A program made the translations under genes and the position numbers. Under the pieces are notes generated by a model, which was given only the letters and a program-made list of their open reading frames with translations, ran no database searches and was not told where the DNA came from. Source: an uncultured Thermoleophilia bacterium (lineage in GTDB: Bacteria > Actinomycetota > Thermoleophilia > UBA2241). From it: a stretch of 64,000 bases of DNA. The stretch lies in NCBI GenBank assembly GCA_963798285.1, contig CAWCSR010000003.1, positions 66,777 to 130,776 of the forward strand, in the 5' to 3' direction. This document shows, one piece after another, positions 1-64,000 of this stretch; positions within the stretch are counted from its first letter, which is position 1; each line of letters opens with the position of its first letter.

Positions 1-47
1 CGGCACGGCTGGCCACAGTGGAGGACCGCTGACGCCCGCCTGACGTC

Positions 48-108
48 AGACTAACGCCTGAATCAAGCCGACCCGCGAAGCGGGTTCGGCTTGAATGAAT
101 TGTCAGGC
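48..108 (-). repeat. attC site A (short, ~61 bp, divergent sequence)
   Basis: AGACTAAC...TTGTCAGGC ends. Internal imperfect palindrome TGAATCAAGCCGACCCGC/GCGGGTTCGGCTTGAATGAAT. Lies directly 3' of cassette ORF 139-480. Confidence 0.55.
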
Positions 109-138
109 CGCACTTGCCGCGCCATTTCAGTGCTGCCG

Positions 139-480
139 TTAGGACTGCGGGTCGAACCCGAAGACGCGCAGTTCTTGGTCGCAGCGACAGGCCTTGGCGA
201 TGCGCGCCGCCCACGCGATGGCCTCATCGCGCGAAGGCAGTTCCAACACGGTGAAGCCGCCGTCGAGCGTGGGCGCCCAAGGATAGCCGCCCACTGCAAC
301 CGCGCCGTCAGCAGAGACGAGTATGGGCGGTACGTCTTCGTCGATTCCGCCGCCGAAGACGTAAACACCGGCGGCTTTCGCCTCATCAATCACAGCGTGT
401 GCGTCGCGGCCCACCGCTCCCCATTCGCCATCGGGCACAACCATCGCCGCGCTTGGAAAAGAGATCAGGTACTTGGCCAT
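139..480 (-). CDS. YCII/DGPF-family small protein (cassette ORF)
   Basis: 113-aa ORF. C-terminal GGFTVLELPSRDEAIAWAARIA...ELRVF resembles the YciI/DGPF family. Flanked by attC A and B. Confidence 0.6.
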   Translation of the reverse strand: MAKYLISFPSAAMVVPDGEWGAVGRDAHAVIDEAKAAGVYVFGGGIDEDVPPILVSADGAVAVGGYPWAPTLDGGFTVLELPSRDEAIAWAARIAKACRCDQELRVFGFDPQS

Positions 481-525
481 GGTGCTCCTTCTGGGAATTG
501 ATGGCGGTCGTGAAGCCCGTGTGCG

Positions 526-612
526 GCCTGACGCACCGCGGATGAGCTGCGAGAACCGCGGCCCCGTCTTGCCGCGACGCTTTGGCGAGCCAGCTTGATC
601 CGCTTGTCAGGC
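526..612 (-). repeat. attC site B
   Basis: GCCTGACGCACCGCGGATGAGCTGCGAG...GGCGAGCCAGCTTGATCCGCTTGTCAGGC. Same arm family as sites D, E, F, H and I. Confidence 0.7.
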
Positions 613-638
613 GCGTCTGCCGACATGCCAGATTCCTC

Positions 639-1121
639 CTAGAGCGAGAAGATGTGCACCGGGCCAAGCTCCCGCATGGGACCGGGTTGAACGTCGCCGA
701 GACCATAGTCGTCGACGATGTGCGTCCTGGCGTCGAAGGTCAGGGTCATCCACGTGCCCTTCACATCGCCGCCCGTCGGGCTGAAGGACTTGGTGTTGAC
801 GAACTGGCCTTTGAGCACCACACCGTAGACGCGATCGCTATCGGGCACTCCGCCGCCCATCAGTACGCGGACCGCATCGCTGCGCCGGCAGGTCGTCCAC
901 GTGACAAGCTCGGGGTGAGGATCACCGCACGACGTAGCTTGCTGCCGTACCGCATCCAACAGCCAGGCTGGCGGCTGAATGGAGTCTGGCTGTGGAGACG
1001 GGGACGCGGCGGAGACGGCCTCGGCGGAGACAGGGCTGCCGCAGCCAGCCGCGGTGAGGAGAAGTGCGAGAACGGACAGTGCGAGCAACCCTGCGACGGT
1101 TGACTTCAGGAGACGTGGCAT
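639..1121 (-). CDS. Lipoprotein of unknown function (cassette ORF)
   Basis: 160 aa. Signal peptide with lipobox LLTAAGC. Located between attC B and C. Confidence 0.6.
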   Translation of the reverse strand: MPRLLKSTVAGLLALSVLALLLTAAGCGSPVSAEAVSAASPSPQPDSIQPPAWLLDAVRQQATSCGDPHPELVTWTTCRRSDAVRVLMGGGVPDSDRVYGVVLKGQFVNTKSFSPTGGDVKGTWMTLTFDARTHIVDDYGLGDVQPGPMRELGPVHIFSL

Positions 1122-1222
1122 CTCGAACCTCCCTACTGCGGTGTTTCGTGCCGTGAGACGATTAGCGGGCTACCGGTGTTCGCTCTTGACGTCGCGCTCA
1201 CGAAGCGGCCACGACCTGCTGC

Positions 1223-1324
1223 GCCCAACGTTTAGTGCATCAGCTGCAATACGCCGCGGCGATACGCTTCAACCCGAGACTAACGCTGGAGCGGCGTATT
1301 GTCTGCCGGATGCGCGTGTTGGGC
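1223..1324 (-). repeat. attC site C (divergent, ~102 bp, overlaps the 3' end of the GrpB ORF)
   Basis: GCCCAAC at 1223-1229 and GTTGGGC at 1318-1324. Internal inverted repeat CAATACGCCGC/GCGGCGTATTG. Confidence 0.5.
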
Positions 1325-1891
1325 CCTCGCCTCCCGCTTCGCGATCGCGGTCTCGCGAGTGATGAAGGCGGTCTTTGCGAGCGTGTAGGCCTCACGATCA
1401 TACGGGTACTGAGCGGCTAGAGCGTGCTTGAGGGCCGCGTACTCTCCCGCGACGTTCGGCTGGCTGCGCAAGCGATCACGGAACAGCACACGATTCCACT
1501 GCGGTTCGTCATCCAGGAGGGCCACGTGAACATGGGAGATGCGCCTTCCCAACTGATCACGGCCGATAAACCAGGGGTACCGTGGGCCGTCGTCTCCGAA
1601 CGCCGGGCGCAGGAAGTAGTCGTAGCCGGCGGCCTCCATCCTAGGGGCAACGTCGTCTTCGACGAAGCCGAACTCGTCGACGCCGAGAAGGATGTCGATG
1701 ATGAGCTTGGCCACTAGGCCGGGGACGGCGGTGCTCCCTACGTGTTCGATCCTGCGAATCGAGCCTGACGGGAAGAAGGCCTCGAGCCGAGCGACCTCCG
1801 ACTCGTAGAGCGAGGACCACGACGGGTCGCAGTCGACGAGCTCGATGCGTTCCGCGAGCACGCGAGCAAGCTTGTCCTCGAAGCTCTCCAC
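1280..1891 (-). CDS. GrpB family protein (cassette ORF)
   Basis: 203 aa. IEHVGSTAVPGLVAKLIIDILLGV and YPWFIGRD...HVHV segments are typical of GrpB/UPF0157. Confidence 0.8.
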   Translation of the reverse strand: MESFEDKLARVLAERIELVDCDPSWSSLYESEVARLEAFFPSGSIRRIEHVGSTAVPGLVAKLIIDILLGVDEFGFVEDDVAPRMEAAGYDYFLRPAFGDDGPRYPWFIGRDQLGRRISHVHVALLDDEPQWNRVLFRDRLRSQPNVAGEYAALKHALAAQYPYDREAYTLAKTAFITRETAIAKREARAQHAHPADNTPLQR

Positions 1892-1906
1892 ACGCCTCCG
1901 TCGATG

Positions 1907-1996
1907 GGCCTAACGCACCGCGGATACGCTGCGAGCGCGCCGGCTTCTGATGACAACGTCGGCGCTGCGGCGAGCCAGCTTGATCCGCTTGTTGGG
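1907..1996 (-). repeat. attC site D
   Basis: GCCTAACGCACCGCGGATACGCTGCGAGCGC...GGCGAGCCAGCTTGATCCGCTTGTTGGGC. Confidence 0.75.
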
Positions 1997-2004
1997 CGAC
2001 CCGC

Positions 2005-2307
2005 TCACGTCGGCAGGTCGAGCAATCGTTCGCTGCGCCAGACGCGGACGACACGGACCCGGTCCTCGGCGAGGCGATAGACGATCCGGAAGGGCGGATG
2101 GATGATCTCGCGCAGTTGCACGAGCCCAAACTCGGGCACCATGCGGCCGCTCACCGGGAAGTCAGCGAGCTGCTCGATGTGCGCGACGACCTCGCGCAGC
2201 AGGCGCTCCCCCACCTCGGGGGCCTGTTGGCCGGCGTACCAGGCGCGAATCGCCTCGAGGTCCGCGACGGCGGAGGCGGCGAAGCTGATGCGCGCTCGGG
2301 CGGGCAC
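2005..2307 (-). CDS. Type II toxin, RelE/ParE family (cassette ORF)
   Basis: 100 aa. ...FPVSGRMVPEFG...REIIHPPFRIVYRL..DRVRVVRVWRSERL is a ParE/RelE-like pattern. Lies 2 nt downstream of the antitoxin gene. Confidence 0.8.
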   Translation of the reverse strand: MPARARISFAASAVADLEAIRAWYAGQQAPEVGERLLREVVAHIEQLADFPVSGRMVPEFGLVQLREIIHPPFRIVYRLAEDRVRVVRVWRSERLLDLPT

Positions 2308-2309
2308 GC

Positions 2310-2597
2310 TTACTCGAGGCCGAGCCGCTGCTTGACGTCGGCGAGGTCGAGCTCGCGCCCCGCCTCAAGGTCGACGATGCCCTCGACGACGGCGCGCAGG
2401 AAGGAACGCTCCTCGGCCTCGGCCTCGTACTCAGTGAGGGCCTGTACGACGGCGACGCCGCGACCGCGGCTGGTGAGGAGTACCGGCCGGTGGGTCTCGT
2501 CGACCTGGCGCACGACCCGACCGGGGTTGGCCTTGAGGTCGCTGAGCGGCACGACGTCCTCCGAGAACTTGGGTGCGCTGCGCAAGGGAACCTCCAC
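2310..2597 (-). CDS. Type II antitoxin, Phd/YefM family (cassette ORF)
   Basis: 95 aa. VPLSDLKANPGRVVRQVDETHRPVLLTSRGRGVAVVQALTEYE is a Phd/YefM-like N-terminus. Confidence 0.8.
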   Translation of the reverse strand: MEVPLRSAPKFSEDVVPLSDLKANPGRVVRQVDETHRPVLLTSRGRGVAVVQALTEYEAEAEERSFLRAVVEGIVDLEAGRELDLADVKQRLGLE

Positions 2598-2687
2598 CTG
2601 AAGCCAGTGAATAGTACCGACTATAGCACCACTTCACAGGACCGCGAAGAGGACCCTCCGACCACGCCGCCGCTGGAACGAGGGTTC

Positions 2688-2774
2688 GCCCAACGCACCG
2701 CGGATAAGCTGCGAGCGCTGCGGCTCCGAGGTTGCCGCGACGTTCGGCGCGCCAGCTTGATCCGCTTGTTGGGT
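2688..2774 (-). repeat. attC site E
   Basis: GCCCAACGCACCGCGGATAAGCTGCGAGCGC...GCGCGCCAGCTTGATCCGCTTGTTGGGT. Confidence 0.75.
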
Positions 2775-2798
2775 GTGTGCCTCACGACGCCGACGGTC

Positions 2799-3198
2799 AC
2801 GGCACCACGATGATGCGCCGCGCCGTGAGAGCAGCCCCAGGCCGATGAGCCGGGACGTGACGTCGCCGAGCCTGTGGTAGCTGAAGTTGCCGCGGTTGCG
2901 CTTGCTGGCGCGTCGATCGGTGGCTCCAGGGGTTCGTCGGCGCGAGCGGTCGACGTAGGGCTTGAGCAGGGCGTGAAAGCGGCGGTTCGTCGGGAAGCGG
3001 GGCCAGCGGTCACCGTGGTCGACGCGGTCGGACTGCAGGGCGATCTGCAGCGTGTGGACGTTCTCGAGCGGTCGGGCGGCCTTCGGCCCGAGGGACGGTT
3101 GACGCCCCGCGGAGAGCCTGCCACGCCGAGAGCGACCGCGCAGGTGCAGCGGCTACGGCGACTGCCAACGCAATACGTGCGACGTACTTCACGACCAC
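2799..3198 (-). pseudogene. Cassette ORF for a putative secreted protein; reading frame broken as assembled
   Basis: Signal-peptide-like start MVVKYVARIALAVAVAAAPA (GTG at 3198). A protein-like continuation (...RPLENVHTLQIALQSDRVDHGDRWPRFPTNRRFHALLKPYVDR...) lies in another frame. The 3' end is uncertain. Confidence 0.3.
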
Positions 3199-3221
3199 GT
3201 CCTCCGGTTGACCTGCACCAC

Positions 3222-3310
3222 GCCTAACGCACCGCGGATAAGCTGCGAGCGCGACGGCTCCCGTGAGGCCGCCGGCGCTGCGGCGAGCCAGCTTGATCCG
3301 CTTGTTGGGC
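3222..3310 (-). repeat. attC site F
   Basis: GCCTAACGCACCGCGGATAAGCTGCGAGCGC...GGCGAGCCAGCTTGATCCGCTTGTTGGGC. Confidence 0.75.
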
Positions 3311-3331
3311 AGCGCGCAACTTCGCCACTGC

Positions 3332-3742
3332 TCACGCGCCTCCCCGCGAACGCTCGGTCTCCTGCTCGGCCAGCGCCTGCGTCATCGCTTGCTCGAAGGA
3401 TGCCTGCTGCCGCCGGTCGGCCGAAGTCGTGCGACCGTCGAGCAGCATGGCGATGGCGAACACCGGCACGGCGACGAAGAGCAGCACACAGGCGACCAGC
3501 CAGCCCCAGCGACGCAGGCGTACGGCGAGGGCGATCGCGAGCACCCAGGCAATGAGCAGGAGCAATACGGTCAGCAGCGTGAGCCAGTTCGAGGAGAAGG
3601 CGCTGACGTCGCCGGTGTCGACCGCCATCCACTGGCGCGCGAACGTGACGGTCTCGCCGGCGAAGCCCAGAATCCAGAGGGCGAGCAGGAGCCAGAAGAC
3701 GGTGAGCTCTACGCCCGCGGCGCTTCGCTTGGAGTCGCTCAC
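3332..3742 (-). CDS. Integral membrane protein of unknown function (cassette ORF)
   Basis: 136 aa with about 4 hydrophobic helices (VFWLLLALWILGF, LLTVLLLLIAWVLAIALAV, LVACVLLFVAVPVFAIAMLL). Confidence 0.6.
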   Translation of the reverse strand: MSDSKRSAAGVELTVFWLLLALWILGFAGETVTFARQWMAVDTGDVSAFSSNWLTLLTVLLLLIAWVLAIALAVRLRRWGWLVACVLLFVAVPVFAIAMLLDGRTTSADRRQQASFEQAMTQALAEQETERSRGGA

Positions 3743-3785
3743 CGCTCACCTCCCCCGGGCAGTGGGACCGCACCGGCCTTCGCCT

Positions 3786-3873
3786 GCCCAACGCACCGCG
3801 CGTAACCTGTGAGCGGTCTGGCCAAAGTATCGAGGCCAGACCTGCTGCGATCAGGTTGACGCGCTTGTTAGCA
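3786..3873 (-). repeat. attC site G (same ends, different internal arms)
   Basis: GCCCAACGCACCGCGCGTAACCTGTGAGCGGTCTGGCC...GGCCAGACCTGCTGCGATCAGGTTGACGCGCTTGTTAGC, a clear imperfect palindrome. Confidence 0.65.
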
Positions 3874-4098
3874 CGGCCTTGCGGCTTCAGTGCAACGGCC
3901 ACGGCACCGGCGGTGCAGGAGGATCTCGGAGAGCGCGCTGCACATTGGCTGATGCTGGCGGCGGGCGCTGGGGAGCTCGCGCGCTCCGGCAAGGCCGACC
4001 TGGCCATGCTCTTCCGAGGAGAGATGCGCTGCTGGCTACGCTGCAACTCACTTACTCAAAGCCCCCAGAGGGTGTTGCGGTTCCGCCACGTCTGCCCG

Positions 4099-4185
4099 CG
4101 CTAACGCACCGCGGATAAGCTGCGAGCGCCGCGGCTCCATCTTGCCGCGTCGCTTTGGCGAGCCAGCTTGATCCGCTTGTTAGCC
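4099..4185 (-). repeat. attC site H
   Basis: CGCTAACGCACCGCGGATAAGCTGCGAGCGC...GGCGAGCCAGCTTGATCCGCTTGTTAGCC. Confidence 0.75.
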
Positions 4186-4228
4186 CGTCGACCGAACAAC
4201 CCTCGGACTGCATGCTCGCAAGCGACGG

Positions 4229-4696
4229 TCATGGCGAGTTTGGGCTGTAGACGCTCACAGTGTAGCGGCCGATTCCGCGCAGTTCGAGGCAGTAGGTGCC
4301 TGCGAGCACATCCTTGGTGGTACGGAACTCGGTGATTACGGACTGGCCGTCCTCGCTGGGGACGCCTCGACTCGTGCTCGCGCCTGCTTGGTTGCGAGCG
4401 GCGGCGGGTGCGAGCGGGACGAGCTCGAGGCCGAGAGATACTTGCTCCCCGATGGGAGTCTCCTGAACGAGGCGGACGCGGACCGGCCCTGCGGGGAGCC
4501 GGAACCGCTGGCCCCGCACCCAGGCCTCGGGATCCAAGGAGCCCGCACCGCTCCATACGGACGCCCAGCCGCTCTGGGAGGGAGAGGGTGAGGCCGGCTG
4601 CGTGGGCTCACCGCATGCCGATACGCCGACGACCAGTGCGGCGAGGGCAACCATGATGAGGACGAGTCTCAACAACGCTCCATCGACCGGGCTCAA
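4229..4696 (-). CDS. Lipoprotein of unknown function (cassette ORF)
   Basis: 155-aa ORF. A likely internal TTG start near 4675 gives MLRLVLIMVALAALVVGVSAC (lipobox). Confidence 0.6.
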   Translation of the reverse strand: MSPVDGALLRLVLIMVALAALVVGVSACGEPTQPASPSPSQSGWASVWSGAGSLDPEAWVRGQRFRLPAGPVRVRLVQETPIGEQVSLGLELVPLAPAAARNQAGASTSRGVPSEDGQSVITEFRTTKDVLAGTYCLELRGIGRYTVSVYSPNSP

Positions 4697-4780
4697 CGCA
4701 CCGCGGATAAGCTGCGAGCGCGCCGGCCGCTCGTGAGGCCGCCGGCGCCGCGGCGAGCCAGCTTGATCCGCTTGTTAGAG
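4691..4780 (-). repeat. attC site I
   Basis: GCTCAACGCACCGCGGATAAGCTGCGAGCGC...GGCGAGCCAGCTTGATCCGCTTGTTAGAG. Confidence 0.75.
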
Positions 4781-4787
4781 CCCAGGC

Positions 4788-5255
4788 TCACCCCGCGTGG
4801 CCCCTCTTCGAGCGCGTCGCCTGCCGCAGCGCGAGCGCCGCGGCGCAGAGCAGGGGCGCAGCCGCGACGATCCAGGCCACAAGGGGCGCGTACGCGTGGC
4901 CGAGAGTCAGGCCGCCGGGATTGGAGAACGACAGCGCGTAGTAGTCGTGGAGGCGCTCGACAAAGAACGGCAACTGCGCGGCTGCGGCAAGGCCCGCTGC
5001 CAGAAGGCAGAGCAGCGAGGCCGAGCGCGGGGCCGAGCGCACAAGCAGAGCGGCGCCGGCCGCGAGAAGGGCGCCGATGGTGAGGAGGGCCTCCGTCCTC
5101 AGCGGCGAGGAGCTGGGGTCGCCGAAGCCGAAGAGGAGAGCAGCGAGCACGGCCTCGCCAAGCAGCACGCCGCCGCCGACCAGCGCCAGGAGCGCCGCCG
5201 GGTCACGGCGGACGGTGACCCCTGGTGCCACGCCTGTCTGTGCCCCTGCGCTCAC
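4788..5255 (-). CDS. Integral membrane protein of unknown function (first cassette next to attI)
   Basis: 155 aa with about 4 TM segments. GTG start preceded by GGAGGTCGGAG, about 16 nt after the putative attI crossover. Confidence 0.6.
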   Translation of the reverse strand: MSAGAQTGVAPGVTVRRDPAALLALVGGGVLLGEAVLAALLFGFGDPSSSPLRTEALLTIGALLAAGAALLVRSAPRSASLLCLLAAGLAAAAQLPFFVERLHDYYALSFSNPGGLTLGHAYAPLVAWIVAAAPLLCAAALALRQATRSKRGHAG

Positions 5256-5491
5256 CTCCGACCTCCTGTGGCTCTAACTCGTATTCTGCAGTCTGGGGAA
5301 GCCCCGGATGCAGCTCCTCACTTCTGGATGAGACCTTACCATGAGGGTCGGATTGCGGGATGTGCAGTCTGCGTATGCCGGGGGGCGCTCACTCAGCTGC
5401 CTTCGGTCGTTGCTCGAACTGCTCGGCGATCCACATCTTGATGACCCACGGGCGCGTGACGCCCAGACGCCGAGCTTCACGCGTGCAAGTC
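5256..5491 (-). other. attI-like region between the intI stop and the first cassette; candidate crossover GTTAGAG (minus strand) at 5272-5278
   Basis: Non-coding gap. It contains a GTTRRRY core (plus strand GCTCTAAC at 5271-5278) exactly where the first cassette should begin. IntI-binding repeats were not identified. Confidence 0.4.
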
Positions 5492-6458
5492 TCACAGTGT
5501 GTCCAGCGGGCTGCGCACGCCTTGGCCGCCGCGCTGGAGGACGTGGGTGTAGATCATCGTGGTGCCCACATCCTTGTGGCCCAGGAGCTCCTGGATGGTG
5601 CGGATGTCGTAGCCGCTCTCCAGCAGATGCGTCGCGAAGGAGTGTCTCAGCGTGTGGCAGGTCGCATGCTTCGTGATGCCGGCCTTCGCGACGGCGTCTT
5701 TCACGGCACGCTGCACGATGCTCGGGTGCACATGGTGGCGGCCCTGGCGGCCTGTGCGGGCGTCCGTCCAGCGGCGCTGCTGTGGGAACAGCCACTGCCA
5801 GCGCCACTCGCGGGGGGCGCGCGGGTATTTGCGCTCGAGCGAGTCGGGCAGCGCGACCGCGCCCCAACCGTCGCGCGAGGTCGCGCTCGTGGATGAGCTT
5901 CGCGCGGCGCAGCTGATCGCGGAGGTCGGGCACGAGCGCCTGCGGAAGCGTGGTGGCGCGGTCCTTGCCGCCCTTGCCGGAGCGGACGGTGAGCTCGCCT
6001 CGGGCGAGGTCCAGGTCGAGCACGCGGAGGCGCAGGCACTCGTTCAGCCGCAAGCCTGCGCCGTAGAGGAGCGAAGCGATCAGCCAGCTCTGAGGGTCGT
6101 TGCGGTCGAGCTCTTGCAGGACGGCGCGCACCTCTTCTCTGCTCAGGACCACGGGCAGCCGGGCGGGCTTGCGCGCGCGCACCAGCTCGTGGAGCTCGCC
6201 GATGTCGCGGTGCAGGACGCGGCGGTAGAGGAAGAGGAGTGCGCTGAGCGCCTGGGTCTGCGTCGAGGCGCTGACGTGTTCTACAACCGCCAGATGGGTC
6301 ACGAAGGCGTTGATCTCAGGCTCCGCCATATCCGCTGGGTGGCGGAGCCCATGGAAGCGGATGTACCGCCGCACCCAGCGGCAGTAGGTCTGCTCGGTGC
6401 GGCGGCTGTAGTGGCGCGCCCGCAGGGCGCGCTGCAACTGGTCGATGAGTTCGGACAC
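5492..6458 (-). pseudogene. intI: Integron integrase IntI, interrupted by one frameshift near 5870 as assembled
   Basis: N-terminal part (frame of ORF 5274-6653): VSELIDQLQRALRARHYSRRTEQTYCRWVRRYIRFHG...[14 protein letters not shown]...GKGGKDR. After a 1-nt shift: [29 protein letters not shown] (IntI-specific domain)...[12 protein letters not shown]...[14 protein letters not shown]. Probable GTG start at 6458. Confidence 0.85.
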
Positions 6459-6734
6459 GGCCCCAGCGTGGCCGCGTCGGGGCCGAGGTTCAATGGGTGA
6501 CGGGCAAACGTCAACGCGCCGGCCTCCGATGGCGGTAGGAAGGCACTGCTTGGCGGGGCAAAGGCGAAGAGCCAGGCACGTGGGGTTGGCCCGGCAGTCG
6601 CGCCCCCCGTTCGCGCGGCCGGCCGCCGCGCTCGCGCGCCGCGAATCACCCACTCAGGGTGAGGCGTCGCGAGGTCCCAGCCCCTACGTTGTGAGAGGAA
6701 CGCGGGGCCGGCACGACGGCGAGAGGAGAGATCC

Positions 6735-7112
6735 ATGGACCGGAGACTCGTGATCACGACTTCGTACCTCGCTCTGGTGCTGCTGGTGCTCACCGTGGCG
6801 GGACTGTACGACCCGGCTGGGGCGCCGGCCTCCGGTGGTGCGACGCAGCGGCCGCAACCGGCGCCGGGCCAGATGGCCGAGCAGCCGCAGGCGCCCTCGG
6901 CCCTCCCCGCCGGCGGCGCGGTGGCCATGGGGCCTCTGGCGCCGGGCGGCATGAGCGGCGAGTTCGCCCAGCGGCTGTTCGCGAGCGCCGGCGCCACCAG
7001 GGCGCCGTCGATCTACGTCCCGGCGGACTCGTGGCGAGGCCGGCACGGCTTCCGCTGGGGCCACCACGACTTCGGCATCCACGCCAGGGCGACGGCGACG
7101 TTCTCCTGCTGA
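6735..7112 (+). CDS. Small membrane-anchored hypothetical protein (Pro/Ala-rich)
   Basis: 125 aa. Strong RBS GAGAGGAGAG before the ATG. One N-terminal TM helix (YLALVLLVLTVAGLY). Confidence 0.5.
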   Translation: MDRRLVITTSYLALVLLVLTVAGLYDPAGAPASGGATQRPQPAPGQMAEQPQAPSALPAGGAVAMGPLAPGGMSGEFAQRLFASAGATRAPSIYVPADSWRGRHGFRWGHHDFGIHARATATFSC

Positions 7113-7128
7113 CCGCCCGGTCGCCGAG

Positions 7129-8504
<1,376 letters not shown>

Positions 8505-8515
<11 letters not shown>

Positions 8516-8861
8516 CGCGGCCTCCCTTCGTCGCGCCGGGGGCGCCGCCGGACGCCGTGGCGCCGGCGCCCTTCTTCTGGTCGCCCGAGCTCTTGAACAT
8601 CTCGAGCATCCGTTCGGTGACGGCGTAGCCGCCGACCGCGTTGGCGGCGCCGAGCAGCACGGCGAGGAAGCCGACGATGCGCTCCGGCGTCGTCGTCGCC
8701 GACCCGAGCGCGATCATGGCGCCCACGACGACGATGCCGTGCACGAAGTTGGAGCCGCTCATCAGGGGCGTGTGCAGGATGACCGGCACGCGGGAGATGA
8801 CCTCGTAGCCGACGAAGGCGGCGAGGATGAAGATGTAGACCGCCGCGAAGCCGGTGATCAT
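8505..8861 (-). CDS. pntAB: NAD(P) transhydrogenase subunit alpha part 2 (membrane)
   Basis: 118 aa. VPVILHTPLMSGSNFVHGIVVVGA...AANAVGGYAVTERMLEMF. Confidence 0.9.
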
Positions 8862-10114
8862 GACGCGCCTCCATCCGGCTCGGCCGCGTCGTGCGGCGGC
8901 ACGTTCTCGTCCGGCGTGCCCTCGGTGTCGGCCTCCCGGCTCGCCTGGTCGGGGGCCGGCTCGGCCGGCGCCTGCGGCGCCGGCGCATCCGGCCCTTCTA
9001 TCCGCTCGCGCACGCCCTTGTTCACGATGGCGCCGTCGCGGGTGAGGACGCTGCCGGCCAGGACTTCGTCGTCCCAGTCGAGCTGCAGTTCGCCGTCCTT
9101 GAGGAACGGTGTGAGGAAGTGCATCAGGTTGCGCGAGTACTGGTCGCTCGCGTGCACCGGCAGCATGCCGGGGATGTTGAGCGGCCCGTAGATGAACACA
9201 CCGTTGGGGTGGTTGTACTGCTCGCCGGGCCGGGTGAGCTCGCAGTTGCCGCCGCCCTCGGCGGCCATGTCGATGATCACGGCGCCGGACTTCATCTTGT
9301 CGACCACGTCGGCCGTGATGAGCTTCGGCGACGGCCGGCCCGGGATGGCGGCCGTCGTGATCACCGCGTCCGCGTCCACGATGTGGCCGTCGACGATCTC
9401 CTTGGCCTTGGCCTTCTCCTCGTCGGTGAGCTCGCGTGCGTAGCCGCCCTCGACCTCGGCGTCGATGCCGGTGTCGATGAAGCGGGCGCCCAGCGACTGC
9501 ACCTGCTCCTTGGTCACCGAGCGCACGTCGTAGGCCTCGACCACGGCGCCGAGGCGCCGGGCGGTGGCGATGGCCTGCAGGCCCGCGACGCCGACGCCGA
9601 GCACGACGACCTTGGCCGGCCGGAGCGTCCCCGCCGGCGTCGTCAACATCGGGTAGTACCGGCCGGCCATGCAGGCGCTCATCAGCACCGCCTTGTAGCC
9701 GGCGATGGACGCCTGGCTCGTCAGCGCGTCCATTGATTGCGCCCTCGAGATGCGCGGCAGCAGTTCGAGGGCGAAGCTGGTGATCTTGTGGTCGCGCATC
9801 GCCTTGATAGCGTCGTCCGCCTTGTACGGCTGCAGGAGGCCGAGGACGACGGCGCCTTCGTGCATCTGGTCGACCTCCGCCGGCGACGGCGGGTCGACCT
9901 TGAGGATGACATCGGCAGAGAGGACGTCGGCGGCCTCGTCGACCAGCGTGGCGGCTGTGAACTCCTCGTCGCGGATGTGACTCAGCTGGCCGGCGCTGCG
10001 CTGCACCAGCACCTCGGCGCCCAGCGCCGCGTACTTCTCGGCCACGGCTGGGACCACGGCCACGCGAGTCTCACCCGTCGCCGTCTCCCGGGCCACGCCA
10101 ATGCGGACTGCCAT
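8858..10114 (-). CDS. pntAA: NAD(P) transhydrogenase subunit alpha part 1
   Basis: MAVRIGVARETATGETRVAVVP..., VVVLGVGVAGLQAIATARRLGA (Rossmann). ATG at 10114 preceded by GAGGAGGG. Confidence 0.9.
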   Translation of the reverse strand: MAVRIGVARETATGETRVAVVPAVAEKYAALGAEVLVQRSAGQLSHIRDEEFTAATLVDEAADVLSADVILKVDPPSPAEVDQMHEGAVVLGLLQPYKADDAIKAMRDHKITSFALELLPRISRAQSMDALTSQASIAGYKAVLMSACMAGRYYPMLTTPAGTLRPAKVVVLGVGVAGLQAIATARRLGAVVEAYDVRSVTKEQVQSLGARFIDTGIDAEVEGGYARELTDEEKAKAKEIVDGHIVDADAVITTAAIPGRPSPKLITADVVDKMKSGAVIIDMAAEGGGNCELTRPGEQYNHPNGVFIYGPLNIPGMLPVHASDQYSRNLMHFLTPFLKDGELQLDWDDEVLAGSVLTRDGAIVNKGVRERIEGPDAPAPQAPAEPAPDQASREADTEGTPDENVPPHDAAEPDGGAS

Positions 10115-10276
10115 CGAACCCTCCTCGTGCGTCGGGCCCGGTCGCGGGCCCGACAGGTCACTTCCCACGCGCAGGGGACGAAAAACCTCGGAGACGTAGT
10201 GGAAACGGATGGCGCCCGGCGGCGCAGTGGACTCGAACGCGGAGGACGGCGTCAGGCGGGCATGCGGCGGGCGGCG

Positions 10277-12076
10277 TCAGACGGGCATGCGGCGCACCGC
10301 CGCGGTCACACAGCCGAGACCGACGTGCGTGGTGAGCACGGCGCCGGCGCGCACGACGGGCACGTCGCCGCCGAGACGCTCGCTGAGGCGGGCGGCGACG
10401 AAGTCCGCGCCCGCCTGGTCGCCGCTGTGCACGACCATCGCCCGGGCCGGCGCGCCGTCCGCGTAGCGCACGACGCGCTTCACGATGGCGTTGAGGGCGT
10501 GGTCGAAGCCGAGCGACACGCCCGCCCTACCGGCCTTGCCGGTCTCGTCGAGGGCGATGATCGGCGCGAGGTGCAGACGGTCCATGGACTTCGCGAGCCG
10601 CGGGCTCACACGCCCGCCGCGCACGGCGAAGTCGAGCGACTTGACCGCGCCGAACACCCTGATCTCGCGCTTGACTCTCTCGGCGATGTGCTCGACCTCG
10701 TCCAGGTCGGCGCCGGGACTGATGGCCTCGCCGACCGCCTCCACGAGCAGGCCGGCGCCGGCCGACACGGAGCAGGAGTCGATGACCCGGATGCGCCCCG
10801 GATCGACTTCCCGCGCCGCGGCTCTGGCGGCCTGCACGGTGCCGGAGAGCGCTCCGGCGATGTGCACCGAGACGACGCCGTCCCGGCACTCAAGGAGCCG
10901 GCGATACGTCTGGACCAGGTCGGCGACCGCCGGCTGCGACGAGCGCGGCGTCCCCGAGCCGGCGAGGATCCGCTGGATGAAGCCGTCCAGCGTGATGTCC
11001 ACGCCGTCGAGGTACTCCTCGTCACCCAGGGTCAGCGTCAGCGGCACCGCCATGATGCCGAGGCCGATGGCCTCGTCCTCGGGGAGGTCGGTCGTCGAGT
11101 CGGTCACGAGCCCGATGGCCGTCGTGCGACAGGCGAGCTGCTGCAGCACCATGTCGTCCACCTTGGTGCGTTCGATGTGGCCGACCTCAGCCACCGTGGC
11201 GAAGAACCGCTTCGGCTCGTTGGTGTGGATGTGCACGCGCAGGCGCGTCTCGCCGCCGGCCACCACGAGCGACTCGCCGAGCTCGGTGACACGGGTCATG
11301 ACGTCCTCGCGGGAGAGTGGCACGCCGCCCCGCTGCGTGAGCAGCGCCTCGGTGCAGAAGCGGAAACGGTCGTCGATCTCGTCGTGCTCGCCGGAGAAGG
11401 GCGGCAGGCCGTGCGCCGACGCCTCGATGGGTACCCAGGCCGGCTCGTTGCCGGTGAGCGAGTCGATCAGGCCCTCGAGGAAGAACACGAACCCCTGCCC
11501 GCCGGCATCCACCACGCGGCTGCGGGCGAGGACCTCCAACTGGCGCGGCGTGGCGGCGAGCGCCTCCCGCGCCGCCACGAGCCCACTGTGCAGCAGTTCG
11601 GGCAGGTCCTCCTCCTGAGCGCGCCGGCTGAGCTCGTGCGACCAGGCGTGCAGCACGGAGAGGATCGTGCCCTCCCGCGGCTCCTGCAGGGCGGAGTAGG
11701 CGGACTCGGTGCCGCGCACGGCCGCGGCCGCGAACTGCGCCCCGTCGGCCTGTCTCAGGCGCTCCATCGACGAGGCGAGCCCGTGGAGGAACTGGGCGAA
11801 GATCGCCCCCGAGTTGCCACGGGCTCCATCCAGGGCGCCGTCTGCGGCGACGCGCGCGGCGTCGCCCACGGAGTCGGGAGCCGTGCTCCCGAGCCTGGAC
11901 GCCGCCGCCTTGAGCGTCGCCGCCAGGTTGGCGCCCGTGTCCGCGTCACGCACCGGAAAGACGTTGATGCGGTTCAGCGTCTCCTGCTCGCGCACCACCG
12001 CGAGCGCTCCCGCGCGCACGGCGCGCGAGAACACCGCTCCGCTGAGTCTGGTGGAGTCGTCGATCGTTTTGGCCAT
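10277..12076 (-). CDS. DAK2 (DhaL-like) domain fused to a DegV fatty-acid-binding domain
   Basis: 599 aa. N-terminal DADTGANL...GARGNSGAIF (DAK2). C-terminal IGLVTDSTTDLPED...SSQPAVADL...HIAGALSGTVQAA (DegV). Confidence 0.8.
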   Translation of the reverse strand: MAKTIDDSTRLSGAVFSRAVRAGALAVVREQETLNRINVFPVRDADTGANLAATLKAAASRLGSTAPDSVGDAARVAADGALDGARGNSGAIFAQFLHGLASSMERLRQADGAQFAAAAVRGTESAYSALQEPREGTILSVLHAWSHELSRRAQEEDLPELLHSGLVAAREALAATPRQLEVLARSRVVDAGGQGFVFFLEGLIDSLTGNEPAWVPIEASAHGLPPFSGEHDEIDDRFRFCTEALLTQRGGVPLSREDVMTRVTELGESLVVAGGETRLRVHIHTNEPKRFFATVAEVGHIERTKVDDMVLQQLACRTTAIGLVTDSTTDLPEDEAIGLGIMAVPLTLTLGDEEYLDGVDITLDGFIQRILAGSGTPRSSQPAVADLVQTYRRLLECRDGVVSVHIAGALSGTVQAARAAAREVDPGRIRVIDSCSVSAGAGLLVEAVGEAISPGADLDEVEHIAERVKREIRVFGAVKSLDFAVRGGRVSPRLAKSMDRLHLAPIIALDETGKAGRAGVSLGFDHALNAIVKRVVRYADGAPARAMVVHSGDQAGADFVAARLSERLGGDVPVVRAGAVLTTHVGLGCVTAAVRRMPV

Positions 12077-12158
12077 CTCACTGGATTTCTACCCCGGCGC
12101 AATCACCCCCGCGCCACGCGGAGGCGCAGACGGCCTCACCCGGCGCCTGGCAGCGCCC

Positions 12159-12665
12159 TCACTTGGCGCCGGGCAGCGCCCCCATCTGCTTGAGCGACTT
12201 GCGCGCCGCGGCGGAGACAGTGGTGTCCGCGTCGCCGAGCGCGCGGCGCAAGGTGTCGAGCCCCCTCGGATCGCCGATCTTGCCGAGCGCCTCGACGCTG
12301 AGCATGCGCAGCAGCGGGTCCGGGTTGTGCATCGCCGTGCAGAGCGGCTCCACCGCGAGCGGGTCCTTCATCACGCCGAGCACGAAGGCGGCGTCCTGGC
12401 GCCGGTGCAGGTGGCCTTCCTTGAGGATGAAGATGAGCCGGTCACGCGCCGCCGGACCGATGAGCACCAGCGCCTCGCGCGACGTCTGGAGCTGCACGAT
12501 GTTCTTGGTCTGGAGGTTTTCGACGATGACGTCCAGCTTGGCCTCCAGGGCCTTGCGTGCCTCCTCGGCGATCGCCGGGTCCTTGTACTTGGCCGCCTTC
12601 ACGAGGCGGTCGATGCTGCCGGAGGCCTTGATCTTGGCGACGTTGGGCGGGCCGAACAGGGCCAC
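12159..12665 (-). CDS. HEAT-repeat protein
   Basis: 168 aa. Repeated ...DPLLRMLSVEALGKIGDPRGLDTLRRALGDAD... HEAT/PBS-lyase-like repeats. Confidence 0.6.
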   Translation of the reverse strand: MALFGPPNVAKIKASGSIDRLVKAAKYKDPAIAEEARKALEAKLDVIVENLQTKNIVQLQTSREALVLIGPAARDRLIFILKEGHLHRRQDAAFVLGVMKDPLAVEPLCTAMHNPDPLLRMLSVEALGKIGDPRGLDTLRRALGDADTTVSAAARKSLKQMGALPGAK

Positions 12666-12913
12666 GGCTCACTCCTCGGGGTCGGATGGGCGCCCCCGCG
12701 GCGCCCGAGGGGCCAGTCTACCCCACAGACGTCCCGAAGGCCGCCGGCCCGCGTGATGCCGGCCTCCCCGGAGAGTGCAGGGTGTCCGCACCCTGTGTCT
12801 TGGTATCTTCGAAGCTACCAGGCACGAGTCACGGGGCCGCATGATGCCCCCCCGGGAGCGGAGTGCACGGCGTGCGCGCATAGGGCCTCCGAGCGTCCTC
12901 TGCGCCCCGCAGC

Positions 12914-13839
12914 CTAGCGCAGGATGCGGTTGGTGACGTCGAGGAGGCGCGCCGGGAGGTCGTGGTAGGTGCGCACCGGAAATACGTCGCCGCGGCCGGC
13001 GTCGGCCAGCTCGCGGCAGAGCTCCGGGTTCATCTTGTAGTCCTCGGTCAGGAGCACGACGAGGTGCGGGAACCGGTGCGCCAGCGGCCGCGGGTCTCCG
13101 CCGGCCGTGACCACGCCGTCGGTGATCAGGAGGCCGCTGCGGCGAGGGTTGCGGCCGCGCTCCAGCTCGGCTGCGCCGAGCGCCAGCCCGGCCTCGATAT
13201 TGGTGTAGCCGCGCACCGGCTGGTCGAGCATGCGCCGGACCACTTCCGCCGGCGGGTCCGGCACGTCGAGGTGCGTCACCGCATTCGCCTTGTCCTCGAA
13301 GACGACCACGGAGAGGTCCTCGGGGTGCAGCTTGAGGGCGAGGACCGCTGCAGCCACGGCGGCGATGGCCATGTTCTCGCCGCTCATGCTGAGCGAGGTG
13401 TCGAGCATGAGCACCACCTGGTGCCGGCGGTCGACCCGCCGCCGGGCGATCCAGTCGGCCGGTTCCGGGAAGGGCTTGCCGAGCACGTTGTCGAGCGTCG
13501 CCTCGACGTCCAGCTCGCCGGCCCACGGCTCGCGCAGCGGCTCGCGCACCGTATGCGTGGCCGACTGCAGCGGGCCCACCAGGCGGGCGGCGCGCTGAAG
13601 CACGGCCCGCGCCGCCAGCCGCTCGGCGTAGAAGCGCAGGCCGGCGTCGGTGATGCGGCAGTCGCTGCGCGTGAGGTTCACGGCGATCGTCCAGCCGTCC
13701 AGATCCTCCTGGCCCACGCGATAACGGGTAGCGAGGGCCGCCAGCGGCGCGTCTCCGGCCGGCGGCTCCGGGGCGCACGACGGCAGGCCGCGGACCTCTA
13801 CGCGGCCTTGATGGCGGAGCGGAGCCCCGCCGATGGAGG
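12914..13839 (-). CDS. VWA-domain protein (MIDAS DTSLSMSG), partner or C-terminal half of the upstream MoxR ATPase; start unresolved
   Basis: Frame of ORF 12914-14599 from ...SLTSIGGAPL onward. Strongly similar to residues ~300-602 of the fused paralog at 15385-17193. No ATG before the VWA core. Confidence 0.7.
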
Positions 13840-14748
13840 TCAGACTTTTGGGGACTCCGGAGGGGCGAGGGCGACGTCGGGGTCCTCGCCACGCTCGACG
13901 ACCAGCTCCAGGAGCTCGTCGAGCGCCGTCCCGAAGTCGGCGTCGATGTCGTCCCGCAGGTCGACGCGTGTGGTCAGTGCGGCTTCGGCCGCGCGGCGCA
14001 GCACCTCGCGGCTCACCGCCCCGCAGGCGTCGCGGTCGTCGGCCCACAGCCGCTCGGCGATCGCCACCGTGGCGATGGCGCCGCGCACCGACGCGCCCTT
14101 GCGAAAGCGCGGGTGCAGCCGCGTCGCCCGCGTGAGCCGCACGGCCGTGCGCACGAGCTCGGTGTCGTCCGAGCCGGTCTCCGCGACCACGATCGCCGCT
14201 TCCTCGTCGGCTCCCTGGTACAGCAGCGCGAGGTGCTCGAAGCGGTCGCGCAGCGCCTCGGAGAGGTGGCCGGTGGCGACGTACTCCACCGGGTTCTGCG
14301 TCGCCACGACCTGGAAACCCTCGGCCGCGCGCACCTCGCCGATGTGCGGCAGCTGCAGCAGTCGCTCGTCCAGCGCCGGCAGGAGTACGTTCTGCACGCT
14401 CTCGGGCATGCGGTTCAGCTCGTTGATGAACAGCACCTTGCCGTCGCGCATCGCTTCGACCAGCGGTCCGGCGAAGAACGCCTCTTCCCCGTACCCCTGC
14501 TTGAGCACGATCGGCGGGTCGAACCAGCCGGTGAGCTTGCTCTCGGAGTAGCGGTCGTCGCCGTCCACGCGCACCGTGTCGCGGCCGAGGTGGCCGCACA
14601 CGGCGAGGGCGACGGTCGTCTTGCCCACGCCCACCGGTCCTTCGAGCAGCAGGTGACGGCCGGCGCCGAGCACGGCCAGGGCGGTAGCCAGTTCGCGCTC
14701 GCGGCCGACGATGCCGTGCTCGCGCTGGATCTTCTCGATGGGAGTCAA
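13840..14748 (-). CDS. MoxR-like AAA+ ATPase
   Basis: 302 aa. Walker A GPVGVGKT, Walker B VLFINELNR, ATQNPVEY..LSEALRDRF. Confidence 0.85.
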   Translation of the reverse strand: MTPIEKIQREHGIVGRERELATALAVLGAGRHLLLEGPVGVGKTTVALAVCGHLGRDTVRVDGDDRYSESKLTGWFDPPIVLKQGYGEEAFFAGPLVEAMRDGKVLFINELNRMPESVQNVLLPALDERLLQLPHIGEVRAAEGFQVVATQNPVEYVATGHLSEALRDRFEHLALLYQGADEEAAIVVAETGSDDTELVRTAVRLTRATRLHPRFRKGASVRGAIATVAIAERLWADDRDACGAVSREVLRRAAEAALTTRVDLRDDIDADFGTALDELLELVVERGEDPDVALAPPESPKV

Positions 14749-14809
14749 GAGCCGGACCTCCGTCCGCTTGTGTCGACGGCCGTCGCCGTCACTTCACGAG
14801 ATGCGACGC

Positions 14810-15352
14810 TCACTCGACGAGGAGGAGCGCGTAGCGATGATACGGCTCGCCCTCCGCCGCCACCACTCGCAGCGGCCAGCCTGCGTTGGCGCTGGTGGTG
14901 AACACGTCGATGCCGCAGCCGGCGAGCCCGGGGCGCAGGCGCTCGCGGCTGGCGCATGCTTCGGGCGAGCCACACGCCGCATCCAGGTCGCACGAGCGGC
15001 CGCCGGCGATGGCGAACGCCTTGTGGTGACCGGCGAGAAAGAGCTCCTGCTCCAGGCGCAGGGCCGTCCGCAGGACCCACGAAGCCGACTTGAGCCACTC
15101 GGAGCGCTCAGGGTGGACGTCGAAGCGCAGGAGAAGCGCGACCTCATACTCGTCGAGAAGCCGGCGCGTCTCGTCGGGCGCCGGAGAATGTGGCGGGCAG
15201 GTCAGGCAGCGGCCCGCCACGTCGCACCCGTACAGGCACTTCCAGCGCACCCACTCCGCGGTGACGACCTGGTCCGGATGCAGGACGGCGGCGGCGCTGG
15301 CGCCGGCCGCCAGCGCCCGGGCCGTCAGGTCGTCGGCGAGTTCGTTGTCCAC
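14810..15352 (-). CDS. DUF2284-like predicted metal-binding protein
   Basis: 180 aa from GTG 15352 (GGAG upstream). KCLYGCDVAGRCLTCPPH plus a second Cys cluster CDLDAACGSPEAC...GCG. Confidence 0.6.
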   Translation of the reverse strand: MDNELADDLTARALAAGASAAAVLHPDQVVTAEWVRWKCLYGCDVAGRCLTCPPHSPAPDETRRLLDEYEVALLLRFDVHPERSEWLKSASWVLRTALRLEQELFLAGHHKAFAIAGGRSCDLDAACGSPEACASRERLRPGLAGCGIDVFTTSANAGWPLRVVAAEGEPYHRYALLLVE

Positions 15353-15384
15353 GCGGCTCCTCTCACTGGTCGGCGCACATGCTC

Positions 15385-17193
15385 TCATCGCAGCACGCGG
15401 TCTGCGACCTCGAGCATGCGGCGCGGGAGCGCCGGGAAGCCGTCGACGCGCACGAGCCCGCCGTCGGCGGCGCGGGCGATGGCCTCGCCGACGTGCAGGC
15501 GCGGCGCGATCCACGTCGTGACCGGCGCGCCGGGGTCGAGGGCCGCCGGCTGCTCCTCCATGAGGAGCACGTGCAGCGGCCCGAACCGCGCCGCCGCCGG
15601 CAGCGGGTCGGCGCCGCTCGTGTGCACGCCGTCGGTCACGAGCAGGCCGCTGCGGCCGGGGTCGCGGCCGCGCTGCAGTTCGGCGTGGCCGGCTCGCAGC
15701 GCGGCCGCGATGTCGGTGCCGCCGCCGCACCGGAAGGCGAGCATGCGCCACACCAGCTCGGCCGGCGCGACCTCTTCGCCGAACCGCGAGATCACGCGGG
15801 CGTCGTCGGCGAACAGGACGACCGCGAGGTCGCCCGGCCGAAGCTTGAGCGCGAGCACGGCCGCGGCCACCGCGGCGAGCGCCATCTTCTCCCCGGCCAT
15901 GCTGAGCGACGTGTCGACCATGAGCACCACCTGGTGCCGGCGGTCGACGCGGCGCTGCACGATCAGGTCGCCCGGCTCCGGGTGCGGCTTGCCGAGCAGG
16001 TTCTCGAGGGTCGCCTCCACGTCCATCTCGCCGCCCCACGGCTCCAGCATCGGCTCGCGGGCCGTGCGCGTGGCCGCCTTGAGCGGGCCGACGAGGCGGG
16101 CGGCGCGCTGCAGCACGGCCCCGGACGCGAGCTGCTGCGCGCACAGGTAGGCGCGCTCGCCGGCATAGTCCAGCGCTCCTGCGCTCAGGTCGCCGGCGAG
16201 CTGCCAGCCGTCGAGGTCCTCGGGCGCCGCGCGCAGGTGCTGCGCCAGCGCGCGGCGGTCGTCCAGCGTGCACGCGGGCGGCTCTGCGGCGGCGGCTTTG
16301 CGCCGCTTCTGCTCGTCCTCCCGCGCGTCCCGCGAGCGCTCCGAGCCGCGGAGGCGGCTCGCGCCATCCGCGGCCGGCGCAGCAAGCGCCGCGAGCGCCG
16401 CCTCCGGGTCTTCCCCGCGCCCGGCCAGCTCGAGGAGCTCGTCGAGCACGGGCGCGAAGCCGGCCGCCGCATCCCGCAGTTCGACACGCGACGTCAAGGC
16501 GGCCGCCGCTGCGGCGCGCAGGTCCTCGCCGCCGGCCGCGAGCTCGACGATCGCCATCGCGCCGCGCACCGACGCCCCGCGGCGCACGCGCGGGTGCACC
16601 CGCGTCCCCCGCGCGAGCCGCACCGCCGTGCGCACGAGCGCGACGTCCTCGCACCCCGTCCCCGCCGCCACGATCGCTTCTTCCTCCGCGGCCGGCTGAT
16701 AGCCCAGCCCGAGGTGTTCGAACCGGTCGCGGATCGCCTCGGAGAGGTGGCCGGTGGCGACGTACTCGGCGGGGTTCTGCGTCGCCACCACCTGAAAGCC
16801 CTCCGCCGCACGCACCGGTCCGAGGTGCGGCACCTGCACGACGCCCTCGTCCAGAGCGGGCAGCAGCAGGTTCTGCGCGGCCTCCGGCAGCCGGTTCAGC
16901 TCGTTCAGGAAGAGGACACGGCCTTCTCGCATCGCCCGGAGCAGCGGCCCGGGGACGAATGCGTCCGCACGGTAGCCGAGCGCCAGGACCAGCGGGGGGT
17001 CGAACCAGCCGGCGAGCCTGCTCTCGGTGAAGCGGTCGTCGCCGTCGACCCGCACGGTGCTGCGTCCGAGCCTCCGGCAGACGGCCAGCGCCAGCGTGGT
17101 CTTGCCCGAGCCCACCGGGCCCTCAAGCAGCAGGTGCCGGCCGCCGGCGACCGCCGCGCACGCGGTGGCCATCTCCTGCTCGCGTCCGATCAT
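15385..17193 (-). CDS. Fused MoxR-like AAA+ ATPase / VWA-domain protein
   Basis: 602 aa single ORF. GPVGSGKT, VLFLNELNR, ATQNPAEY; then DTSLSMAG MIDAS. Paralog of 12914-14748. Confidence 0.85.
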   Translation of the reverse strand: MIGREQEMATACAAVAGGRHLLLEGPVGSGKTTLALAVCRRLGRSTVRVDGDDRFTESRLAGWFDPPLVLALGYRADAFVPGPLLRAMREGRVLFLNELNRLPEAAQNLLLPALDEGVVQVPHLGPVRAAEGFQVVATQNPAEYVATGHLSEAIRDRFEHLGLGYQPAAEEEAIVAAGTGCEDVALVRTAVRLARGTRVHPRVRRGASVRGAMAIVELAAGGEDLRAAAAAALTSRVELRDAAAGFAPVLDELLELAGRGEDPEAALAALAAPAADGASRLRGSERSRDAREDEQKRRKAAAAEPPACTLDDRRALAQHLRAAPEDLDGWQLAGDLSAGALDYAGERAYLCAQQLASGAVLQRAARLVGPLKAATRTAREPMLEPWGGEMDVEATLENLLGKPHPEPGDLIVQRRVDRRHQVVLMVDTSLSMAGEKMALAAVAAAVLALKLRPGDLAVVLFADDARVISRFGEEVAPAELVWRMLAFRCGGGTDIAAALRAGHAELQRGRDPGRSGLLVTDGVHTSGADPLPAAARFGPLHVLLMEEQPAALDPGAPVTTWIAPRLHVGEAIARAADGGLVRVDGFPALPRRMLEVADRVLR

Positions 17194-17274
17194 GACGCCG
17201 ACGGTAGCACGTCGGCTCGCCGGAAACCGGCGGCGAGGGATGAACCCGGACGGCCCGGACGGCCCGGACGGCCG

Positions 17275-18441
17275 TCAGACCTCGAACGCGAACCCGAAGC
17301 CGGCGCCCTGGCTCTCCAGCGGCGCGAGCGGGCTTGGAGGCACGCCCGCGCGAGCGTCGCCGTGGTACTCGCGCGGCGCCACGTCGTTCGGGCCACCGGC
17401 GTAGAGCAGGCTGGCGAGGGCCTGGATCTGGTCTCGCCCGATGCCGAGCTCGAACTGGCCGCCGCCGTAGAGGACCATGCCGGCGGCCTGCGCGCGCTCC
17501 ACGCAGTCGAGCAGCGCGCTCAGGCTCCCGAAGCGTGACGGCTTGATGTTGAGGTTCTTCAGCACGAAGCCTTCGCAGCCGGGGTCGCAGACCTCCGCCA
17601 CCCTCGCGGCGACCGCTTCGACGTCCTGCCACGAGTGGATGGGCGCGTCGAAGCTGAATCGCTCCTCCTGCCCCCGCAACACCTCGCGCGCAGGTCCCTT
17701 GAGTGTCGGATCCTCGAGCACCGTGCCCGGGAACGTCTCGCTCACGAGCCGGTACTGCTCGGCATCGGGCGGATTGTCCACCGGCGACCCTTCGTAGAAG
17801 GACTTGAAGTCGAGGACACGCGCGCGGCCGGTGGCGGCGATGTCGCGCATCAGCGCCTGGTCCCACTCCGGCGTCGGGTCGAGCTTGAACTCGAGTCGCG
17901 GATCGACTGCGAGCCACGGCTTGATGTCGAGACGCGTGCTGAGCACGAAACGGACGGGCTCGTAAGACCGCCCGAGCGCCTCGCCCAGCGTCAGCCTGAC
18001 CTGCCTCAGGGCGAGGTCGAGGGCCGCGCTCTCGAAAGCCCAGCGCCGGTAGTTGCGGAAGAACTCCTCCTGGGGCGGCCTGCCGGGGAACAGGTCCAGG
18101 CCGCTCAGTTGCCGCGAGAACCCGTCCAGTGTCCACTCCCCGGCCAGCGGCAGCGCCGCCGGGTAGTCGTCGTGGTCCTCGGCCGCGTAGGTGACGTCTT
18201 CTCCGCGGCCCTCGAGCCCGCCGCCGGTGAGCACGATCTCCGTCGTCACGCGGCGGAAGCCGCTCGAGACGTCCAGCTCGTGGCGCTCGGTCCGGTAGCC
18301 CTCGACCACCAGCCCGAGATCGGCGAGCCGCGCGTACAGGCCGCCTCGCCCGCCGGCCGCCGGAGTCGGCGCGGCCGGCTCTCTCGCGACGGGCGCTCCC
18401 GCTCCCGGGATGGACACTCCGGATGACGGCTGCGCTTCCAT
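17275..18441 (-). CDS. Enolase-superfamily-like protein (mandelate racemase/muconate lactonizing enzyme-like C-terminal domain), function unknown
   Basis: ATG at 18441 (MEAQPSS...). LKNLNIKPSRFGSLSALLDCVERAQAAGMVLYGGGQFELGIG resembles the MR/MLE barrel end. Confidence 0.45.
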   Translation of the reverse strand: MEAQPSSGVSIPGAGAPVAREPAAPTPAAGGRGGLYARLADLGLVVEGYRTERHELDVSSGFRRVTTEIVLTGGGLEGRGEDVTYAAEDHDDYPAALPLAGEWTLDGFSRQLSGLDLFPGRPPQEEFFRNYRRWAFESAALDLALRQVRLTLGEALGRSYEPVRFVLSTRLDIKPWLAVDPRLEFKLDPTPEWDQALMRDIAATGRARVLDFKSFYEGSPVDNPPDAEQYRLVSETFPGTVLEDPTLKGPAREVLRGQEERFSFDAPIHSWQDVEAVAARVAEVCDPGCEGFVLKNLNIKPSRFGSLSALLDCVERAQAAGMVLYGGGQFELGIGRDQIQALASLLYAGGPNDVAPREYHGDARAGVPPSPLAPLESQGAGFGFAFEV

Positions 18442-18569
18442 GGGCGGCTTCTTCCCCCACAGGCCGAGCCGCAAGCCCGTGAGTGTCCGGGCGCGGTGCA
18501 CGCTCCCGGGCGCGGATGCAAGCTCCCGGGCGTGACGCAGTCTGCGGCGCTCTGGCATACTTGAGCCCC

Positions 18570-19334
18570 GTGGTGCGTTCCCCCGACATCGGCATCTCCA
18601 CCAGCGGCTACTCCGAGCTCATGCTCCCCGTCGCGCTGGAGAGCATCGCCGACCTCGCCTCCTTCGCCGAGATCCGCTCCTTCGGCCTGCACACCCTGCT
18701 CAGCAAGCGCAACCGCGCCGAGGCGCAGCGGGCTGGCCTCACCTACACCGTGCACGGTCCCTTCGGCTACACCGGCATCTGGGACCTGGACGACGCCCTG
18801 AGGATCGAGGCGCTCGCGGAGCACCGGCGGCACCTGGAGGCGAGCGCCGAGATCGGGGCGCTCCTCTACGTGGTGCACCCCGACTGGCGCCCGCGCGTGG
18901 GGCCGCGAGACCCTGCCGTCGTCGCGGCGCTGTACAGCTCGTTCGAGACCCTGCTCGAGTGGCAGGACGAGTTCGGCGTCGACGTCGTCGTCGAGAACAT
19001 GCCGGGCAGGGACATGTCGCACTTCACGCACCCCGGCGACCTCGACCTCCACGGCCTCGGCCTCATCCTCGACGTGGGCCACGCCAGCATCAGCGGCTGC
19101 CTCGACGAGTGGCTGGACGACCCGCGTGCGCCGCTGCGTCACTTGCACGTGCACGATAACCACGGCGAGGGCGACGAGGACGATCCGCACCTGGGCCTCG
19201 GCGAGGGCGTGATCGACGCGGCGGCGGTGATGGCCGCCGCCCGCGCCGCCGGCGCCTCGGTGATCCTCGAGAACTCCTCGGCGGCGGCCGTGAAGACGAG
19301 CCTCGCCCGCCTGCGGGAGCTCGGCCTGCTCTGA
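18570..19334 (+). CDS. Sugar phosphate isomerase/epimerase (xylose-isomerase-like TIM barrel)
   Basis: YVVHP..., VVVENMPG, LDVGHA, HLHVHDNHGEGDEDDPHLGLGEGVID motifs. GTG start assumed at 18570. Confidence 0.6.
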   Translation: MVRSPDIGISTSGYSELMLPVALESIADLASFAEIRSFGLHTLLSKRNRAEAQRAGLTYTVHGPFGYTGIWDLDDALRIEALAEHRRHLEASAEIGALLYVVHPDWRPRVGPRDPAVVAALYSSFETLLEWQDEFGVDVVVENMPGRDMSHFTHPGDLDLHGLGLILDVGHASISGCLDEWLDDPRAPLRHLHVHDNHGEGDEDDPHLGLGEGVIDAAAVMAAARAAGASVILENSSAAAVKTSLARLRELGLL

Positions 19335-19499
19335 GGCCGTCCGGCGCCCGGTTCGCATGCCCGGCCGGCCCCACTCGCGCTTCACGGCGCGGCCGTCAGC
19401 CCCCCAAGGCGAGCGCCTTTCTGGCCTCGCGGGCGCGGATCTTCAGCTCCGCGTCCCGGTCATCGCGCGCTTCCACGCACCCGGTGACGGCACACGGCC

Positions 19500-19973
19500 T
19501 CAGCCGTTGAGCAGACCCAGCAGCTCCGTCCTGACGTTGCGCAGGCGGATCGAGATGTCACCCGCCAGCCGCTTCATCACCTCGTAGCCGGCAAAGGGCT
19601 CGAGCAGGAAGATGTCTTCGGCGGCGGCCGCAGGGATGACGAGTACCGTGGACTCCTCCACGGCAGTGGCTCCGGCGACGTACTCGTGCGGTGCCACGAG
19701 CGACGACCAGCCGCAGAGACGGTGCTGCTCCGCGTCGAACACGTCGATCGAACCACCGCCGGACGCCGTCATCCGGACGGCGATCCTCCCGGCCGCGACC
19801 ACGAAGAAATCGTGGGCCTCGTCGTTCTGCTCGAAGAGCGACTCCCCCTTGCGCAGCGAGCGCGTGGTCGAGCACGCCGCCAGCTCGCCGATCTGCCGCT
19901 CGCTCAGCGGACGCAGCGAGTCGCAGAGGCGCAGCGTCGCTTCTGAGGTCAGGCAAGCGGTGAGAGGTTCCAT
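19500..19973 (-). CDS. Stand-alone cyclic-nucleotide-binding domain protein
   Basis: 157 aa. LRKGESLFEQNDEAHDFFVVAAGRIAV is a cNMP-binding fold pattern. Confidence 0.7.
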   Translation of the reverse strand: MEPLTACLTSEATLRLCDSLRPLSERQIGELAACSTTRSLRKGESLFEQNDEAHDFFVVAAGRIAVRMTASGGGSIDVFDAEQHRLCGWSSLVAPHEYVAGATAVEESTVLVIPAAAAEDIFLLEPFAGYEVMKRLAGDISIRLRNVRTELLGLLNG

Positions 19974-20019
19974 GTCATCCCCTCCAAATAGACGCCAATG
20001 CCGGCAGCGCTGGTCGGGC

Positions 20020-20493
20020 TCAGCTCTCGAGCACCTCGATCAGCTCTTCCTTGATGTCGCGAAGGCGCACAGAGATGTGGCCGGCCAGCTTCTTCATCAC
20101 CTGGTAGCCCGCCGCGGGCTCTCGCAACAGGATGTCCTCCACCTCGTCGGCGGAGATGGCGACGACGACGCTGTCCTCCAGCGCCTTGGCCTCAGCCACA
20201 TAGACGTGCGGCGCGACCACTGACGACCAGCCGGAGATTCCGTACTGGCCCACCTCCACCACTTCGATGACGCGGCCGGCCGGGGTGGCCAGCCGGATCG
20301 CCAGCCGCCCGCCCGCCACCACGAACAGGCTGTGCGCCACGGTGTTCTGGTCGAACAGGGCCTCGCCCTCGCGCAAGGTGACCACTCGGCTGTGCTCCGC
20401 CAGGGCCCCGATCTGTGTCTCGTTCAGCGGCTCGAGCAGCTCGCAGTGCGCGAAGGTGCTCTCGACAGAAAGGTCGACGGTCGGCGGTCTCAT
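20020..20493 (-). CDS. Stand-alone cyclic-nucleotide-binding domain protein (paralog of 19500-19973)
   Basis: ATG at 20493 after GGGGGGG. LREGEALFDQNTVAHSLFVVAGGRLAI. Collinear similarity to the neighbouring gene. Confidence 0.7.
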   Translation of the reverse strand: MRPPTVDLSVESTFAHCELLEPLNETQIGALAEHSRVVTLREGEALFDQNTVAHSLFVVAGGRLAIRLATPAGRVIEVVEVGQYGISGWSSVVAPHVYVAEAKALEDSVVVAISADEVEDILLREPAAGYQVMKKLAGHISVRLRDIKEELIEVLES

Positions 20494-20627
20494 GTCCCCC
20501 CCTTGATAGACAGCGACTGCTAGCTGAAGTTGTACCCACCCGCCGGCGGTATCAGGCCTTCTGATAGAATCCTTTGGGTGCCGTGCCGGCGCCTCCACGC
20601 TCGCGTCAACGACCGAAAGCGCACGCC

Positions 20628-21465
20628 ATGAGCCAGTCCTTCACGTACACGGGCACCAGCGACTACATCGCCGCGCCCGACCTCATGCAGACGGTCAACG
20701 TGGCCGTCCAGCTCAGCCGCCCGCTGCTCATCAAGGGCGAGCCCGGCACCGGCAAGACCATGCTCGCCCAGAGCATCGCCAAGGGCCTCGAGATGCCGCT
20801 GCTCATCTGGAACGTGAAGTCCACGACCAAGGCCCAGGACGGTCTCTACGTCTACGACACCGTGCAGCGCCTCTACGACGGCCAGTTCGGCGACGGCGAC
20901 GTCAGCGACATCGCCCAGTACATCAAGCTCGGCGTGCTGGGCCAGGTCGTTCTCCAGCGAGGAGCGCGTGGTGCTCCTCATCGACGAGATCGACAAGGCC
21001 GACCTCGAGTTCCCCAACGACCTGCTGTGGGAGCTCGACCAGATGGAGTTCCACATCCCCGAGACGCGCGAGACGATCAAGGCGAAGCAGCGCCCGATCG
21101 TGCTCATCACGTCCAACGCCGAGAAGGAACTGCCGGACGCGTTCCTGCGCCGCTGCGTGTTCCACTACATCGAGTTCCCGGACGAGGAGATGATGGAGCG
21201 CATCGTGCGCGTCCACGTGCCCGGCCTCGACAAGCGGCTGCTCGACCTCGCCATGCAGTCCTTCTACTGGCTGCGCGACCTGCCCGGCCTGCAGAAGAAG
21301 CCCAGCACCAGCGAGCTCATCGACTGGGTGCAGGCGCTGGCGCGCGGCGGGGTCGACCCCAGGGAGATCGCCGCGCGCCTGCCCTTCATGGGCGTGCTGC
21401 TCAAGAAGGACCACGACGTCGACATCGCGCAGCGCGCGCTGGCGTCGGGCCGCGGCCGGAGATAG
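20628..21465 (+). pseudogene. MoxR-like AAA+ ATPase (AAA_5/CoxD-like); one frameshift near 20945 as assembled
   Basis: MSQSFTYTG...LLIKGEPGTGKT in the frame of ORF 20574; ...VVLLIDEIDKAD...ITSNAEKELPDAFLRRC in the frame of ORF 20968. Confidence 0.8.
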
Positions 21466-21519
21466 GCGCCGCGGCCTGACCGGCCACGCCTCGGCCGCGG
21501 CCCGGGCGAAGGGAGCATC

Positions 21520-21618
21520 ATGAGCAGCGTCGGCCCAGTCGAACTCTTCATCATCATCGTCATCGCGATCGTCGTCGCGGTCCTCGTGCTGCGCGAGATC
21601 GGCAAGAGAGGCCGCTGA
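21520..21618 (+). CDS. 32-aa single-TM micro-protein between the MoxR and VWA genes
   Basis: GAAGGGAG RBS then ATG. MSSVGPVELFIIIVIAIVVAVLVLREIGKRGR. Not in the ORF track (below the size cutoff). Confidence 0.45.
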   Translation: MSSVGPVELFIIIVIAIVVAVLVLREIGKRGR

Positions 21619-21627
21619 GGCGCGGTC

Positions 21628-22837
21628 GTGTTCACCGACTTCTTCTTCCTCCTGCGCTTCTACGGGGTGCCGGTCACGGTCACGGAGTGGCTCGCGCTCA
21701 TGCGCGGGCTCTCCATGGGCCTCGTACCGACCGGCCTCGACGACTTCTACGCGGTCGCGCGCAGCATCCTCGTCAAGTCCGAGGCGTACTTCGACCAGTA
21801 CGACCAGGCGTTCGCCGCCATGTTCAAGGGCATCGAGACGCCGGTGGAGATCGACGACGAGGTCTGGGACTGGCTCTCGGACCCGCTCACGATGCCCGGG
21901 CTGAGCGACGAGGAGCGCCGGCTGCTCGCCGCCGCGCTCGAGGACCTCGACCTGGAGGCGCTCCAGAAGCTCTTCGAGGAGCGCCTCAAGGAGCAGACAG
22001 AGGCCCACCACGGCGGCAACAAGTGGGTGGGCACCGGCGGCACCAGCCCGTTCGGCCACTCGGGGTTCCACCCCGGCGGCATCCGCGTCGGCGGCGAGAG
22101 CCGGGGCCGAAGCGCCGTCAAGGTGGCCGGCGAGCGCCGCTACCGCGGCTACCGCACCGACCAGGAGGTCGGCGTGCGGCAGTTCGAGCTCGCCCTCCGG
22201 CGCCTTCGCCAGCTCTCTTCGCGCACCGAAGGCGTGCCCGACGAGCTCGATCTGGATGAGACCGTCGAGGAGACGGCCGGCAACGCCGGCCGTCTCAGCC
22301 TCGTCTGGCGCAAGAGCCGCAAGAACGCCGTCAAGGTGCTGCTGCTGATGGACGTCGGCGGCTCCATGCACCCCTACATCCGCCTCTGCAGCCAGCTCTT
22401 CAGCGCCGTAGATCGCAGCACGCACTTCAAGGACGCTGCGCACCTACTACTTCCACAACTGCATCTACGACCGGCTGTACACGAGCACACGCATGACGTC
22501 GTCGGACGCGATCTCGACGAGGCGCGTCCTCCAGGAGCTCCCGAGCGACTACAAGCTCATCATCGTCGGCGACGCGGCCATGGCCCCCAGCGAGCTCATG
22601 GCCCGCGACGGCATCATCTGGTGGGGCTTCGGCAACGAGGAGCCCGGCATCGAGTGGCTCAGGCGCCTGCGCCGCCACTTCGACCACTCCGTGTGGCTCA
22701 ACACCATCCCCGAGAGCGACTGGGAGCGCGCCTACGGCAGCGTGACCATCCGCAAGGTGCGCGAGGTCTTCCCCATGTTCGAGCTCACCGTGGACGGACT
22801 CACCGCCGCCACGCGCAAGCTCATGGTGCGGTACTAG
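21628..22837 (+). pseudogene. VWA-domain protein, CoxE-like; one frameshift near 22434 as assembled
   Basis: MFTDFFFLLRFYGVPVTVTEWL...GGNKWVGTGGTSPFG...LLLMDVGGSM in the frame of 21628. HFKD|LRTYYFHNCIYDRLY...KLIIVGDAAM...WLN in the frame of 22493. Confidence 0.8.
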
Positions 22838-22934
22838 AGCCGGCGCCGTCACTCTTCGCATCGGTCGTACGACCGAGGACAAACGTCCCATTCAGGGCCG
22901 CCGCCCGGCCGCCGATACCACCAGCGGCGAGGCG

Positions 22935-24548
22935 ATGCAGACTGCCGGTGACATCCTGAGTGGCGGCTCCTCCTACGCTCTCGTCCACCGCGGCGATGAG
23001 GGGCAGGACGCGCTGCTCGGCGACACCCTCGTCCTCCTCGCGGAGCAGGTCGCCACCGCCCTCGACTGCTCCGAGTGCTGCGTCTACGAGTACCTTCCCG
23101 AGCGCCGCGTCCTGCGCGCCCAGGCGCTCTGGTCGCGCGCACTGGACAGCAAGGACATCGACTGGGTCGGTGAGATGCACCGTCTCTCGGACGCGCCCGG
23201 GTTCGCGCGCGTCGTCGAAGGACGCGAGATCGTTTGCTCCTACCCATCGGATGAGATGGGTGCCGCCACCTCGGCATTCGAGAGCGTGGCCTGCTCGGGC
23301 GAGAAGGCGGCCATGTGGGCGCCGATCGTCTACGACGACCAGGTCCTCGGCATGCTCGAGCTGACAGAGAAGGAGCGCGAGCGCCGGTTCACGGCCGACG
23401 ACGAGCGTCTCACTCGCCGCATGGCGACGCTCGCGGCCATCGCGCTGCGCAGCGTGCGCGCCTCGAGGGCCTCCGAGGAGCGCAACCGGCAGCTCTCGGC
23501 GCTCATCGGCGCCTCCCGGGCGATGACCTCGACGCTCGACCTGGACGAACTGCTGGAGGTCGTCTGCCGGCACGCGGCGCTGGCGCTGGATGCCGGCTCC
23601 AGCTACATCTACGAGTACGACCGCGAGGCGGACGCCATGGTGTGGCTCGCCGAGTACCAGCGCGACCCATCGCACACGTTCGAGGAGCCCATGGGGACCG
23701 TCTACCCCATCGACGACCTGCCGCAGGATCTCGCCTGCGTGCAGGAGCGCCGGCCGGTCGAGGCGCGGCTGGACGACCCCGGCCTCGGCGACGTCATGCG
23801 CTCCCAGCTCCTCGAGTGGGGCGAGCAGTCCTCGCTGATGGTCCCCCTCATGGTCGGCGGCGAGGTCGTCGCTTCGCTCGAGGTGGCCGAGGTCGTCTAC
23901 CCGCGTCACTTCACCGACCAGGAGATCGCTCTCTGCGTGGCTCTGGGCGAGCAGGCGGCGGTGGCCATCCACAACGCCCAGCTCTACCGTCGGCTCCAGG
24001 AGCAGAAGGAGACCATCGAGCGGCAGGCGACCGTCGACGGCCTCACCGGGCTCTTCAATCACCGCTGCTTCTGGGAGCGGCTGCGGGACGAGGTGGCGCG
24101 AGCCGGACGCTCCGGCCAGCCGCTCTCCCTGCTCATGCTCGACCTGGACGACTTCAAGCTCGTCAACGACCGCTTCGGCCACCCGGTGGGCGACGAACTG
24201 CTGCGCGCGGTGGGGCGCGCCCTGCAGACGCAGATCCGTCAGGGCGTGGATTGCGCCGCACGCTACGGCGGCGAGGAGTTCGCCGTCATCCTGCCGGCCA
24301 CCGGCTCCGGACTCGACAGCGGCGGCGTGGACGGCGCGGTGGCCACGGCGGAGCGCATCCGCCGCGCCGTGGCCGGTCTGCGGGCGCCGGTCGCCGACCC
24401 CGCCTGGAGAGGCATCACGGTGAGCACCGGCGTCGCCACGCTGCCGCTGCACGCGTCCGGCGCCGAGGACCTCGTGGCGAAGGCGGACCACGCTCTCTAC
24501 GCAGCCAAGTCGCGCGGCAAGGACGGCATCATGGTCGCCGGCCGCTGA
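22935..24548 (+). CDS. Diguanylate cyclase with two N-terminal GAF domains (GAF-GAF-GGDEF)
   Basis: 537 aa. DGLTGLFNHRCF...LLMLDLDDFKLVNDRFGH..GD...ARYGGEEFAVIL. Confidence 0.85.
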   Translation: MQTAGDILSGGSSYALVHRGDEGQDALLGDTLVLLAEQVATALDCSECCVYEYLPERRVLRAQALWSRALDSKDIDWVGEMHRLSDAPGFARVVEGREIVCSYPSDEMGAATSAFESVACSGEKAAMWAPIVYDDQVLGMLELTEKERERRFTADDERLTRRMATLAAIALRSVRASRASEERNRQLSALIGASRAMTSTLDLDELLEVVCRHAALALDAGSSYIYEYDREADAMVWLAEYQRDPSHTFEEPMGTVYPIDDLPQDLACVQERRPVEARLDDPGLGDVMRSQLLEWGEQSSLMVPLMVGGEVVASLEVAEVVYPRHFTDQEIALCVALGEQAAVAIHNAQLYRRLQEQKETIERQATVDGLTGLFNHRCFWERLRDEVARAGRSGQPLSLLMLDLDDFKLVNDRFGHPVGDELLRAVGRALQTQIRQGVDCAARYGGEEFAVILPATGSGLDSGGVDGAVATAERIRRAVAGLRAPVADPAWRGITVSTGVATLPLHASGAEDLVAKADHALYAAKSRGKDGIMVAGR

Positions 24549-24581
24549 CGCGCCGCGGCGCCGACGACCACCGTCATCATC

Positions 24582-26271
24582 TCAGGGCTTGTCGCCCAGG
24601 CAGTACAGGTAGCCGTCGCGGCAGCCGACGTACAGGCGGCCGTTCCACAGCGTCGGCGTGGACTCGAAACCGCCGCCGGCGAAGAACTGGTCACGCTCCT
24701 TGAGCGACACCGTCCAGTAGTCGCCGTCGCCGTTCGCGCTGGGCAGGGCGCCGGCGTCGCCCTTCTGGGCCGGCGTGTACGTGATGTCGTAGAGGTGCAC
24801 GCGCTGGTCGTAGCCGGCGGACACCAGCCCGGTCGCGAACAGGAGCGGCGTGGAGACGGACGCCGCCGTTCCAGAACCTCGCCACTTGGACCGGCGTCTT
24901 CAGCCCCTTGGCGAGGTTCGGACCGGCGACCGTGGTCGCCGCCATCGTGTCCTGCGAGACGACGTACAGGTAGCCGTCGATGGCGTTGAACGCGCAGAGC
25001 GCCGGGTACTTGCCATCCCGGTTGTAGTCGTCGTTGACGCCGGCGGAGCCGATGATCCCGCCGGCCCAGTCCCCGACCTTGCGGTTCCCGGTGGGGAAGT
25101 ACCACACCGTCGCCTTGTCGGCCGGCTTTGCCGGGTCGACGGCGAGCATGCCTCCCTTGCCCTTGATGAACTGCTTCTCTACCGGGACCAGAAGCAGCCC
25201 CTTGCGCGTGGGCACGGCCGTGCCGTTCAGGTCAGACCCGACGAAGTAGTCCCAGACGACGGCGAGGTCGGAGCGCCGGAGCCCGTACACGTGGCCGGCG
25301 CCCGAGGTGATGTAGAGGTTCTTGCCGACCGCCGCGGCCGACGACTCGAGCGCGAGGTCGTCCTTGTGGTTCGCGTTACGCGCATCGCCGAGCAGCAACT
25401 GCCGGCGCACCACGACCGGCTGCTTCCATGGCGCCCAGGGCTGCGTCTTCAGCGGGTCGAGCGCGTAGAACCAGCCGCTCTCGACCCCGACGTAGAAGAG
25501 CCCGTCGTAGAAGAAGCCGCTGCCGTCGCAGTCGCGGCTGTAGTTCCTGGTCCGTGGCACGGGCAGGCGCCAGAGCTCCTTGCCGCTGCCGAAGGTGACG
25601 GCGCGCAGCGGCGCCACGCCCGGGTCGTCGATCTTGAGCGGGTAGCCGCGCCGCGACCCCGCGACGACGATGTACTTGTCGTCGGGGCCCGTCGGCGAGG
25701 GGTTCCGGAACACCGACGGGCTGCTCTTGATGATGTCGTCGAACTTGTACGCCCAGACGACCCTGCCGGTGGCCGCGTCGATGCGGCGCAGGTTGTACGA
25801 GTACGAGCTGGCGACCACGTACGTCTTGCCGCCGTCGACGACGATGTCGGGCTGGCCGGTCCACCCGCTCCCCGCCCACTTGCTCGGCTTGTCCGAGTCG
25901 TACTTGCCGGAGCTCCAGTTGCTGCCCAGGTCGATCTTCCAGAGCAGGTCGAGGTGCCTGGGCAGCGGGCCGAGGCCGTAGAAGCGGCGCGAGTAGTCTC
26001 CGAGAAAGGTACCGACCTTGACGCCGTCACCGGCCACCGTCGGCATCGTAGGGGCCGGGATCGGCCGCGCCTGAGCGACGGGCTCGGCGCTGCCGCCGCA
26101 GCCGCAGCCGGCGCACGAGGCGGCGCGCCAGACCAGCAGGATGACGAGGACCGCGAGGATGAGGAGCACGACGCCGCGCCGGCGCCGGAGTTGGCGCTGG
26201 CGTTCAGCTGAACGACGGCGTTGCGGCCGCCGGTCTTGTCCGGCCGACGTCTCGATGGCGCGACGATACAT
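24582..26271 (-). pseudogene. Membrane-anchored PQQ-like/BamB-like beta-propeller repeat protein; one frameshift near 24870 as assembled
   Basis: MYRRAIE... with TM VVLLILAVLVILLVW. Repeated ...G.LY..S..G.VY.L blades. The last blade (GRLYVGCRDGYLYCLG) is in the frame of ORF 24582-24824. Confidence 0.6.
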
Positions 26272-26459
26272 CAAGCAGGCTCGCCGCGCGCGGCTTTCAT
26301 TGCCCAGTCGGCGCCCCCCGGCCCGCGGCTGCCGCACCTTGGCGCGCCCGTACCGTCACCGATGTGGATGCCCCTCCGGGCGCCAGCGGGTAGGATGCCG
26401 GTGGCCGGCCGGCGAGGGCTCGCCGGCCGCCCGGCCCACGAACGACCCCGGAGGGTTCC

Positions 26460-27530
26460 ATGACGACCGACCTCGATCTGCTGCGCGACCTGTGCGCTGC
26501 TCCTGCCCCGACCGGGTTCGAAGCACCCGTTCAGGACCTCGTCCGGCAGCGCCTCTCCGCGCTCACGGAGCCGAAGGGTGACCCGCTGGGCAACGTCTGG
26601 GGTACCGTCGCGGGCAAGGGCGCTCCGGGCGTCGTGGTCACGGCCCACGCCGACCAGATCGGCCTCATCGTCACCTACGTGGACGAACACGGCTTCGTCT
26701 CGTTCGACAAGATCGGCGGCGTCGACCCCCAGCTGCTCCCCGGCCGCAACCTCGTCGTCCACGGCGCCAAGGGACTCGTGAACGGCGTCGTCGGCCGCAA
26801 GCCCTCGCACAAGATGAGCAAGGACGAGCGCTCCAAGGCGCCCGACCTCTCAGACCAGTGGCTCGACCTCGGCTGCTCCACACGCGACGAGGCGCTCGCC
26901 CTCGTGCAGATCGGCGACCCGATCACGTTCCCGCCGAACTTCCTGCCGCTCGCCGGCGGCCGCTACGCCTCGCCGGCGTTCGACAACCGCGCCGGCGTGT
27001 ACGTGTGCCTGCGCACGCTCGAGCACTACGCCGCGGCGCCGGCCGAGGCCGACCTCACGGCGCTGCTCACGGTGCACGAGGAGACGACGTTCATGGGCGC
27101 CAAAGCGATGGCCATCCGCTGGCAGCCGGACGTGATCATCGTCGTCGACGTGGACTTCGCCAGCGACGACCCCGGCCTGGACGCCAAGAAGCTCGGCGGC
27201 GAGGTCAAGCTCGGCGCCGGACCGGTGATCCACCGCGGCGCCGCCGGCAACCTCGCGCTCACCGACCTCGCCATCGCGGTCGCCAAAGACGAGGGCATCC
27301 CGGTGCAGGTCAAGGCGATGCCCGGCAACACGTCGACGGACGCCGAAGAGCTGATGGCCGCCGGCAACGCGGCGACGCTGTCGTTCAGCATCCCGGTGCG
27401 CAACATGCACTCGGCGTTCGAGGTCACGCAGCCGGACGACGCCGAGGCCGGGGCGCTCCTGGCGGCCGCGGTGACGCGACGCGTCGCCGAGGGTGGCTGG
27501 GACGCCGGCCGCTTCATCCCGCGCGTCTGA
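26460..27530 (+). CDS. M42 family metallopeptidase (FrvX/CelM-like aminopeptidase)
   Basis: 356 aa. APTGFE...VVVTAHADQIGLIV...FDNRAGV...VHEETTFMGA...DVDFA. Confidence 0.8.
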   Translation: MTTDLDLLRDLCAAPAPTGFEAPVQDLVRQRLSALTEPKGDPLGNVWGTVAGKGAPGVVVTAHADQIGLIVTYVDEHGFVSFDKIGGVDPQLLPGRNLVVHGAKGLVNGVVGRKPSHKMSKDERSKAPDLSDQWLDLGCSTRDEALALVQIGDPITFPPNFLPLAGGRYASPAFDNRAGVYVCLRTLEHYAAAPAEADLTALLTVHEETTFMGAKAMAIRWQPDVIIVVDVDFASDDPGLDAKKLGGEVKLGAGPVIHRGAAGNLALTDLAIAVAKDEGIPVQVKAMPGNTSTDAEELMAAGNAATLSFSIPVRNMHSAFEVTQPDDAEAGALLAAAVTRRVAEGGWDAGRFIPRV

Positions 27531-27581
27531 GCGCGGGACCGGGCGGCTGTCAGCGCCCGGGGGAGGCGGCGCCGCCGCCGC

Positions 27582-28690
27582 TCAGCGCAGCGCGGCGGCA
27601 GTCCGTTCGGCCGCCGCCGCGACCGGCTCGGCCGGCGGCGCGCCCAGCGTGGACGCCAGCTCGCGCGCCATGACCGGCTGCCACTTGAGGCGGCCCGGCG
27701 CGAGCAGGTGGAACAGGTCGGCGAAGTCGCCGTCCGTGAGCTTCACGGCGTGCTCGACGTCGATGTAGGGCACGCCGTAGCGCGCGGCGAGCGCGCGCGC
27801 ACGCTTGTGGTAGGCCGGCACCACGCCGTTCCAGGTCGGGCCGGCCGCCGAGGCATTGAGCGGCTGGTCGTACAGCACGACGCTGTAGCCGCGCTCCTGC
27901 GCCAGCTTGAGGACGTCCTCGCAGCATGGCGAAGTTGTAGTCCGCGTTCTGGCGATACAGCTTCGCGTCCGTGGCGAGCACGGTGAGGACGTTGCGCCGT
28001 TTGCCGAGGGGAGAAGCCCCGGTCGCGCCCCACGGGTAGTAGTGCGGCGCGTACTTGATCCGCGCGCCCCAGAGCGCCGTCCCGACTCCGATCCCGCGCT
28101 CGTGCAGGTACGAGCCCAGGTAGTCGAAGATGCCGGGGATGGCGCCTGCGGCATTGGCCGTCTTGCCGAAGTACTTCGGTCCGACCTGGTCCAGCCGCGG
28201 GCTGCGCACCAGGAGCGTGTGACCGGCGAGCAGGGACGCGTCCCGCGATGGTGCGCCGTCGAGGCGGATCGGCGCCAGCCCGATGGCGATCGTGGCCGGC
28301 CCCGGCGGCAGGTTGTCGACGAGCGCCAGCGTCATGGCCATGCTCTCCTGGTGGGCGGCGAGGCTCACGACCTGCACCGGCTGCTTCGCATCGTGGCCGA
28401 TCTGCCCTGCGAGCGAGGCCTCGCTGACGATGCACTCCATGGTGCCGGAGCCACCGAAGAGATATACGGTGCGCGTGGCCGGCGGGTGCTCCTTGAGCTG
28501 CTGCACCTTGACGGAGACGTGCAGGTAGTCGTCGTGCGGGATGCGCAGGAGGCGGCCTTCGTCGACCGCGGTCAGGCCGCCGTCGAACAGGATGCCCTGC
28601 AAGACGAAGAGCGCGACCAGCGTGACGAGGGCGGCCGCGACCAGCACCAGCGGGTTGCGCTGACGAAAACCGCGGCCGAACGCCAGCCAT
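27582..28690 (-). pseudogene. DltD-like (SGNH-like) extracytoplasmic acyl-transferase/esterase, paralog 3; two frame breaks as assembled (~28684 and ~27926)
   Basis: ATG at 28690, then a +1 shift gives (M)AAFGRGFRQRNPLVLVAAALV (TM). LFGGSGTME. C-terminal DGDFADLFHLLAPGRLKW in the frame of ORF 27582-28154. Collinear with 30034-31110 and 31110-32177. Confidence 0.7.
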
Positions 28691-28789
28691 GAGTCGGTGC
28701 TCTGTCCGTCACGGAGTGCCAATCTGTACCTCACAGGCTCCTTGGTGCTGATGGTCTCACAGGATGAACGCTCAGGGCCAGCAGGTGGT

Positions 28790-30037
28790 TCACAGGATGG
28801 CGCCATGGATCCACGCCAGCGGCAGACGCACCACGTTGAAGATGATCTTCAGAGCCTGCTGGATGTTCCCTGTTGAGACGAACGCATAGCCGAGCGCCAC
28901 GAAGAGGAACGTCGCCGGGTAGCCCAGCCACTTGGTGACCTTCTCGTAGCCGGCAGCCGGCGGCAGGCCCGCCTTCTTGCGCTTCTTCTTGCGGGCCCGC
29001 TTCCACCGCTCCCAGCGCGCCACGACGACGAGACCGGTGCCGTGGTAGAGGCCCCAGGCGATCCAGTTCAGGTCGACCTGGTGCCACAGGCCCATGACCA
29101 GCATACTCGAGTACAGGCCCAGCCACGTCTTGCGCGTGAGGCCGAACGTCGGGAAGTACACGTTGTTGCGCACCCAGGTGCTGAGCGAGATGTGCCAGCT
29201 GTGCCAGAACTCGCTCAGGTTCTTCTGCCAGAACGGGAAGTGGAAGTTCTCCATGATCCGGAACCCGAAGAGGCGCGAGAAGCCGACGGCGAGGTCGGTG
29301 TACGCGGAGAGGTCGAAGTACGCGCGCACGAACACGATGATGCAGTACGCGAGCGGCCACCACCAGCCGACGTGGTGCGGGTTGAAGTCGGTCTTGCCGA
29401 TGGTCGTGATGATCTTGCCGAAGAAGATCGAGAACAGGAAGTCGACGACGAAGACCTTCTTGAAGTAGCCCAGCGCGATGCGCCGCAGGCCGTAGTAGAA
29501 CTCCTGGCGCTCGAAGCCCACGGTGCGCTTCTCGTAGAAGCCCTGGTACGTCTCCAGCGGACCCGCCGGGAACGCCGGGATCCACATGATGAACGCCGCC
29601 AGCCGCAGCAGGTTGTTCTCCTCGATCACGCCGCGCATGCAGTCGAAGATGTACTGCAGCATGCGGAACACGAAGTAGCTGATGCCCAGCGGCATGATCA
29701 GGTGGCTGACGATGGGGTCGTTGGAGCCCCAGATGGCGCTGGCCCCCGTGTGCCCGTACTTGCCGATGCCCAGCGTCACGAGTGCTATGACGATGCCGAT
29801 GAGCACCACCCGGCCGCCGCGCAGCTTCTTCTTGCGCTTCAGATCGACCAGCTGGTGCGTGACCAGCACAAGCCCGAGGGCGATGCCGGCGAAGATCGGG
29901 TTCAGGAGGGCCAGTACGGCGACGCTGACGACGAGCATGAAGATCAGCCGGTAGACGTCCTTGCGCAGCAGCAGCCAGAAGACGAGCAGCGCGACGATCA
30001 CCACCGGGATCAGGTACAGCGTGAAGTAGATCTTCAC
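28790..30037 (-). CDS. MBOAT family membrane O-acyltransferase (DltB/AlgI-like)
   Basis: 415 aa, polytopic. PLGISYFVFRMLQYIFD and NLSEFWHSWHISLSTWVRNNVYFP (conserved His). GTGA overlap with the upstream gene. Confidence 0.85.
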   Translation of the reverse strand: MKIYFTLYLIPVVIVALLVFWLLLRKDVYRLIFMLVVSVAVLALLNPIFAGIALGLVLVTHQLVDLKRKKKLRGGRVVLIGIVIALVTLGIGKYGHTGASAIWGSNDPIVSHLIMPLGISYFVFRMLQYIFDCMRGVIEENNLLRLAAFIMWIPAFPAGPLETYQGFYEKRTVGFERQEFYYGLRRIALGYFKKVFVVDFLFSIFFGKIITTIGKTDFNPHHVGWWWPLAYCIIVFVRAYFDLSAYTDLAVGFSRLFGFRIMENFHFPFWQKNLSEFWHSWHISLSTWVRNNVYFPTFGLTRKTWLGLYSSMLVMGLWHQVDLNWIAWGLYHGTGLVVVARWERWKRARKKKRKKAGLPPAAGYEKVTKWLGYPATFLFVALGYAFVSTGNIQQALKIIFNVVRLPLAWIHGAIL

Positions 30038-31110
30038 CCGCTACTCCCTCCAGAGTCCGTGCTGAGGAGCGGGGCGAGCTCCTTCGCCAGTGCATGTTGC
30101 CAGATGACGCGCCCGGGCGCGATGAGATGCGAGAGGTCCTGGAAGTCGCGGCTCGGGATGTCGAGCGTCTTGTTGAGGTCGACGTACCGGACTCCGTACT
30201 TGCCGGCCAGCGCCGTCACCGGCTCCTGGTATTGCCGCTGCGAGGCGGCGAAGCTGTCGCCGACGATCTGCTCGTTGAGCGGCAGCTCAACGAGCACGAC
30301 GCGCACGTGGCGCTCGCGGGCCTGCTTCAACAGCTCCTCGAGCATCTGCAGGTTGGCGGCCACGTTCTGGTCGAAGACGGGGCGGCGGCTCGTGTTCCAC
30401 GTCGTCACGAGCCGCCTCTTCTGGCTGTTCGAGCGCCGCGTCGCCGCCGAGTACCGGTGGAGGGCGTACTCGATGCTCGGCGGCTTTCCCTCGACCAGGC
30501 CGACCGCGTGCGTCTTGGCCCACCCGGTGATGTACGACCAGATGCCGGGCAGGATGGTGTACTGATACTTCCCGAGTCCCCAGTGGGACGAGACGAAGGA
30601 CTGCACGGCGCGGCTGTCCAGCAGCAGCTCGCGGCCCTGGGCCTGCACGGCGTTCGTCTGCCTGGTCTCCGTGAAGCGGCCCAGGTTGATGCCGACCAGC
30701 ATCCAGGCCGGCGTGCGCGACGTGTCCGGCACGCTGTCCACAACGGCCAGGCTCTCGGCGAAGTTCTGATTGATCGAGCCCAGGTCGTAGGCGGCGACGC
30801 TGGGGCCGCCGTCCTGCTTGATCTCGGCGGCGAGCGCGTCGCCGCTCACGATCGACTCGCGGGCGCTCGAGCCGCCGACCAGGTAGAGGCCCGGCAAGCT
30901 CGGCGGCTGCTGCCGCGCCCTGCCGACCATCCACGAGATGTACGTGAACGAGTCCTGGCGATTGCGCAGGGCGCGGTCGAGCGACACCGTCGTCCAGGCG
31001 CCGCTCGTGAACAGCCACTGGAAGCCGAGCAGCGCCGGTACGAGCAGCAAGCCGGCGACGATCAGCACGAGCGGATTGCGGTTGCGGAACCCGCGCTTGA
31101 AGGCGCCCAT
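30034..31110 (-). CDS. DltD-like extracytoplasmic acyl-transferase/esterase, paralog 2
   Basis: 358 aa. N-terminal TM (NPLVLIVAGLLLVPALLGF). LVGGSSARE (compare DltD GSSE). SRDFQDLSHLIAPGRVIW (compare DltD D-x-x-H-I-x-x-x-G). Confidence 0.7.
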   Translation of the reverse strand: MGAFKRGFRNRNPLVLIVAGLLLVPALLGFQWLFTSGAWTTVSLDRALRNRQDSFTYISWMVGRARQQPPSLPGLYLVGGSSARESIVSGDALAAEIKQDGGPSVAAYDLGSINQNFAESLAVVDSVPDTSRTPAWMLVGINLGRFTETRQTNAVQAQGRELLLDSRAVQSFVSSHWGLGKYQYTILPGIWSYITGWAKTHAVGLVEGKPPSIEYALHRYSAATRRSNSQKRRLVTTWNTSRRPVFDQNVAANLQMLEELLKQARERHVRVVLVELPLNEQIVGDSFAASQRQYQEPVTALAGKYGVRYVDLNKTLDIPSRDFQDLSHLIAPGRVIWQHALAKELAPLLSTDSGGSSG

Positions 31111-32177
31111 CAGCGCGTCGTCCTGAGCGTGCCGTCCTTGTAGAGCGCGGCCAGCCGGCGGGCGAGCTCGGCCTGCCAGATCGCCCGCCCCGCGGGCCGC
31201 AGGTGCGACAGATCGAGGAAGTCACGGCTGGGGAGGTCGAGCTGGGCGTTGAAGTCGAGGTACGGCACGCCGAACTTGTCGGCGATGGCCTTGGTGGGCG
31301 CCTGGTAGGCTGCGATCGCCTTGGCGAAGGCGTCGCCGACGATCTGCCGGTTCCACGGGAGCTCGACGATGACGATGTCGAGGCCGCGCGCCTTACCCTC
31401 GGCGATCAGGCCGTCGAGCATCGCCGCGTCGAACGCGTGGACCTTCTTGAACGCGGGGTAGTACTGCGTGAGCCACTGCTTCACCAGCGCGCGCTTCTCG
31501 GAGTCCGGCAGAGTCTTGCGCGTGTCGAACGCGTGCACCTTGTACGGCTTCTGGTGCAGCTTGCCCTTGAGGAGCGCGTTCTCGCGTTGCTGCACGTAGG
31601 AGGTGAGCGCCGAGAAGATGCCCGGCAGGATCGTGTACGAGTACTTCTGCTCGCCCGAGTGCGCGGTGACCCAGCGGCGCAGCGAGTCGCTCTTGAGCAG
31701 GAGCTCGCGGCCGATGACCTGGTTGTAGTTGCTCTGCGGGCTGGTCGTGAAGCGGCCGAGGTTCACGCCGACCAGCACCGTCGTCGGCGTGTCCGGCAGG
31801 TTGTCGAGGATCGCCCAGCTCTGCGCGTAGCGCTGCATGCGCGAGCTCAGGTTGTACGCGGCGATGCCGGGGCCGCCGTCCGCCTTGACCTCGGCGGCCA
31901 GAGAGGGACCGCTCACCAGCGCCTCGCGTCCGCTCGAACCGCCGAGCAGTACCGCCAGCGGCTGATCGGGCGGGTGCTCCTTGAGGTGCCCGACCGTCCA
32001 CGAGACGAACATGTAGTCATCGGTCGAGTTGCGCTCCCAGCGCTGTGCGGCGATCGCCGTCCAGGCGCCGCTGGTGAAATAGCTCTGAATGGCGAGAAGC
32101 GCCGGCACGAGGAGGGCCAGCGCCGCGACGAGCACCAGGGGGTTCCGGTTGCGCAGGCCCCTCCTGAAGCTGCTCAC
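31110..32177 (-). CDS. DltD-like extracytoplasmic acyl-transferase/esterase, paralog 1
   Basis: GTG at 32177 overlapping the ligase stop (GTGA). VSSFRRGLRNRNPLVLVAALALLV, LLGGSSGRE, SRDFLDLSHLRPAGRAIW. Confidence 0.7.
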   Translation of the reverse strand: MSSFRRGLRNRNPLVLVAALALLVPALLAIQSYFTSGAWTAIAAQRWERNSTDDYMFVSWTVGHLKEHPPDQPLAVLLGGSSGREALVSGPSLAAEVKADGGPGIAAYNLSSRMQRYAQSWAILDNLPDTPTTVLVGVNLGRFTTSPQSNYNQVIGRELLLKSDSLRRWVTAHSGEQKYSYTILPGIFSALTSYVQQRENALLKGKLHQKPYKVHAFDTRKTLPDSEKRALVKQWLTQYYPAFKKVHAFDAAMLDGLIAEGKARGLDIVIVELPWNRQIVGDAFAKAIAAYQAPTKAIADKFGVPYLDFNAQLDLPSRDFLDLSHLRPAGRAIWQAELARRLAALYKDGTLRTTR

Positions 32178-33709
32178 CCCAGCTCCTCGACGAGCAGAGC
32201 CTGCAGCTCCGCCCTGATCGCCTTTCCGGATCCGGTGCGCGGGATCGCCTCGACGGCGATGACGCGGCTGGGCAGGGACGTGGACGGCAGCACGCCGCGC
32301 AGCTCGCGCAGGAGCTTTGAGGCTCTGAAGCCGTCCGGCTCGTGCGGGACGACGAACGCGACCGGCACGTGGCCGAGGATCTCGTCCGGAGCGGCGACCA
32401 CGGCGACGTCGGCGAAGCGTCCGAGCCCCTGCAGCGCCTCCTGCACGTGGATGATGCTGACCTTCTCGCCGCCGCGCTTGATGATGTCGTCCTTGCGCCC
32501 GGCGATCCACACGGCGCCCGTCTCGTCGACTTTGCCGAAGTCACCGGTCTTGAGGCCGTGATCCGTCAGCGTCTTCGCGGTGATGCCCGGCTCGTCCAGG
32601 TAGTCCTGCATGAGCAGCGAGCCGGTCACGTAGAGCTCGCCCTGCTCGCCGGGCGCGGCCTCCGTGAGGTCGCCGCGCCGGGCGACCACGCGCATGTCTC
32701 CGATGGGCCGGCCGACTGAGCCGACGCGCACGTCGAGCTCGGCCGGCGGCAGGATGCACAGCCGGCCGCTGACCTCGGTGAGGCCGTACATGTTGAACAG
32801 GCCGATGCCCGGCAGCACGCTTTGGAACTTCTCGATCACCGGCAGCGGCAGGTGGTCGCCGCTGCTCACCCAGAAGCGCAACGGGTGCTCGCGCGGCTCC
32901 TCCATCGGCTCCACCACGCGGACCAGATGGGCCGGCGCGCCACCGAATCCGGTGCAACCCTCCGCCTCCATCTCGTCGAGCAGGCCGGTGCCGAAGTAGA
33001 AGCCGAGCTGGCCGGCCACGCCCCCGCCGCTCGCCAGCAGCGTGAGGAAGTGGCAGATGCCGCTGGTGAAGTACGGCGGCGTGTTGATGAAGATGCGGTC
33101 GCCGGCCTCGAGCCCGAGCGTGAGGGCGACGTGCCCGGCGTTGCTCGAGACCGCCCTCAGCGTCTGGCGCACACCCTTGGGCAGCCCGGTCGTGCCGGAC
33201 GTGAACATGATCATCGCGATCTCGTCCCCGGTGACGGCCTTGAGCTCGCCGGGGGCAGCGGCCGCAGCAGCTTCGCCGCCGGCCGCGCGCACGCCGTCCA
33301 CGAGGCCGTCTGCGTCGGCGGTGACGACGAGCCGCACGGGACCGTCGTCCGGCGTCGGGCAGGTCGCGTCGTCCGGTACCAGAATGACGTCCGGCCGGGA
33401 CTTGCCGACCAGCCAGTCCACGTCGTGCTGCGGCAGGCTCGTGTTGAGCGGGACGACGACCTGCCCGGCGAGCCAGGCGCCCAGCATGCAGACGAAGAAC
33501 TGGTCGTACTCCTCAAGCACGAGCGCGATGCGGGCGCCGCGCCGGCCAGCGGCGGCCAGGAGTGACGCCGCGACTCGCGTCGCCCGCGCCTCCATGTCCG
33601 CGTAGGTGTAGGTGCGCCCGCGCGTGCGCAGAAGCGTCTCGCCGGCGCGCTCGGCCGCGAAGCGGCGCAGGCGCGCGACGGCGTCGGTCATCAGTGGCTC
33701 GGGCGTCAT
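32174..33709 (-). CDS. ANL-superfamily adenylating enzyme (AMP-dependent synthetase/ligase; DltA-like role, substrate unknown)
   Basis: 511 aa. MFTSGTTGLPKGV, NMYGLTE, KTGDFG, GRKDDIIKRGGEKV, PRTGSGKAIR core motifs. Confidence 0.85.
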   Translation of the reverse strand: MTPEPLMTDAVARLRRFAAERAGETLLRTRGRTYTYADMEARATRVAASLLAAAGRRGARIALVLEEYDQFFVCMLGAWLAGQVVVPLNTSLPQHDVDWLVGKSRPDVILVPDDATCPTPDDGPVRLVVTADADGLVDGVRAAGGEAAAAAAPGELKAVTGDEIAMIMFTSGTTGLPKGVRQTLRAVSSNAGHVALTLGLEAGDRIFINTPPYFTSGICHFLTLLASGGGVAGQLGFYFGTGLLDEMEAEGCTGFGGAPAHLVRVVEPMEEPREHPLRFWVSSGDHLPLPVIEKFQSVLPGIGLFNMYGLTEVSGRLCILPPAELDVRVGSVGRPIGDMRVVARRGDLTEAAPGEQGELYVTGSLLMQDYLDEPGITAKTLTDHGLKTGDFGKVDETGAVWIAGRKDDIIKRGGEKVSIIHVQEALQGLGRFADVAVVAAPDEILGHVPVAFVVPHEPDGFRASKLLRELRGVLPSTSLPSRVIAVEAIPRTGSGKAIRAELQALLVEELG

Positions 33710-33725
33710 GAGCGCGTAGCTGGGG

Positions 33726-33923
33726 TCAGAAGCCGACGTATCTGAACTCGGTGAGCTTGTCGCCCACCAGCACGGCCACCGTGATCGCCAGGAACAGCAG
33801 GAACCAGAGAAACGTCTGCAGGCTCAGACCGAGCCCGTAGTAGAACCACTGGGCGCGAGGCTTGGCCGGCTCCGGGCTCTCCGTGCCCTCCGCCGGCCGC
33901 TGCTCTGTATCAGTCTCAGGCAT
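33726..33923 (-). CDS. DltX-like small membrane protein with C-terminal F-x-Y-x-x-F motif
   Basis: 65 aa. One TM (LQTFLWFLLFLAITVAVLV). Extreme C-terminus EFRYVGF. 8-nt overlap with the carrier-protein gene. Confidence 0.6.
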   Translation of the reverse strand: MPETDTEQRPAEGTESPEPAKPRAQWFYYGLGLSLQTFLWFLLFLAITVAVLVGDKLTEFRYVGF

Positions 33924-34164
33924 CGCCCGCCTTCTTGCGCGCGACGTAGGCCAGCATGTGGTTCACGGTGTCCAGGTTCTCGTAGACGATGTCCATGGGC
34001 CTCACCTTGATCTCGAACTCCTCCTCGAGAAACGCGATGAGCGCCGTGAGGTTCATGGAATCGAGCAACTGGTCACGGAAGAGCGACGTGTCGGCGGTGA
34101 CCTCGTCTTCTTCAAGGTCGGCCTCGTCGCGGATGAATTCGAGGATGGTATCGGCGTCGGCCAT
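33916..34164 (-). CDS. Acyl/peptidyl carrier protein, DltC-like
   Basis: 82 aa. SLFRDQLLDSMNLTALIAFLEEEFEI with Ser in the LDS phosphopantetheine site. GGAAGGA RBS. Confidence 0.8.
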   Translation of the reverse strand: MADADTILEFIRDEADLEEDEVTADTSLFRDQLLDSMNLTALIAFLEEEFEIKVRPMDIVYENLDTVNHMLAYVARKKAGDA

Positions 34165-34192
34165 GTCGGTTCCTTCCCGGTCTGGGCGAGGG

Positions 34193-34876
34193 TCAGGTAC
34201 GGGTGCCCTGGCTGTAGGAGAACTGCATGTAGTTCTCGAAGCCGGAGGCCTCTTTGCCCGCCTTGATCACCCCGGCGAGCGTGAACACGCGCTGCGCGGT
34301 CTGGAAGCCCTGCTCGAGGCCCCACTCGTCGCTGAGGACGTGCCCCCTACCTCCGGCCCAGCCGTAGGCGCCGAACTGACAGGAGCCGTCGCCGTTGCCC
34401 ACGACGAGGCAGCCGTTGCGCACGAAGGGCAGCCACGTGGCCAGGATCGCCGTCTCGGCGCCGCCGGAGCGGCGGCCGGCCGTGGCCAGCACGCCGACCG
34501 GCTTGTCGGCGAGCCTGAAGTCCTGGTGCCGCAGCGGGCGCGTGCGCATGATGAACCTGGAGAACAGGTCGGACGGCAGACCGAAGTAGACCGGCGTGGC
34601 CACGAGGATGCCGTCGGCGGCCACCATCGCGTCGAGGATGCCCTGCACGTCGTCCTCCTGCTCGCGGACGCAGGGGATGAAGGTGCCGTCCTTCTTCTTG
34701 CCGCAGACGTTGCACGCCTTGCACGGCTCGATGTGCAGGTCACGCAGGCTGATGACCTCGTGCTCGCAATCGCCGGGGTAGGCGGCGTCGAGCTTCTCGA
34801 AGGCCGTATCCAGCATGATGCTGCTGTTGCTGTTGTCGCGGGGGCTGCAGTTGAGCCCCAAGAGCCGCACCGTCAT
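34193..34876 (-). CDS. Flavodoxin-like/NADPH-dependent FMN reductase family protein with a Cys cluster (iron-sulfur flavoprotein-like)
   Basis: 227 aa from ATG 34876. LLGLNCSPR, CKACNVCGKKKDGTFIPC, ILVATPVYFG. Confidence 0.6.
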   Translation of the reverse strand: MTVRLLGLNCSPRDNSNSSIMLDTAFEKLDAAYPGDCEHEVISLRDLHIEPCKACNVCGKKKDGTFIPCVREQEDDVQGILDAMVAADGILVATPVYFGLPSDLFSRFIMRTRPLRHQDFRLADKPVGVLATAGRRSGGAETAILATWLPFVRNGCLVVGNGDGSCQFGAYGWAGGRGHVLSDEWGLEQGFQTAQRVFTLAGVIKAGKEASGFENYMQFSYSQGTRT

Positions 34877-35040
34877 GCTTCGTGCTCCTCTCCGTGCACG
34901 GCCCCCCGACGAACACGAAGGGCAGAAGGGAAACGTCATGCCCGCAGTCGCCGTACGGGAACGCAATCGTACCAGACGTCCGGCTCGCGCGCGCCCGCAA
35001 CACGCCCGCGCAAGGCGATACACAGGCGTTTCACAGGAAG

Positions 35041-35128
35041 TGGTGCCGGAGGTGGGACTCGAACCCACACGCCCTTTCGGGGCACCCGATTTTGAGTCGA
35101 GCGCGTCTACCAGTTCCGCCACACCGGC
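35041..35128 (-). tRNA. tRNA-Leu (anticodon CAA), long variable arm, CCA encoded
   Basis: Minus strand reads GCCGGTGTGGCGGAACTGGTAGACGCGCTCGACTCAAAATCGGGTGCCCCGAAAGGGCGTGTGGGTTCGAGTCCCACCTCCGGCACCA. Confidence 0.9.
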
Positions 35129-35364
35129 ACGGTGTCGTCCGCAGGAGAGCCATCCCTTGACCACTCGCAGCCGCGCGGCGCCATTGGAACAGACTGCCGA
35201 CCTTGTCCGGCTTTCGCCATCGCGGGTGCTGCGTGCCTATTCTGACGTATCCCGACCACCTTGTGCATCTTCGGAGTCTGGATGATCGTTCAGCCGGGTT
35301 GTGACGGCCGGCTCAGGGTCGAGGCTGGTGTGCACCATCAGGCAGACACGCGCGACTCAGGAAG

Positions 35365-35646
35365 TCACTCAGTCTGGCCGGCAGCCACAAGCTCCGGGGC
35401 GTCGGCGACGGGCTGCTCCGGGGCGCCAGCGACGGGCTGCTCCTGGGCTTCAGCGACGGGCTGGCCAGCGGTCGCGGCCGTCGACTGCTCTTCGTCCTCG
35501 AGAGGGTCGTCCTCGTCGAGGCCCTGCTTGAAGCCGCGGATGCTCTGGCCGAGTGAGCGACTGAGCTTGGGCAGCCGCTGCGCCCCGAAGAGAAGGAAGA
35601 CGACGAGGGCGATGATGAGCAGTTCAGGTACGCCGATATCAGGCAC
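35365..35646 (-). CDS. tatA: Twin-arginine translocase subunit TatA/E
   Basis: [42 protein letters not shown]. Acidic C-terminal tail with EQPVA repeats. Confidence 0.8.
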
Positions 35647-35885
35647 GAAGACTCTCCAGTGTCCGAGGTCCGGCTCGCGCTCCGCGAGCCGTCTCTTGCC
35701 TTGAGCCGAGTATGGAACCGGCGGAACAGGGCTGCAACTTCGCCCGGCGGTCGTGCTGGGACGAAAGGTCCCGGCGCGCGCCGGGCGGCGAGAACGGAGA
35801 CGGCCGCCGGGAGCTCGTGAGGAGCTCCCGGCGGCCGTCGCGGTCCTGCGCCGGCGCCTGTGAGCGCCGGCGCGGACTCAGACGA

Positions 35886-36584
35886 TCAGTACTGCGAAGA
35901 GTATGTCGTGGTCCACATGGACGGACCCATGCCCTTGCTGAGGGCGTAGGCGGTCGCGAAGATCTGCGAGCTACCGTCGTAGATGCTGTCGCCGCGCCAC
36001 GGGTTCCAGCTCGAGGACCAGGTGCCCGTGTAGTACTGGAACAGCCCCTTGAAGGAGGTGCTGGACCCGGCGTACTGCTGGCCACCGGACTCGCGCATCA
36101 TCATGCGGTACATGCCGTCGGCCTTGACGTGGTACTTGGCCGCGGCGACCTTGATGATCGGCATCCACTGCTGGTCGGCCTCCCAGCGGGCCATCTGAAG
36201 CTCGAAGCGGTACTGCTTCGCGATGCGCTGCACGCGCTGCGTCCAGACGTGGACCGCGTGCCGCGCCCGGCTCACCTGCGCCTTGAGCTGGTCGACCGTG
36301 AGGCCGGCCGGGGTGGCGGCAGGAGATGGCGTGGCGGCCGGGGTGGCCGTGGCGACCGGACCGGCGGAGGTGGCGACGCTGGTCGTGGAGCCGATCACAG
36401 CGGCGGACAGGGCGGCCTCGGCGGCCTTCAGGCGGTGGGTGGAGTGGCGGAGGGCCTGCTTCGCTGAGCGGAGCTGGTCCTTGAGGGAGGCCGCCTCGGC
36501 CTTCTGAGGCACGGCGATGGCGGCCAGGGCGGTGGCGACGACGATGATCGCGACGATGGCGATCCAGCTCTTCCTTCGACTCAC
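35886..36584 (-). CDS. Secreted/membrane-anchored lytic transglycosylase (SLT-like domain) with coiled-coil linker
   Basis: GTG at 36584 after AAGGA. TM WIAIVAIIVVATALAAIAV. C-terminal MRESGG...FKGLFQYYTGTW. Confidence 0.6.
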   Translation of the reverse strand: MSRRKSWIAIVAIIVVATALAAIAVPQKAEAASLKDQLRSAKQALRHSTHRLKAAEAALSAAVIGSTTSVATSAGPVATATPAATPSPAATPAGLTVDQLKAQVSRARHAVHVWTQRVQRIAKQYRFELQMARWEADQQWMPIIKVAAAKYHVKADGMYRMMMRESGGQQYAGSSTSFKGLFQYYTGTWSSSWNPWRGDSIYDGSSQIFATAYALSKGMGPSMWTTTYSSQY

Positions 36585-36764
36585 AACGTCCTTTCGACGC
36601 GGTTTCCCCTCGGGCAGCGGTATCTGACCTGTGCAGAAGGGGGCGGTCGGCGTCGGAACCACGCTGAGCCCGCATGCGCACGCCGCAAGGGTGAAGGGGG
36701 AAGAAGGAGGGCGAACAGAATGTGGGGGCGCGCCAGACGCCTCGTTGTTCGTTCGGGGAGTTAG

Positions 36765-37415
36765 TTAAGCAGGAGTGGACGCTTCGTGCAACCCGAGAGC
36801 GTTGCGCAGGCTCGCTTCGACGATCCAGCCGGCGACGTGGGTGCGCTCCTGCAGGACCGAGAAGCCTGCCTCACGTGCAAACGTCACCGTATCTCTGTCG
36901 AGCCGGCACCCGCCGGCGACGGCGGCCCACGCCGGGGCCGCCAGCTTCTGGACGGCCCGCCCCGGCTCCCAGTGGAGGTGCACGTGTTCGAGCAGCAGGA
37001 GAGCGCCTCCGGGGACGAGGACCCGGCGGAGCTCGGCGAGCGCCGCCGCCGGGTCGGCCACCGTGCACAGCGCGAACGCACTCACGGCCGCGTCGAAGCT
37101 CGCGTCAGCGAAGGGCAACTCCTCCGCGCGGCCATCGACCACCGTCACCCGGGCGGCGGCCCGCGCCGCCCGCCGCCGCGCCCGCTCGCGCATGGAAGCA
37201 TCGGGCTCCAGCGCTGTGACCTCCGTGCCCGGGGCGTACCAGCGGAACTGCGCGCCGGTGCCCGAGCCGATCTCGAGCACGCGCCCGCGCGCGGTCGCCG
37301 CGAGGCGACGCCGCCAGTCGCCGATGGCGGCGCGCTCGAACGGCCACATGACCGCGTCGTACAGGGCGGCGCTGCCGCCGGCAGGGGTTGAGATTCGGGG
37401 CTCCATCCTGAACAC
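36765..37415 (-). CDS. Class I SAM-dependent methyltransferase
   Basis: 216 aa. VLEIGSGTG (motif I), FDAAVSAFALC, LRRVLVPGGALLLLEH. Confidence 0.75.
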   Translation of the reverse strand: MFRMEPRISTPAGGSAALYDAVMWPFERAAIGDWRRRLAATARGRVLEIGSGTGAQFRWYAPGTEVTALEPDASMRERARRRAARAAARVTVVDGRAEELPFADASFDAAVSAFALCTVADPAAALAELRRVLVPGGALLLLEHVHLHWEPGRAVQKLAAPAWAAVAGGCRLDRDTVTFAREAGFSVLQERTHVAGWIVEASLRNALGLHEASTPA

Positions 37416-37478
37416 TTATGCTGTCCTTCCGCGTCCTCCGGTTCATGCCCCGCCGGCCGGCGCCACACGCATGGGGCG

Positions 37479-37916
37479 GTGGGTGGGATGGCCGGCCTGT
37501 TCGACTTCATGAAGTACGACAAGGACGACCCCGGCGCGGAGGTCGACGAGGAGACGGCGTTCGAGCTGCGCCGTCTCGCCAACCTGTTCCTGCTCTCCGG
37601 CGTGACGCTGGCGCTGTTCGTCCTGCGTGCGTTCGCGGAGGCGCTGCTCCGTGACCTTCATCCCCCACGGCGTGTACGTCGCCTGGGGCGCTCATCCTCC
37701 TCATCGGCTGGGCGGCCACCGAGGTCTACGGCGTCTACGTCACCTTCACGGCGCGCCGCTGGGGCTGGTTCGTGCTCTGCCTCATCCCCGTCACCTGCGT
37801 GCCCGGTCTCGGTGGCCTACGCGTGGATCCGCCGCCAGGAGATCGAGCGCGCCGTCCTCGGTGACGAGCGCGCGCCGGCCGCGCGCCAGCGTCGCGGCGG
37901 CCGGAAGAAGCGCTGA
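37479..37916 (+). pseudogene. Small membrane protein, unknown function; two compensating frame breaks as assembled
   Basis: The N- and C-terminal parts are in frame 37479. The hydrophobic middle (GALILLIGWAATEVYGVYVTFTARRWGWFVLCLIPVTCVPG) is readable only in another frame (~37685-37805). Confidence 0.4.
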
Positions 37917-37981
37917 GCGACACGCCTCCACCTCGCAAGCGCCACCCGTGGCGCGCGGCGATCGTCTTCCTGGTCATCGTC

Positions 37982-38923
37982 GTGGCGCTGTTCCTCATCG
38001 TGCCGCGACTGGCCGGCCAGAAGCACGCGCTCGAGCTGCTGCAGGACGCCACGCCCGCCTGGCTGGCGGTGGCGGTCGCGGTCGAGTGCGTCTCGCTCTT
38101 CTTCTACTCGCTGCTCTTCCGCCGCCTGCTCGACCTCCTCCGTACCCTCTGTCGCTCGGCCTGGCGCTGCGCATCAACCTCGCCGGGCTCGCGGCCGCCC
38201 ATCTCTTCTCCGCCGGCGGCGTGGGCGGCGCGGCCGTGACCTACCGCGTGCTGCAGAAGCGCGGCATGCCCCACTCCCTCGTCCTGATCGCGGTGATCTT
38301 CCAGAACGCGTTCGCGTACATCGTGCTCTTTGCGCTCTTCGGCGCCGGCCTCACGGTGCTCATCCTGCGCGGGCAGGGCGGCGACGCGGCGGAGGTCGTC
38401 GCCGGCATCTTCGTCCTCCTGCTGCTCGGCGGCCGCCGGCTACGGCTTCTGGCTGCTCAGCCATCCCACGTCGCTGCGCCGGCGCGCGCACAAGGTCGTG
38501 GGCTGGCTCGAACGCCGGATCAAGCGCCTGGACGTGGACCCTTCCCAGCTGAACGAGTGGCTGGACGGAGTCGTGGACGGCTGGCGGCGCCTGCGCCGCG
38601 TAGGCTGGAGGCACGTAAGGACGCTGGGGCTCGCCGGCGGCTACTGGGCCTTCGACATCGGCTGCCTGCTCCTGGTCATGCTCGCGTTCCACCAGACGCT
38701 CTCGCCCGACAGGGTGCTGATCGCCTACGCCGTCGCCAACGTGGTCGGCACCTTCTCCCCCACGCCCGGCGGCCTCGGCGCCGTGGAGGGCGTCATGATC
38801 GCGCTGCTCGTGGGCTTCGACATGCCGTCGGCGGCGGCTGTCGCGGTGGTCCTCGTGTACCGCCTGATCAACTTCTGGCTGCCGATCCCCGCGGGGCTTG
38901 CCACCTACCTCAGCGTTCGCTAG
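37982..38923 (+). pseudogene. UPF0104/LPG-synthase-TM (flippase-like) membrane protein; two frame breaks; start uncertain (may extend to ~37913)
   Basis: Three collinear pieces in the frames of ORFs 37982, 37627 and 38330. Ends ...VANVVGTFSPTPGGLGAVEGVMIALLV...VLVYRLINFWLPIPAG. Confidence 0.65.
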
Positions 38924-39007
38924 CTTGCCCGTTCCATCCCCGGGGCCCCGCACCCCGCCTGCGCTCAGTCCTGCCACGCACGGCCTCGCGCACCCTGTGG
39001 TACTGTC

Positions 39008-40116
39008 GTGACCTTGGCGGAAGGGCCTGCCGACCCTGGGGGGAACGCCATCAAGAAGACGCTCCGCCACATCATCGTCTTCGCGGTCATCGTGCTGGCG
39101 CTCTACCTGCTGCTGCCCAAGCTCGTCGACACGCAGGAGACCGTCAAGTACGTCTCGCAGGCCAGCTACGTGCTGCTCGCGCTCGCCGTCGCCCTCGAGA
39201 TCGTGGCGCTGGCCGGGTACGCCAACCTCTTCCGCTACATCCTGCGCGTGCTCGACATCCGCCTGCGCCTGCGCGAGGTCTGGGCGATCACGCTGAGCGG
39301 CCTGGCCGTGAGCCACATCCTCTCGGCCGGCGGCGTCGGCGGCTGGGTCGTGACCTACAACGCGCTCATGAAGCACAAGGTGCCGCACGGCATCATCTTC
39401 GTCGCCATCGCGGCCCAGCAGTTCTTCAACTACGTGGTGCTCTGGTTCTTCTTCGCGATCGCGATGGTCTACCTGATCCTCGTGCGCGGCGGCGACTCGA
39501 TCTTCGGCTACCTGGCGGGCATCGTGCTCATCGTGCTCATCCTGTGGCTGACGCTCTACGGCGTGTACCTCTACAACCACCCCACGCGGCTGCGCCTGCG
39601 GGCGGCGCAGGTCGGCCCGTCTGGTGAACCGCGTGACGCGCCGCGAGGTGGTCAAGGAGCGCCACATCGACGGCTGGATCGACAACCTGCTGATCGGCAT
39701 GCGGCGCATGACCGGCCACCGCGGGGTCGTTCCGGAACACCCTTCTGTCCGCCTGCGTCTTCTGGTCCTTCGACGTGCTCTGCCTGTGGTGCACGTTCGC
39801 AGCGTTCGGCTACACGATCGGGCTCGGCCACCTGCTCGTGGGCTACGTGGTGGCGTACTCCATCGGGACGCTGGCGCCGACGCCGGGAGGGCTGGGCGCC
39901 ATCGAGGGCATCATGATCGCGCTCTACGTGAGCTTCGGCGTGCCGTCCGCCGTCGCCGTCGCCGTCGTGCTCGTCTACCGCATCATCAACTTCTGGCTGC
40001 CGATCCCGCCCGGCTTCATCGCCTACGCGGTCGTGCGGCCGGGCCGCCGCCCGATCGCCGAAGGCGAGGTGGAGGCGGCGGCCGACGAGGCCCCCGAAGA
40101 GCTCCTGAGCCGGTGA
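39008..40116 (+). pseudogene. UPF0104/LPG-synthase-TM (flippase-like) membrane protein, paralog; two frame breaks (~39615, ~39740)
   Basis: Pieces in the frames of ORFs 39008, 39624 and 39775. ...SIGTLAPTPGGLGAIEGIMIALYV...VLVYRIINFWLPIPPG. Confidence 0.65.
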
Positions 40117-40171
40117 GCGGAGCCGCGGCGGTGAGCCACGGCGGTGAGCCGCTGCGCTGCGGTGGGCGAGC

Positions 40172-41888
40172 TCAGGAGCCGGTGAGCCGGTACAGCTTGA
40201 GCACCGGCCCGCGCTCGCCCGGGCCGGGACGGAACTCCTTGACGAGCTGCGCCTGAGCGGCGAGCTGCTCGTAGAACGCCACCGCCGTCGGGTACACCTC
40301 AGGCGCGGCGAGCACCCTGTCGTAGATCCGGCTGCTCACCACGACGTACCCGACGTCCTGCCGCCGCAGCCGGGTGAGGTCGCGCGAGCGGTCCGGCATG
40401 CCCGGCGCCGGCAGGTTGAGCCGGACCACGCGGTAGGCGACCGGGTCGAGACCGGCCGCCCGGTAGTGGTCGAGCGCGTCCTCCCGCACCAGCGGCGGGC
40501 CGTAGTTCTCCATCGCGATCAGCGAGCCGGCCGGCACGTGCTGCTGGATCCACTCGCGGGCCACGCGCGCGCGTGTCCGTGCCGCTGAGGTCGCGGACGA
40601 AGGCGACCGAGGACGAGAGCGGCAGGACGAAGGCCACGGCGAGCACGACCGCGGCCACGGGGACGCGCGAAGCGCCGGGCGCGAGGCCGCAGCCAGCACG
40701 ACCGCCTCGACGCAGAGCCGCGCCGCCAGCAGGACGAGCAGCGGCACGATCGGCAGCAGGTAGCGGTCGGCGAGCTCCTTCCAGGTGCTGATGTAGACGA
40801 AGTACACGACGACGTAGGGCGCGACCATGAGGTCGAAGCGGGTGCGCCGCCAGAGCGCCCAGCCGACGCCGGCGACGCCGAGGACGACCAGCACGACCCC
40901 GATGGCGCCCGTCGAGGTTGGGCGTCACGTTGAACCAGAAGCCGTTGCCGGTGTGCTCGAAGCCCAGCCAGCCCTCTGCCCATGATCTGGCTCTGGCGGC
41001 GGAAGTCGCCGGAGGAAGTGCGGCGCGTCGAGCACGATGAACGGCGACGCGAGCGACGAAGGCGGCCGCCATCGGCAGGTAGAGCCGCACGACGAGCAGC
41101 CGCAGCCAGACGAGCACCGTCCGGCCGCCGGCCGCGACGCGCGCGGCGGCCTCCGCGCGGCACGCGTAGACGGCCGCCACGGTCGCCGGCAGGACGAGCA
41201 CACCGAGGTTGTACTTGGTCGACGTGGCGAGGCCGGCGGCGACCGCACCGGCGACGAGCCAGCGCGCGGCGTGTCGCCGCGCCGGCCCGCGACGTCTCGC
41301 CGTCCGTGAGCCGCGCGGCCGAAGGCGCACCACCGCCGGCCGGGCGGCGCGCAGCAGCAGCACCAGCGCGAGGAGCGAGAACGCGACCGCCGTCATGTCG
41401 GTCACCGCCATGTGCGAGTAGGCGACCGCCAGCGGCGCCGACCGCCAGGAGCAGCGCCGCGATGAGGCCGGCCGGGCGGCCGAAGGCGTCCCGGCCGAGC
41501 CGGTACACGAGGTAGACGGAGGCCGTGCCCATGGCCACCGACAGCAGCCGGCCGAGCAGGAAGTACGGCCCCTGGTCGACGACGAACGACGGTCTGGCGG
41601 AGGAAGTCGCCGTGGCCGAGCAGCCACCAGACCGGCGTCGGCCAGCAGGTACAGCGCGCCGGTCAGGTAGAAGTACAGCGACGGGTAGAAGAAGAACTGC
41701 GGGTCGAGGTGGCCCTGCGCGGCGTGGAACGCCTTGGGAACGACCATCGCTCTCGTCGGAGTTGACGAAGCTGTACGGAAGGCCGTAGGCGATGCCCTTG
41801 AGGCGCAGCGCCAGGGCCAGGACGAGGATGGCGGCCAGAAGGATGCCGGCGACGCCGAGGCGACCCGGCCGCCGGAGGAGCGGCTCAC
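40172..41888 (-). pseudogene. GT39/GT83-like (ArnT/PMT-type) membrane glycosyltransferase; about 10 frame changes as assembled
   Basis: Protein-like segments alternate among all three minus frames: LLRRPGRLGVAGILLAAILVLALALRL / FFFYPSLYFYLTGALYLL / GTASVYLVYRLGRDAFGRPAGLIAALLLAV / LATSTKYNLGVLVLPA / WLGFEHTGNGFWFN / C-terminal soluble domain. Confidence 0.6.
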
Positions 41889-42021
41889 GCGCCGCCGGCG
41901 GGAGTGGTGATCGCGCCGCCGTTCGCGTCGTCGCGGAAGCAGCTCATGCGCCGCCAGCGTTGTGGCGGACGAGCGCGGCGGGCAAGTCGTCGTGGTCCAC
42001 GGCGTGCGTCCGCGCCCCGCG

Positions 42022-42711
42022 TCAGGCGAGGCGCTCCTTCATGATGGCGACGCCGGCGCTCGTGCCGACCCGGACGGCGCCGGCGCTCACCATGCGCTCG
42101 ACGTCCGCCGCCGTGCGGATGCCGCCGGACGCCTTGACGCCGATGCGCGCGTCGAGGCAGTCGCGGAGCAGCTCGACGTCCTTGACGGTCGCCCCGTGGG
42201 GGCCGAGCCCGGTGGACGTCTTCACGAAGTCCACGCCCGCCTGCTCGCAGATGTGGCAGGCCAGGCGCTTCATCTTGTCGTCCAGGTAGCACGTCTCGAT
42301 GATCGCCTTGACGATCGACGTGCGCCGCGGCCGAGGTTGCTCGCCGCGCACGCGCACCGCGCGCACGACGCCGGTGAGCTCGTCGCGCACGAGCCCGAAC
42401 TCGCCGGAGAGGAACGCCGGCACGTTGATGACCACGTCGATCTCGTCGGCGCCGCGCTGGACCGCGTCGTCGGCCGCGAGCGCCTTGATCTTCGGCGTGT
42501 CGGCCCCGAAGGGGAACGAGATGACCGTGCACGTCTTGACGTCCGCTGCCGCGCAGCAGGTCCGCCGCGAGCGGCACGAAGTGCGGGAACAGGCAGACGG
42601 CCGCGAAGTGGTACCTGGCGGCCTCGCGCAGAGCCGTTCGACGTCGGCGCTCGTGGCGTCGGCGCGCAGCAGCGTGTGATCGATGGTCTTGGCGAGTTCT
42701 TCGGCCTGCAC
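42022..42711 (-). pseudogene. deoC: Deoxyribose-phosphate aldolase; compensating -1/+1 frame breaks (~42640 and ~42550)
   Basis: IDHTLLRADAT...VKTCTVISFPFG...VKASGGIRT. The segment EAARYHFAAVCLFPHFVPLAADLLRGS is readable only in another frame. GGAGGT RBS before GTG 42711. Confidence 0.8.
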
Positions 42712-42776
42712 GTCTCGACCTCCGGACAGCTGCACGGACAGGCGGAGCGGGGCGAGTATAGCAGCCGGGCGCGACG

Positions 42777-43678
42777 CTAGAGAAGCCGCTCGATGTACCG
42801 GTCGTCGCGGCGCCAGCGCTTGCGCACCTTGACGCGCAGGTCGAGGAAGACGTGCACGCCGAGGATGGCCTCGATCTCGTGGCGCGCGCCGCTGCCGATG
42901 GCCTTGACCACGCGCCCGCCCTTGCCGACGACGATCGCCTTCTGCGACTCGGTCTCCACGATCACGCTGGCCTCGATCTCGACCAGCGGGCGGTCCGTGC
43001 GCTCGGTGATCGAGCCGACCTCGGCGGCGATGGCGTGCGGCACCTCGTCGCGGGTGAGCCGCAGGGCCTGCTCGCGCACGAGCTCGGCGATGAGCAGCTC
43101 CAGCGGCTGGTCGCTCTGCTGACCCTCGGGGAAGTAGACCGGGCCCGGCGGCATGGCCGCCGCCAGCCGGGAGAGCACGTCGGCGAGGCCGTCCCCGCGC
43201 AGCGCCGAGACGGCCAGGACCTCGGCGCCCGCCGGAGAGCGGCGCGCGCCTCCTCGAGGCGCGCGCCCAGCCGGGGCCCGTTCACGAGGTCGATCTTGTT
43301 GAGCGCGACCACGGCCGGATGGCCGGCCGCGGCGACCGCCTGCGCGATGTAGCGGTCGCCGGCGCCGAACGTCTCGGTCGCGTTGAGCAGCACGAGCGCG
43401 GCGTCGACCTCGCCCAGCGCGTCGTCGACGGTGGTCTGCATGCGCCGCGTGAGCGAGTCGAAGGGCTTCTGGAAGCCCGGCAGGTCGAGCAGGACGACCT
43501 GACAGGCATCGAGCGTGACGACGCCGGTGATGCGCCGCCGCGTGGTCTGCGGGTGGTCGCTGACGATGCTGACCTTGCGCCCCACGAGGGCGTTGACCAG
43601 CGTCGACTTGCCGACGTTCGGCCGGCCGAAGACGGCGACGAACCCGCTGTGGAAGTCCTCAGGCACTCGCGCCTCCAT
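42777..43678 (-). pseudogene. era: GTPase Era; one frameshift near 43235 as assembled
   Basis: SGFVAVFGRPNVGKSTL, LLDLPG, LNKIDL in the frame of ORF 42962-43900. The KH domain (IVVGKGGRVVKAIG) is in the frame of ORF 42777-43178. Confidence 0.9.
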
Positions 43679-44073
43679 CGGGTAGAGCGAAAAGGCGCCG
43701 TGAGCAGGTCGCTGAGCCGCACGACGGTCAGCTCTCCGGCGGCACGGACGATGAGCTCGGGGTCGCCGAACTCGGCGAGCGCCTGCAGGCAGAGCCCGCA
43801 GGGCAGGCAGTCCGAACCGTCGAGCGCGGCGACGGCGACGAAGCGCAGCTCGCGCTCGCCGTGCGTCACGAGCGCCGCGAGCGCCGCCCGCTCCGCGCAC
43901 AGACCGGCGGGATAAGCGGCGTTCTCGACGTTGGCGCCGTGGTGGCTGCGGCCCGACGGGCCGACCGCCACGGCGCCTACCGCGTACCCGGAGTACGGCG
44001 CGTAGGCGTTCTTCGCCACGGTCAGCGCCTCCTGGAACAGGAGGCGTTCGGCGAGCTCCGGCGCGCGGCTCAT
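43659..44073 (-). pseudogene. cdd: Cytidine deaminase; 3' end uncertain (probable frame break near 43700)
   Basis: MSRAPE...AYAPYSGYAVGAV...CAERAALAALV...PCGLCLQALAEF. The in-frame ORF runs on without a stop into era. Confidence 0.7.
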
Positions 44074-44120
44074 CGACCGACGCAGTGGGCTTCTCGAGCG
44101 GTCATCCGAAGGCGAACCGC

Positions 44121-44843
44121 TCATATCGGGTACCAGACGCGGAAGAGCAGCGCGGTGATGGCGATGCCGAGCGCCGCGCCGACCGCCACCTCGGTCACCG
44201 AGTGGATCTTGGCCTGGATCCGGCTCTGGGCCACGAGCGCGGCCAGGAACAGCGTGATCGCCGAGATCGGCAGCGCGAAGGTGGTGCCGGCGGCGACGAA
44301 GGTCACCGCGACCCACGCCGCGAAGGCGAGCGCGGCGTGCACCGACGGCAACCCGCCCCGGAAGGCGGTGCCACGGTGGGTCAGCGCCTTGAGCGCGATG
44401 GCCGCCAGGATGACGATGAACAGCGAGATCACGGTGACGTCGATCGGCGAGCCGCGGAGCTTGCTCAGGATCGTGTACGGGACGCTGGTGATCTTGTCGT
44501 AGAAGACGAGGTAGGCGACGGCGACGGCGTTGACGGCGGCGATGAGCACGGCGCCCGCCGCCACGTCCTTGGCGATGCGGGCGCGCGGGTCGTCCTCGTC
44601 GGTCACGAGGTCGACGACGTGCTCGATGGCCGTGTTGAACATCTCGGTGATGAGCACGAACGAGATGGCGACCAGAAGCGCGATGACCTCCACGCGGGTG
44701 AGCGCGAAGAACAGGCCGGCCATGAGCACCAGCGCGGCGATGCCGAAGTGGATCCACATGTTGCGCTCGTAGCTGAGCGCGTGGACGATGCCGTCGAAGG
44801 CGAAGTTGAAGCTGGTGAGCAGGTTACCGCGACGTTGCGACAA
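44121..44843 (-). CDS. Fusion of a prokaryotic DgkA-type lipid kinase domain and a PAP2-type phosphatase domain
   Basis: 240 aa. N-terminal half has EMFNTAIEHVVDLV (DgkA motif). C-terminal half has GGLPSVHAA and SRIQAKIHSVTEV (PAP2 C2/C3-like). TTG start after GGGAGGG. Confidence 0.7.
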   Translation of the reverse strand: MSQRRGNLLTSFNFAFDGIVHALSYERNMWIHFGIAALVLMAGLFFALTRVEVIALLVAISFVLITEMFNTAIEHVVDLVTDEDDPRARIAKDVAAGAVLIAAVNAVAVAYLVFYDKITSVPYTILSKLRGSPIDVTVISLFIVILAAIALKALTHRGTAFRGGLPSVHAALAFAAWVAVTFVAAGTTFALPISAITLFLAALVAQSRIQAKIHSVTEVAVGAALGIAITALLFRVWYPI

Positions 44844-45387
44844 CGAGGCCCTCCCATTCGACGAGTTCGAGGACCTCGGCCTGGCGGAGTGCCATCTGGC
44901 CGGCGTCGGTCTCGTGGTCCCAGCCCAGCAGGTGCAGCGTGCCGTGCGCCAGCAGGACGGCGACCTCGAACGACGGCGGGAGGTCGTCGCCGCGCGCCTG
45001 CTCGAGGGCGCGGCGCGTGCAGATGACGATGTCGCCGAGCATCAGCGGCGGTCCGGCCGTGCCGGCGAGCACCGCCTCGGCCACATCGCCGAGATCCGGC
45101 GCGAGCGCGGCGATCACGACGGCCTCGGCCTCGCCGGGCGCTCCGGCGCCGTCAGTTGTGGGGTCGCCGGGCTCCCACTCCTCGAGCGGGAAGCTCAGGA
45201 CGTCCGTCACCTCGTCCTTGGCGCGGTACTCGCGGTTCAGGTCGCGGATGCGCTTCTCGCCGACGAACTCCACGCCGACCTCCGCGCCGACCACGCCCTC
45301 CTCCTCGAGCACCTTGGCGACGAGACGCGCGACGAGCTCCTCGTCGATCTTCGTCCGCGTCGCGTTGACCACCTCGACCACGTTCAT
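44824..45387 (-). CDS. ybeY: rRNA maturation RNase YbeY (with a ~40-aa internal insertion)
   Basis: 187 aa. TDVLSFPLEE...LLAHGTLHLLGWDHE. Confidence 0.85.
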   Translation of the reverse strand: MNVVEVVNATRTKIDEELVARLVAKVLEEEGVVGAEVGVEFVGEKRIRDLNREYRAKDEVTDVLSFPLEEWEPGDPTTDGAGAPGEAEAVVIAALAPDLGDVAEAVLAGTAGPPLMLGDIVICTRRALEQARGDDLPPSFEVAVLLAHGTLHLLGWDHETDAGQMALRQAEVLELVEWEGLVVATSR

Positions 45388-46408
45388 GAGCCCGGCTCCT
45401 CACGGCGGCCACCGTGCAGCGCCTGGCGCTGCGCCTTGGCCGCGTCGACCTCGTCGTCGTGCGCCTTGTACGCGTTGACGATGCGCTGGACGAGCTTGTG
45501 GCGCACCACGTCGTGGCCGTCGAACTGCACGACGCTGATGTCGTCTATCTCCTCGAGGACCTCGGTCACGGTGACGAGCCCCGAGGTCGCGGCTGTGCGG
45601 CAGGTCGATCTGGGTGACGTCGCCGGTGACGACCATCTTGCTGCCGAAGCCCAGCCGGGTGAGGAACATCTTCATCTGCTCCGGCGAGGTGTTCTGCGCC
45701 TCGTCGAGGATGATGAACGAGTCGTTGAGCGTGCGCCCGCGCATGAAGGCGAGCGGCGCGACCTCGATCTCGCCTTTCTCGATGAGCGCGGCGAGCTTCT
45801 CGCCGTCGATCATGTCGTAGAGGGCGTCGAACAGCGGCCGGAAGTACGGGTCGACCTTCTCGCTCACGGTGCCGGGCAGGAACCCGAGGCTCTCCCCCGC
45901 CTCCACGGCCGGCCGGGTGAGGATGATGCGCCCGACCTGCTTGCCGAAGAACGCGCTCACGGCCATCGCCGTGGCGAGGTACGTCTTGCCGGTGCCGGCC
46001 GGGCCGATGCCGAAGGTGATGGTGTTCTGGCGGATGGCGTCCACGTACAGCTTCTGGTTCACGGTGCGCGGGCCCACCTGGCGGCCCCGGTGCGTCCAGC
46101 ACCACGTCGCCGTACACCTCGGAGGGCTTGCCCGACGAGTTGATGGCGATGTCCATGAGCGACTCGACGATGCCGGGGTTGATCGGACGCCCGCCGCGGA
46201 TCACCGTGAGCAGCTCCTCGATGGCCGCGCGAGCCTTGTCCACGGCGTCGGTCTCGCCCTCGAGGATGAGGACGTTGCCGCGCAGCGTCAGCCTGCAGTC
46301 GAGACGCTGCTCGAGGATCTTGAGGTGCGCGTCGTGCTCACCGGCGAGGCTGAGCGCGGTGCTGTTGCCGTCGAGGTCGATGACTGTGCGTGACACGGGA
46401 GCCACCAT
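45384..46408 (-). pseudogene. phoH: PhoH-like ATPase; two frame breaks (~46085 and ~45590) as assembled
   Basis: The N-terminal, middle ([13 protein letters not shown]...FIILDEAQN...[12 protein letters not shown]) and C-terminal ([15 protein letters not shown]) pieces lie in three frames. GGGAGG RBS before ATG 46408. Confidence 0.85.
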
Positions 46409-46866
46409 CAGCCTCCCAGCCGCCCGCGGACCATGTCGCTGAGCTTCTTGCCGTCCGCGCGGCCGGCGACCTTGGGCTTGAGCCAGCCCATGACCTTGCC
46501 CATGTCCTTGGGCGTCACGGCGTCGGTGGCGGCGACGCCCTCGTCCACCAGCGCCTCGAGCTCCGCGTCGCTGAGCTCCTCCGGCATGAGACTTCTGAGG
46601 AGTTCCTCCTCGTACCGCTCCTGGTCGGCCAGGTCCTGACGCCCGGCCTCGTCGTACAGCGCGATCGCCTCCGCGCGCCGCTTGCGCTCGCGCTTGAGGA
46701 CCGTGAGCTCGTCGGCCTCCGTGGGCTCCTTGCGGCTGTCGATGCGCTCCTTCTTGAGCGCCGCGACGAAGGAGCTGCAGGCCTCGCGGCGCCGCTTGTC
46801 GCCGGCCTTGAGCGCGGCGATGCCGTCGTCCTTGATGCGCTGTTCGATGGCGCCGAGCTCTCTCAT
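46408..46866 (-). CDS. GatB/YqeY domain protein
   Basis: MRELGAIEQRIKDDGIAALKAGDK...MGKVMGWLKPKVAGRADGKKLSDMV. ATGA/TGATG coupling at both ends. Confidence 0.75.
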   Translation of the reverse strand: MRELGAIEQRIKDDGIAALKAGDKRRREACSSFVAALKKERIDSRKEPTEADELTVLKRERKRRAEAIALYDEAGRQDLADQERYEEELLRSLMPEELSDAELEALVDEGVAATDAVTPKDMGKVMGWLKPKVAGRADGKKLSDMVRGRLGG

Positions 46867-47064
46867 ACCATGCCTCCAAGGGCGGGCCCCGCAGATGACG
46901 TGCCAGTGCAGGTGCATGACCTCCTGGCCGGCGTTGGGGCCGATGTTCGTGATGACTCCGTAGCCGGTCTCCGCCACGCCGGCGGAGCGGGCCGTGGCGG
47001 CGATGAAGGCGAGCGGCGGCGCCTCGGTGCCCCGCTCAATACCTTGACCACGCTGGCTATCCAT
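46863..47064 (-). pseudogene. HIT-family protein remnant (C-terminal half only, plus a terminal frame break)
   Basis: ...GYGVITNIGPNAGQEVMHLHWHVI (HxHxHxx histidine triad). No room for the N-terminal half between here and the mtaB stop at 47057. Confidence 0.4.
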
Positions 47065-48503
47065 TCGTCTGCTCCCCGACCGGGCCGAGGACACGCCCCG
47101 TCACCCCGTCTGCGGTCGTCTCGTCGGCGACCACCCTGACCAGCTCGCCACGCCGCGCGGCGCCGCGCAGCGAGAACCGTACGTACTCCGAACTGTACCC
47201 CCTCCAGAGACCGTCGCGCCGCTCCTCGACCAGGACCTCCGCCTCGCGACCGAGCGTGGCCCGGCGCGCGGCCAGCGCGGCCGCCTCGGCGGCCGCGAGC
47301 GCGCGCCCCATGCGCTCCCTGACGACCGCGGCCGGCAGCTGCGGCAGCTCCGCTGCCGCCGTCCCCGGCCGCGGCGAATACGCGAACACGTGCGCGCGCC
47401 CGAAGAGGCCGCTCTGCAGCGTCTCCAGCGTGCGCGCGAACGCGGCCTCGTCCTCGGTGGGGTAACCGACGATCACGTCGGTACTGAGCATACCGTCCCC
47501 AGCCACGCGCCGCAGGCCCTCGACGACGCGCAGGTACCCGTCGAATGTGTACGGGCGATTCATCGCCCGCAGCACGCCGTCGTCCGCCGACTGCAGCGGC
47601 ACGTGCAGGTGCCGCGCCACCCGCGGATGCTCGAGCGTCTGGAGCAGCCGCGCGTCCACGTGCCGTGGCTCGACCGAGGACAGGCGCACCCGCCGTAGTC
47701 CGTCGAGCTCGGCGATCGCGGCGACCAGCTCGGGCAGCCGCGCGTCGCCGTCGCGCCAGGCCCCCAGGTCGATGCCGCTGAGCACGACCTCGCCGCAGCC
47801 GCCGGGCGATGCCCGCGCGTGCTGACGCGAGCGCCTCAGCGAGCGACACGCTGCGAGGCTCGCCGCGCACCAGGCGCACGACACAGTACGCGCAGACCCC
47901 GGCGCAGCCGTCCTGCACCTTGAGCACGAGCCGCGTGCGCGTGCCCGGGGTGGCGCGCGGCGCCTCGGCCGGCGCGGGAGCACCAGGGGCGCCGGCCGGC
48001 TGCGGAGAAGCGCCGGCCTGCTGCCGAGCAGCCCCACATGCCTCGTCCGGAGTGGCGTCAGCCATGACGCCGTGGGTGGCATCACGAGTGGCTTCACCCA
48101 CGACGTCATGGGTGGCATCACCAACGGCGCCTGTCCCTCCAGCGACATCCTTCGTCCCTGCAGCGCGATCGGCCGCACCGCTCTTCGCCAACCGTCCGGC
48201 CAGCGCCGCCCAGTCGGGCCGCGCGGCGACCGTCACACCGTCGCCCTCGAACTGCTCCGGGCGCAGCACCGCCGCGCAGCCTGCCACCACGACGTGCCTG
48301 CCGCCGGCGGCCGCGCGCCGGACCAGGCGCCGGGACTTGCGCTCGGCCTCGGCCGTCACGCAGCACGTGTGCACGACGACCACGTCGGCCGCACCCCAGG
48401 CCGTCACCGGCTCGAGACCGGCGGCGACGAGGCTCGCGAGAGCCTCCTCTCCGTCGGCCTGGCTGATCTTGCAGCCGACGAAGCTGGCGGCGACCTTGGT
48501 CAC
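47057..48503 (-). pseudogene. mtaB: MiaB-family radical-SAM methylthiotransferase (MtaB-like); one frameshift near 47807; low-complexity insertion
   Basis: VAASFVGCKISQADGE...VVVHTCCVT; VQDGCAGVCAYCVV (CxxxCxxC); then GEVVLSGIDLGAW...HLHVPLQSADD...TRAM-like end in the frame of ORF 47057-48178. Confidence 0.8.
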
Positions 48504-49571
48504 GCGCGCCTCGTGAGGTGCAGCGTGACCCAGGTGCCGTCGTCGGTGCGCGCCGCCTCGGAGAACGCCGGGAACGCCGCCAGCGCCTCGGCGGCCTGCT
48601 CGACGAGGATGCCGGACAGCAGCAGTTCGGCCGGCGGCGGGCTTGGTCGGCCCGCCGGCGGGCCCGGGCGGCCGGGCGACGAAGGCATCGCGCCCGGCTC
48701 CGCTCCGGCGCCGGTCGCGCCCTCCGCGGGCCGCCACCGCTCCGCCAGCCGCAGGATCGGGCGGAGCGCGATGTTGGCGACGACCACGTCGGCAGCCGGC
48801 ATCGGGTAGCCGGGGTCGGTCGCGTCGCCCACCAGGAACGTCGGCGCGAGGTCGTTCATGGCCGCGTTACCGGCGGCGGCGTGCACGGCCACAGGATCGA
48901 TGTCGATGCCGATCACCGGCGCGAACCCCAGACGGAGCGCGGCGAACGAGACCACGCCGGAGCCGGATGCCGAGGTCGAGCAAGGAGCCGGGCGTGACTG
49001 TCTGGATGAGCTCGAGGCACTGCCGCGTGCTCGCGTGCCCGCCGGTCCCGAAGGCGAGGCCGGCTTCGACGGCGATGTCCAGGAGGTCGTCACGAGCCGG
49101 ATACCAGGGCGGGCGCACGTAGAGCCGCCCGATCACGTGCGGTTTGTGGAAGCGCCGCCAGGCGTCCTCCCAGCCCGGACGCTCGCGCGCGACCTCAAGG
49201 AGGCCGAGGGCGCCGATGCGCTTCAGCGCGGCGGCGACCTGGGCGTCGGCCTCGGCGCCGTCCTCCAGCCAGAAGACGAGCGTGCGCCCGTCGTCGTCCT
49301 CCTGCCAGCCGGCGGGCTGCAGGGCGAGGATCGCCGCTACTGCTTCAGGAGCGGCGTAGTCGAGCACCTGCTCGCCGGGACCGGACGCGTACGCCGCCTG
49401 ACCGGACCAGTCGTCGTCGGGGTCCGGGCGGATCTTCGCGTCCGCCGGCGCGGGGGCGTCCGCCGGAGCCGGCGCGACCGCGGGCGCAGCGGTAGCCGCC
49501 GGGGGCGTGGGCCGCGCCCCCGCCGGCGGCTCCAGCCGCAGGGCGTAGCGCGTGTACTGAGGGCGCTTCAC
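48500..49571 (-). pseudogene. prmA: Ribosomal protein L11 methyltransferase; one frameshift near 48968
   Basis: WRRFHKPHVIGRLYVRPPW...GLAFGTGGHASTRQCLE...LLDLG | SGSGVVSFAALRLGF..VIGIDIDP. Confidence 0.8.
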
Positions 49572-50716
49572 TGCCGGAAGACGGCGCGGACCTTGTCGAG
49601 GAAGCTCTGGTCGGGCTCGTAGGTGGCCTCGGTGCTCAGCGCGGCGAACTGGTCGAGCAGCTCGCGCTGCTCGTCGGTGAGCTTACGCGGGACGAGCACG
49701 TTGACCACGACCTTGAGGTCACCGCGGCCGTAGCCCTGGAGCACCGGCACGCCGCGGCTGCGATAGGACTTGACCTCTCCGGGCTGCGTGCCGGGCTTGA
49801 GCTGCACCTCGATGTCGCCGTCGAGGGCGGGCACGTAGGCGGTGGTGCCCAGCGCAGCTTCGACCATGGTGACGTCGAGCCGGTAGATGAGGTCGTCGCC
49901 GTCGCGCACGAAGTCCTCGTGCGGCTCGACCGCGATGGACACGTACAGGTCGCCGGGCCTGCCGCCGTGAGCGCCGGCCCCGCCCTCGCCGGCGAGCCTC
50001 AGCCGCTGCCCGTGCGAGATGCCCGCGGGCACCTCGACCGGCACGGTACGCGTCTGGCGCACGCGGCCCGTACCGAGGCACTTCTCGCACGGCTCCTTGA
50101 CGATCGTCCCCTGGCCGCGGCAGACGTTGCAGGTGCTGGTGCGGACGAACTGCCCAAACCCGCCGAGGCTGGAGACCTCGCGCATGCGCCCGCTGCCGTG
50201 GCACTGCGGGCACTGCTCGCGGCCGGTGCCGGCTTTGGCGCCGCTGCCTCCGCACGTCTCGCACGGCGCGTCGGCGGTGACCTCCGCGTCCTTGGTGACG
50301 CCGAACACGGACTCCGAGAAGGTAAGGTCGAGGCGCACCTCGACGTCGTCGCCGCGCGGCGCGGGGCTGTTGCCGCCCGCCGCGCCCCACATGCCGCCGG
50401 CATCGCGCAGCACGGAGTCGAACATGCCACCGCCGAAGAAGATGTTGAAGAGGTCGCCGAAGCCGACGTGCTCGAAGTCGGTCATCTGGCGGCCGCGCAG
50501 GCCGTCGAAGCCGTAGTGGTCGTAGGCGGCGCGCGTGTCGGCGTCGGAGAGGACCTCGTAGGCCTCCGCCGCTTCCTTGAACCGCGACTCTGCCTCCGGG
50601 TCCTCGGTGTTCACGTCCGGGTGGAACTCTCTCGCCAGCTTGCGGAAGGCCTTTTTGATATCGCCGGCGTCGGCATCGCGGCGCACGCCGAGCACGTCGT
50701 AGTAGTCACGCTTCAA
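49568..50716 (-). CDS. dnaJ: Molecular chaperone DnaJ
   Basis: 382 aa. J domain DYYDVLGV...HPD. Four CxxCxGxG zinc-finger repeats. Confidence 0.95.
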
Positions 50717-50738
50717 TGGTCGCCCCAGTCGGAGGTTG

Positions 50739-51761
50739 TCACCAGATGTCTTCGAGATAGGCGCTGAGACCGTCGGCCGTGGCGCGCACGGTCGCGATCA
50801 CGCGCTGGTAGTCCATTCGTGTCGGCCCGATGACGCTCACCGTGCCGAGACTGCGGTTGGAGACGCCGTAGTTGGCCGCCACCAGCGAGCACTCTTGCAG
50901 CGAGGGCGGCGCCATCTCGTGGCCGATGCGCAGGTACATACCGTCTTCGCGGAGCGCGCCGGCCAGCACCTCGAGCAGGTTGTACCGCTCCTCGAGCATC
51001 TGCAGCACCTCGTTGAGGTGGCCTGCCCCCTCGCGGGTCAGGTTGTCCAGCAGGCGCGACGTGCCGCCGAGGTGCAGACCCTCCACGTTGCCCGGTCCCG
51101 GCGTCTCGAAGGCGGGCCGCAGCGCCTCGAGGAAGGTGCGTTCCTTGTAACGCAGATCGAGACTCTCGAAGACGGCGGCCACGCGGCGCGTGCCCAGCTG
51201 CGATCCGACAAGCCGCTCGTTGAGATAGACGCGGGCGAACTCGGCGAGGCCTTCGTCGATGGGATCGACGAACGAGAAGACACGCTTGGTGACCTGACCG
51301 GTCGTGGTGATGAGCACCACCATGACCAGCCGCGGCTGCAGCGAGAGGATCTCGATGTGGCGGAGCATGGACGTGGTGACCGCCGGCGCCGAGACCACGG
51401 CCAGCAGTTCGGTGACGCGCGACAGCGCCTCGGCGGTCTCGCGCAGCGCGTCGTCGATCTCGCTGGCGGCGCGATCGCGCTCGAGCAGGATGGCCGGCGG
51501 CGCCGCGTCGCGCCGTTCGGTGACGACGACGTCCACGTAGTGGCGGTAGCCGGCGTCGGTGGGCACCCGTCCGGCGGAGGTGTGCGGGTGGGCCAGCATG
51601 CCGATGTCCTCGAGGTCGGCGAGGTCGTTGCGGATGGTGGATGCGGCCACACCGAAGTGGTGGCGCTCGCTCAGGTGCTTGGAGCCGACCGGCGCGCCGA
51701 GCGCTATGTACTCCTCGATGACGGTCCGGAGGACCTGCTCTTGCCGAGCGGTGAGCGGCAA
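50739..51761 (-). CDS. hrcA: Heat-inducible transcriptional repressor HrcA
   Basis: 340 aa. [26 protein letters not shown]...[28 protein letters not shown] start after AAGGAG. Confidence 0.9.
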
Positions 51762-51762
51762 T

Positions 51763-53082
51763 CTAGCTCCTTAAATGCGGAGAGCGAAACAGGCGCACGC
51801 ACACCTCGTCGGCCACGTGCCTCCCCTTTCGCGTCACGCGGATTGTACCACTGTGCAGGGAAACCAATCCAGCCGCCTGGAGGACGGCGGCCACCTGCGG
51901 GTCGACGGCGGCGGCCACCTCGGCGAGCGGCACGCGCTCGCCGCAGCGGGCCGCGAGGAAGAGGCGCTCGCGGGCGCGCGTCTGGGCGTCGAGCGCCTCG
52001 GACGCGCGTGGCGGCGCATAGCCGGCCGCCAGAGCCGCCCCCCAGGCGACGGGATCGGCGGCGTTCGTCCAGCGGAGGTCGCCGACGGTGCTCACGGCGC
52101 CCGGTCCGAGGCCGAGGTACGGCCGGGCGCGCCAGTAGGCCACGTTGTGGCGAGCCCGGCGCCCCGGCAGCGCGAAGTTGCTGACCTCGTACCAGTCATA
52201 ACCGGCGCGGGAGAGCTCGCGGACGATGCGCCGGTAGCCCGTGGCGCGGACGTCGTCCATGGGGTCCGCCGGCATTGCCCGGCGGTCCAGGCCGGCCTCC
52301 GCGCCCGGCTCGCCCGCGCCTCCCAGCCGCGCCGCCAGCGCCGTCCCCTCGACCACGTCCAGCTCGTACCAGGAGACGTGGTCCGGCCGCAATTCGAGCA
52401 CGGCGGAGATGTCGCCGCCGAGCAGTTCTGGAGTCTGCCCGGGGATGCCGTGGATGAGGTCGATGCCGGCATTCTCGACTCCGGCGCGGCGGAGGCGGCG
52501 GAAGGCCGCCGCCGGATCCGCCTGCGCCGTCCGGCCGAGCACGGCGCGCAGCTCCGCAGAGAAGCTCTGCGCGCCGAGCGAGATGCGCACGCCGCGCGGT
52601 ACGTGCTGCCCGCGGCCGCGCCCGGCGCTCCGTCCGGCGCCCCCGAGCCGCGTGCTCGCCGCCCACGCCGAGTACGCCTCGTCGACGTCCTCGGGATTGG
52701 TCTCGACGCTGACTTCAGCGTGCGGCGTGAGGTGGGGCCGGAAGAGCTCGAGCAGCCGCTCGAGCCGCTCCGGCCCCAGCAGGCTCGGCGTGCCGCCGCC
52801 GAGGTAGAGCGTGTGCAAGCGGCGCACGTCGTGCGCCGCCCGCTCCCGCTCCCACTCGGCGGCGACGCCGTCGACGAAGTCGTCGAGCCGGCGGGCCGCC
52901 TCCTCCCCGGCCCGCCCGCCGGCCCCTGCGGCCACCGGCACGGAGGCGAACTCGCAGTAGTCGCACTTGGCGCGGCAGAAGGGCACGTGCACGTAGACGT
53001 GCCGGACCGGACCCTCGAACGGAGCGCGGGCGGCCGCGTCGCCCGCGCCGGCTTCGCCCTGGCCGCTCCCGGCCGCACTCAC
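51763..53082 (-). CDS. hemW: Radical-SAM heme chaperone HemW (HemN-like)
   Basis: GTG at 53082. YVHVPFCRAKCDYCEF...LYLGGGTPS...ISLGAQSF. Confidence 0.85.
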   Translation of the reverse strand: MSAAGSGQGEAGAGDAAARAPFEGPVRHVYVHVPFCRAKCDYCEFASVPVAAGAGGRAGEEAARRLDDFVDGVAAEWERERAAHDVRRLHTLYLGGGTPSLLGPERLERLLELFRPHLTPHAEVSVETNPEDVDEAYSAWAASTRLGGAGRSAGRGRGQHVPRGVRISLGAQSFSAELRAVLGRTAQADPAAAFRRLRRAGVENAGIDLIHGIPGQTPELLGGDISAVLELRPDHVSWYELDVVEGTALAARLGGAGEPGAEAGLDRRAMPADPMDDVRATGYRRIVRELSRAGYDWYEVSNFALPGRRARHNVAYWRARPYLGLGPGAVSTVGDLRWTNAADPVAWGAALAAGYAPPRASEALDAQTRARERLFLAARCGERVPLAEVAAAVDPQVAAVLQAAGLVSLHSGTIRVTRKGRHVADEVCVRLFRSPHLRS

Positions 53083-53747
53083 GTCGTCGGCACCCAGAAG
53101 AAGAAGCTCTCGTCGCGCTCCTCGTCGAACGCGCCGCCGTTCTTCTCGATCACGCGGCGCGAGGCGGCGTTGCCGGCCTCGCAGTCCACGCGCGCCGGGT
53201 CGATGCCGAGGGCGGCGGCGCGCGGCAGCGCCGCGGCCAGCATGGCCGTGGCGTGGCCTCGCCGCCTGACGCTCGGCCTGACCTCGAAGCCGATGTTGCC
53301 GCCGTGGTAGAGCAGGTGCGGCGTCAGCCGGTGGCGGATCGTGAGGCGGCCGAGGTATTCCTCGCCGGCCGCCCACCACAGCACCGTCTGCGGCACGTAG
53401 CCGTCGACCCATGGGCCCGGCAGCGGCGTGCCCCAGAGGTGCGCAAAGTACGCGTCGAGCTCGCCGGGACGCTGGACGGCGATCTTGAGAGCGTCGCAGT
53501 ACCGGGCGAACTCCGCCGGGTCCTCGAACGGGTCGCCGTCGAGGTCCACGTGCCGTCCCTCCGCCTGGTACTCGCTGAGCGCCGCGAGGAACGAGATCTG
53601 GAAGCGGACGTCCGGTGATGCGAACTGCGGCTGAGGCCCTGACTGTGCCGGCGCAGCCCCGCCGCCGGCGGAGGCGGCCCCAAGCGCAGGCGCGGCGTCG
53701 GCGGCCGGCGCCGGAGGCTCTCCCGGACCGCCCCCACCGCCGTGCAT
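53079..53747 (-). CDS. GNAT family N-acetyltransferase
   Basis: GNIGFEVRPSVRRRGHATAML...EAGNAASRRVIEKNGG. ATG overlaps the lepA stop (TGATG). Confidence 0.6.
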   Translation of the reverse strand: MHGGGGGPGEPPAPAADAAPALGAASAGGGAAPAQSGPQPQFASPDVRFQISFLAALSEYQAEGRHVDLDGDPFEDPAEFARYCDALKIAVQRPGELDAYFAHLWGTPLPGPWVDGYVPQTVLWWAAGEEYLGRLTIRHRLTPHLLYHGGNIGFEVRPSVRRRGHATAMLAAALPRAAALGIDPARVDCEAGNAASRRVIEKNGGAFDEERDESFFFWVPTT

Positions 53748-55574
53748 CAGCGGTCCTTGTCGCCCGGCTCGAGCTCGAGCACGGCGAGGAAGGCCTCCTG
53801 CGGCACCTCGACCACGCCGAGCTGCTTCATCCGCTTCTTGCCTTCCTTCTGCTTCTCGAGCAGCTTGCGCTTGCGGCTGATGTCGCCGCCGTAGCACTTG
53901 GCGGTGACGTCCTTGCGCACCGCCTTGACCGTCTCGCGCGCGACGACCTTGTTGCCGATCGCCGCCTGCACGGGCACCTCGAACAGCTGCCGCGGGATCT
54001 TCTGGCGCAGCTTGGTGACCAGCGCCTTGCCGCGCAGGTGCGCGCGTTCGCGCGGCGTGATCAGCGAAAGCGCGTCCACGGGCTCGCCGGCGAGCAGGAT
54101 GTCGAGCTTGACGAGGTCGCTGCGCCGGTAGCCGGAGTAGTCGTAGTCGAGCGAGGCGTAGCCGCGCGTGCGCGTCTTGAGCTGGTCGAAGAAGTCGAGC
54201 ACGATCTCGCCCAGCGGCAGCTTGTAGTGCATCTCCACGCGCTCCGGCGAGAGGTACTTCATGTCGACGAAGTCGGCGCGGCGACCCTGGCAGAGCTCCA
54301 TGATGGTGCCGACGAACTCGGCCGGCACGAGGATGCTGGCCGCGACGTACGGCTCCTCGACGTGGTCGATGAACGTCGCCTCGGGCATCTGCGCCGGGTT
54401 GCGGACCACGGTCATCTTTCCGTTGGTCCGATAGGCGTGGTACTCGACGTTGGGCATCGTCGTGATGAGCTCGAGGCCGTACTCACGCTCCAGGCGCTCG
54501 CGCACGATGTCCATGTGCAGGAGGCCGAGGAAGCCGCAGCGGAAGCCGAAGCCGAGGGCGACCGAGCTCTCGGGCTCGTAGGTGAGCGCGGCGTCGTTCA
54601 GCTTGAGCTTCTCGAGTGCGTCGCGGAGCTCCTCGAACTTGTCGCCCTCGGTCGGGAACAGGCCGGTGAACACCATCGGCTGCACGACCTTGTAGCCCGG
54701 CAGGGCTTCGCCGGCCGGGCTCTTCCTGTCCGTGATGGTGTCGCCCACGCGCACCTGCGCCACGTCCTTGACGCCGGTGATGATGTAGCCGACCTCCCCG
54801 GTCTCGAGCCGGTCGGTCGGCTTCATCTCGGGGCCGAAGAAGCCGAGCTCTTCGATCTCGGCGTCCTGGTCGGTGCGCATCAGCGTGACCAGCTGGCGCT
54901 TGCGAGAAGCCGCCGTCGATGACGCGCACGTAGGCGATCACGCCGCGGTACTGGTCGTACTCGCTGTCGAAGATGAGCGCGCGCGGAGGCGCCGCCGGGT
55001 CACCCTCGGGCGGCGGCGTCCGCTGCACCACGGCCTCGAGCACGGCCTCCACGCCCTCGCCGGTCTTGGCCGAGACGCTGAGGATCTCGTCGTGCGTCGC
55101 GCCGGTGAGCTCGTGGAGCTCCATCTCGGCCTCGGGCACGTTGCTCGCCGGCAGGTCGATCTTGTTGAGCACCGGGATGATCTCGAGGTCGTTGTCGATG
55201 GCGAGGTAGGCGTTGGCCACCGTCTGGGCCTCCACGCCCTGCGTGGAGTCGACGAGCAGCACGGCGCCCTCGCAGGCGGCCAGGCTGCGCGAGACCTCGT
55301 AGGTGAAGTCGACGTGCCCGGGCGTGTCGATCAGGTTGAGCTGGTAGGTCTGGCCGTCCTTCGCCTTGTAGGAGATGCGGACGGCCTGGCTCTTGATCGT
55401 GATGCCGCGCTCGCGCTCCAGGTCCATCTTGTCGAGCAGCTGCTCCTTCATGTCGCGCGACGCCACCGTCCCCGTGGACTCGAGGATGCGGTCGGCCAGG
55501 GTCGACTTGCCGTGGTCGATGTGCGCGATGATGCTGAAGTTGCGGATGTGGTCGAGCGAAGTCACGACCGTCAA
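53747..55574 (-). pseudogene. lepA: Translation elongation factor 4 (LepA); one frameshift near 54898
   Basis: [30 protein letters not shown] in the frame of ORF 54483-55646. The C-terminal two thirds are in the frame of ORF 53747-54880 (...[24 protein letters not shown]). Confidence 0.9.
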
Positions 55575-55664
55575 TGATACAGGCTCAGCGCGAGACGGTC
55601 GCCCGGCGCTCTCCGCCGGCCCCCTCGGCGCCTCTGGACGTGCCACGACCGAAGGCGTAGCGCC

Positions 55665-57272
55665 TCAGTCGCCGGAGGCCGGCGCGGCGCCCGCACCGCG
55701 GCCGCGCCGCCCTTTGCGACTCCACAGCCGTCGCACCGAGGCCAGCTCCTCGAGGTTGAGGACTTTCGAGATCCTGAGATACGTGAGCCCGCCGGCGAAG
55801 ACCGCAGCGACCACCGAGACGAACAGCGGCACGAACCCGAGGGCCGCGAACCAGTGCAGCGCGAACCACAGCCCTCCGGAGACCGCGGTGAGGCCCAGGG
55901 CGGCCAGGACGGCGCCGCCGGCCGACCTCGCGATGCGGCGCCCGTCGATCAGGCCGATCTGGCGACGCAGCAGCCACACCAGCACCACCATGTTGAAGAT
56001 GGAGACGAGGGACGTGGAGAGCGTGATCCCGGCCACGCCGAGCGGCTTGAGCAGGATCCAGTCGAGGACCGCGTTCAGGCCAAGGTTCACCAGTCCCACG
56101 TAGAGCGGCAACCAGGGCCGCTGCAGGCTCTGGAAGCTCCGGTTGAACATGATGTTCACGTTGGAGAACGTCAGGCCCAGCGTGAACGCGGCCAGCGCCC
56201 ACGCCACTTCCTGCGTCGCGGCCGGCGTGAACGTGCCGCGCTGGTACACCAGCCGCACGATCGGCGCCGCCAGGATCGTGAACCAGGCGAGGAACGGCAG
56301 CGAGACGTAGATCATCTGCCGCACCCCGAGCGAGAGAGTCTCCCGGAACTCGTCCATGTTCCTCTGCGCGGCGAACCGCGACAGCGTCGGGAACAGGATC
56401 GTGCCGATGGTCACGGCGAAGATGCCCTGCGGCAACTGGTACAGACGGAACGAGTAGCCGATCTCGGCCGCGGCGTGGTCGCTCACGTACTGCGCGAAGT
56501 ACGTATCGATGAGCGCGTTGAAGTTGAGGATGCCGAGCGTGATGGTGATCGGCACCATGAGCGCCAGCACGCGCCGCAGGTAGGGGTCGCCGAAGTGGAA
56601 GTTGAGCGCGAGAGGCTCGCCGGCCGCGCGCATGGAGAATCCCAGCAGGATCAGCTCGACGACGGTACCGACCAGCGTGCCCCACGCCAGAGCGTACACG
56701 CCCCACTGCGTGTGCCAGACCACCATGAAGGCGATGATCACGAGGTTCCAGATGATGCTGACCACCGCCGGCATCGTGAAGCGCTCGTGCGCGTAGAGCA
56801 CGCCGGTCATGACGCCCGCGAGCGCGAGCACGAGCACGGTCGGCACGAGGATCTGCAGGTAGTGGGCCGCGAGCTCCGTCATGTGGTTCGTGGCGGTGAG
56901 CTCGGGATAGATGGTCTTGACGACCGGCGTCGCGGCGAGGATCAGCACCACGCAGACGCCGCCCACCACGGTGAGCATGAAGCCGAGCAGGGTGCCGGCG
57001 AGCCGCCGGGCGCGCTCGATGTCGCCGGCGGCGAGCAGCGCCGTGAGCACCGGGACGAACGCGGCGCTGATGGCGGCGTCGGCGAACAGCTGCCGGATGA
57101 GGTTGGGCACCACCGAGACCGACACGTACGTGTTGTAGTCGGCGGTGACGCCGTACAGGCCGGCGGTGATGACCTCGCGCCCGAGGCCGACGACGCGGGA
57201 GATGGCGGTCGCCGAGGCGACGATCACCGCCGCCCAGGCGAGCTTGCGTCTGCGCTCGCTCATGACCTCCAC
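55665..57272 (-). CDS. murJ: Lipid II flippase MurJ
   Basis: 535 aa, polytopic. ISRVVGLGREVITAGLYG, AISAAFVPVL, YQLPQGIF. The true start may be the ATG at 57263. Confidence 0.85.
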   Translation of the reverse strand: MEVMSERRRKLAWAAVIVASATAISRVVGLGREVITAGLYGVTADYNTYVSVSVVPNLIRQLFADAAISAAFVPVLTALLAAGDIERARRLAGTLLGFMLTVVGGVCVVLILAATPVVKTIYPELTATNHMTELAAHYLQILVPTVLVLALAGVMTGVLYAHERFTMPAVVSIIWNLVIIAFMVVWHTQWGVYALAWGTLVGTVVELILLGFSMRAAGEPLALNFHFGDPYLRRVLALMVPITITLGILNFNALIDTYFAQYVSDHAAAEIGYSFRLYQLPQGIFAVTIGTILFPTLSRFAAQRNMDEFRETLSLGVRQMIYVSLPFLAWFTILAAPIVRLVYQRGTFTPAATQEVAWALAAFTLGLTFSNVNIMFNRSFQSLQRPWLPLYVGLVNLGLNAVLDWILLKPLGVAGITLSTSLVSIFNMVVLVWLLRRQIGLIDGRRIARSAGGAVLAALGLTAVSGGLWFALHWFAALGFVPLFVSVVAAVFAGGLTYLRISKVLNLEELASVRRLWSRKGRRGRGAGAAPASGD

Positions 57273-57516
57273 TCTTCGCCGCAGGGCCGGGAAGTACTGC
57301 CCGGAAGGGCCGGAGGGTCGATCCGGCCGGGCGCGAGTCTAGCAGAGGCCGGCCCCGCCTCACGGCCCGGCCGCTCTTACTTCGGTACGGGCGCGCCGCG
57401 CGGCTGCCCGCGCCGCGTCAGCGCCGCGGCTCCCGCAAGCACGGGCCGGGATGCTACCCTGAAAGCGGTCGGCGCGCCGCTTCGCCGGCGCCGCCAGTTC
57501 GAGGTCGGGAGGGCAT

Positions 57517-58047
57517 GTGCACCTGTTCGGACGCGACGACGAGCCTCACCTGACTCACTTCGAGGCCCATCGCATGCCGCGCTACGTCACCCTGACGTGG
57601 GACGTGCGTGGCGCGCCGGCGCTCAGGTGGCGGGTCCTCCGCTCCGAGGCCGGCTTCGCCGAGGACGCCGGCGCGGGCTGCGTCGTCGGCAGAGGCCAGA
57701 CCCTCGTCTCCGAGAGCGACGCGCCTGGGTCCCGCGACGACGCCGTCACCGAAGGCGTCACCTACTTCTACACGGTCTTCTCCCAAGATGAACGAGGCGA
57801 GTGGGACCAGCAGGTGAAGGTGAAGGTCGAGCACGACGACCACCTCCGCCTGGAACGAACGCAGCCCGGCGAGTTCGAAGAGGCGAGTCCTGCGAACGGG
57901 TATTGGGACGCGGAAGAAGTCGAGGCCAACGCGGCGTATCAGGCGCGCACTATGAGCACTCGCTTCTTCCCCGACCCGGCGACGATGCCGGGAGGCCGCC
58001 CGGGGAGCTACCGGATCCTCCGTCACCACGTGCCCATGGACACGTGA
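57517..58047 (+). CDS. Hypothetical protein with an FN3-like beta-sandwich segment
   Basis: GTG after GGGAGGG. LTWD...WRVLRSEAGFAED...YFYTVFSQDERGEW. Confidence 0.5.
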   Translation: MHLFGRDDEPHLTHFEAHRMPRYVTLTWDVRGAPALRWRVLRSEAGFAEDAGAGCVVGRGQTLVSESDAPGSRDDAVTEGVTYFYTVFSQDERGEWDQQVKVKVEHDDHLRLERTQPGEFEEASPANGYWDAEEVEANAAYQARTMSTRFFPDPATMPGGRPGSYRILRHHVPMDT

Positions 58048-58058
58048 GGCGCCCGGGG

Positions 58059-58493
58059 ATGGGTCTGTTCGCTCACCGCCGAGAGCCGCGCCTCGTGCAC
58101 TTCAAGGCGCGGCGGGAGGCTGCGGCGCTCGTCTTCGTCTGGGACGCCCGCGGCGGCCGCGCACTACTCTGGCGGGTGCTCCGCTCCGAGCACGGCTTCG
58201 CGGAGCACGCGTTCGACCACACCGTCGTGGGCAGCAGCCAGATGCTGGTGTCGGAGAGCCCGGCGGCGGGGGCTCGCGACGCCGCCATCGACCCCGCCGC
58301 GACGTACCACTACACGGTGTTCGCCGAGGACGAGCGCGGCGAGTGGCGCCGGGTGGAGAAGGTCAGGCTCGCCATGGACGATCGCAGTCTTGAGGCTCGG
58401 GCCGAGAGCGACTTCGAGGCCGGCGGGTCGCGGCCGGGGTCGCTGGACCCGCACGCGCTGGACATCGCGCAGTCCGGCCTGACGCCGCGCTGA
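58059..58493 (+). CDS. Hypothetical protein, tandem paralog of 57517-58047
   Basis: MGLFAHRREPRLVHF...WRVLRSEHGFAEH...YHYTVFAEDERGEW is collinear with the upstream gene. Confidence 0.5.
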   Translation: MGLFAHRREPRLVHFKARREAAALVFVWDARGGRALLWRVLRSEHGFAEHAFDHTVVGSSQMLVSESPAAGARDAAIDPAATYHYTVFAEDERGEWRRVEKVRLAMDDRSLEARAESDFEAGGSRPGSLDPHALDIAQSGLTPR

Positions 58494-58522
58494 GCCACGC
58501 ACCAGTCAAGGAGTGACGCAGC

Positions 58523-59719
58523 GTGTCTTCACCGACGCCGACCGACACAGGAGACGCTCCCCAGCAAGGAGGCGACCGTCGCGTGACGCGGTCGTCGCGT
58601 AAGGCGCGGGCGACGCGGCTCCGGCGGCAGCGACTCCTGGTACTGCTGGTCGCCGCCGGCGTGGTCGCCGTGGTGGTCGTGCTGCTCTTCACGGTCGGCC
58701 CGTTTGCCTCGCATCTCGACCGCCCGGGGGCTCCGCCCCTCGGCTACCTCCGCAAGCCGCTCGGCGGCCGGCAGTACCGGGTGACCGCGTGGACGCTCGG
58801 CGACGCCGCCTCGCTCAAGGCCGCGGCCGCCGCGAACGCAGTGGACGAGGTCGACTTCGACTGGTACCACACGCAGGCGGACGGCAGCGTGACCGCCCAG
58901 GACGAGAATCCGCAACTGGTGGGAGCCGCCCGCGGCTACGACCTCAACCTCTTCGCCACGGTCACCAACTCCACCAGCTCCGGCACTGCGTTCAGTCGGG
59001 CCGTCGCGGCGGCGGTGCTGGCTTCGCCCGTCCGCCGCCGCCGCTTCGTCGACGACCTCGTCGCCCTGGTGAAGGGCATGGGTTACGACGGCGTCGACCT
59101 CGACTGGGAGGAGCTCAAGCCGGCCGACCGCGACCGCTTCTCGGCACTCGTGGACCAGCTCGCCGGCGCGCTGCACGGCGAGGGCCGCTTCCTCTCCATC
59201 GCCGTGATCCCCAAGACGGCCGAACCCGGCGAGTGGGACAACCAGAAGTACGCCGACTGGACCCGCATCGGCAAGGCCGTGGACGAGTTCAAGATCATGA
59301 CCTACAGCTACAGCGGCCCTTGGGGCGACCCAGGTCCGCAGGCGCCGCTGGCGTGGGTGGACCGCGTACTGACGTTCGCCGAGCGCGCAGTGCCGCCGGG
59401 CAAGGTCTTCATGGGCCTGCCGTTCTACGGATTCGACTGGCACGGCGGCTCTGTCGCCACCGTCTCCGCCCACCGCGGCGCCTCGCTGGCTCAGGCTCAC
59501 GGCGCCACCGTGAACCGCGACCCGGCCTCGCAGGAGGCCACGATGACCTTCACCGACCGCGGCGTGACGCACACCGTGTACTTCCAGGACGAGAAGGCCG
59601 TCGCCGCCAAGCTCGCGGCGCTCCGCGCCGATCACCCCAGGATCGCCGGCATCAGCGCGTGGGTGATGGGCCAGGAGGCCTCCGGCTTCTGGCCCCTGAT
59701 CGCGCGCAAACTGCGCTGA
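58523..59719 (+). CDS. Membrane-anchored glycoside hydrolase family 18 protein (chitinase/YaaH-like)
   Basis: 398 aa. TM LLVLLVAAGVVAVVVVLLF. Catalytic YDGVDLDWEE (DxxDxDxE). MTYSYSG. Confidence 0.75.
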   Translation: MSSPTPTDTGDAPQQGGDRRVTRSSRKARATRLRRQRLLVLLVAAGVVAVVVVLLFTVGPFASHLDRPGAPPLGYLRKPLGGRQYRVTAWTLGDAASLKAAAAANAVDEVDFDWYHTQADGSVTAQDENPQLVGAARGYDLNLFATVTNSTSSGTAFSRAVAAAVLASPVRRRRFVDDLVALVKGMGYDGVDLDWEELKPADRDRFSALVDQLAGALHGEGRFLSIAVIPKTAEPGEWDNQKYADWTRIGKAVDEFKIMTYSYSGPWGDPGPQAPLAWVDRVLTFAERAVPPGKVFMGLPFYGFDWHGGSVATVSAHRGASLAQAHGATVNRDPASQEATMTFTDRGVTHTVYFQDEKAVAAKLAALRADHPRIAGISAWVMGQEASGFWPLIARKLR

Positions 59720-59857
59720 GACCGGCCCCGCGAGTGACAGGCCGAGCCTGCGTTCGTGCTCGCTCAGGACCTCCGCTCTTCACAGTCGGGCCGCCCGCCG
59801 TGCCCAGCCGCAGGCGCGTGCAGTAGCGGAAGGGCCTGCTACTTGGCGGCCGCGTCT

Positions 59858-61432
59858 CTACCTGGCGGCCGCGTCTCCGGCGCTGACCTGCACACCGGTC
59901 ACCAGCGACTCGACCACGTGGACCATGTCCGCCGCGGAGAGGTCGCCGGAGACGGTGACCGTGAACAGGGGGTCGCGTACCCAGAGGTGCGGCAGCACGC
60001 TCGGATCCACGACGATGTGCGCGACGCGACCGGCGAACGGCCCGGAGTGGATGACCACGTCGCGCGTCCGGGACTCGTAGTAGCGCCACGTGCGACCGGA
60101 GAGCTGCGCGAAGGGGTCACCGAAGTGCGTGCGGTACTTCTTCCCGTTCACCTCCATGAAACCGTATCCGTGATCGGTCGGCTGCGCTCCCACGTAGATC
60201 GCGTCGAATCCGTGCCTGTAGGCCAGCGACACGACGCAGGAATCCTGCGAAGGGTGCGCCGGACCGCCGTCGACGCTCGCGAGCGTCGTGGCCGCGTAGG
60301 TGGCCCCCGTGCGCGAGAAGCCGAACGGCATCCAGGTCGGGAAGGCCGGCTCGTCGTGGATCCAGTCCCGCAGCACGGTCTGGTCGCCGAACGGGATCGC
60401 CTTGAACCCGGCGGAGCTTCCATTGGGCCCCACGGAGAACTCGGTCCCGGTGGGCACGAGGTGGGCATCACGCGGGATGGCCAGCCTGAACGCGTCCGCG
60501 GACAGCGTACCGTCGCCGGCGTAGGAGATTCGCACCTGACTGACGGCGCCACCGCTCGTGCTCGTGAACCGCACCGGAAACAGGGTCCGCTTGTCGACCG
60601 CGATCCGCACCCTGTAAGCCACCGGCTCCCCTGCGCCGTTCCCGCTCGAAGCCATGGTCGTGGCGATGACCCAGCACTCCCTGCCGTCAACCGTGACTTG
60701 CCGCAAGTCGAGAGACCCGAGTCCGAGCAACTGGCGCAGGTAGCTGCGGAGCGTGAGCAGCGGGAGGTCCGCGGGGAAGGGCCGGCTCATGTACGGCTGG
60801 CCTGCGGCCATGTCGTGGAGGACGACGGCCTGGTCGGACGACCCAGGCACGATCCAGAGGACGCTCGCCGTCCGAGACGGCGCGTCCCAGACAGCCTGCA
60901 CGTGACCAGGCGGCATGGTGAGCCAGCCGAAGATGAGGGGCAGAGCGCTGCCGACGTCGCCCAGTCTGCGCGCCCGGACGCGGTAGCTCCCAGTCGAGCT
61001 GACCAGGAACTTCTCGCGCGCACCCGGCACGAACCGGCCGTCCTCGTAGGTCCCGGCGATCACGACGCCGTTCAAGAACGCCGCCGACCCGGTCGCCCTC
61101 AGCGAGGCGCGGATGACCTGCTTGGCCGTGGCCGGCTCCGGGCCCCCGAGCGGGGCGATGGGCTGCGGGAGGCCACCATGACGAACGGCCTCCCGTCCAG
61201 GCCCGAGCAGCATGATCAGGAACACGGCCGCGACCGCTGCCGCGGCGACGGCTGCGACCACCAGCCGCCGGCGCCGGCCGCGACGCCCAGGACGATCGGT
61301 CACGGCGGCAGCGCCCGGCGCGGCGACGGCGGCGTCGAGGCGGGCGACCAGGCTGGTCATGAAGTCCGGCTCGCGGTCTGGTACGGGGATCGCGCGGACC
61401 GCCGCCCCTACCTGCGGGTCACGATCGCTCAT
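59858..61432 (-). CDS. Putative anti-sigma factor: single-pass membrane protein with a large extracytoplasmic domain
   Basis: 524 aa. ATGA overlap with the ECF sigma gene. TM LVVAAVAAAAVAAVFLIMLL around residue 60. No recognisable catalytic motifs. Confidence 0.5.
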   Translation of the reverse strand: MSDRDPQVGAAVRAIPVPDREPDFMTSLVARLDAAVAAPGAAAVTDRPGRRGRRRRLVVAAVAAAAVAAVFLIMLLGPGREAVRHGGLPQPIAPLGGPEPATAKQVIRASLRATGSAAFLNGVVIAGTYEDGRFVPGAREKFLVSSTGSYRVRARRLGDVGSALPLIFGWLTMPPGHVQAVWDAPSRTASVLWIVPGSSDQAVVLHDMAAGQPYMSRPFPADLPLLTLRSYLRQLLGLGSLDLRQVTVDGRECWVIATTMASSGNGAGEPVAYRVRIAVDKRTLFPVRFTSTSGGAVSQVRISYAGDGTLSADAFRLAIPRDAHLVPTGTEFSVGPNGSSAGFKAIPFGDQTVLRDWIHDEPAFPTWMPFGFSRTGATYAATTLASVDGGPAHPSQDSCVVSLAYRHGFDAIYVGAQPTDHGYGFMEVNGKKYRTHFGDPFAQLSGRTWRYYESRTRDVVIHSGPFAGRVAHIVVDPSVLPHLWVRDPLFTVTVSGDLSAADMVHVVESLVTGVQVSAGDAAAR

Positions 61433-62121
61433 GGCTCCTCCTCATCGTCGCCGGCCCCTGACTCCGAGGGCCCGAGCGCGGACCTCAGCTTGGCCCGCGC
61501 ACCGGATACCCGCGACGCAACCGTGCCCTGCGGTATACCAAGGGCCTCGGCCGCGCGGGCGAAGCTGAGACCCCACGCGTCCACGAGAACGACGGCCGCA
61601 CGCTGCTCGGACGGCAGTGAGCGCAACACCTCGGCGAAGTCCAGACTCGCATCGACTTCGCCGGACGGATCTCGGCGCCCGCCCAGGCGCTCGAGCGCGG
61701 GCGCGGGATCGTCACCCGTCGCCTGAGGCCGCCGGGAGACGCTGCGCAGATGATTGAGGCACGTGGTGTACACGATGCGGTAGAGCCACGTGCCGAGATC
61801 TGCGTCCTCGCGGAACCCGGGCAGCCCGACGTAGGCCTTGACGTAGGCGTCCTGCAACACGTCCCGGGTGGACTCGCGGTCCCGGACCATGTGGAAGGTG
61901 AGCGCCCGCAGTCGCTCGTCGTAGTGATCGACGATGGCGACGAACGCGTCTCGGTCCCCATTCCTAGCGGCCGCGAGCTGTCGCTCGACCGGGACGCGGT
62001 CCACGTCAGTCCACTCGTCCTTCGACGACCACCTCACGCCGGCCCCTCTCCCGAGTGAGTCGCCCCGCACCGTCCGGCCCCACCCCGCTGTCGCGGAAGT
62101 ACCCATCACCCGGTTTGACAC
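61429..62121 (-). CDS. ECF-type RNA polymerase sigma-70 factor (start uncertain)
   Basis: Region 2 DVLQDAYVKAY...TWLYRIVYTTCLNHLR. Region 4 LPSEQRAAVVLVDAWGLSFARAAEALGIPQGTVASRVSGARAKL. Confidence 0.8.
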   Translation of the reverse strand: MSNRVMGTSATAGWGRTVRGDSLGRGAGVRWSSKDEWTDVDRVPVERQLAAARNGDRDAFVAIVDHYDERLRALTFHMVRDRESTRDVLQDAYVKAYVGLPGFREDADLGTWLYRIVYTTCLNHLRSVSRRPQATGDDPAPALERLGGRRDPSGEVDASLDFAEVLRSLPSEQRAAVVLVDAWGLSFARAAEALGIPQGTVASRVSGARAKLRSALGPSESGAGDDEEEP

Positions 62122-62258
62122 CGGCGACGTCCGGATCTTATCGAGGTACCCCGAGCATAAGCGCCAGTCATGTGCATTCTGGGAGCTACTTGACGCGCCG
62201 TTGCGACCGCGCCGATGCCCCTGCGAAGCGGTCGCCCGACTCCGGGTGAGGGCCGGGC

Positions 62259-62603
62259 CTACTCTTGCCTGACTATGTCGACCGAGATCTCCACCGCCGG
62301 GATCGTTCCTCTGTTCTCCAGCCAGTGTGTGGTCTTCCTGTCCTCGGGCCAGCCCACTCCCGGCCCGTAGTCCGTAGCGACTCCGTCTCTATGGTCGGTG
62401 ATCGTTCCTTGCAGAATGTAGACAGTGCCTGGTCTGCCCTTGTGGTCGTGAATCGGGCCGAAGACGCCGCCAGGCTCGATGGTCACCATACGCATGCGAA
62501 GTTGGCGCCCCGCCATGCCCTCGATCTCAGGGCCAAGGTCGACCGTTGCGAGCAGCTGCGCCGCAACACCCCGCGTCTCAGGCGCCGCCTCTTCGTCGCT
62601 CAC
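62259..62603 (-). CDS. Cupin domain protein
   Basis: 114 aa. VTIEPGGVFGPIHDHKGRPGTVYILQGT...HWLENRG. Confidence 0.55.
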   Translation of the reverse strand: MSDEEAAPETRGVAAQLLATVDLGPEIEGMAGRQLRMRMVTIEPGGVFGPIHDHKGRPGTVYILQGTITDHRDGVATDYGPGVGWPEDRKTTHWLENRGTIPAVEISVDIVRQE

Positions 62604-62950
62604 CGTGCCCTCCTTTTCTGTGCTTCCAGGGCCTGACGCACCGCATACTCTCTGCCCGGACTCCGGCTTACGCCTACTGCGGAGACCGTTGGGCGTCAGG
62701 CGATGTACGTGTCGGCCGGGAGGCGCCCACGTGTCGACGGGTCATCCGCGACGAGTGTGTGCATCGATGGCATCGATGATGATGGGCCAGTCGGCAGGAT
62801 GGAGCATGCCCCGACTTGAGCGCCAGTCCGTGGGCCAAAGGCAGGACAGGGTCCTCGGCGCCAGCCACGCCCAACATCGATGTACTGTCGGAGTGTGCGG
62901 CGCGGAGGGGGCGCGTTTCTCCCGTCCTTACCTCCTATCCCGTCCGTCAT

Positions 62951-62980
62951 TTGCCGGGCCTCGCGCACCCGTGATAGCAT
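62951..62980 (+). promoter_or_regulatory. Candidate sigma-70-type promoter for rpsT (TTGCCG, 18 nt spacer, TGATAGCAT extended -10)
   Basis: Motif match by eye about 70 nt upstream of the rpsT start. No other support. Confidence 0.3.
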
Positions 62981-63048
62981 TTCGCGTCCGGACGCAGCCC
63001 CACTGCACCTGGAACCAGTCACGAATCTAGCCTGATCGAAGGGATCAC

Positions 63049-63315
63049 GTGGCCAACATCAAGCAGCAGAAGAAGCGTATCCGCCTGGCCGCCAAGCAGC
63101 GGCTTCGCAACCGGCACGCCAAGTCGACCCTCAAGACGCTGTTCAAGCAGCTCGAGGACGAGGTAGCCGAGGGCCAGACCGAGGAAGCGACGAAGACCGC
63201 GACCTTCCTGACCTCGCGCATCGACAAGGCCGCCGCCAAGGGGATCCTTCACAAGAACAACGCCGCTCACAAGAAGAGCCGCGTCCAGCACACGCTGACG
63301 CAGCTCCCTTCCTGA
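63049..63315 (+). CDS. rpsT: 30S ribosomal protein S20
   Basis: MANIKQQKKRIRLAAKQRLRNRHAKS...AAKGILHKNNAAHKKSR. Confidence 0.95.
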   Translation: MANIKQQKKRIRLAAKQRLRNRHAKSTLKTLFKQLEDEVAEGQTEEATKTATFLTSRIDKAAAKGILHKNNAAHKKSRVQHTLTQLPS

Positions 63316-63332
63316 CGAGCGCGTAACGTCTG

Positions 63333-63377
63333 ACGACGAAGCGGGCGGGCCGCACGGCGGCCCGCCCGCTTCGTCGT
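63333..63377. terminator. Perfect 20-bp-stem hairpin between convergent rpsT and the MFS gene (bidirectional intrinsic terminator candidate)
   Basis: ACGACGAAGCGGGCGGGCCG-cacgg-CGGCCCGCCCGCTTCGTCGT, followed by TCCCGTCTTC. Confidence 0.7.
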
Positions 63378-63405
63378 TCCCGTCTTCGGACGCCAGCGCG
63401 GCCCT

Positions 63406-64000
63406 CTACGCCTGCCAGACGTCGCCCTGCGGCTCCAGCGCGGCCGCCTCGGGAGCATCCGCGTAGCGCCGCGGGCCGAGCACGAATACGACCAGCGAGG
63501 CGACTGTCGCGACCAGGATCACCAGCGTCATCGAAAGGGCGCTCGTGCCGCCGATCCCCACCAGCGGCGTCGCCAGCGCGCCGAGCACGATGCCGGTGGC
63601 CCCGAACACCGCTGCCGCCGACCCGGCGATCTCGGGATGGAGCGACAGCGCCAGGGCGATGGCGTTGGGCAGCAGCGACGCCATGCCCGACACGAGCACG
63701 AACAGGGGCACCGCCAGCGCCAGCACGTTGAGCGGCTGCGTGAACGACGCGGCGACGGCGACGGCCGCTGCCCCGGCGGAGACGAGCAGGTCCGCGAACA
63801 GCAACTGCCGCGGCGAGTAACGGCTCAGGAGCCGGTGGTTGATCTGGGTCGACGCAAGCATGCCGGCGGCGTTGATGGTGAAGAGGATGCTGAAGGCGGT
63901 CGGGGTCAGACCTCCCACCTCCTGGAAGACGAGGGAGACGCCGGTGAGGTAGCCGTAGAAGGCGGCCGAGGCGCAGGCGGCGGTCAGCAGCAGACCCACG
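63406..64000 (-). CDS. MFS transporter (Bcr/CflA-like), C-terminal part; the gene continues past the window end
   Basis: Hydrophobic multi-TM sequence ...FTINAAGMLASTQINHRLL...LPNAIALALS...; open to the window edge. Confidence 0.6.
   Translation of the reverse strand, partial: VGLLLTAACASAAFYGYLTGVSLVFQEVGGLTPTAFSILFTINAAGMLASTQINHRLLSRYSPRQLLFADLLVSAGAAAVAVAASFTQPLNVLALAVPLFVLVSGMASLLPNAIALALSLHPEIAGSAAAVFGATGIVLGALATPLVGIGGTSALSMTLVILVATVASLVVFVLGPRRYADAPEAAALEPQGDVWQA

Follow-up and report, generated by a model that had tools for sequence, protein, structure and literature searches.

A sedentary chromosomal integron in an uncultured bacterium of the class Thermoleophilia

Can a row of imperfect palindromes beside a tyrosine recombinase gene, in DNA with the look of a high-GC Gram-positive lineage, be a resident integron? 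The question is raised by the window analysed here, a 64,000-nucleotide stretch of contig CAWCSR010000003.1, in which an earlier note had read a chromosomal integron with at least nine cassettes. The same note held that complete integrons have rarely or never been reported in such lineages, in agreement with IntegronFinder 2.0, which found no complete integron in Actinobacteria (PMC9024848). We conclude that the window very probably contains part of a sedentary chromosomal integron, the end nearest the integrase, and that the host is an uncultured member of the Thermoleophilia (Actinomycetota); the integrase profile search, attC structure and covariation, the footprint at cassette boundaries and the syntenic flanks all bear out the original reading. 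It is a genuine sedentary chromosomal integron, of a kind of system already known, in an unexpected phylum.

The platform and array are ordered as intI, the remains of a brnTA toxin-antitoxin module, a candidate Pc, attI and then at least nine promoterless cassettes, all on the same strand (Table 1). The mechanism that such a locus would use is established integron biology: on its bottom strand (the window + strand) each attC would fold into a hairpin, IntI would cut RYYYAA|C at its A|C step, recombination between attC sites would excise cassettes as circles for insertion at attI, and the cassettes nearest Pc would be expressed.

Table 1 Features of the integron in the window. Limits of attC sites are given on the + strand, R' 7-mer to R'' 7-mer.
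Feature	Coordinates	Strand	Details
intI, integron integrase gene	5492..6458	-	GTG start 6458, stop 5492-5494; frame split by 1-nt insertion
BrnA-like RHH antitoxin gene remnant, last ~30 codons	5389..5481	-	Translation REARRLGVTRPWVIKMWIAEQFEQRPKAAE and stop; matches C-terminus of L005 antitoxin
Candidate Pc	5333..5341	-	Extended -10 element TGGTAAGGT (TGnTAnnnT), 55 nt upstream of crossover
attI region (putative)	5278..5377	-	TTAYGCAG-like boxes 5363-5377, 5321-5331, 5283-5296; crossover G(5278)|TT(5277-5276)
Cassette 1	4697..5277	-	Membrane protein ORF 4788-5255, no family match; attC1 4691-4780
Cassette 2	4105..4696	-	Predicted lipoprotein/secreted protein ORF 4229-4696; attC2 4099-4185
Cassette 3	3792..4104	-	No convincing ORF; attC3 3786-3873
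Cassette 4	3228..3791	-	Membrane protein ORF 3332-3742; attC4 3222-3310
Cassette 5	2694..3227	-	Signal-peptide protein, ORF split across two frames; attC5 2688-2774
Cassette 6	1914..2693	-	Phd/YefM antitoxin 2310-2597 and ParE toxin 2005-2307; attC6 1908-1997
Cassette 7	1229..1913	-	GrpB-family ORF 1280-1891 (PF04229, 141 bits); attC7 1223-1324 (102 nt)
Cassette 8	532..1228	-	Predicted lipoprotein ORF 639-1121; attC8 526-612
Cassette 9	55..531	-	YCII-like ORF 139-480 (PF03795, weak match); attC9 49-108, aadB-type
Cassette 10, start only	1..54	-	Sequence after G|TT of attC9; array continues past the left end of the window

Integrase and attC sites

With its 1-nt insertion repaired, the intI product matches TIGR02249 with 470 bits (cutoff 265), covering 1-315 of 315. 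It aligns with VchIntIA (2A3V) end to end and without gaps (311 bits), the additional domain included. In this alignment the additional domain keeps W...LFP...RHH, and the catalytic R, K, HxxR, H and Y are all recovered. Both the IntI-specific extra domain and the R/K/HxxR/Y residues claimed beforehand are present, and the IntI motif quoted with them lies on the minus strand, in a second reading frame. The alternative identity, XerC or XerD, was checked and rejected: the two models give 149 bits (cutoff 335) and 140 bits (cutoff 330), respectively.

All nine palindromes bounded by RYYYAAC...GTTRRRY exist where the earlier note placed them, save that 1907-1996 shifts by 1 nt to 1908-1997. Their arms had been called uniform, which holds for seven sites, a single family (mean column identity 83%), and fails for attC7 and attC9, which are divergent. 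A covariance model (R1) trained on the seven family sites gives them 82-109 bits on the + strand and at most 17 bits on the - strand; it also picks up attC7, outside the training set, with 27 bits (E 1.6e-4). Across 27 related loci R1 finds 234 sites, all downstream of intI and opposite to its coding strand, and none in the flanks upstream of intI. When a Klebsiella plasmid was scanned with it, both genuine class 1 attCs ranked first, on the bottom strand.

Folding of the bottom strands, proposed as a check, gave attC hairpins with the strand asymmetry of such sites: the R box is paired, the unpaired spacer is asymmetric (5 nt versus 2 nt), the L box has a G bulging out of the 3' arm of the bottom strand, and a variable loop follows. 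Among 150 attCs of relatives, AAC/GTT is invariant and pairing in the L helix reaches 97.8%, with compensatory changes at 8 of the 13 pairs; in 500 shuffles these values were never attained. Within the window, attC3 has compensatory changes in its L box, while attC8 and the R'' of attC9 carry non-canonical GAC/GTC in place of AAC/GTT. The short attC9 (60 nt) aligns without gaps to the aadB attC found in class 1 integrons, sharing 87% identity over 69 nt (E 1e-14), and the stem changes between the two are compensatory.

The palindromes are thus well beyond chance. Hairpins are abundant in high-GC genomes, and a terminator-like one at 63330-63380 scores weakly with R1, so one might suspect ordinary intergenic palindromes (REP/MITE-like elements or terminators) beside a Xer-type recombinase. 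That explanation, to which we give practically no credence, is already contradicted: the XerC and XerD scores fall far under that of the IntI model, the repeats are confined to one strand, 3' of intI, and the invariant AAC/GTT, the homology to the aadB attC and the circular-cassette footprint described below would be left without explanation.

Cassettes, their boundaries and the platform

For 150 neighbouring attC pairs we compared the outer R'' bases with either what is left of R' in the upstream attC or the in-situ partner. The match to the upstream remainder averages 3.61 of 4 positions and is perfect in 75% of pairs, against 2.43 of 4 and 13% for the in-situ partner (random partners, 2.33 +/- 0.07). 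The upstream match, which a circular cassette predicts, is better in 111 and worse in 12 of 123 informative pairs (p = 3e-21). Judged from these base matches, the pattern is what cleavage by IntI at AA|C leaves behind. Likewise, cassette 1 begins with TTAGAG, which complements its own R'' (CTCTAAC) exactly.

Cassettes shared between genomes agree with this test in delimiting discrete units bounded at G|TT, the rest of R' being part of the following cassette. The same cassettes occupy different array positions in different genomes: the Phd/ParE cassette (PF02604, 56.7 bits; PF05016, 67 bits) stands at position six in the window and at position one, at attI, in L002/L003 (90.5% identity), its homology beginning at the G|TT crossover in both. 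Cassette 2 shows 86% identity to a cassette in L048, and cassette 9 is 97% identical to its counterpart in L010. A small minus-strand ORF had been reported 5' of each site; this stands for seven cassettes and not for cassettes 3 and 5, the latter frameshifted. As the earlier note had it, no cassette is an obvious resistance gene: a model search returned no resistance or defence match among the window cassettes.

intI runs in the same direction as the cassettes and is followed on its 3' side by the array, an inverted-integrase layout rather than the classical divergent one. Between them, the position of the antitoxin remnant is occupied in relatives by a whole brnT-brnA pair, whose toxin in L005 matches BrnT (PF04365, 71.5 bits). 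A putative attI site adjoins intI, with the first cassette joined to it at GTTRRRY. Its architecture is kept in ~24 related loci, always ending ...CTGCAGAAnnnnA|GTTRRRY, and an attI box resembles DR2 of attI1, GTTACGCAGCAG. Between genomes, homology breaks off at the attI crossover; for the window and L004 it ends at 5276. A consensus scan gave no sigma-70 promoter match. TGnTAnnnT recurs at the same position in ~20 of 24 attI regions, and this conservation makes it a candidate for the cassette promoter Pc.

Is the integron still alive? The insertion in intI, located at 5873-5877 against four relatives that align across the site, would, if real, leave the window copy unable to recombine by itself. 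The locus would then be an inactive relic with a frozen, decaying array, and the broken ORF of cassette 5, the missing one of cassette 3 and the GAC/GTC triplets in attC8 and attC9 could be taken as signs of it. We consider this unlikely. The frameshift is probably an assembly error, because the conserved housekeeping genes lepA, pntB and phoH are frameshifted in the same window; since the closest relatives come from long-read assemblies with split genes of this kind, sequencing indels are the simpler explanation. Moreover, over 100 clusters of related IntIs have an intact protein (318-337 aa), and the attCs are well preserved. The integron may still recombine.

Residence in a Thermoleophilia lineage

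The suggested high-GC Gram-positive-like origin is borne out by the flanks, whose synteny with Thermoleophilia (Actinomycetota) MAG contigs comes with 82-94% nucleotide identity; these contigs reach 447 kb. A Dlt-like operon, named as part of the same argument, did not survive: the gene concerned has only an MBOAT-family match, below the DltB cutoff. IntIs of 70-92% identity, together with the same attC family, occur in ~25 species-level genomes, all of the relatives being MAGs; an IntI at greater distance (71%) is encoded on a contig of 2.1 Mb. In the window, intI lies directly downstream of pntAA-pntAB-pntB, and it directly follows pntAB in 17 of 27 loci. A neighbour-joining tree (without support values), which answers the call for an IntI phylogeny, joins the actinobacterial IntIs in one monophyletic clade with 66-92% internal identity; the nearest outgroup IntIs come from Syntrophales.

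Two records with IntI of at least 88% identity carry delta-proteobacterial labels, L006 (a 4.7-kb contig) and L039 (at the end of a 968-kb contig), which might hint at a proteobacterial integron wrongly fused or binned with actinobacterial DNA. Such a chimera is extremely improbable: the pntB junction is repeated in independent assemblies from several projects and platforms (ENA, JGI, MFD, SMAG), some junction-bearing contigs span hundreds of kb, and the GC content of the array (65-70%) is near that of the genome (70%).

The integron sits away from the pntB locus in L026, L032 and more distant relatives, and is for that reason not strictly immobile. Together with an attC of class 1 integron type and the Syntrophales outgroup, the other chromosomal site in L026 and L032 could favour a recent arrival on a transposon, plasmid or ICE. 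We nevertheless regard recent mobility as very unlikely, as no transposition or conjugation genes (transposase, relaxase or Tn402-like) adjoin intI in the window, 17 loci share the same pntB-intI junction, and flank divergence keeps step with IntI divergence; the homogeneous attC family and the monophyly of the clade point the same way. Apart from the exceptions named, then, the locus is shared across the lineage, as in a sedentary integron.

Relation to known integrons and meaning for the lineage

Sedentary chromosomal integrons such as the Vibrio cholerae superintegron (VchIntIA and VCR) and the Xanthomonas integron by ilvD have in common with this one the IntI additional domain, a lineage-conserved chromosomal location, long arrays whose attCs form a single homogeneous family specific to the lineage, and cassettes mostly of unknown function plus toxin-antitoxin modules, whose content varies between related genomes. 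Their hosts are Proteobacteria and their intI is divergent, whereas here the host is an actinomycetote, intI is co-oriented with the cassettes, several relatives hold a toxin-antitoxin module inside the platform (intI to attI), and the attC family is GC-rich and ~87-90 nt long.

"Inverted integrase" integrons of the Treponema denticola type are cited as a known layout (PMC13323075) and are recognised by IntegronFinder. They too have intI and cassettes on the same strand, with attI and array 3' of intI, and the closest non-actinobacterial IntIs, those of Syntrophales/Smithella and Spirochaetales, cluster beside the window clade; the phylum differs. In L030, attC-like repeats again lie 3' of intI.

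The class 1 mobile integron (IntI1, attI1, aadB/aadA cassettes) would by analogy share the recombination chemistry and site logic, and resembles the window in its aadB attC and in DR2 of attI1, GTTACGCAG, which the attI boxes recall. Here, however, the element is sedentary, intI has the opposite orientation, and there is neither Tn402 or 3'-CS context nor a resistance cassette. Class 1 identities were also tried and rejected: NF011946, the IntI1 equivalog model, gives 365 bits (cutoff 435), IntI1 falls outside the clade in the tree, and attI has just one short box in common with attI1. An earlier single-genome case, compared by description, likewise concerned a complete integron in a high-GC genome of a phylum otherwise without integrons; here ~25 species-level genomes share a locus.

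What matters is a gene-capture platform in a soil actinobacterium of the class Thermoleophilia, from a group to which surveys assign no complete integrons. It is quite possible, if still somewhat short of probable, that this soil clade maintains an active, largely vertically inherited chromosomal integron and shares a cassette pool with the mobile integrons of clinical Proteobacteria. If true, Actinomycetota would have their first complete integron spread across a lineage, single-strand attC recombination would work in a high-GC Gram-positive background, and cassettes with aadB-type attC would link the Thermoleophilia clade to the cassette pool of clinical mobile integrons.

Integrase and attC sites

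The recombinase gene adjoining the array, intI, reads through two frames and carries one extra base at 5873-5877 compared with the four relatives that align across this site. With the frame restored, its product matches NCBIfam model TIGR02249 over the full length (470 bits, cutoff 265). The alignment to the crystallised VchIntIA (2A3V) is gapless (311 bits), spans the IntI-specific insertion (LP.AL..KYP.AP.E.RW..LFP...RHH) and covers the catalytic R, K, HxxR, H and Y residues, which bears out the proposal in the earlier note of an IntI with its extra domain. A Xer recombinase reading was rejected, the XerC and XerD models reaching 149 and 140 bits, far under their cutoffs. Inspection by eye revealed no LexA/SOS box upstream of the gene.

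Taken by itself, the one-nucleotide insertion may mark intI as a real pseudogene. However, other genes in the window are likewise interrupted: lepA falls into two parts, one with GTP_EFTU and the other with EFG_C/LepA_C, pntB is broken at profile position ~175 and phoH is truncated; the ORF of cassette 5 is also split by a frameshift. Since the nearest relatives, which come from long-read MAG projects, have similar split genes, the intI frameshift is probably not biological. The pattern suggests an indel-prone, long-read assembly, and with frameshifts in several conserved genes any pseudogene call in the window is unsafe. Because of the frameshift, the recombination activity of this intI copy is unproven.

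Features of the integron and its surroundings (cassettes numbered from intI outward; attC limits on the plus strand)
Feature	Position	Strand	attC	Content
Cassette 9	55-531	-	49-108	YCII-like protein, ORF 139-480
Cassette 8		-	526-612	Predicted lipoprotein
Cassette 7		-	1223-1324	GrpB-family protein
Cassette 6	1914-2693	-	1908-1997	Phd/ParE toxin-antitoxin pair
Cassette 5		-	2688-2774	Frameshifted secreted protein, ORF 2790-3198
Cassette 4		-	3222-3310	Membrane protein
Cassette 3	3792-4104		3786-3873	No ORF
Cassette 2		-	4099-4185	Predicted lipoprotein
Cassette 1		-	4691-4780	Membrane protein
TGnTAnnnT element	5333-5341			Candidate Pc, TGGTAAGGT
Antitoxin remnant	5389-5481	-		Last ~30 codons
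intI	5492-6458	-		Integron integrase
Small ORF	6735-7112	+		125 aa, signal-peptide-like
pntB	7132-8515			Broken
'Dlt-like' gene	28793-30037			MBOAT family
phoH	~45.4 kb			Truncated
lepA	53750-55646			Split
Cupin ORF	62259-62603	-
Hairpin	62631-62705	+		GCCTGACGC...GCGTCAGGC

All nine RYYYAAC...GTTRRRY palindromes that had been claimed are present in the window. Repeat finding places seven of them in one family with a mean column identity of 83%; the uniformity attributed to the attC arms holds for these seven and fails for the rest. Folded as single-stranded DNA, the family members share an R box of 7 bp, an unpaired spacer that measures 5 nt in the 5' arm and 2 nt in the 3' arm, an L box of 12-13 bp with a single bulged G in its 3' arm (CAGCTT[G]ATCCGC), as anticipated for extrahelical bases, and a variable terminal stem-loop. 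R1, a covariance model built from the seven family sites on the plus strand, gives them 82-109 bits there and no more than 17 bits on the opposite strand; the sites are therefore asymmetric. The model also picks up site 1223-1324, which is absent from its training set (27 bits, E 1.6e-4), and misses the short site 49-108 in the window, which was confirmed instead by BLAST against plasmids. No Rfam family fits the repeats.

Two sites depart from the otherwise invariant AAC/GTT. In attC8 both R boxes have GAC/GTC, and the R'' box of attC9 (102-108) has the same type of change; the latter matches TCAGGC at the start of cassette 9 and is thus compensated across both ends of the cassette. The hairpin beside the cupin ORF lies 56 kb away from the array, where GC drops locally to 0.658. 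Its first 15 nt repeat the attC8 5' arm, R1 gives it 22 bits (E 0.003), and it may be an attC that is solitary or degenerate.

Cassette boundaries across related loci

In 27 related loci (472 kb) R1 matches 234 sites, all on the strand opposite the intI coding strand and all downstream of the gene; its upstream flanks have none. A reading of the sites as REP-like repeats was rejected on this restriction to one side and one strand. Among 150 of the 234 sites the L helix is paired at 97.8%, with compensatory changes in 8 of its 13 pairs (for example GC:88 / CG:53), and the AAC/GTT triplet is invariant; slid controls are 27-45% paired and none of 500 shuffles attained the observed values. The structure of attC is more conserved than its sequence.

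The outer four R-box pairs of these 150 sites pair poorly in situ. This is expected from integron biology, because the cut falls between AA and C and the last six R' bases pass to the next cassette. For 150 consecutive attC pairs, we compared the outer four bases of R'' in attC(k) with candidate partners. The R' remainder of the upstream attC(k-1) gives a mean match of 3.61/4 (75% perfect), the in-situ partner 2.43/4 (13% perfect) and random partners 2.33 +/- 0.07 of 4; the upstream partner wins in 111 pairs and loses in 12 (p = 3e-21). Excision and insertion of the IntI type leave this footprint.

Some cassettes of the window recur elsewhere. The Phd/ParE cassette, sixth in the window, is first at attI in two related loci (L002 and L003; 90.5% identity), its homology beginning at the crossover in the window and in both of them. 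The YCII-like cassette recurs about 9 kb into the array of another locus, L010 (97% identical), and cassette 2 in L048 (86% identity). From the distribution of attC sites, the conservation of their structure and the boundary footprint, we conclude that the cassettes are mobile.

Over 69 nt, site 49-108 is 87% identical (E 1e-14) to the attC carried by the aadB/ant(2'')-Ia cassette; the two align without gaps and have the same orientation with respect to the gene, and the inner stem shows compensatory changes. Matches to this attC type occur in 3,699 plasmid records; site 49-108 is the only one in the window, and among related loci only L010 has one. When R1, trained exclusively on Thermoleophilia sites, is applied to a class 1 array of 1.5 kb, its top-ranking hits, on the bottom strand, are the attCs of aadB and aac(6')-33. 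An attC of the aadB type in this array is a hint of cassette exchange between the soil reservoir and clinical integrons.

Cassette content and the attI region

intI and all cassette ORFs lie on the minus strand with the array 3' of intI, which is an 'inverted integrase' arrangement and not the classical divergent layout. The array continues past the left end of the window. A small minus-strand ORF, previously ascribed to each cassette, is found throughout except in cassette 5, where it is frameshifted, and cassette 3 (313 bp), where a convincing ORF is absent on both strands. The sole long ORF of cassette 3 overlaps both attCs; the cassette may be non-coding or supply a promoter. As had been noted for resistance genes, NCBIfam resistance and PADLOC defence models assigned none of the window cassettes.

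A Gemmatimonadota megaplasmid, NZ_CP007129 of Gemmatirosa kalamazoonensis, has a gene (L074 5999-6340) whose product is 91% identical to the YCII-like protein (85% in nucleotides). Homology covers the ORF only, with no attC or cassette context there, and hence gives no evidence for an integron in Gemmatirosa. The sequence match suggests inter-phylum transfer, or an ordinary gene recruited into a cassette.

From the intI stop to the first cassette, a region is kept in ~24 related loci. It comprises the box CTTACGCAGAC, TGGTAnnnT ~35 nt beyond it, a second box TTACGCAGAAG, and an imperfect inverted repeat followed by CTGCAGAAnnnnA and GTTRRRY. In the window the crossover falls between G(5278) and TT(5277-5276), and nucleotide homology to the related locus L004 ends at 5276. 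The TTAYGCAG box, which is repeated, is similar to attI1 DR2 (GTTACGCAGCAG, read from a Klebsiella plasmid). The TGnTAnnnT element looks like an extended -10 of the actinobacterial kind, and we propose it as a candidate Pc; a sigma-70 consensus scan returned no promoter in 1-7000.

Between the intI stop and attI, some relatives carry a brnT/brnA-like toxin-antitoxin pair (L005 10956-11526; also L060, L010, L048 and L026), of which only the last ~30 antitoxin codons are left in the window and L004. A toxin-antitoxin module in the integron platform instead of a cassette is unusual. On the other side of intI, the small ORF next to pntB has no Pfam match.

Host lineage and significance

Protein searches return thousands of IntI relatives, with identities of 72-90% in the best 120 clusters, almost all of which are intact at 318-337 aa. 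In a species-representative genome collection, IntI occurs at 70-92% identity in ~25 MAGs assigned by name to Thermoleophilia, Actinomycetota or Actinomycetes; they stem from several projects, and the longest of the contigs reaches 2.1 Mb. The flank 6600-19300 is collinear with many of these MAG contigs (82-94% nucleotide identity), in agreement with the high-GC, Gram-positive-like host suggested earlier; the D-alanylation operon proposed alongside was not borne out, its 'Dlt-like' gene scoring 164 bits with the DltB model (cutoff 375). Directly upstream of intI, pntAA-pntAB-pntB is found in 17 loci, and the pntB-intI spacer is conserved at the nucleotide level in L019, L010, L048, L011 and L005. 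L008 and L056 have 8.5-9 kb inserted there, and in L026 and L032 the neighbours are other chromosomal genes. Mis-binning of the integron was rejected on the pntB-intI linkage in 17 loci and the several projects behind the relatives.

In a neighbour-joining tree without support values, actinobacterial IntIs form one clade, their sisters come from Syntrophales/Smithella, Spirochaetales and Marinimicrobia, and IntI1 and VchIntIA fall outside this group. A Syntrophales genome (L030, IntI 62% identical) has an IS3-family transposase inserted just after intI and four 144-nt attC-like repeats 3' of it (L030 regions 11000-12200 and 12404-20211), which suggests that the inverted layout is common to the sister group. 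Two delta-proteobacterial-labelled contigs carry the same attC family with IntIs 88-90% identical: the 4.7-kb L006, and L039 (CAWGJT010000006.1, 1-11062; 88%), located right at one end of a contig of 968 kb. Possible explanations are a wrong label, chimerism at the contig end and genuine transfer.

The window very probably holds a genuine sedentary chromosomal integron of Thermoleophilia, and the earlier reading as a chromosomal integron stands for the integrase, the attC array, the cassette boundaries and attI, with Pc a candidate. A genome survey found no complete integron in Actinobacteria and one in Firmicutes (IntegronFinder 2.0, PMC9024848), and our literature search, of incomplete coverage, found no paper describing integrons in Thermoleophilia. 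Automatic pipelines already label IntI relatives 'integron integrase', so the raw data are public; the new elements are the host lineage, conservation across that lineage and details of the platform, namely the inverted layout, the attI region with its candidate Pc and brnTA between intI and attI in some relatives.

An integron kept in ~25 Thermoleophilia species shows that the reported lack of complete integrons in Actinobacteria stems in part from sampling through cultured genomes. The known soil cassette reservoir is enlarged, and the lineage-specific attC family could assign metagenomic cassettes to their host. It also offers a natural system for studying how integrons can last in a host that is Gram-positive and has 70% GC.

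Follow-up and report, generated by a model that had tools for sequence, protein, structure and literature searches.

The window analysed here, a stretch of 64,000 nucleotides from an uncultured soil actinobacterium of the class Thermoleophilia, carries a Dlt-like locus of eight genes, all on the minus strand between positions 27582 and 34876 and organised as one operon. The gene order is F-C-X-A-D-D-B-D. F (34193-34876) encodes an FMN-reductase-type flavoprotein (PF03358 FMN_red, E 9e-23), C (33916-34164) an 82-aa acyl/peptidyl carrier protein (PF00550 PP-binding, E 8e-10), X (33726-33923) a 65-aa single-pass micro-protein with one hydrophobic helix, and A (32174-33709) a 511-aa ANL adenylating enzyme (AMP-binding, E 9e-61; AMP-binding_C, E 4e-13). 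Two genes for proteins predicted to be membrane-anchored and SGNH-fold, D1 (31110-32177) and D2 (30034-31110), precede B (28790-30037), which encodes a 415-aa DltB-type MBOAT, and a third member of the same family, D3 (27582-28806), comes last. F and C are separated by 28 nt, X and A by 16 nt. The minus-strand genes of the first-pass annotation lie where it had placed them, with the overlapping stop/start codons that it described at C/X (ATGCCTGA), A/D1 (GTGA), D1/D2 (TGATG) and D2/B (GTGA); C and A are thus translationally linked to other genes.

The gene-neighbourhood survey called for by that annotation recovered the cluster, with a variable number of D copies, as F-C-X-A-D(1-3)-B-(D3) in about 40 independent loci, all from uncultured Thermoleophilia MAGs. 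Such recurrence of gene set and order argues against a chance assemblage, and retention of the architecture while D2 identity falls to 47% suggests purifying selection on the whole gene set. No paper describing an operon of this composition was found in the literature, and the operon appears to be a previously undescribed variant of the Dlt/MBOAT-SGNH acyl relay.

Upstream of F, the sequence TCTGGTAnnAT (TCTGGTACGAT at 34966-34976 of the window, minus strand) is invariant in 37 loci, where it precedes the start codon of F by 92-106 nt (by 48 nt in locus L002) and is followed by a GAGGAG ribosome-binding site. A scan for the sigma-70 consensus found nothing; on the grounds of its conservation, TCTGGTAnnAT is a putative extended -10-like promoter element. 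A tRNA-Leu(CAA) gene (35041-35128, minus strand; ARAGORN and Rfam) lies immediately upstream of F. The same tRNA occupies this place in six of six further loci inspected, including those with divergent flanks beyond it. TTG codons are not enriched in the operon, and the tRNA gene is a conserved same-strand neighbour but probably not a functional part of the operon. The wider surroundings had been read as an envelope-remodelling neighbourhood, a suggestion that is weak: MurJ lies within a set of housekeeping genes at a distance of 21 kb, and the UPF0104 and PMT neighbours are not conserved beside the operon in more distant relatives.

Carrier, micro-protein and MBOAT

The phosphopantetheine site of C is Ser36 in the motif LLDS36MNL. 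Generic ACP models give the best NCBIfam scores, and both DltC equivalog models stay below their cut-offs (NF003464, 32.8 bits against 68; TIGR01688, 21.3 bits against 52.35). The PP-binding family itself is matched above its threshold, which bears out the carrier in the proposed "DltC-like carrier".

The micro-protein X ends in F60-R-Y62-V-G-F65, an exact copy of FXYXXF, the acyl-shuttle motif that defines DltX function (PMC12148441). The C-terminal sequence LTEFRYVGF is retained in 41 of 41 X orthologs. The hydrophobic helix is preceded by basic residues, from which an N-in, C-out topology is predicted. A single membrane pass together with the C-terminal motif supports the assignment of X as a DltX-type acyl shuttle, as had been suspected for this small transmembrane protein. 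Profile searches are silent on it: no Pfam or NCBIfam family, DltX included, matches X at E ≤ 0.1, and those of its 347 metagenomic homologs that carry a source name are labelled "hypothetical protein".

B matches Pfam MBOAT with 55.3 bits (PF03062, E 8e-15; gathering score 27), and its single NCBIfam match is DltB (TIGR04091, E 4e-48), which covers model positions 7-377 of 380 and, at 164.5 bits, remains under the 375-bit equivalog cut-off. Among PDB sequences B matches solely DltB (6bug and 8jem, E 1e-31). The segment WH282ISLS aligns with WHMSLS of DltB, so that the catalytic histidine is conserved, in line with the initial description of B. None of the MBOAT orthologs checked, B included, ends in FxYxxF. 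A split arrangement of this type, in which the shuttle motif resides on a separate micro-protein, has been described for Dlt alone (PMC12148441).

Adenylating enzyme and flavoprotein

A carries all ANL core motifs (TSGTTGLPKG, YGLTE, TGD, GRKDDIIKRGGEKV and GSGK), and its general acyl/aryl-ligase appearance, remarked on at the outset, is upheld by the family comparisons. The top NCBIfam models are fatty-acid-CoA ligases, all under their cut-offs, and a DltA model is absent from the 25 best. Against the PDB the best matches are FadD13, FadD5 and MenE, with an E value of 5e-45 for FadD13 and only 6e-26 for DltA. In the A4 motif, PPYFT215SG, Thr215 aligns with the FD aspartate of each of the two LgrA A-domains and is invariant in 37 of 37 A orthologs. 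In NRPS and DltA-type enzymes this Asp binds the alpha-amino group. The likeness to fatty- and aryl-acid ligases, together with replacement of the Asp of amino-acid activators by Thr, makes D-alanine an unlikely substrate of A, although unusual amino acids such as beta-amino acids might conceivably be accepted despite an A4 motif without Asp. A presumably loads the carrier protein C.

These features bear on two simpler explanations of the locus. The first is an ordinary, if divergent, Dlt system that attaches D-alanine to a teichoic-acid-like polymer. All five functional roles are present, the MBOAT has DltB as its sole family match, DltD ranks first among the fold matches of the D proteins and a DltX-type motif is in place; nevertheless, the weak DltA signal and the Thr in A, the scores of C, B and D below Dlt equivalog or Pfam cut-offs, and a flavoprotein and extra transferases for which a dlt operon has no counterpart make this explanation very improbable. 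The second is an O-acylation pathway of the PatA/PatB or AlgI/J/X type fed by acyl-CoA, in which A would simply produce the donor as an acyl-CoA ligase, and C would not be the direct donor to the MBOAT. The best matches of A are indeed all CoA ligases, and most bacterial MBOAT-SGNH pathways use acyl-CoA (PMC12148441). However, the MBOATs of such pathways bear FXYXXF on two extra C-terminal helices, whereas B has the length and architecture of DltB and the motif is on X; moreover, a dedicated carrier is invariant in the operon and overlaps X translationally. We consider an acyl-CoA-fed pathway unlikely.

The flavoprotein F, which the first-pass annotation had placed at the head of the operon, comes first in all complete loci. 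All orthologs contain the cysteine motif CX2CX2CX10C, and among solved structures the N-terminal flavodoxin domain of a flavone ene-reductase (7d38, E 3e-8) is nearest. The type of adenylase, the added flavoprotein and the multiple transferases point to an acyl group and a surface target different from those of Dlt.

The D proteins

D1 and D2 (47.6% identical) each have an N-terminal transmembrane helix, GGS81 and D-L-S-H-L, with Ser81, Asp322 and His325 in D1 and Ser81, Asp325 and His328 in D2; D3 is 31-34% identical to them and has GGSGT...FADLFHL. Among 100 diverse members of the family, S81, D325 and H328 (D2 numbering) are the sole invariant columns. The GSS motif, which the first-pass annotation gave for two of the single-pass proteins, does not apply to D3: block I reads GGSGT throughout the D3 orthologs, with the invariant serine retained. 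In nearly all loci D2 is the copy that immediately precedes the MBOAT, and D1 orthologs form a separate subgroup conserved in FCXADDBd loci. Since one to three copies of the transferase precede the MBOAT across loci, its triplication is lineage-specific.

In the AF2 model of D2 (pLDDT 96.5, pTM 0.93), a helix at residues 13-35 is followed by an alpha/beta domain. The first Foldseek match is DltD (6o93, E 3e-5, TM 0.41); generic GDSL enzymes and PatB come next. Every significant match is an SGNH or GDSL protein. DltD reaches TM 0.38-0.44 and, once TM-scores are normalised to target length, is no better than generic GDSL esterases. The D proteins look like SGNH-fold, catalytic, extracytoplasmic proteins.

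Family assignment is another matter, as the D proteins score below the threshold of every Pfam and NCBIfam family. Lipase_GDSL_2 gives 18.4, 24.8 and 23.6 bits for D1, D2 and D3, over the C-terminal half only (gathering threshold 32.9), and is found at E ≤ 1 in 62 of 100 family members (best E 1.5e-6). Pfam DltD (PF04914) does not include D2 (E 0.32) and matches just 5 of the 100 at all (best E 2.3e-5). Alignment of the D family with four PDB DltD sequences by hhalign returned a probability of 0.1%, and a profile search of PDB sequences with the family returned nothing. The label "DltD-like" is consequently narrowed: the fold, the Ser/Asp/His residues and DltD as top structural match stand, but the proteins are DltD-like in SGNH superfamily and role only and cannot be placed in the DltD family by sequence.

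Since DltD-family membership is not detectable by sequence and structural likeness to DltD is low, some D copies could be esterases rather than transferases. More broadly, the relay could be as proposed below but act on a membrane lipid, on a lipoprotein or on a small molecule that is secreted, in place of a wall glycopolymer, or some D copies could be esterases that remove or edit the modification. Several observations lean this way: by TM-score the family is no nearer to polymer transferases than to GDSL esterases, no glycopolymer (acceptor) synthesis genes are conserved beside the operon, D paralogs occur as orphans, and a Tat-signal PF00756 esterase follows D3 in some lineages. On the other hand, every characterised MBOAT-SGNH pair acts on envelope polymers (PMC12148441), and the family includes fusions to carbohydrate-related domains. 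We regard an acceptor or esterase role of this kind as unlikely. The fusions, which involve pectate-lyase-like, RCC1 or Ig-like domains in a few members, are as expected for extracellular or glycan contexts.

The D family comprises 1385 cluster representatives at 50% identity. Orphan paralogs occur elsewhere without any MBOAT.

In the window, a +1 frameshift at about 27921 (ATGCTG[C]GAGGAC) divides D3, with the frame switch between 27919 and 27926, and the start codon of the gene is uncertain (ATG 28806, GTG 28735 or TTG 28723). Removal of one base regains ...FAMLEDVLKLAQERG..., colinear with the intact orthologs of relatives (354-383 aa). The frameshift might be taken as a sign of a locus that has lost its function, or is losing it, in this genome. 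However, at least six further frameshifts affect unrelated neighbouring genes within the same 18 kb, which indicates an indel-prone assembly and makes an assembly error the probable source of the D3 frameshift; the remaining seven genes of the operon are all intact, and D3 once repaired aligns colinearly with its orthologs. Decay of the locus is highly improbable.

A proposed carrier-dependent acyl relay

The domain identities, motifs, conserved catalytic residues, operon structure and synteny seen directly at these loci probably reflect a carrier-dependent, Dlt-type MBOAT/micro-protein/SGNH relay, in which an acyl group that is not D-alanine is esterified to at least one envelope acceptor outside the cytoplasm. 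The first-pass annotation had proposed a complete Dlt-type relay of non-canonical composition, and all five Dlt roles are found in one operon; of the outcomes that it had set against this proposal (concerning the fold of the single-pass proteins, the adenylase pocket and prior characterisation), none was encountered. The chemical steps, the topology and the nature of acyl group and acceptor are given here as we infer them. In the cytoplasm, A would activate a carboxylic acid without an alpha-amino group and thioesterify it to the phosphopantetheine on Ser36 of C, while F, as an Fe-S/FMN reductase, would redox-tailor the acid or the acyl-carrier intermediate, or supply the acid. B, through His282, would then move the acyl group via a membrane tunnel to Tyr62 of X, whose FRYVGF would lie at the outer face. 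From the acyl-tyrosine it would pass to the membrane-anchored SGNH proteins, onto their catalytic serine, with D2 as the universal recipient, D1 as a lineage-specific duplicate and D3 as a separate subgroup, and these would transfer it to hydroxyl groups of the acceptors, probably glycopolymers. The several D paralogs could differ in the acceptor that they serve, or could act in two successive steps in the manner of AlgJ/AlgX. AlgJ and AlgX provide a precedent for more than one SGNH-type protein per system.

Three features of the general MBOAT-SGNH class are found: an MBOAT with a catalytic histidine, an FXYXXF shuttle of predicted topology and an SGNH partner with a triad. DltXABCD is the closest known system, and likewise combines in one operon an adenylase and a small carrier with a DltB-type MBOAT that has no shuttle motif fused to it, a single-pass micro-protein that ends in FXYXXF as a protein of its own, and a membrane-anchored SGNH protein with a Ser/His/Asp triad. 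The present operon differs in an adenylase that is not DltA-like (Thr for the amino-binding Asp), in carrier, MBOAT and SGNH proteins that all fall under Dlt family cut-offs, in two to four SGNH paralogs of two subgroups instead of one DltD, in the leading Fe-S/FMN reductase gene and the order F-C-X-A-D-D-B-D, in the long acidic N-terminal tail of X, and in its hosts, which are Actinomycetota and not Firmicutes. AlmEFG, which glycylates lipid A in Vibrio cholerae, likewise decorates an envelope molecule outside the Firmicutes with a DltA-like adenylase and a DltC-like carrier; in contrast to the operon, it has no MBOAT, micro-protein or SGNH protein, and its final transferase is an LpxL-type acyltransferase at the cytoplasmic face. 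PatA/PatB, AlgI/AlgJ/AlgX and WssH/WssI share the MBOAT, the SGNH proteins and the FXYXXF acyl-tyrosine shuttle, but they use acetyl-CoA without adenylase or carrier, and their MBOAT itself bears the shuttle motif, on two additional helices (PMC12148441). OatA-type AT3-SGNH fusions resemble the proposed relay in transmembrane transfer from acyl-tyrosine to SGNH serine to envelope polymer (PMC12148441), and differ in an AT3 membrane domain in place of the MBOAT, a single polypeptide and an acetyl-CoA donor.

A bolder extension, which we regard as possible but rather doubtful, is that the operon represents a second, undescribed class of carrier-dependent transmembrane acylation. In Actinomycetota, a DltB/DltX-type shuttle would have been recruited to install an acyl group that does not derive from an amino acid and that the Fe-S flavoprotein may tailor by redox chemistry, and one MBOAT/micro-protein core would feed a fan of SGNH paralogs of a new family (D1-D3 and genomic orphans), each decorating another envelope acceptor.

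The acyl-tyrosine shuttle mechanism has been worked out only recently. The carrier protein and the DltX-like micro-protein are both absent from non-Dlt MBOAT/SGNH pathways (PMC12148441), and the split, carrier-fed version has been held unique to D-alanylation; the operon is a natural counter-example from another phylum with a different activating enzyme. If the proposed relay is correct, the Dlt architecture would be a general chassis for the export of acyl groups that are unavailable as CoA thioesters. With the operon comes the definition of a large, as yet uncharacterised family of SGNH proteins. The operon is also a testable case of a single shuttle that may supply more than one transferase, and gives a first handle on the cell-surface chemistry of the abundant uncultured Thermoleophilia of soil.

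Organization and conservation of the operon

In a window of about 70% G+C, a head-to-tail array of eight minus-strand open reading frames spans positions 27582-34876. They encode an NADPH-dependent FMN-reductase-family flavoprotein (F, 34193-34876; PF03358, E 9e-23), an 82-aa carrier protein with its serine in LLDS36MNL (C, 33916-34164; PF00550, E 8e-10), a 65-aa micro-protein with a single strongly hydrophobic stretch and no family match (X, 33726-33923), a 511-aa ANL adenylase with AMP-binding (E 9e-61) and AMP-binding_C domains (A, 32174-33709), two SGNH proteins, each with a basic N-terminus, a TM helix, GGS81 and D-L-S-H-L (D1, 31110-32177; D2, 30034-31110), a 415-aa MBOAT containing WH282ISLS (B, 28790-30037; E 8e-15), and a third relative of D1 and D2 (D3, 27582-28806). 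D1 and D2 are 47.6% identical; D3 shares 31-34% identity with each. The gene overlaps (ATGCCTGA, GTGA, TGATG and GTGA) are exactly as described in the first-pass annotation, which overlooked a +1 frameshift splitting D3 at about 27921 (ATGCTG[C]GAGGAC). Deletion of one base yields FAMLEDVLKLAQERG, colinear with intact orthologs (FAVLEEVLKLARERG in the related locus L001). Judged against intact L001 orthologs, there are at least seven frameshifts including that of D3 (24860, 27921, 37952-38983, 39032-40056 and about 40910); the other genes affected are a PQQ-repeat gene, both UPF0104/LPG_synthase_TM genes (two shifts each) and a PMT-like glycosyltransferase gene. These suggest an indel-prone assembly, probably from long reads. 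Since at least six further frameshifts strike unrelated genes within 18 kb, that of D3 is probably an assembly error and not gene decay.

Metagenomes are rich in homologs of D2 and X; where these have a source name, it is 'hypothetical protein' or 'lysophospholipase L1-like esterase'. A scan using one genome per GTDB species gave 56 loci, all from uncultured Thermoleophilia or Actinomycetota MAGs except for one record labelled Armatimonadota. The order F-C-X-A-D-D-B-D3 was found in 20 loci, so the layout of the window is the common form. Seven loci have F-C-X-A-D-B-D3, five have F-C-X-A-D-B and two carry three D genes ahead of B, the remainder being cut off or frameshifted. F comes first in all and overlaps C in some. 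At minimum F-C-X-A-D-B is conserved, usually with D3 after it, and the D paralogs fall into two subgroups, one upstream and one downstream of the MBOAT gene.

A tRNA-Leu(CAA) gene (35041-35128, minus strand) lies directly upstream of F on the same strand. It adjoins F in all six other loci checked as well (L001, 4714-4800; L002, 7120-7206; L006, 3993-4080; L028, 5022-5108; L036, 4774-4860; L041, 4967-5053), despite differing flanks further upstream. Codon-based regulation was rejected as the reason for this adjacency: TTG is not enriched in the operon (2.4% versus 2.0% of leucine codons). An extended -10-like element (TGn-TAnnnT), TCTGGTAnnAT (34966-34976, minus strand), is invariant in 37 loci, where it stands 92-106 nt ahead of the start codon of F; an invariant ribosome-binding site, GAGGAG, comes after it. 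A scan for promoter and terminator consensus sequences gave nothing useful. The idea that a riboswitch or other structured RNA in the leader of F might point to the ligand was rejected, Rfam returning only the tRNA and no consensus structure appearing over 26 loci.

Beyond the tRNA and the -10-like element, the flanks vary among lineages. The envelope-remodelling neighbourhood proposed in the first-pass annotation is given no weight here because of this variation, because the right flank is housekeeping and because MurJ lies at a distance of 21 kb; distant loci do not share the upstream flank. The gene previously called a lytic transglycosylase (35886-36662, minus strand) has no Pfam match at E <= 1e-3 and carries an ES...GLFQ-type motif near its C-terminus. 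The neighbouring gene (35365-35646, minus strand) has a TatA-type look. Beside ybeY, a prokaryotic diacylglycerol kinase domain (E 6e-33) and a PAP2 phosphatase domain (E 4e-9) share a single ORF (44124-45041, minus strand).

A DltB-type acyltransferase with a separate micro-protein

The DltB model TIGR04091 is the sole NCBIfam match of B (E 4e-48, model positions 7-377 of 380, under the equivalog cut-off), and of 177,635 distinct PDB sequences only two, both DltB entries, match it (E 1e-31). WHISLS aligns on WHMSLS of DltB, the site of the catalytic histidine. B is also of DltB length, ending in ...AWIHGAIL. In acyl-CoA-dependent bacterial MBOATs, an FXYXXF 'acyl shuttle' ends two extra C-terminal helices, whereas DltB is devoid of these helices and the motif is borne by the separate micro-protein DltX (PMC12148441). 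The operon shares the latter arrangement: the shuttle motif is not fused to B and is found on X, which ends in F60-R-Y62-V-G-F65. The sequence ...LTEFRYVGF is terminal in all X orthologs of the related loci (41/41), and a terminal FxYxxF was found in none of their MBOAT orthologs. Because basic residues precede the X helix, the tyrosine should be outward-facing. The TM helix and last nine residues of X are invariant, unlike its cytoplasmic N-terminal tail, which is acidic, proline-rich and variable in length, giving proteins of 65 to 114 aa (for example L001, 5964-6308). In a search for relatives of X beyond the clade, the matches listed are all at least 64% identical and thus uninformative.

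The adenylase and the flavoprotein

The adenylase has the motifs TSGTTGLPKG, YGLTE, TGD, GRKDDIIKRGGEKV and GSGK. Among models and structures it is best matched by CoA ligases for fatty acids, aryl acids and o-succinylbenzoate (NF004837, 252 bits; FadD13, E 5e-45, then FadD5 and MenE), with DltA much weaker (E 6e-26). In both A-domain alignments, F214-T215 aligns with the FD of LgrA, whose aspartate binds the alpha-amino group of the substrate. Since T215 replaces this aspartate within a motif, [IV]NTPPYFTSG, that is invariant in 37/37 orthologs, the enzyme is unlikely to use D-alanine or another ordinary alpha-amino acid.

The flavoprotein matches a solved structure, the flavone ene-reductase 7d38 (E 3e-8), only through its flavodoxin-like N-terminal half, which is too generic to point to a substrate. 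The orthologs share an invariant CX2CX2CX10-11C motif, which resembles the compact 4Fe-4S motif found in iron-sulfur flavoproteins.

A new family of SGNH proteins

None of the D proteins reaches a Pfam or NCBIfam threshold, and their weak Lipase_GDSL_2 matches are confined to the C-terminal half. An exhaustive profile search shows the family to be large: 1385 representatives reach E <= 1e-3, and 203 reach E <= 1e-30. When 100 diverse members are aligned, only the columns of S81, D325 and H328, the SGNH catalytic triad, are invariant. Of these 100, Pfam matched 62 to Lipase_GDSL_2, five to DltD (best E 2.3e-5) and five to DUF1574. Ten diverse representatives that were looked up proved to be metagenome proteins only, nameless or 'hypothetical'.

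The very confident AlphaFold2 model of D2 from a deep alignment (pLDDT 96.5, pTM 0.93) comprises a TM helix (residues 13-35) and then an alpha/beta domain that bears a helical insertion, and Foldseek against the PDB places DltD at the top (6o93, E 3e-5; also 3bma and 6pfx), before generic GDSL esterases and PatB. Yet even this model did not sharpen the match: its TM-scores to DltD are only 0.38-0.44, and an earlier, weaker model gave the same picture. A profile built from 19 relatives found zero matches among PDB sequences, D2 reaches only E 0.32 against Pfam DltD, and hhalign of the family with four solved DltD sequences gave a probability of 0.1%, colinear through the GS, PxN and DxxH blocks but not significant. 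Membership of the DltD family was rejected on these grounds. We conclude that the D proteins, predicted to be anchored in the membrane and catalytically competent, form a new SGNH family and are DltD-like by role and superfamily, not by family.

Fusion partners seen in some family members (P0282, P0306 and P0382) are a pectate-lyase-like beta-helix, RCC1 repeats and a weak Ig-like (Big_1) domain; they hint weakly at glycan targets. Orphan D paralogs also occur elsewhere in the same MAGs (L043, L046-L055, L057 and L058; for example L050, 6093-7655 and 7755-8771). They are shorter, about 30% identical, devoid of the central insertion and at times in tandem, with no MBOAT or AT3 partner inside 8 kb; those of L050 are followed by a DUF218 membrane protein. 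In more distant lineages, D3 is followed by a PF00756 'putative esterase' (L002, 13422-14342, with the Tat-like signal RRQLLIGGG; also the P0105 locus) that is absent from the window. Mycolyltransferases belong to this Pfam family.

A probable Dlt-type acyl relay

The best-supported reading, and one we hold to be fairly probable, is a Dlt-type relay, of which we infer each chemical step. The adenylase would load an acid onto the holo-carrier, B would pass the acyl group to Tyr62 of X at the outer face, and the SGNH proteins, acylated on Ser81, would go on to esterify acceptors in the envelope. The joint occurrence of a carrier protein, a split micro-protein and a DltB-type MBOAT argues for a carrier-bound donor rather than acyl-CoA. 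According to the most recent mechanistic paper, MBOAT/SGNH pathways other than Dlt have neither a carrier protein nor a DltX-like micro-protein (PMC12148441). The two subgroups of SGNH paralogs, together with the orphan paralogs of the same genomes, suggest either that there are several acceptors or that the acyl group is handed over in two steps, as with AlgJ/AlgX. Full-text literature searches found no description of a cluster of this kind. We file the operon as a variant on the Dlt chassis that occurs in another phylum and is set apart by its adenylase, by the addition of a flavoprotein and by SGNH proteins of a new family.

Follow-up and report, generated by a model that had tools for sequence, protein, structure and literature searches.

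The acyl-Tyr shuttle has been established recently, for DltX (2023) and for PatA (2025), and the Tyr is the covalent carrier in both of these systems, the two tested so far (PMC12148441). In the Dlt pathway, the MBOAT protein DltB moves D-Ala from the carrier protein DltC to DltX, a single-pass microprotein with an FXYXXF motif at its C-terminus; the D-Ala is taken up by the invariant Tyr of this motif, and DltX delivers it to the serine of DltD (PMC12148441, where Schultz et al. 2023 is cited for the acyl-Tyr role). The described tails are FLYFGF in S. thermophilus (PMC11035591) and FIYNEF in both L. plantarum (PMC13653941) and B. thuringiensis (PMC5541007); the Listeria DltX also ends with FIYNEF. 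The DltX tail additionally binds DltD and DltE in a non-covalent manner (PMC13653941). MBOATs that use acetyl-CoA bear the same hexapeptide at their own C-terminus, and the MBOAT pathways other than Dlt are stated to have no DltX-like microprotein (PMC12148441). Among Gram-negative bacteria, Dickeya and Pectobacterium also have dlt operons; the small DltX proteins encoded there have the same topology and lack sequence similarity to the Firmicute DltX (PMC5541007).

Here we describe a gene cluster of an uncultured Thermoleophilia bacterium, found within a stretch of 64,000 nucleotides with 70% G+C content (hereafter "the window"). The initial annotation of this DNA had pointed to a 65-aa membrane microprotein ending with FRYVGF and argued that it acts by the same shuttle mechanism as DltX, correctly stating that the Tyr of the C-terminal F-x-Y-x-x-F motif of DltX carries the D-alanyl group between DltB and DltD. 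Our analysis suggests that the translated, single-pass microprotein most likely belongs, as a detachable subunit that shuttles acyl groups, to a carrier-dependent machine for acylation of the cell envelope that resembles Dlt. The argument for a common mechanism holds as far as the motif, its conservation and the presence of all partners are concerned, but membership of the microprotein in the DltX family is undetectable, and its acyl group is probably not D-Ala.

The microprotein gene and its conservation

The microprotein gene occupies positions 33726..33923 of the reverse strand, starts with ATG and encodes the sequence MPETDTEQRPAEGTESPEPAKPRAQWFYYGLGLSLQTFLWFLLFLAITVAVLVGDKLTEFRYVGF. Its start codon sits within the final codons of the preceding gene, which codes for a PP-binding carrier (33916..34164, reverse strand), so that the two reading frames overlap by exactly 8 nt (ATGCCTGA); a Shine-Dalgarno-like GAAGG is located 6 nt 5' of the ATG. 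The ORF of an adenylase (32174..33709, reverse strand) begins 16 nt past the stop codon of the microprotein, and the arrangement described in the initial annotation, i.e. an 8-nt overlap with the carrier gene and a position upstream of the adenylase, is thus accurate. Scans for promoters and terminators over positions 27000-35400 returned nothing informative, and in the Rfam scan tRNA alone was matched.

The translated product contains one hydrophobic segment, with Kyte-Doolittle values (19-residue window) above 1.6 at window starts 29-42 and a peak of 2.43, which corresponds to a single predicted TM helix at approximately residues 26-53 (33765..33848, reverse strand). It is followed by a short tail that ends with F60-R61-Y62-V63-G64-F65 (codons at 33729..33746, reverse strand), a hexapeptide that fits the FXYXXF pattern (PMC12148441) and in which Tyr62 (codon 33738..33740) is the proposed acyl acceptor; hydropathy and translation therefore bear out the architecture of one TM helix plus an FRYVGF tail that had been noticed at first reading. 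The six frames of the window contain 783 ORFs (stop to stop, 40 aa or longer), of which the microprotein is the single one with the F.Y..F ending; the expectation from composition is 0.0008, and hence a chance occurrence of the motif is excluded. The N-terminal 25 residues include six acidic residues and five prolines, in agreement with their earlier description as acidic, Pro-rich and longer than in Firmicute DltX, the N-terminus of the B. thuringiensis protein being 11 residues long (PMC5541007). Positively charged residues flanking the helix provide a modest positive-inside signal for the N-in/C-out orientation (K+R of 1.77 versus 1.19); in 47 members of the family K+R are more numerous on the N side than on the C side in 23, fewer in 5 and equal in 19. 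The predicted topology is probably that with the N-terminus in and the C-terminus out.

A word-index search identified 347 homologues at the level of 90%-identity clusters. The sequence TEFRYVGF ends all 120 of these 347 homologues that were listed, as well as all 82 copies in the retrieved loci, in contrast to the N-terminal region, where both the sequence and the length (~5 to 80 aa) are free to vary. Because the word-index search and the genome scan both rely on motif words, we carried out two further searches that do not. First, an HMM was run, with no dependence on the motif, against 1.84 billion representative proteins and yielded 54 matches at E<=1e-3, counted as representatives at 50% identity; the intact ones all end with F[RH]YV[GR][FY] with an invariant Tyr, and the four matches without the motif are frameshifted gene calls. 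Second, 80 metagenome loci were retrieved by the MBOAT alone, 32 of which include the carrier gene together with the beginning of the adenylase gene, and a small motif-bearing ORF is present in 32/32. In the alignment of 47 diverse members (A2), F60, Y62 and V63 are invariant, R61, G64 and F65 are conserved in at least 90%, and the last residue is F or Y; Q36 and W40, both inside the TM helix, are also invariant. Two observations that would have spoken against the initial annotation, namely homologs that do not conserve the terminal Tyr motif and comparable clusters devoid of the ORF, were thus not made: every intact homologue retains the hexapeptide and the Tyr, and all of the independently retrieved clusters contain the ORF.

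The nucleotide sequences exhibit a corresponding pattern. Among 76 distinct sequences the last nine codons show synonymous differences only, and six codons are in use for Arg61 among the loci. Within the last 38 codons, the third position is variable in 37/38 and the second in 17/38, and the mean dN/dS is ~0.25. Of 107 distinct junctions between the carrier gene and the microprotein gene, 86 retain the 8-nt overlap. These comparative data mark the ORF as a translated gene on which purifying selection acts. Public records label the members of the family "hypothetical protein".

Predicted partner proteins and gene order

The carrier gene that overlaps the microprotein gene encodes an 82-aa acyl/peptidyl carrier protein (Pfam PP-binding, E 8e-10), a candidate for the DltC role, with a predicted phosphopantetheine site at Ser36 in the sequence LLDSM. 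It scores 32.8 bits against the NCBIfam DltC model NF003464, which is under the cut-off, and exhibits 39% identity over 56 aa to the Listeria DltC, LLDSM included.

The 511-aa adenylase, the putative counterpart of DltA, belongs to the ANL family (Pfam AMP-binding, E 9e-61, plus AMP-binding_C) and has a FadD-like sequence. Among the proteins of solved structure it matches best FadD13, FadD5 and MenE (E 5e-45 to 1e-41, with FadD13 at 5e-45), as compared to 6e-26 for DltA, and no DltA model is found among its best 25 NCBIfam matches. Its identity to the Listeria DltA is 24%, and in the alignment PYFTSG of the adenylase, with a Thr, is placed against FSFDLS of DltA, with an Asp. We take this Asp to be the residue that binds the alpha-amino group of the substrate in adenylation domains of the ANL/NRPS type. 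Judged from its sequence, the adenylase does not appear to be a DltA-type D-alanine:carrier protein ligase, and the Thr in place of the amino-binding Asp argues for, short of proving, a substrate other than an amino acid. As the adenylase is not DltA-like, the chemistry on the microprotein Tyr may differ from that on DltX.

The 415-aa MBOAT (Pfam MBOAT; 28790..30037, reverse strand) is clearly DltB-like. It matches the TIGR04091 LTA_dltB model over the full length with 164 bits, below the equivalog cut-off of 375, and against all PDB sequences its matches are to DltB only (S. thermophilus DltB, E 1e-31); its identity to the Listeria DltB is 27%. In the alignment with S. thermophilus DltB, WHISLS is paired with WHMSLS and GLWH with GFWH, so that His282 and His319, which are invariant in the alignment of MBOATs (A5), are aligned with both histidines of these motifs, known in S. 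thermophilus DltB as His289 and His336 (PMC11035591). By sequence similarity it can thus be assigned as a DltB-type MBOAT with both histidines, as expected for the Dlt pathway. The protein ends with ...AWIHGAIL, and a C-terminal FxYxxF tail of its own is found in 0/44 orthologous MBOATs. The motif is therefore absent from the MBOAT itself, where it would be placed in a fused shuttle of the PatA/AlgI type. A related locus (L167) contains a long MBOAT of the fused type that ends with FLYFQF.

Three SGNH-like proteins are encoded around the MBOAT gene: paralogue A (~355 aa; 31110..32177), paralogue B (358 aa; 30034..31110) and paralogue C (~383 aa; 27582..28734), all on the reverse strand. They share an N-terminal anchor with the FxRG[FL]RxRNPLVL sequence, a GGS block and a DxxH block, and they score weakly against the profiles of SGNH and DltD. 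Paralogue A has a weak match to Lipase_GDSL_2, an N-terminal TM anchor, and GGSS and DLSH blocks; it shares with paralogue B 48% identity as well as the invariant columns of Ser, Asp and His (alignment A4). For paralogue B, the candidate for the DltD role, we propose Ser81, Asp325 and His328 as the catalytic residues. A phmmer search of the PDB sequences with paralogue B found no match, and the relation to DltD is visible by fold alone: the AlphaFold2 model (pLDDT 85.9) has as its best Foldseek matches in the PDB the DltD structures 6o93, 6pfx, 3bma and 7dxm (E 2e-5 to 2e-4), including those from Enterococcus and S. pneumoniae, followed by other GDSL/SGNH enzymes. The predicted fold of paralogue B is thus DltD-like. 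Paralogue C has GGSG and DLFH blocks in its translation; its reading frame is broken in the window by a 1-nt insertion near position 27921 and is intact in a near-identical contig (L001).

The first gene of the operon (34193..34876, reverse strand) encodes a 227-aa protein with the FMN-reductase fold (Pfam FMN_red, E 2e-22), which resembles iron-sulfur flavoproteins; the CxxCxxCx9-10C motif is present in 98/98 full-length copies.

Analysis of the gene neighborhoods reveals a conserved order, in which the gene of the FMN-reductase-fold protein is followed by the carrier, the microprotein, the adenylase, and one to five SGNH genes that flank a short MBOAT. The microprotein is found in 79 species-level GTDB genomes; on every contig that extends far enough, its gene is accompanied by those of the carrier, the adenylase, the SGNH proteins and the MBOAT, and the flavoprotein gene leads the operon in most Thermoleophilia loci. 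All carriers of the microprotein are MAGs or metagenome contigs, with no isolates among them, and nearly all of the MAGs are labelled Thermoleophilia or Actinomycetota; the window itself is 98.8% identical to a metagenome contig from ENA. The lone genome labels "Krumholzibacteriia" and "Gemmatimonadaceae" are probably artefacts of binning. The taxon "Krumholzibacteria" given for one NCBI homologue was rejected, since Thermoleophilia account for nearly all of the species genomes in which the cluster occurs; the identical contig sequence is found in a Thermoleophilia MAG.

Distant members of the family from low-GC sequences (46-50 aa) are encoded next to a PP-binding carrier gene. One of them is located directly upstream of an MBOAT gene, and genes for a carrier and an adenylase lie close by in an altered arrangement; in another (P0185) the order is adenylase, microprotein, 391 aa and 86 aa, which recalls dltA-(X)-B-C. 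The occurrence of the distant members beside the same partners in other gene orders indicates that the association is functional and not merely inherited synteny.

Relationship to DltX and to the fused MBOATs

Alignment with the DltX family, which had been suggested as a check of the assignment, reveals no detectable similarity. The window microprotein has no match at E<=1 to PF12459 (DUF3687), the Pfam family of the protein named "teichoic acid D-Ala incorporation-associated protein DltX" at NCBI, or to the NCBIfam models, and among the 47 family members compared with PF12459 the best single one reaches E 0.08, which is the level of chance matches between TM segments. A comparison by hhalign with the alignment of DltX from the B. 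cereus group gave a probability of 0.7%, with the limitation that this alignment is shallow (Neff 1.6) because the word-index search with B. thuringiensis DltX returned 12 sequences of the B. cereus group only. BLASTP found no match between the microprotein and the Listeria DltX, and a phmmer search of the PDB sequences returned no DltX chain and nothing meaningful. In Pfam, no family covers the FRYVGF group consistently. In view of the lack of detectable sequence homology we class the microprotein as an analogue of DltX and as a representative of an unannotated "FRYVGF" family: it is DltX-type by analogy of function and architecture, and it may either share ancestry with DltX or with the terminal helix of the fused MBOATs, or have arrived at this design by convergence.

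The likeness to DltX is nonetheless extensive. Both are microproteins that span the membrane once and end with a short tail, extracytoplasmic in DltX and putatively so in the window protein, which carries F-x-Y-x-x-F, with an invariant Tyr, at the extreme C-terminus; the spacing between the helix and the Tyr is similar (~9 residues versus ~12 in DltX), and both are encoded in an operon with an adenylase, a carrier, a DltB-type MBOAT devoid of its own tail and a DltD-like SGNH protein. The differences concern the tail itself (EFRYVGF, as opposed to FIYNEF or FLYFGF) and the invariant residues of the TM helix, which are Q and W in the FRYVGF family and a conserved Leu in DltX. Moreover, the N-terminus of the microprotein is longer than that of DltX, acidic, rich in Pro and Ala, and variable in length. 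The microprotein gene follows the carrier gene with the 8-nt overlap, whereas dltX precedes dltA, and the hosts are Thermoleophilia (Actinomycetota) in one case and Bacillota in the other.

The fused MBOATs (e.g. PatA, AlgI, WssH and PatA1) have in common with the FRYVGF microprotein the hexapeptide and the proposed acyl-Tyr chemistry toward an SGNH partner (PMC12148441). They differ in that the motif is carried on two extra TM helices, the donor is acetyl-CoA and there is no carrier protein; in the window system the motif belongs to a separate gene product, and the donor would be a carrier loaded by a dedicated adenylase. The Gram-negative dlt operons provide a precedent for Dlt-type systems outside Bacillota; their D-alanine ligase is still of the DltA type, and they have one DltD. 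From these the window cluster is set apart, by comparison of the descriptions, by its FadD-like adenylase, the Fe-S flavoprotein and three SGNH proteins.

A candidate acyl-Tyr shuttle and its alternatives

Since every element of the split Dlt design is present at the locus, the most likely function of the microprotein would be that of a shuttle, in which acyl-Tyr62 forms within the MBOAT funnel and is passed to the active sites of the SGNH proteins. In the first step of the proposed pathway, the FadD-like adenylase would activate a carboxylic acid, probably not an alpha-amino acid, and load it as a thioester on the phosphopantetheine of carrier Ser36. In the second step, by analogy with DltB and DltX, the MBOAT (His319 and His282) would convey the acyl group by way of its tunnel to the Tyr62 hydroxyl, with the helix of the microprotein packed against the MBOAT and the FRYVGF tail on the extracytoplasmic side. 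In the third step, the acyl-Tyr tail would swing into one of the three membrane-anchored SGNH transferases (in paralogue B, toward Ser81/Asp325/His328), which would form an acyl-Ser intermediate and then esterify a polymer of the cell envelope.

The simplest alternative is that the cluster encodes an ordinary Dlt pathway, in which the microprotein is a very divergent orthologue of DltX and D-alanine is attached to a teichoic-acid-like polymer of a Gram-positive actinobacterium. Thermoleophilia indeed belong to Actinomycetota, all five Dlt roles are filled, and the homology to DltB and DltC is clear; furthermore, the gene order of P0185 resembles that of dlt operons, and divergent DltX proteins without sequence similarity are known from the Gram-negative dlt operons (PMC5541007). 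Against this reading, the adenylase is far closer to FadD13, FadD5 and MenE than to DltA and has a Thr at the position of the amino-binding Asp of DltA and NRPS domains, a conserved Fe-S flavoprotein gene stands at the head of the operon, a B12-radical-SAM gene is inserted in a related locus among polysaccharide genes, and a locus may contain anywhere from 1 to 5 SGNH genes. We therefore regard an ordinary Dlt pathway as rather unlikely. The FadD-like adenylase with its Thr, the Fe-S flavoprotein and the variable number of SGNH genes suggest instead that the acyl group is probably other than D-alanine.

Alternatively, the microprotein could be a non-catalytic subunit required for structure or assembly, such as a clamp that holds the SGNH anchors to the MBOAT, with the tail serving as a docking peptide that never bears a covalent acyl group. 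The invariant Q36 and W40 do suggest specific packing of the helix, and the tail of DltX is capable of non-covalent binding to DltD and DltE (PMC13653941). Against such a role, the MBOAT has no tail of its own that could carry out the transfer; besides, the invariant residue of the microprotein is the very Tyr of the acyl-Tyr motif, at an equal distance from the C-terminus, and this Tyr is the covalent carrier in both tested systems, DltX and PatA (PMC12148441). A purely structural subunit thus seems improbable, more so than an ordinary Dlt pathway. Finally, that the ORF is a spurious, untranslated overlap of two real genes, as might be thought from its small size, its annotation as "hypothetical protein" at most and the frameshift errors present elsewhere in the contig assemblies, can be practically discounted, given at least 347 homologues in which the frame and the C-terminus are kept despite a widely variable N-terminal length, the synonymous-only changes in the last nine codons with dN/dS of ~0.25, the SD-like GAAGG with the conserved coupling overlap of 8 nt, and the retention of the motif by distant members in other gene orders.

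Retaining the acyl-Tyr shuttle as the preferred explanation, we note that it would not be categorically new, because its mechanism is that of DltX and PatA. The novelty lies in the sequence family, which is distinct and unannotated, in the lineage that hosts it, in the unlike adenylase and the additional components, and probably also in the acyl group and its acceptor. It is conceivable, as a tentative and broader proposal, that the FRYVGF microproteins constitute a second family of detachable acyl-Tyr shuttles, which in Thermoleophilia would serve to transfer a non-amino-acid acyl group to several acceptors of the envelope, following FadD-like activation and possible tailoring by the Fe-S flavoprotein (in some relatives by the B12-radical-SAM protein), with one Tyr shuttle for up to five SGNH transferases. 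Our searches of the searchable literature returned nothing relevant on the FRYVGF family or on Dlt-like systems of Actinobacteria. If the broader proposal is true, the split design of a carrier-fed MBOAT with SGNH partners would extend beyond D-alanylation of teichoic acids. The locus reveals a separate family of candidate shuttle microproteins, linked with a carrier protein and with an adenylase other than DltA, which occurs widely across an uncultured class of Actinomycetota as well as in other lineages. It predicts a so far unknown modification of the envelope in Thermoleophilia. It also provides a signature for split shuttles missed by profile libraries, namely a small TM ORF ending with F-x-Y-x-x-[FY] beside a short MBOAT; annotation pipelines leave such an essential component as a "hypothetical protein".

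The copy number of the SGNH genes, from 1 to 5, suggests that one shuttle serves several acceptors or positions, and the cluster may thus represent a natural system in which a single shuttle is shared by several SGNH transferases. With respect to the nature of the acceptor, we note a relative with the variant FHYVGY tail: in its locus the B12-radical-SAM gene is inserted between the carrier and microprotein genes, and the surroundings contain genes for Wzy, glycosyltransferase and UDP-sugar functions, a neighborhood that hints at a polysaccharide acceptor.

The FMN-reductase-fold gene and the surroundings of the operon

The conserved operon begins with a gene (34193..34876, -) for an FMN-reductase-fold protein that resembles iron-sulfur flavoproteins and for which canonical dlt operons offer no equivalent. 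Its CxxCxxCx9-10C motif is present in every full-length copy (98/98), and at least one low-GC locus, that of the distant microprotein family member P0181, lacks the gene. Directly upstream of the operon lies a tRNA-Leu(CAA) gene (35041..35128, -); a 323-aa ORF in the mechanical ORF list (34193..35164) was rejected as an artefact, in which the flavoprotein gene is extended across this tRNA.

The neighborhood of the operon is rich in genes of envelope modification (about 37980..40116 (+) and beyond in the window; 2048..5944 in L001, a contig 98.8% identical to the window). These include two LPG_synthase_TM genes, similar to the MprF flippase, within the window interval given, as well as a PMT_2 (ArnT-like) glycosyltransferase, a methyltransferase and TatA (35365..35646, -). 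Reading the sequence by eye, we also found a putative secreted transglycosylase-like protein (35886..36662, -).

Candidate docking elements in the MBOAT and SGNH proteins

The MBOAT of the window (28790..30037, -) possesses a basic loop at residues ~340-370, RWKRARKKKRKKAGLPP...KVTKWLG, which is strikingly similar to that of DltB, RKKKTINKDRKKAGLKP...KWTKALG, at an overall identity of 27%. This loop may serve in docking of the carrier or represent another DltB-specific element. All three SGNH paralogs (within 30034..32177 and 27582..28734) share an N-terminal juxtamembrane motif, F-x-R-G-[FL]-R-x-R-N-P-L-V-L, located ahead of the TM anchor; the SGNH alignment shows no variation at its residues F4, G7, R11, P13 and L16. 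This motif may be a docking element for the complex of the MBOAT and the microprotein.

Copy number and variant architectures in related loci

Some Thermoleophilia genomes carry the whole cluster in two or three copies, each with its own microprotein and with an SGNH complement that varies between copies. Two clusters are found in tandem on a single 6.9-kb contig (L053), and multiple copies occur in one MAG (L024, L025 and L042) and in another (L005 and L009). Locus L167 contains, together with the split FRYVGF system, a classical long MBOAT of the fused-shuttle type (1014..2711, +; open frame of 565 codons) that ends in ...SPFLYFQF; thus, both shuttle architectures coexist in one genome region. 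In the relative P0140 (L086, L087 5341..12103), whose tail is FHYVGY, a B12-binding radical-SAM gene is located between the carrier and microprotein genes, and the locus lies within a surface-polysaccharide cluster (Wzy_C, Acyl_transf_3, glycosyltransferases, UDP-glucose dehydrogenase and asparagine synthase).

Taxon labels and frame breaks

Cluster-bearing contigs (L003 and L021, both GCA_014859985.1, and L034) belong to MAGs labeled Krumholzibacteriia and Gemmatimonadaceae. An identical microprotein sequence and gene order recur in a Thermoleophilia MAG, on contig L002 (= L020), which suggests that these labels reflect binning contamination.

SGNH paralog C (27582..28734, -) is split into two frames in the window by a 1-nt insertion at ~27921 (ATGCTG-C-GAGGAC) and is unbroken in L001, where the adenylase is broken by three 1-nt insertions, at positions matching 33249, 32587 and 32519 of the window. 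We read these insertions as probable errors of long-read assembly and not as signs of pseudogenes. Both LPG_synthase_TM genes of the window likewise seem to be split across frames.
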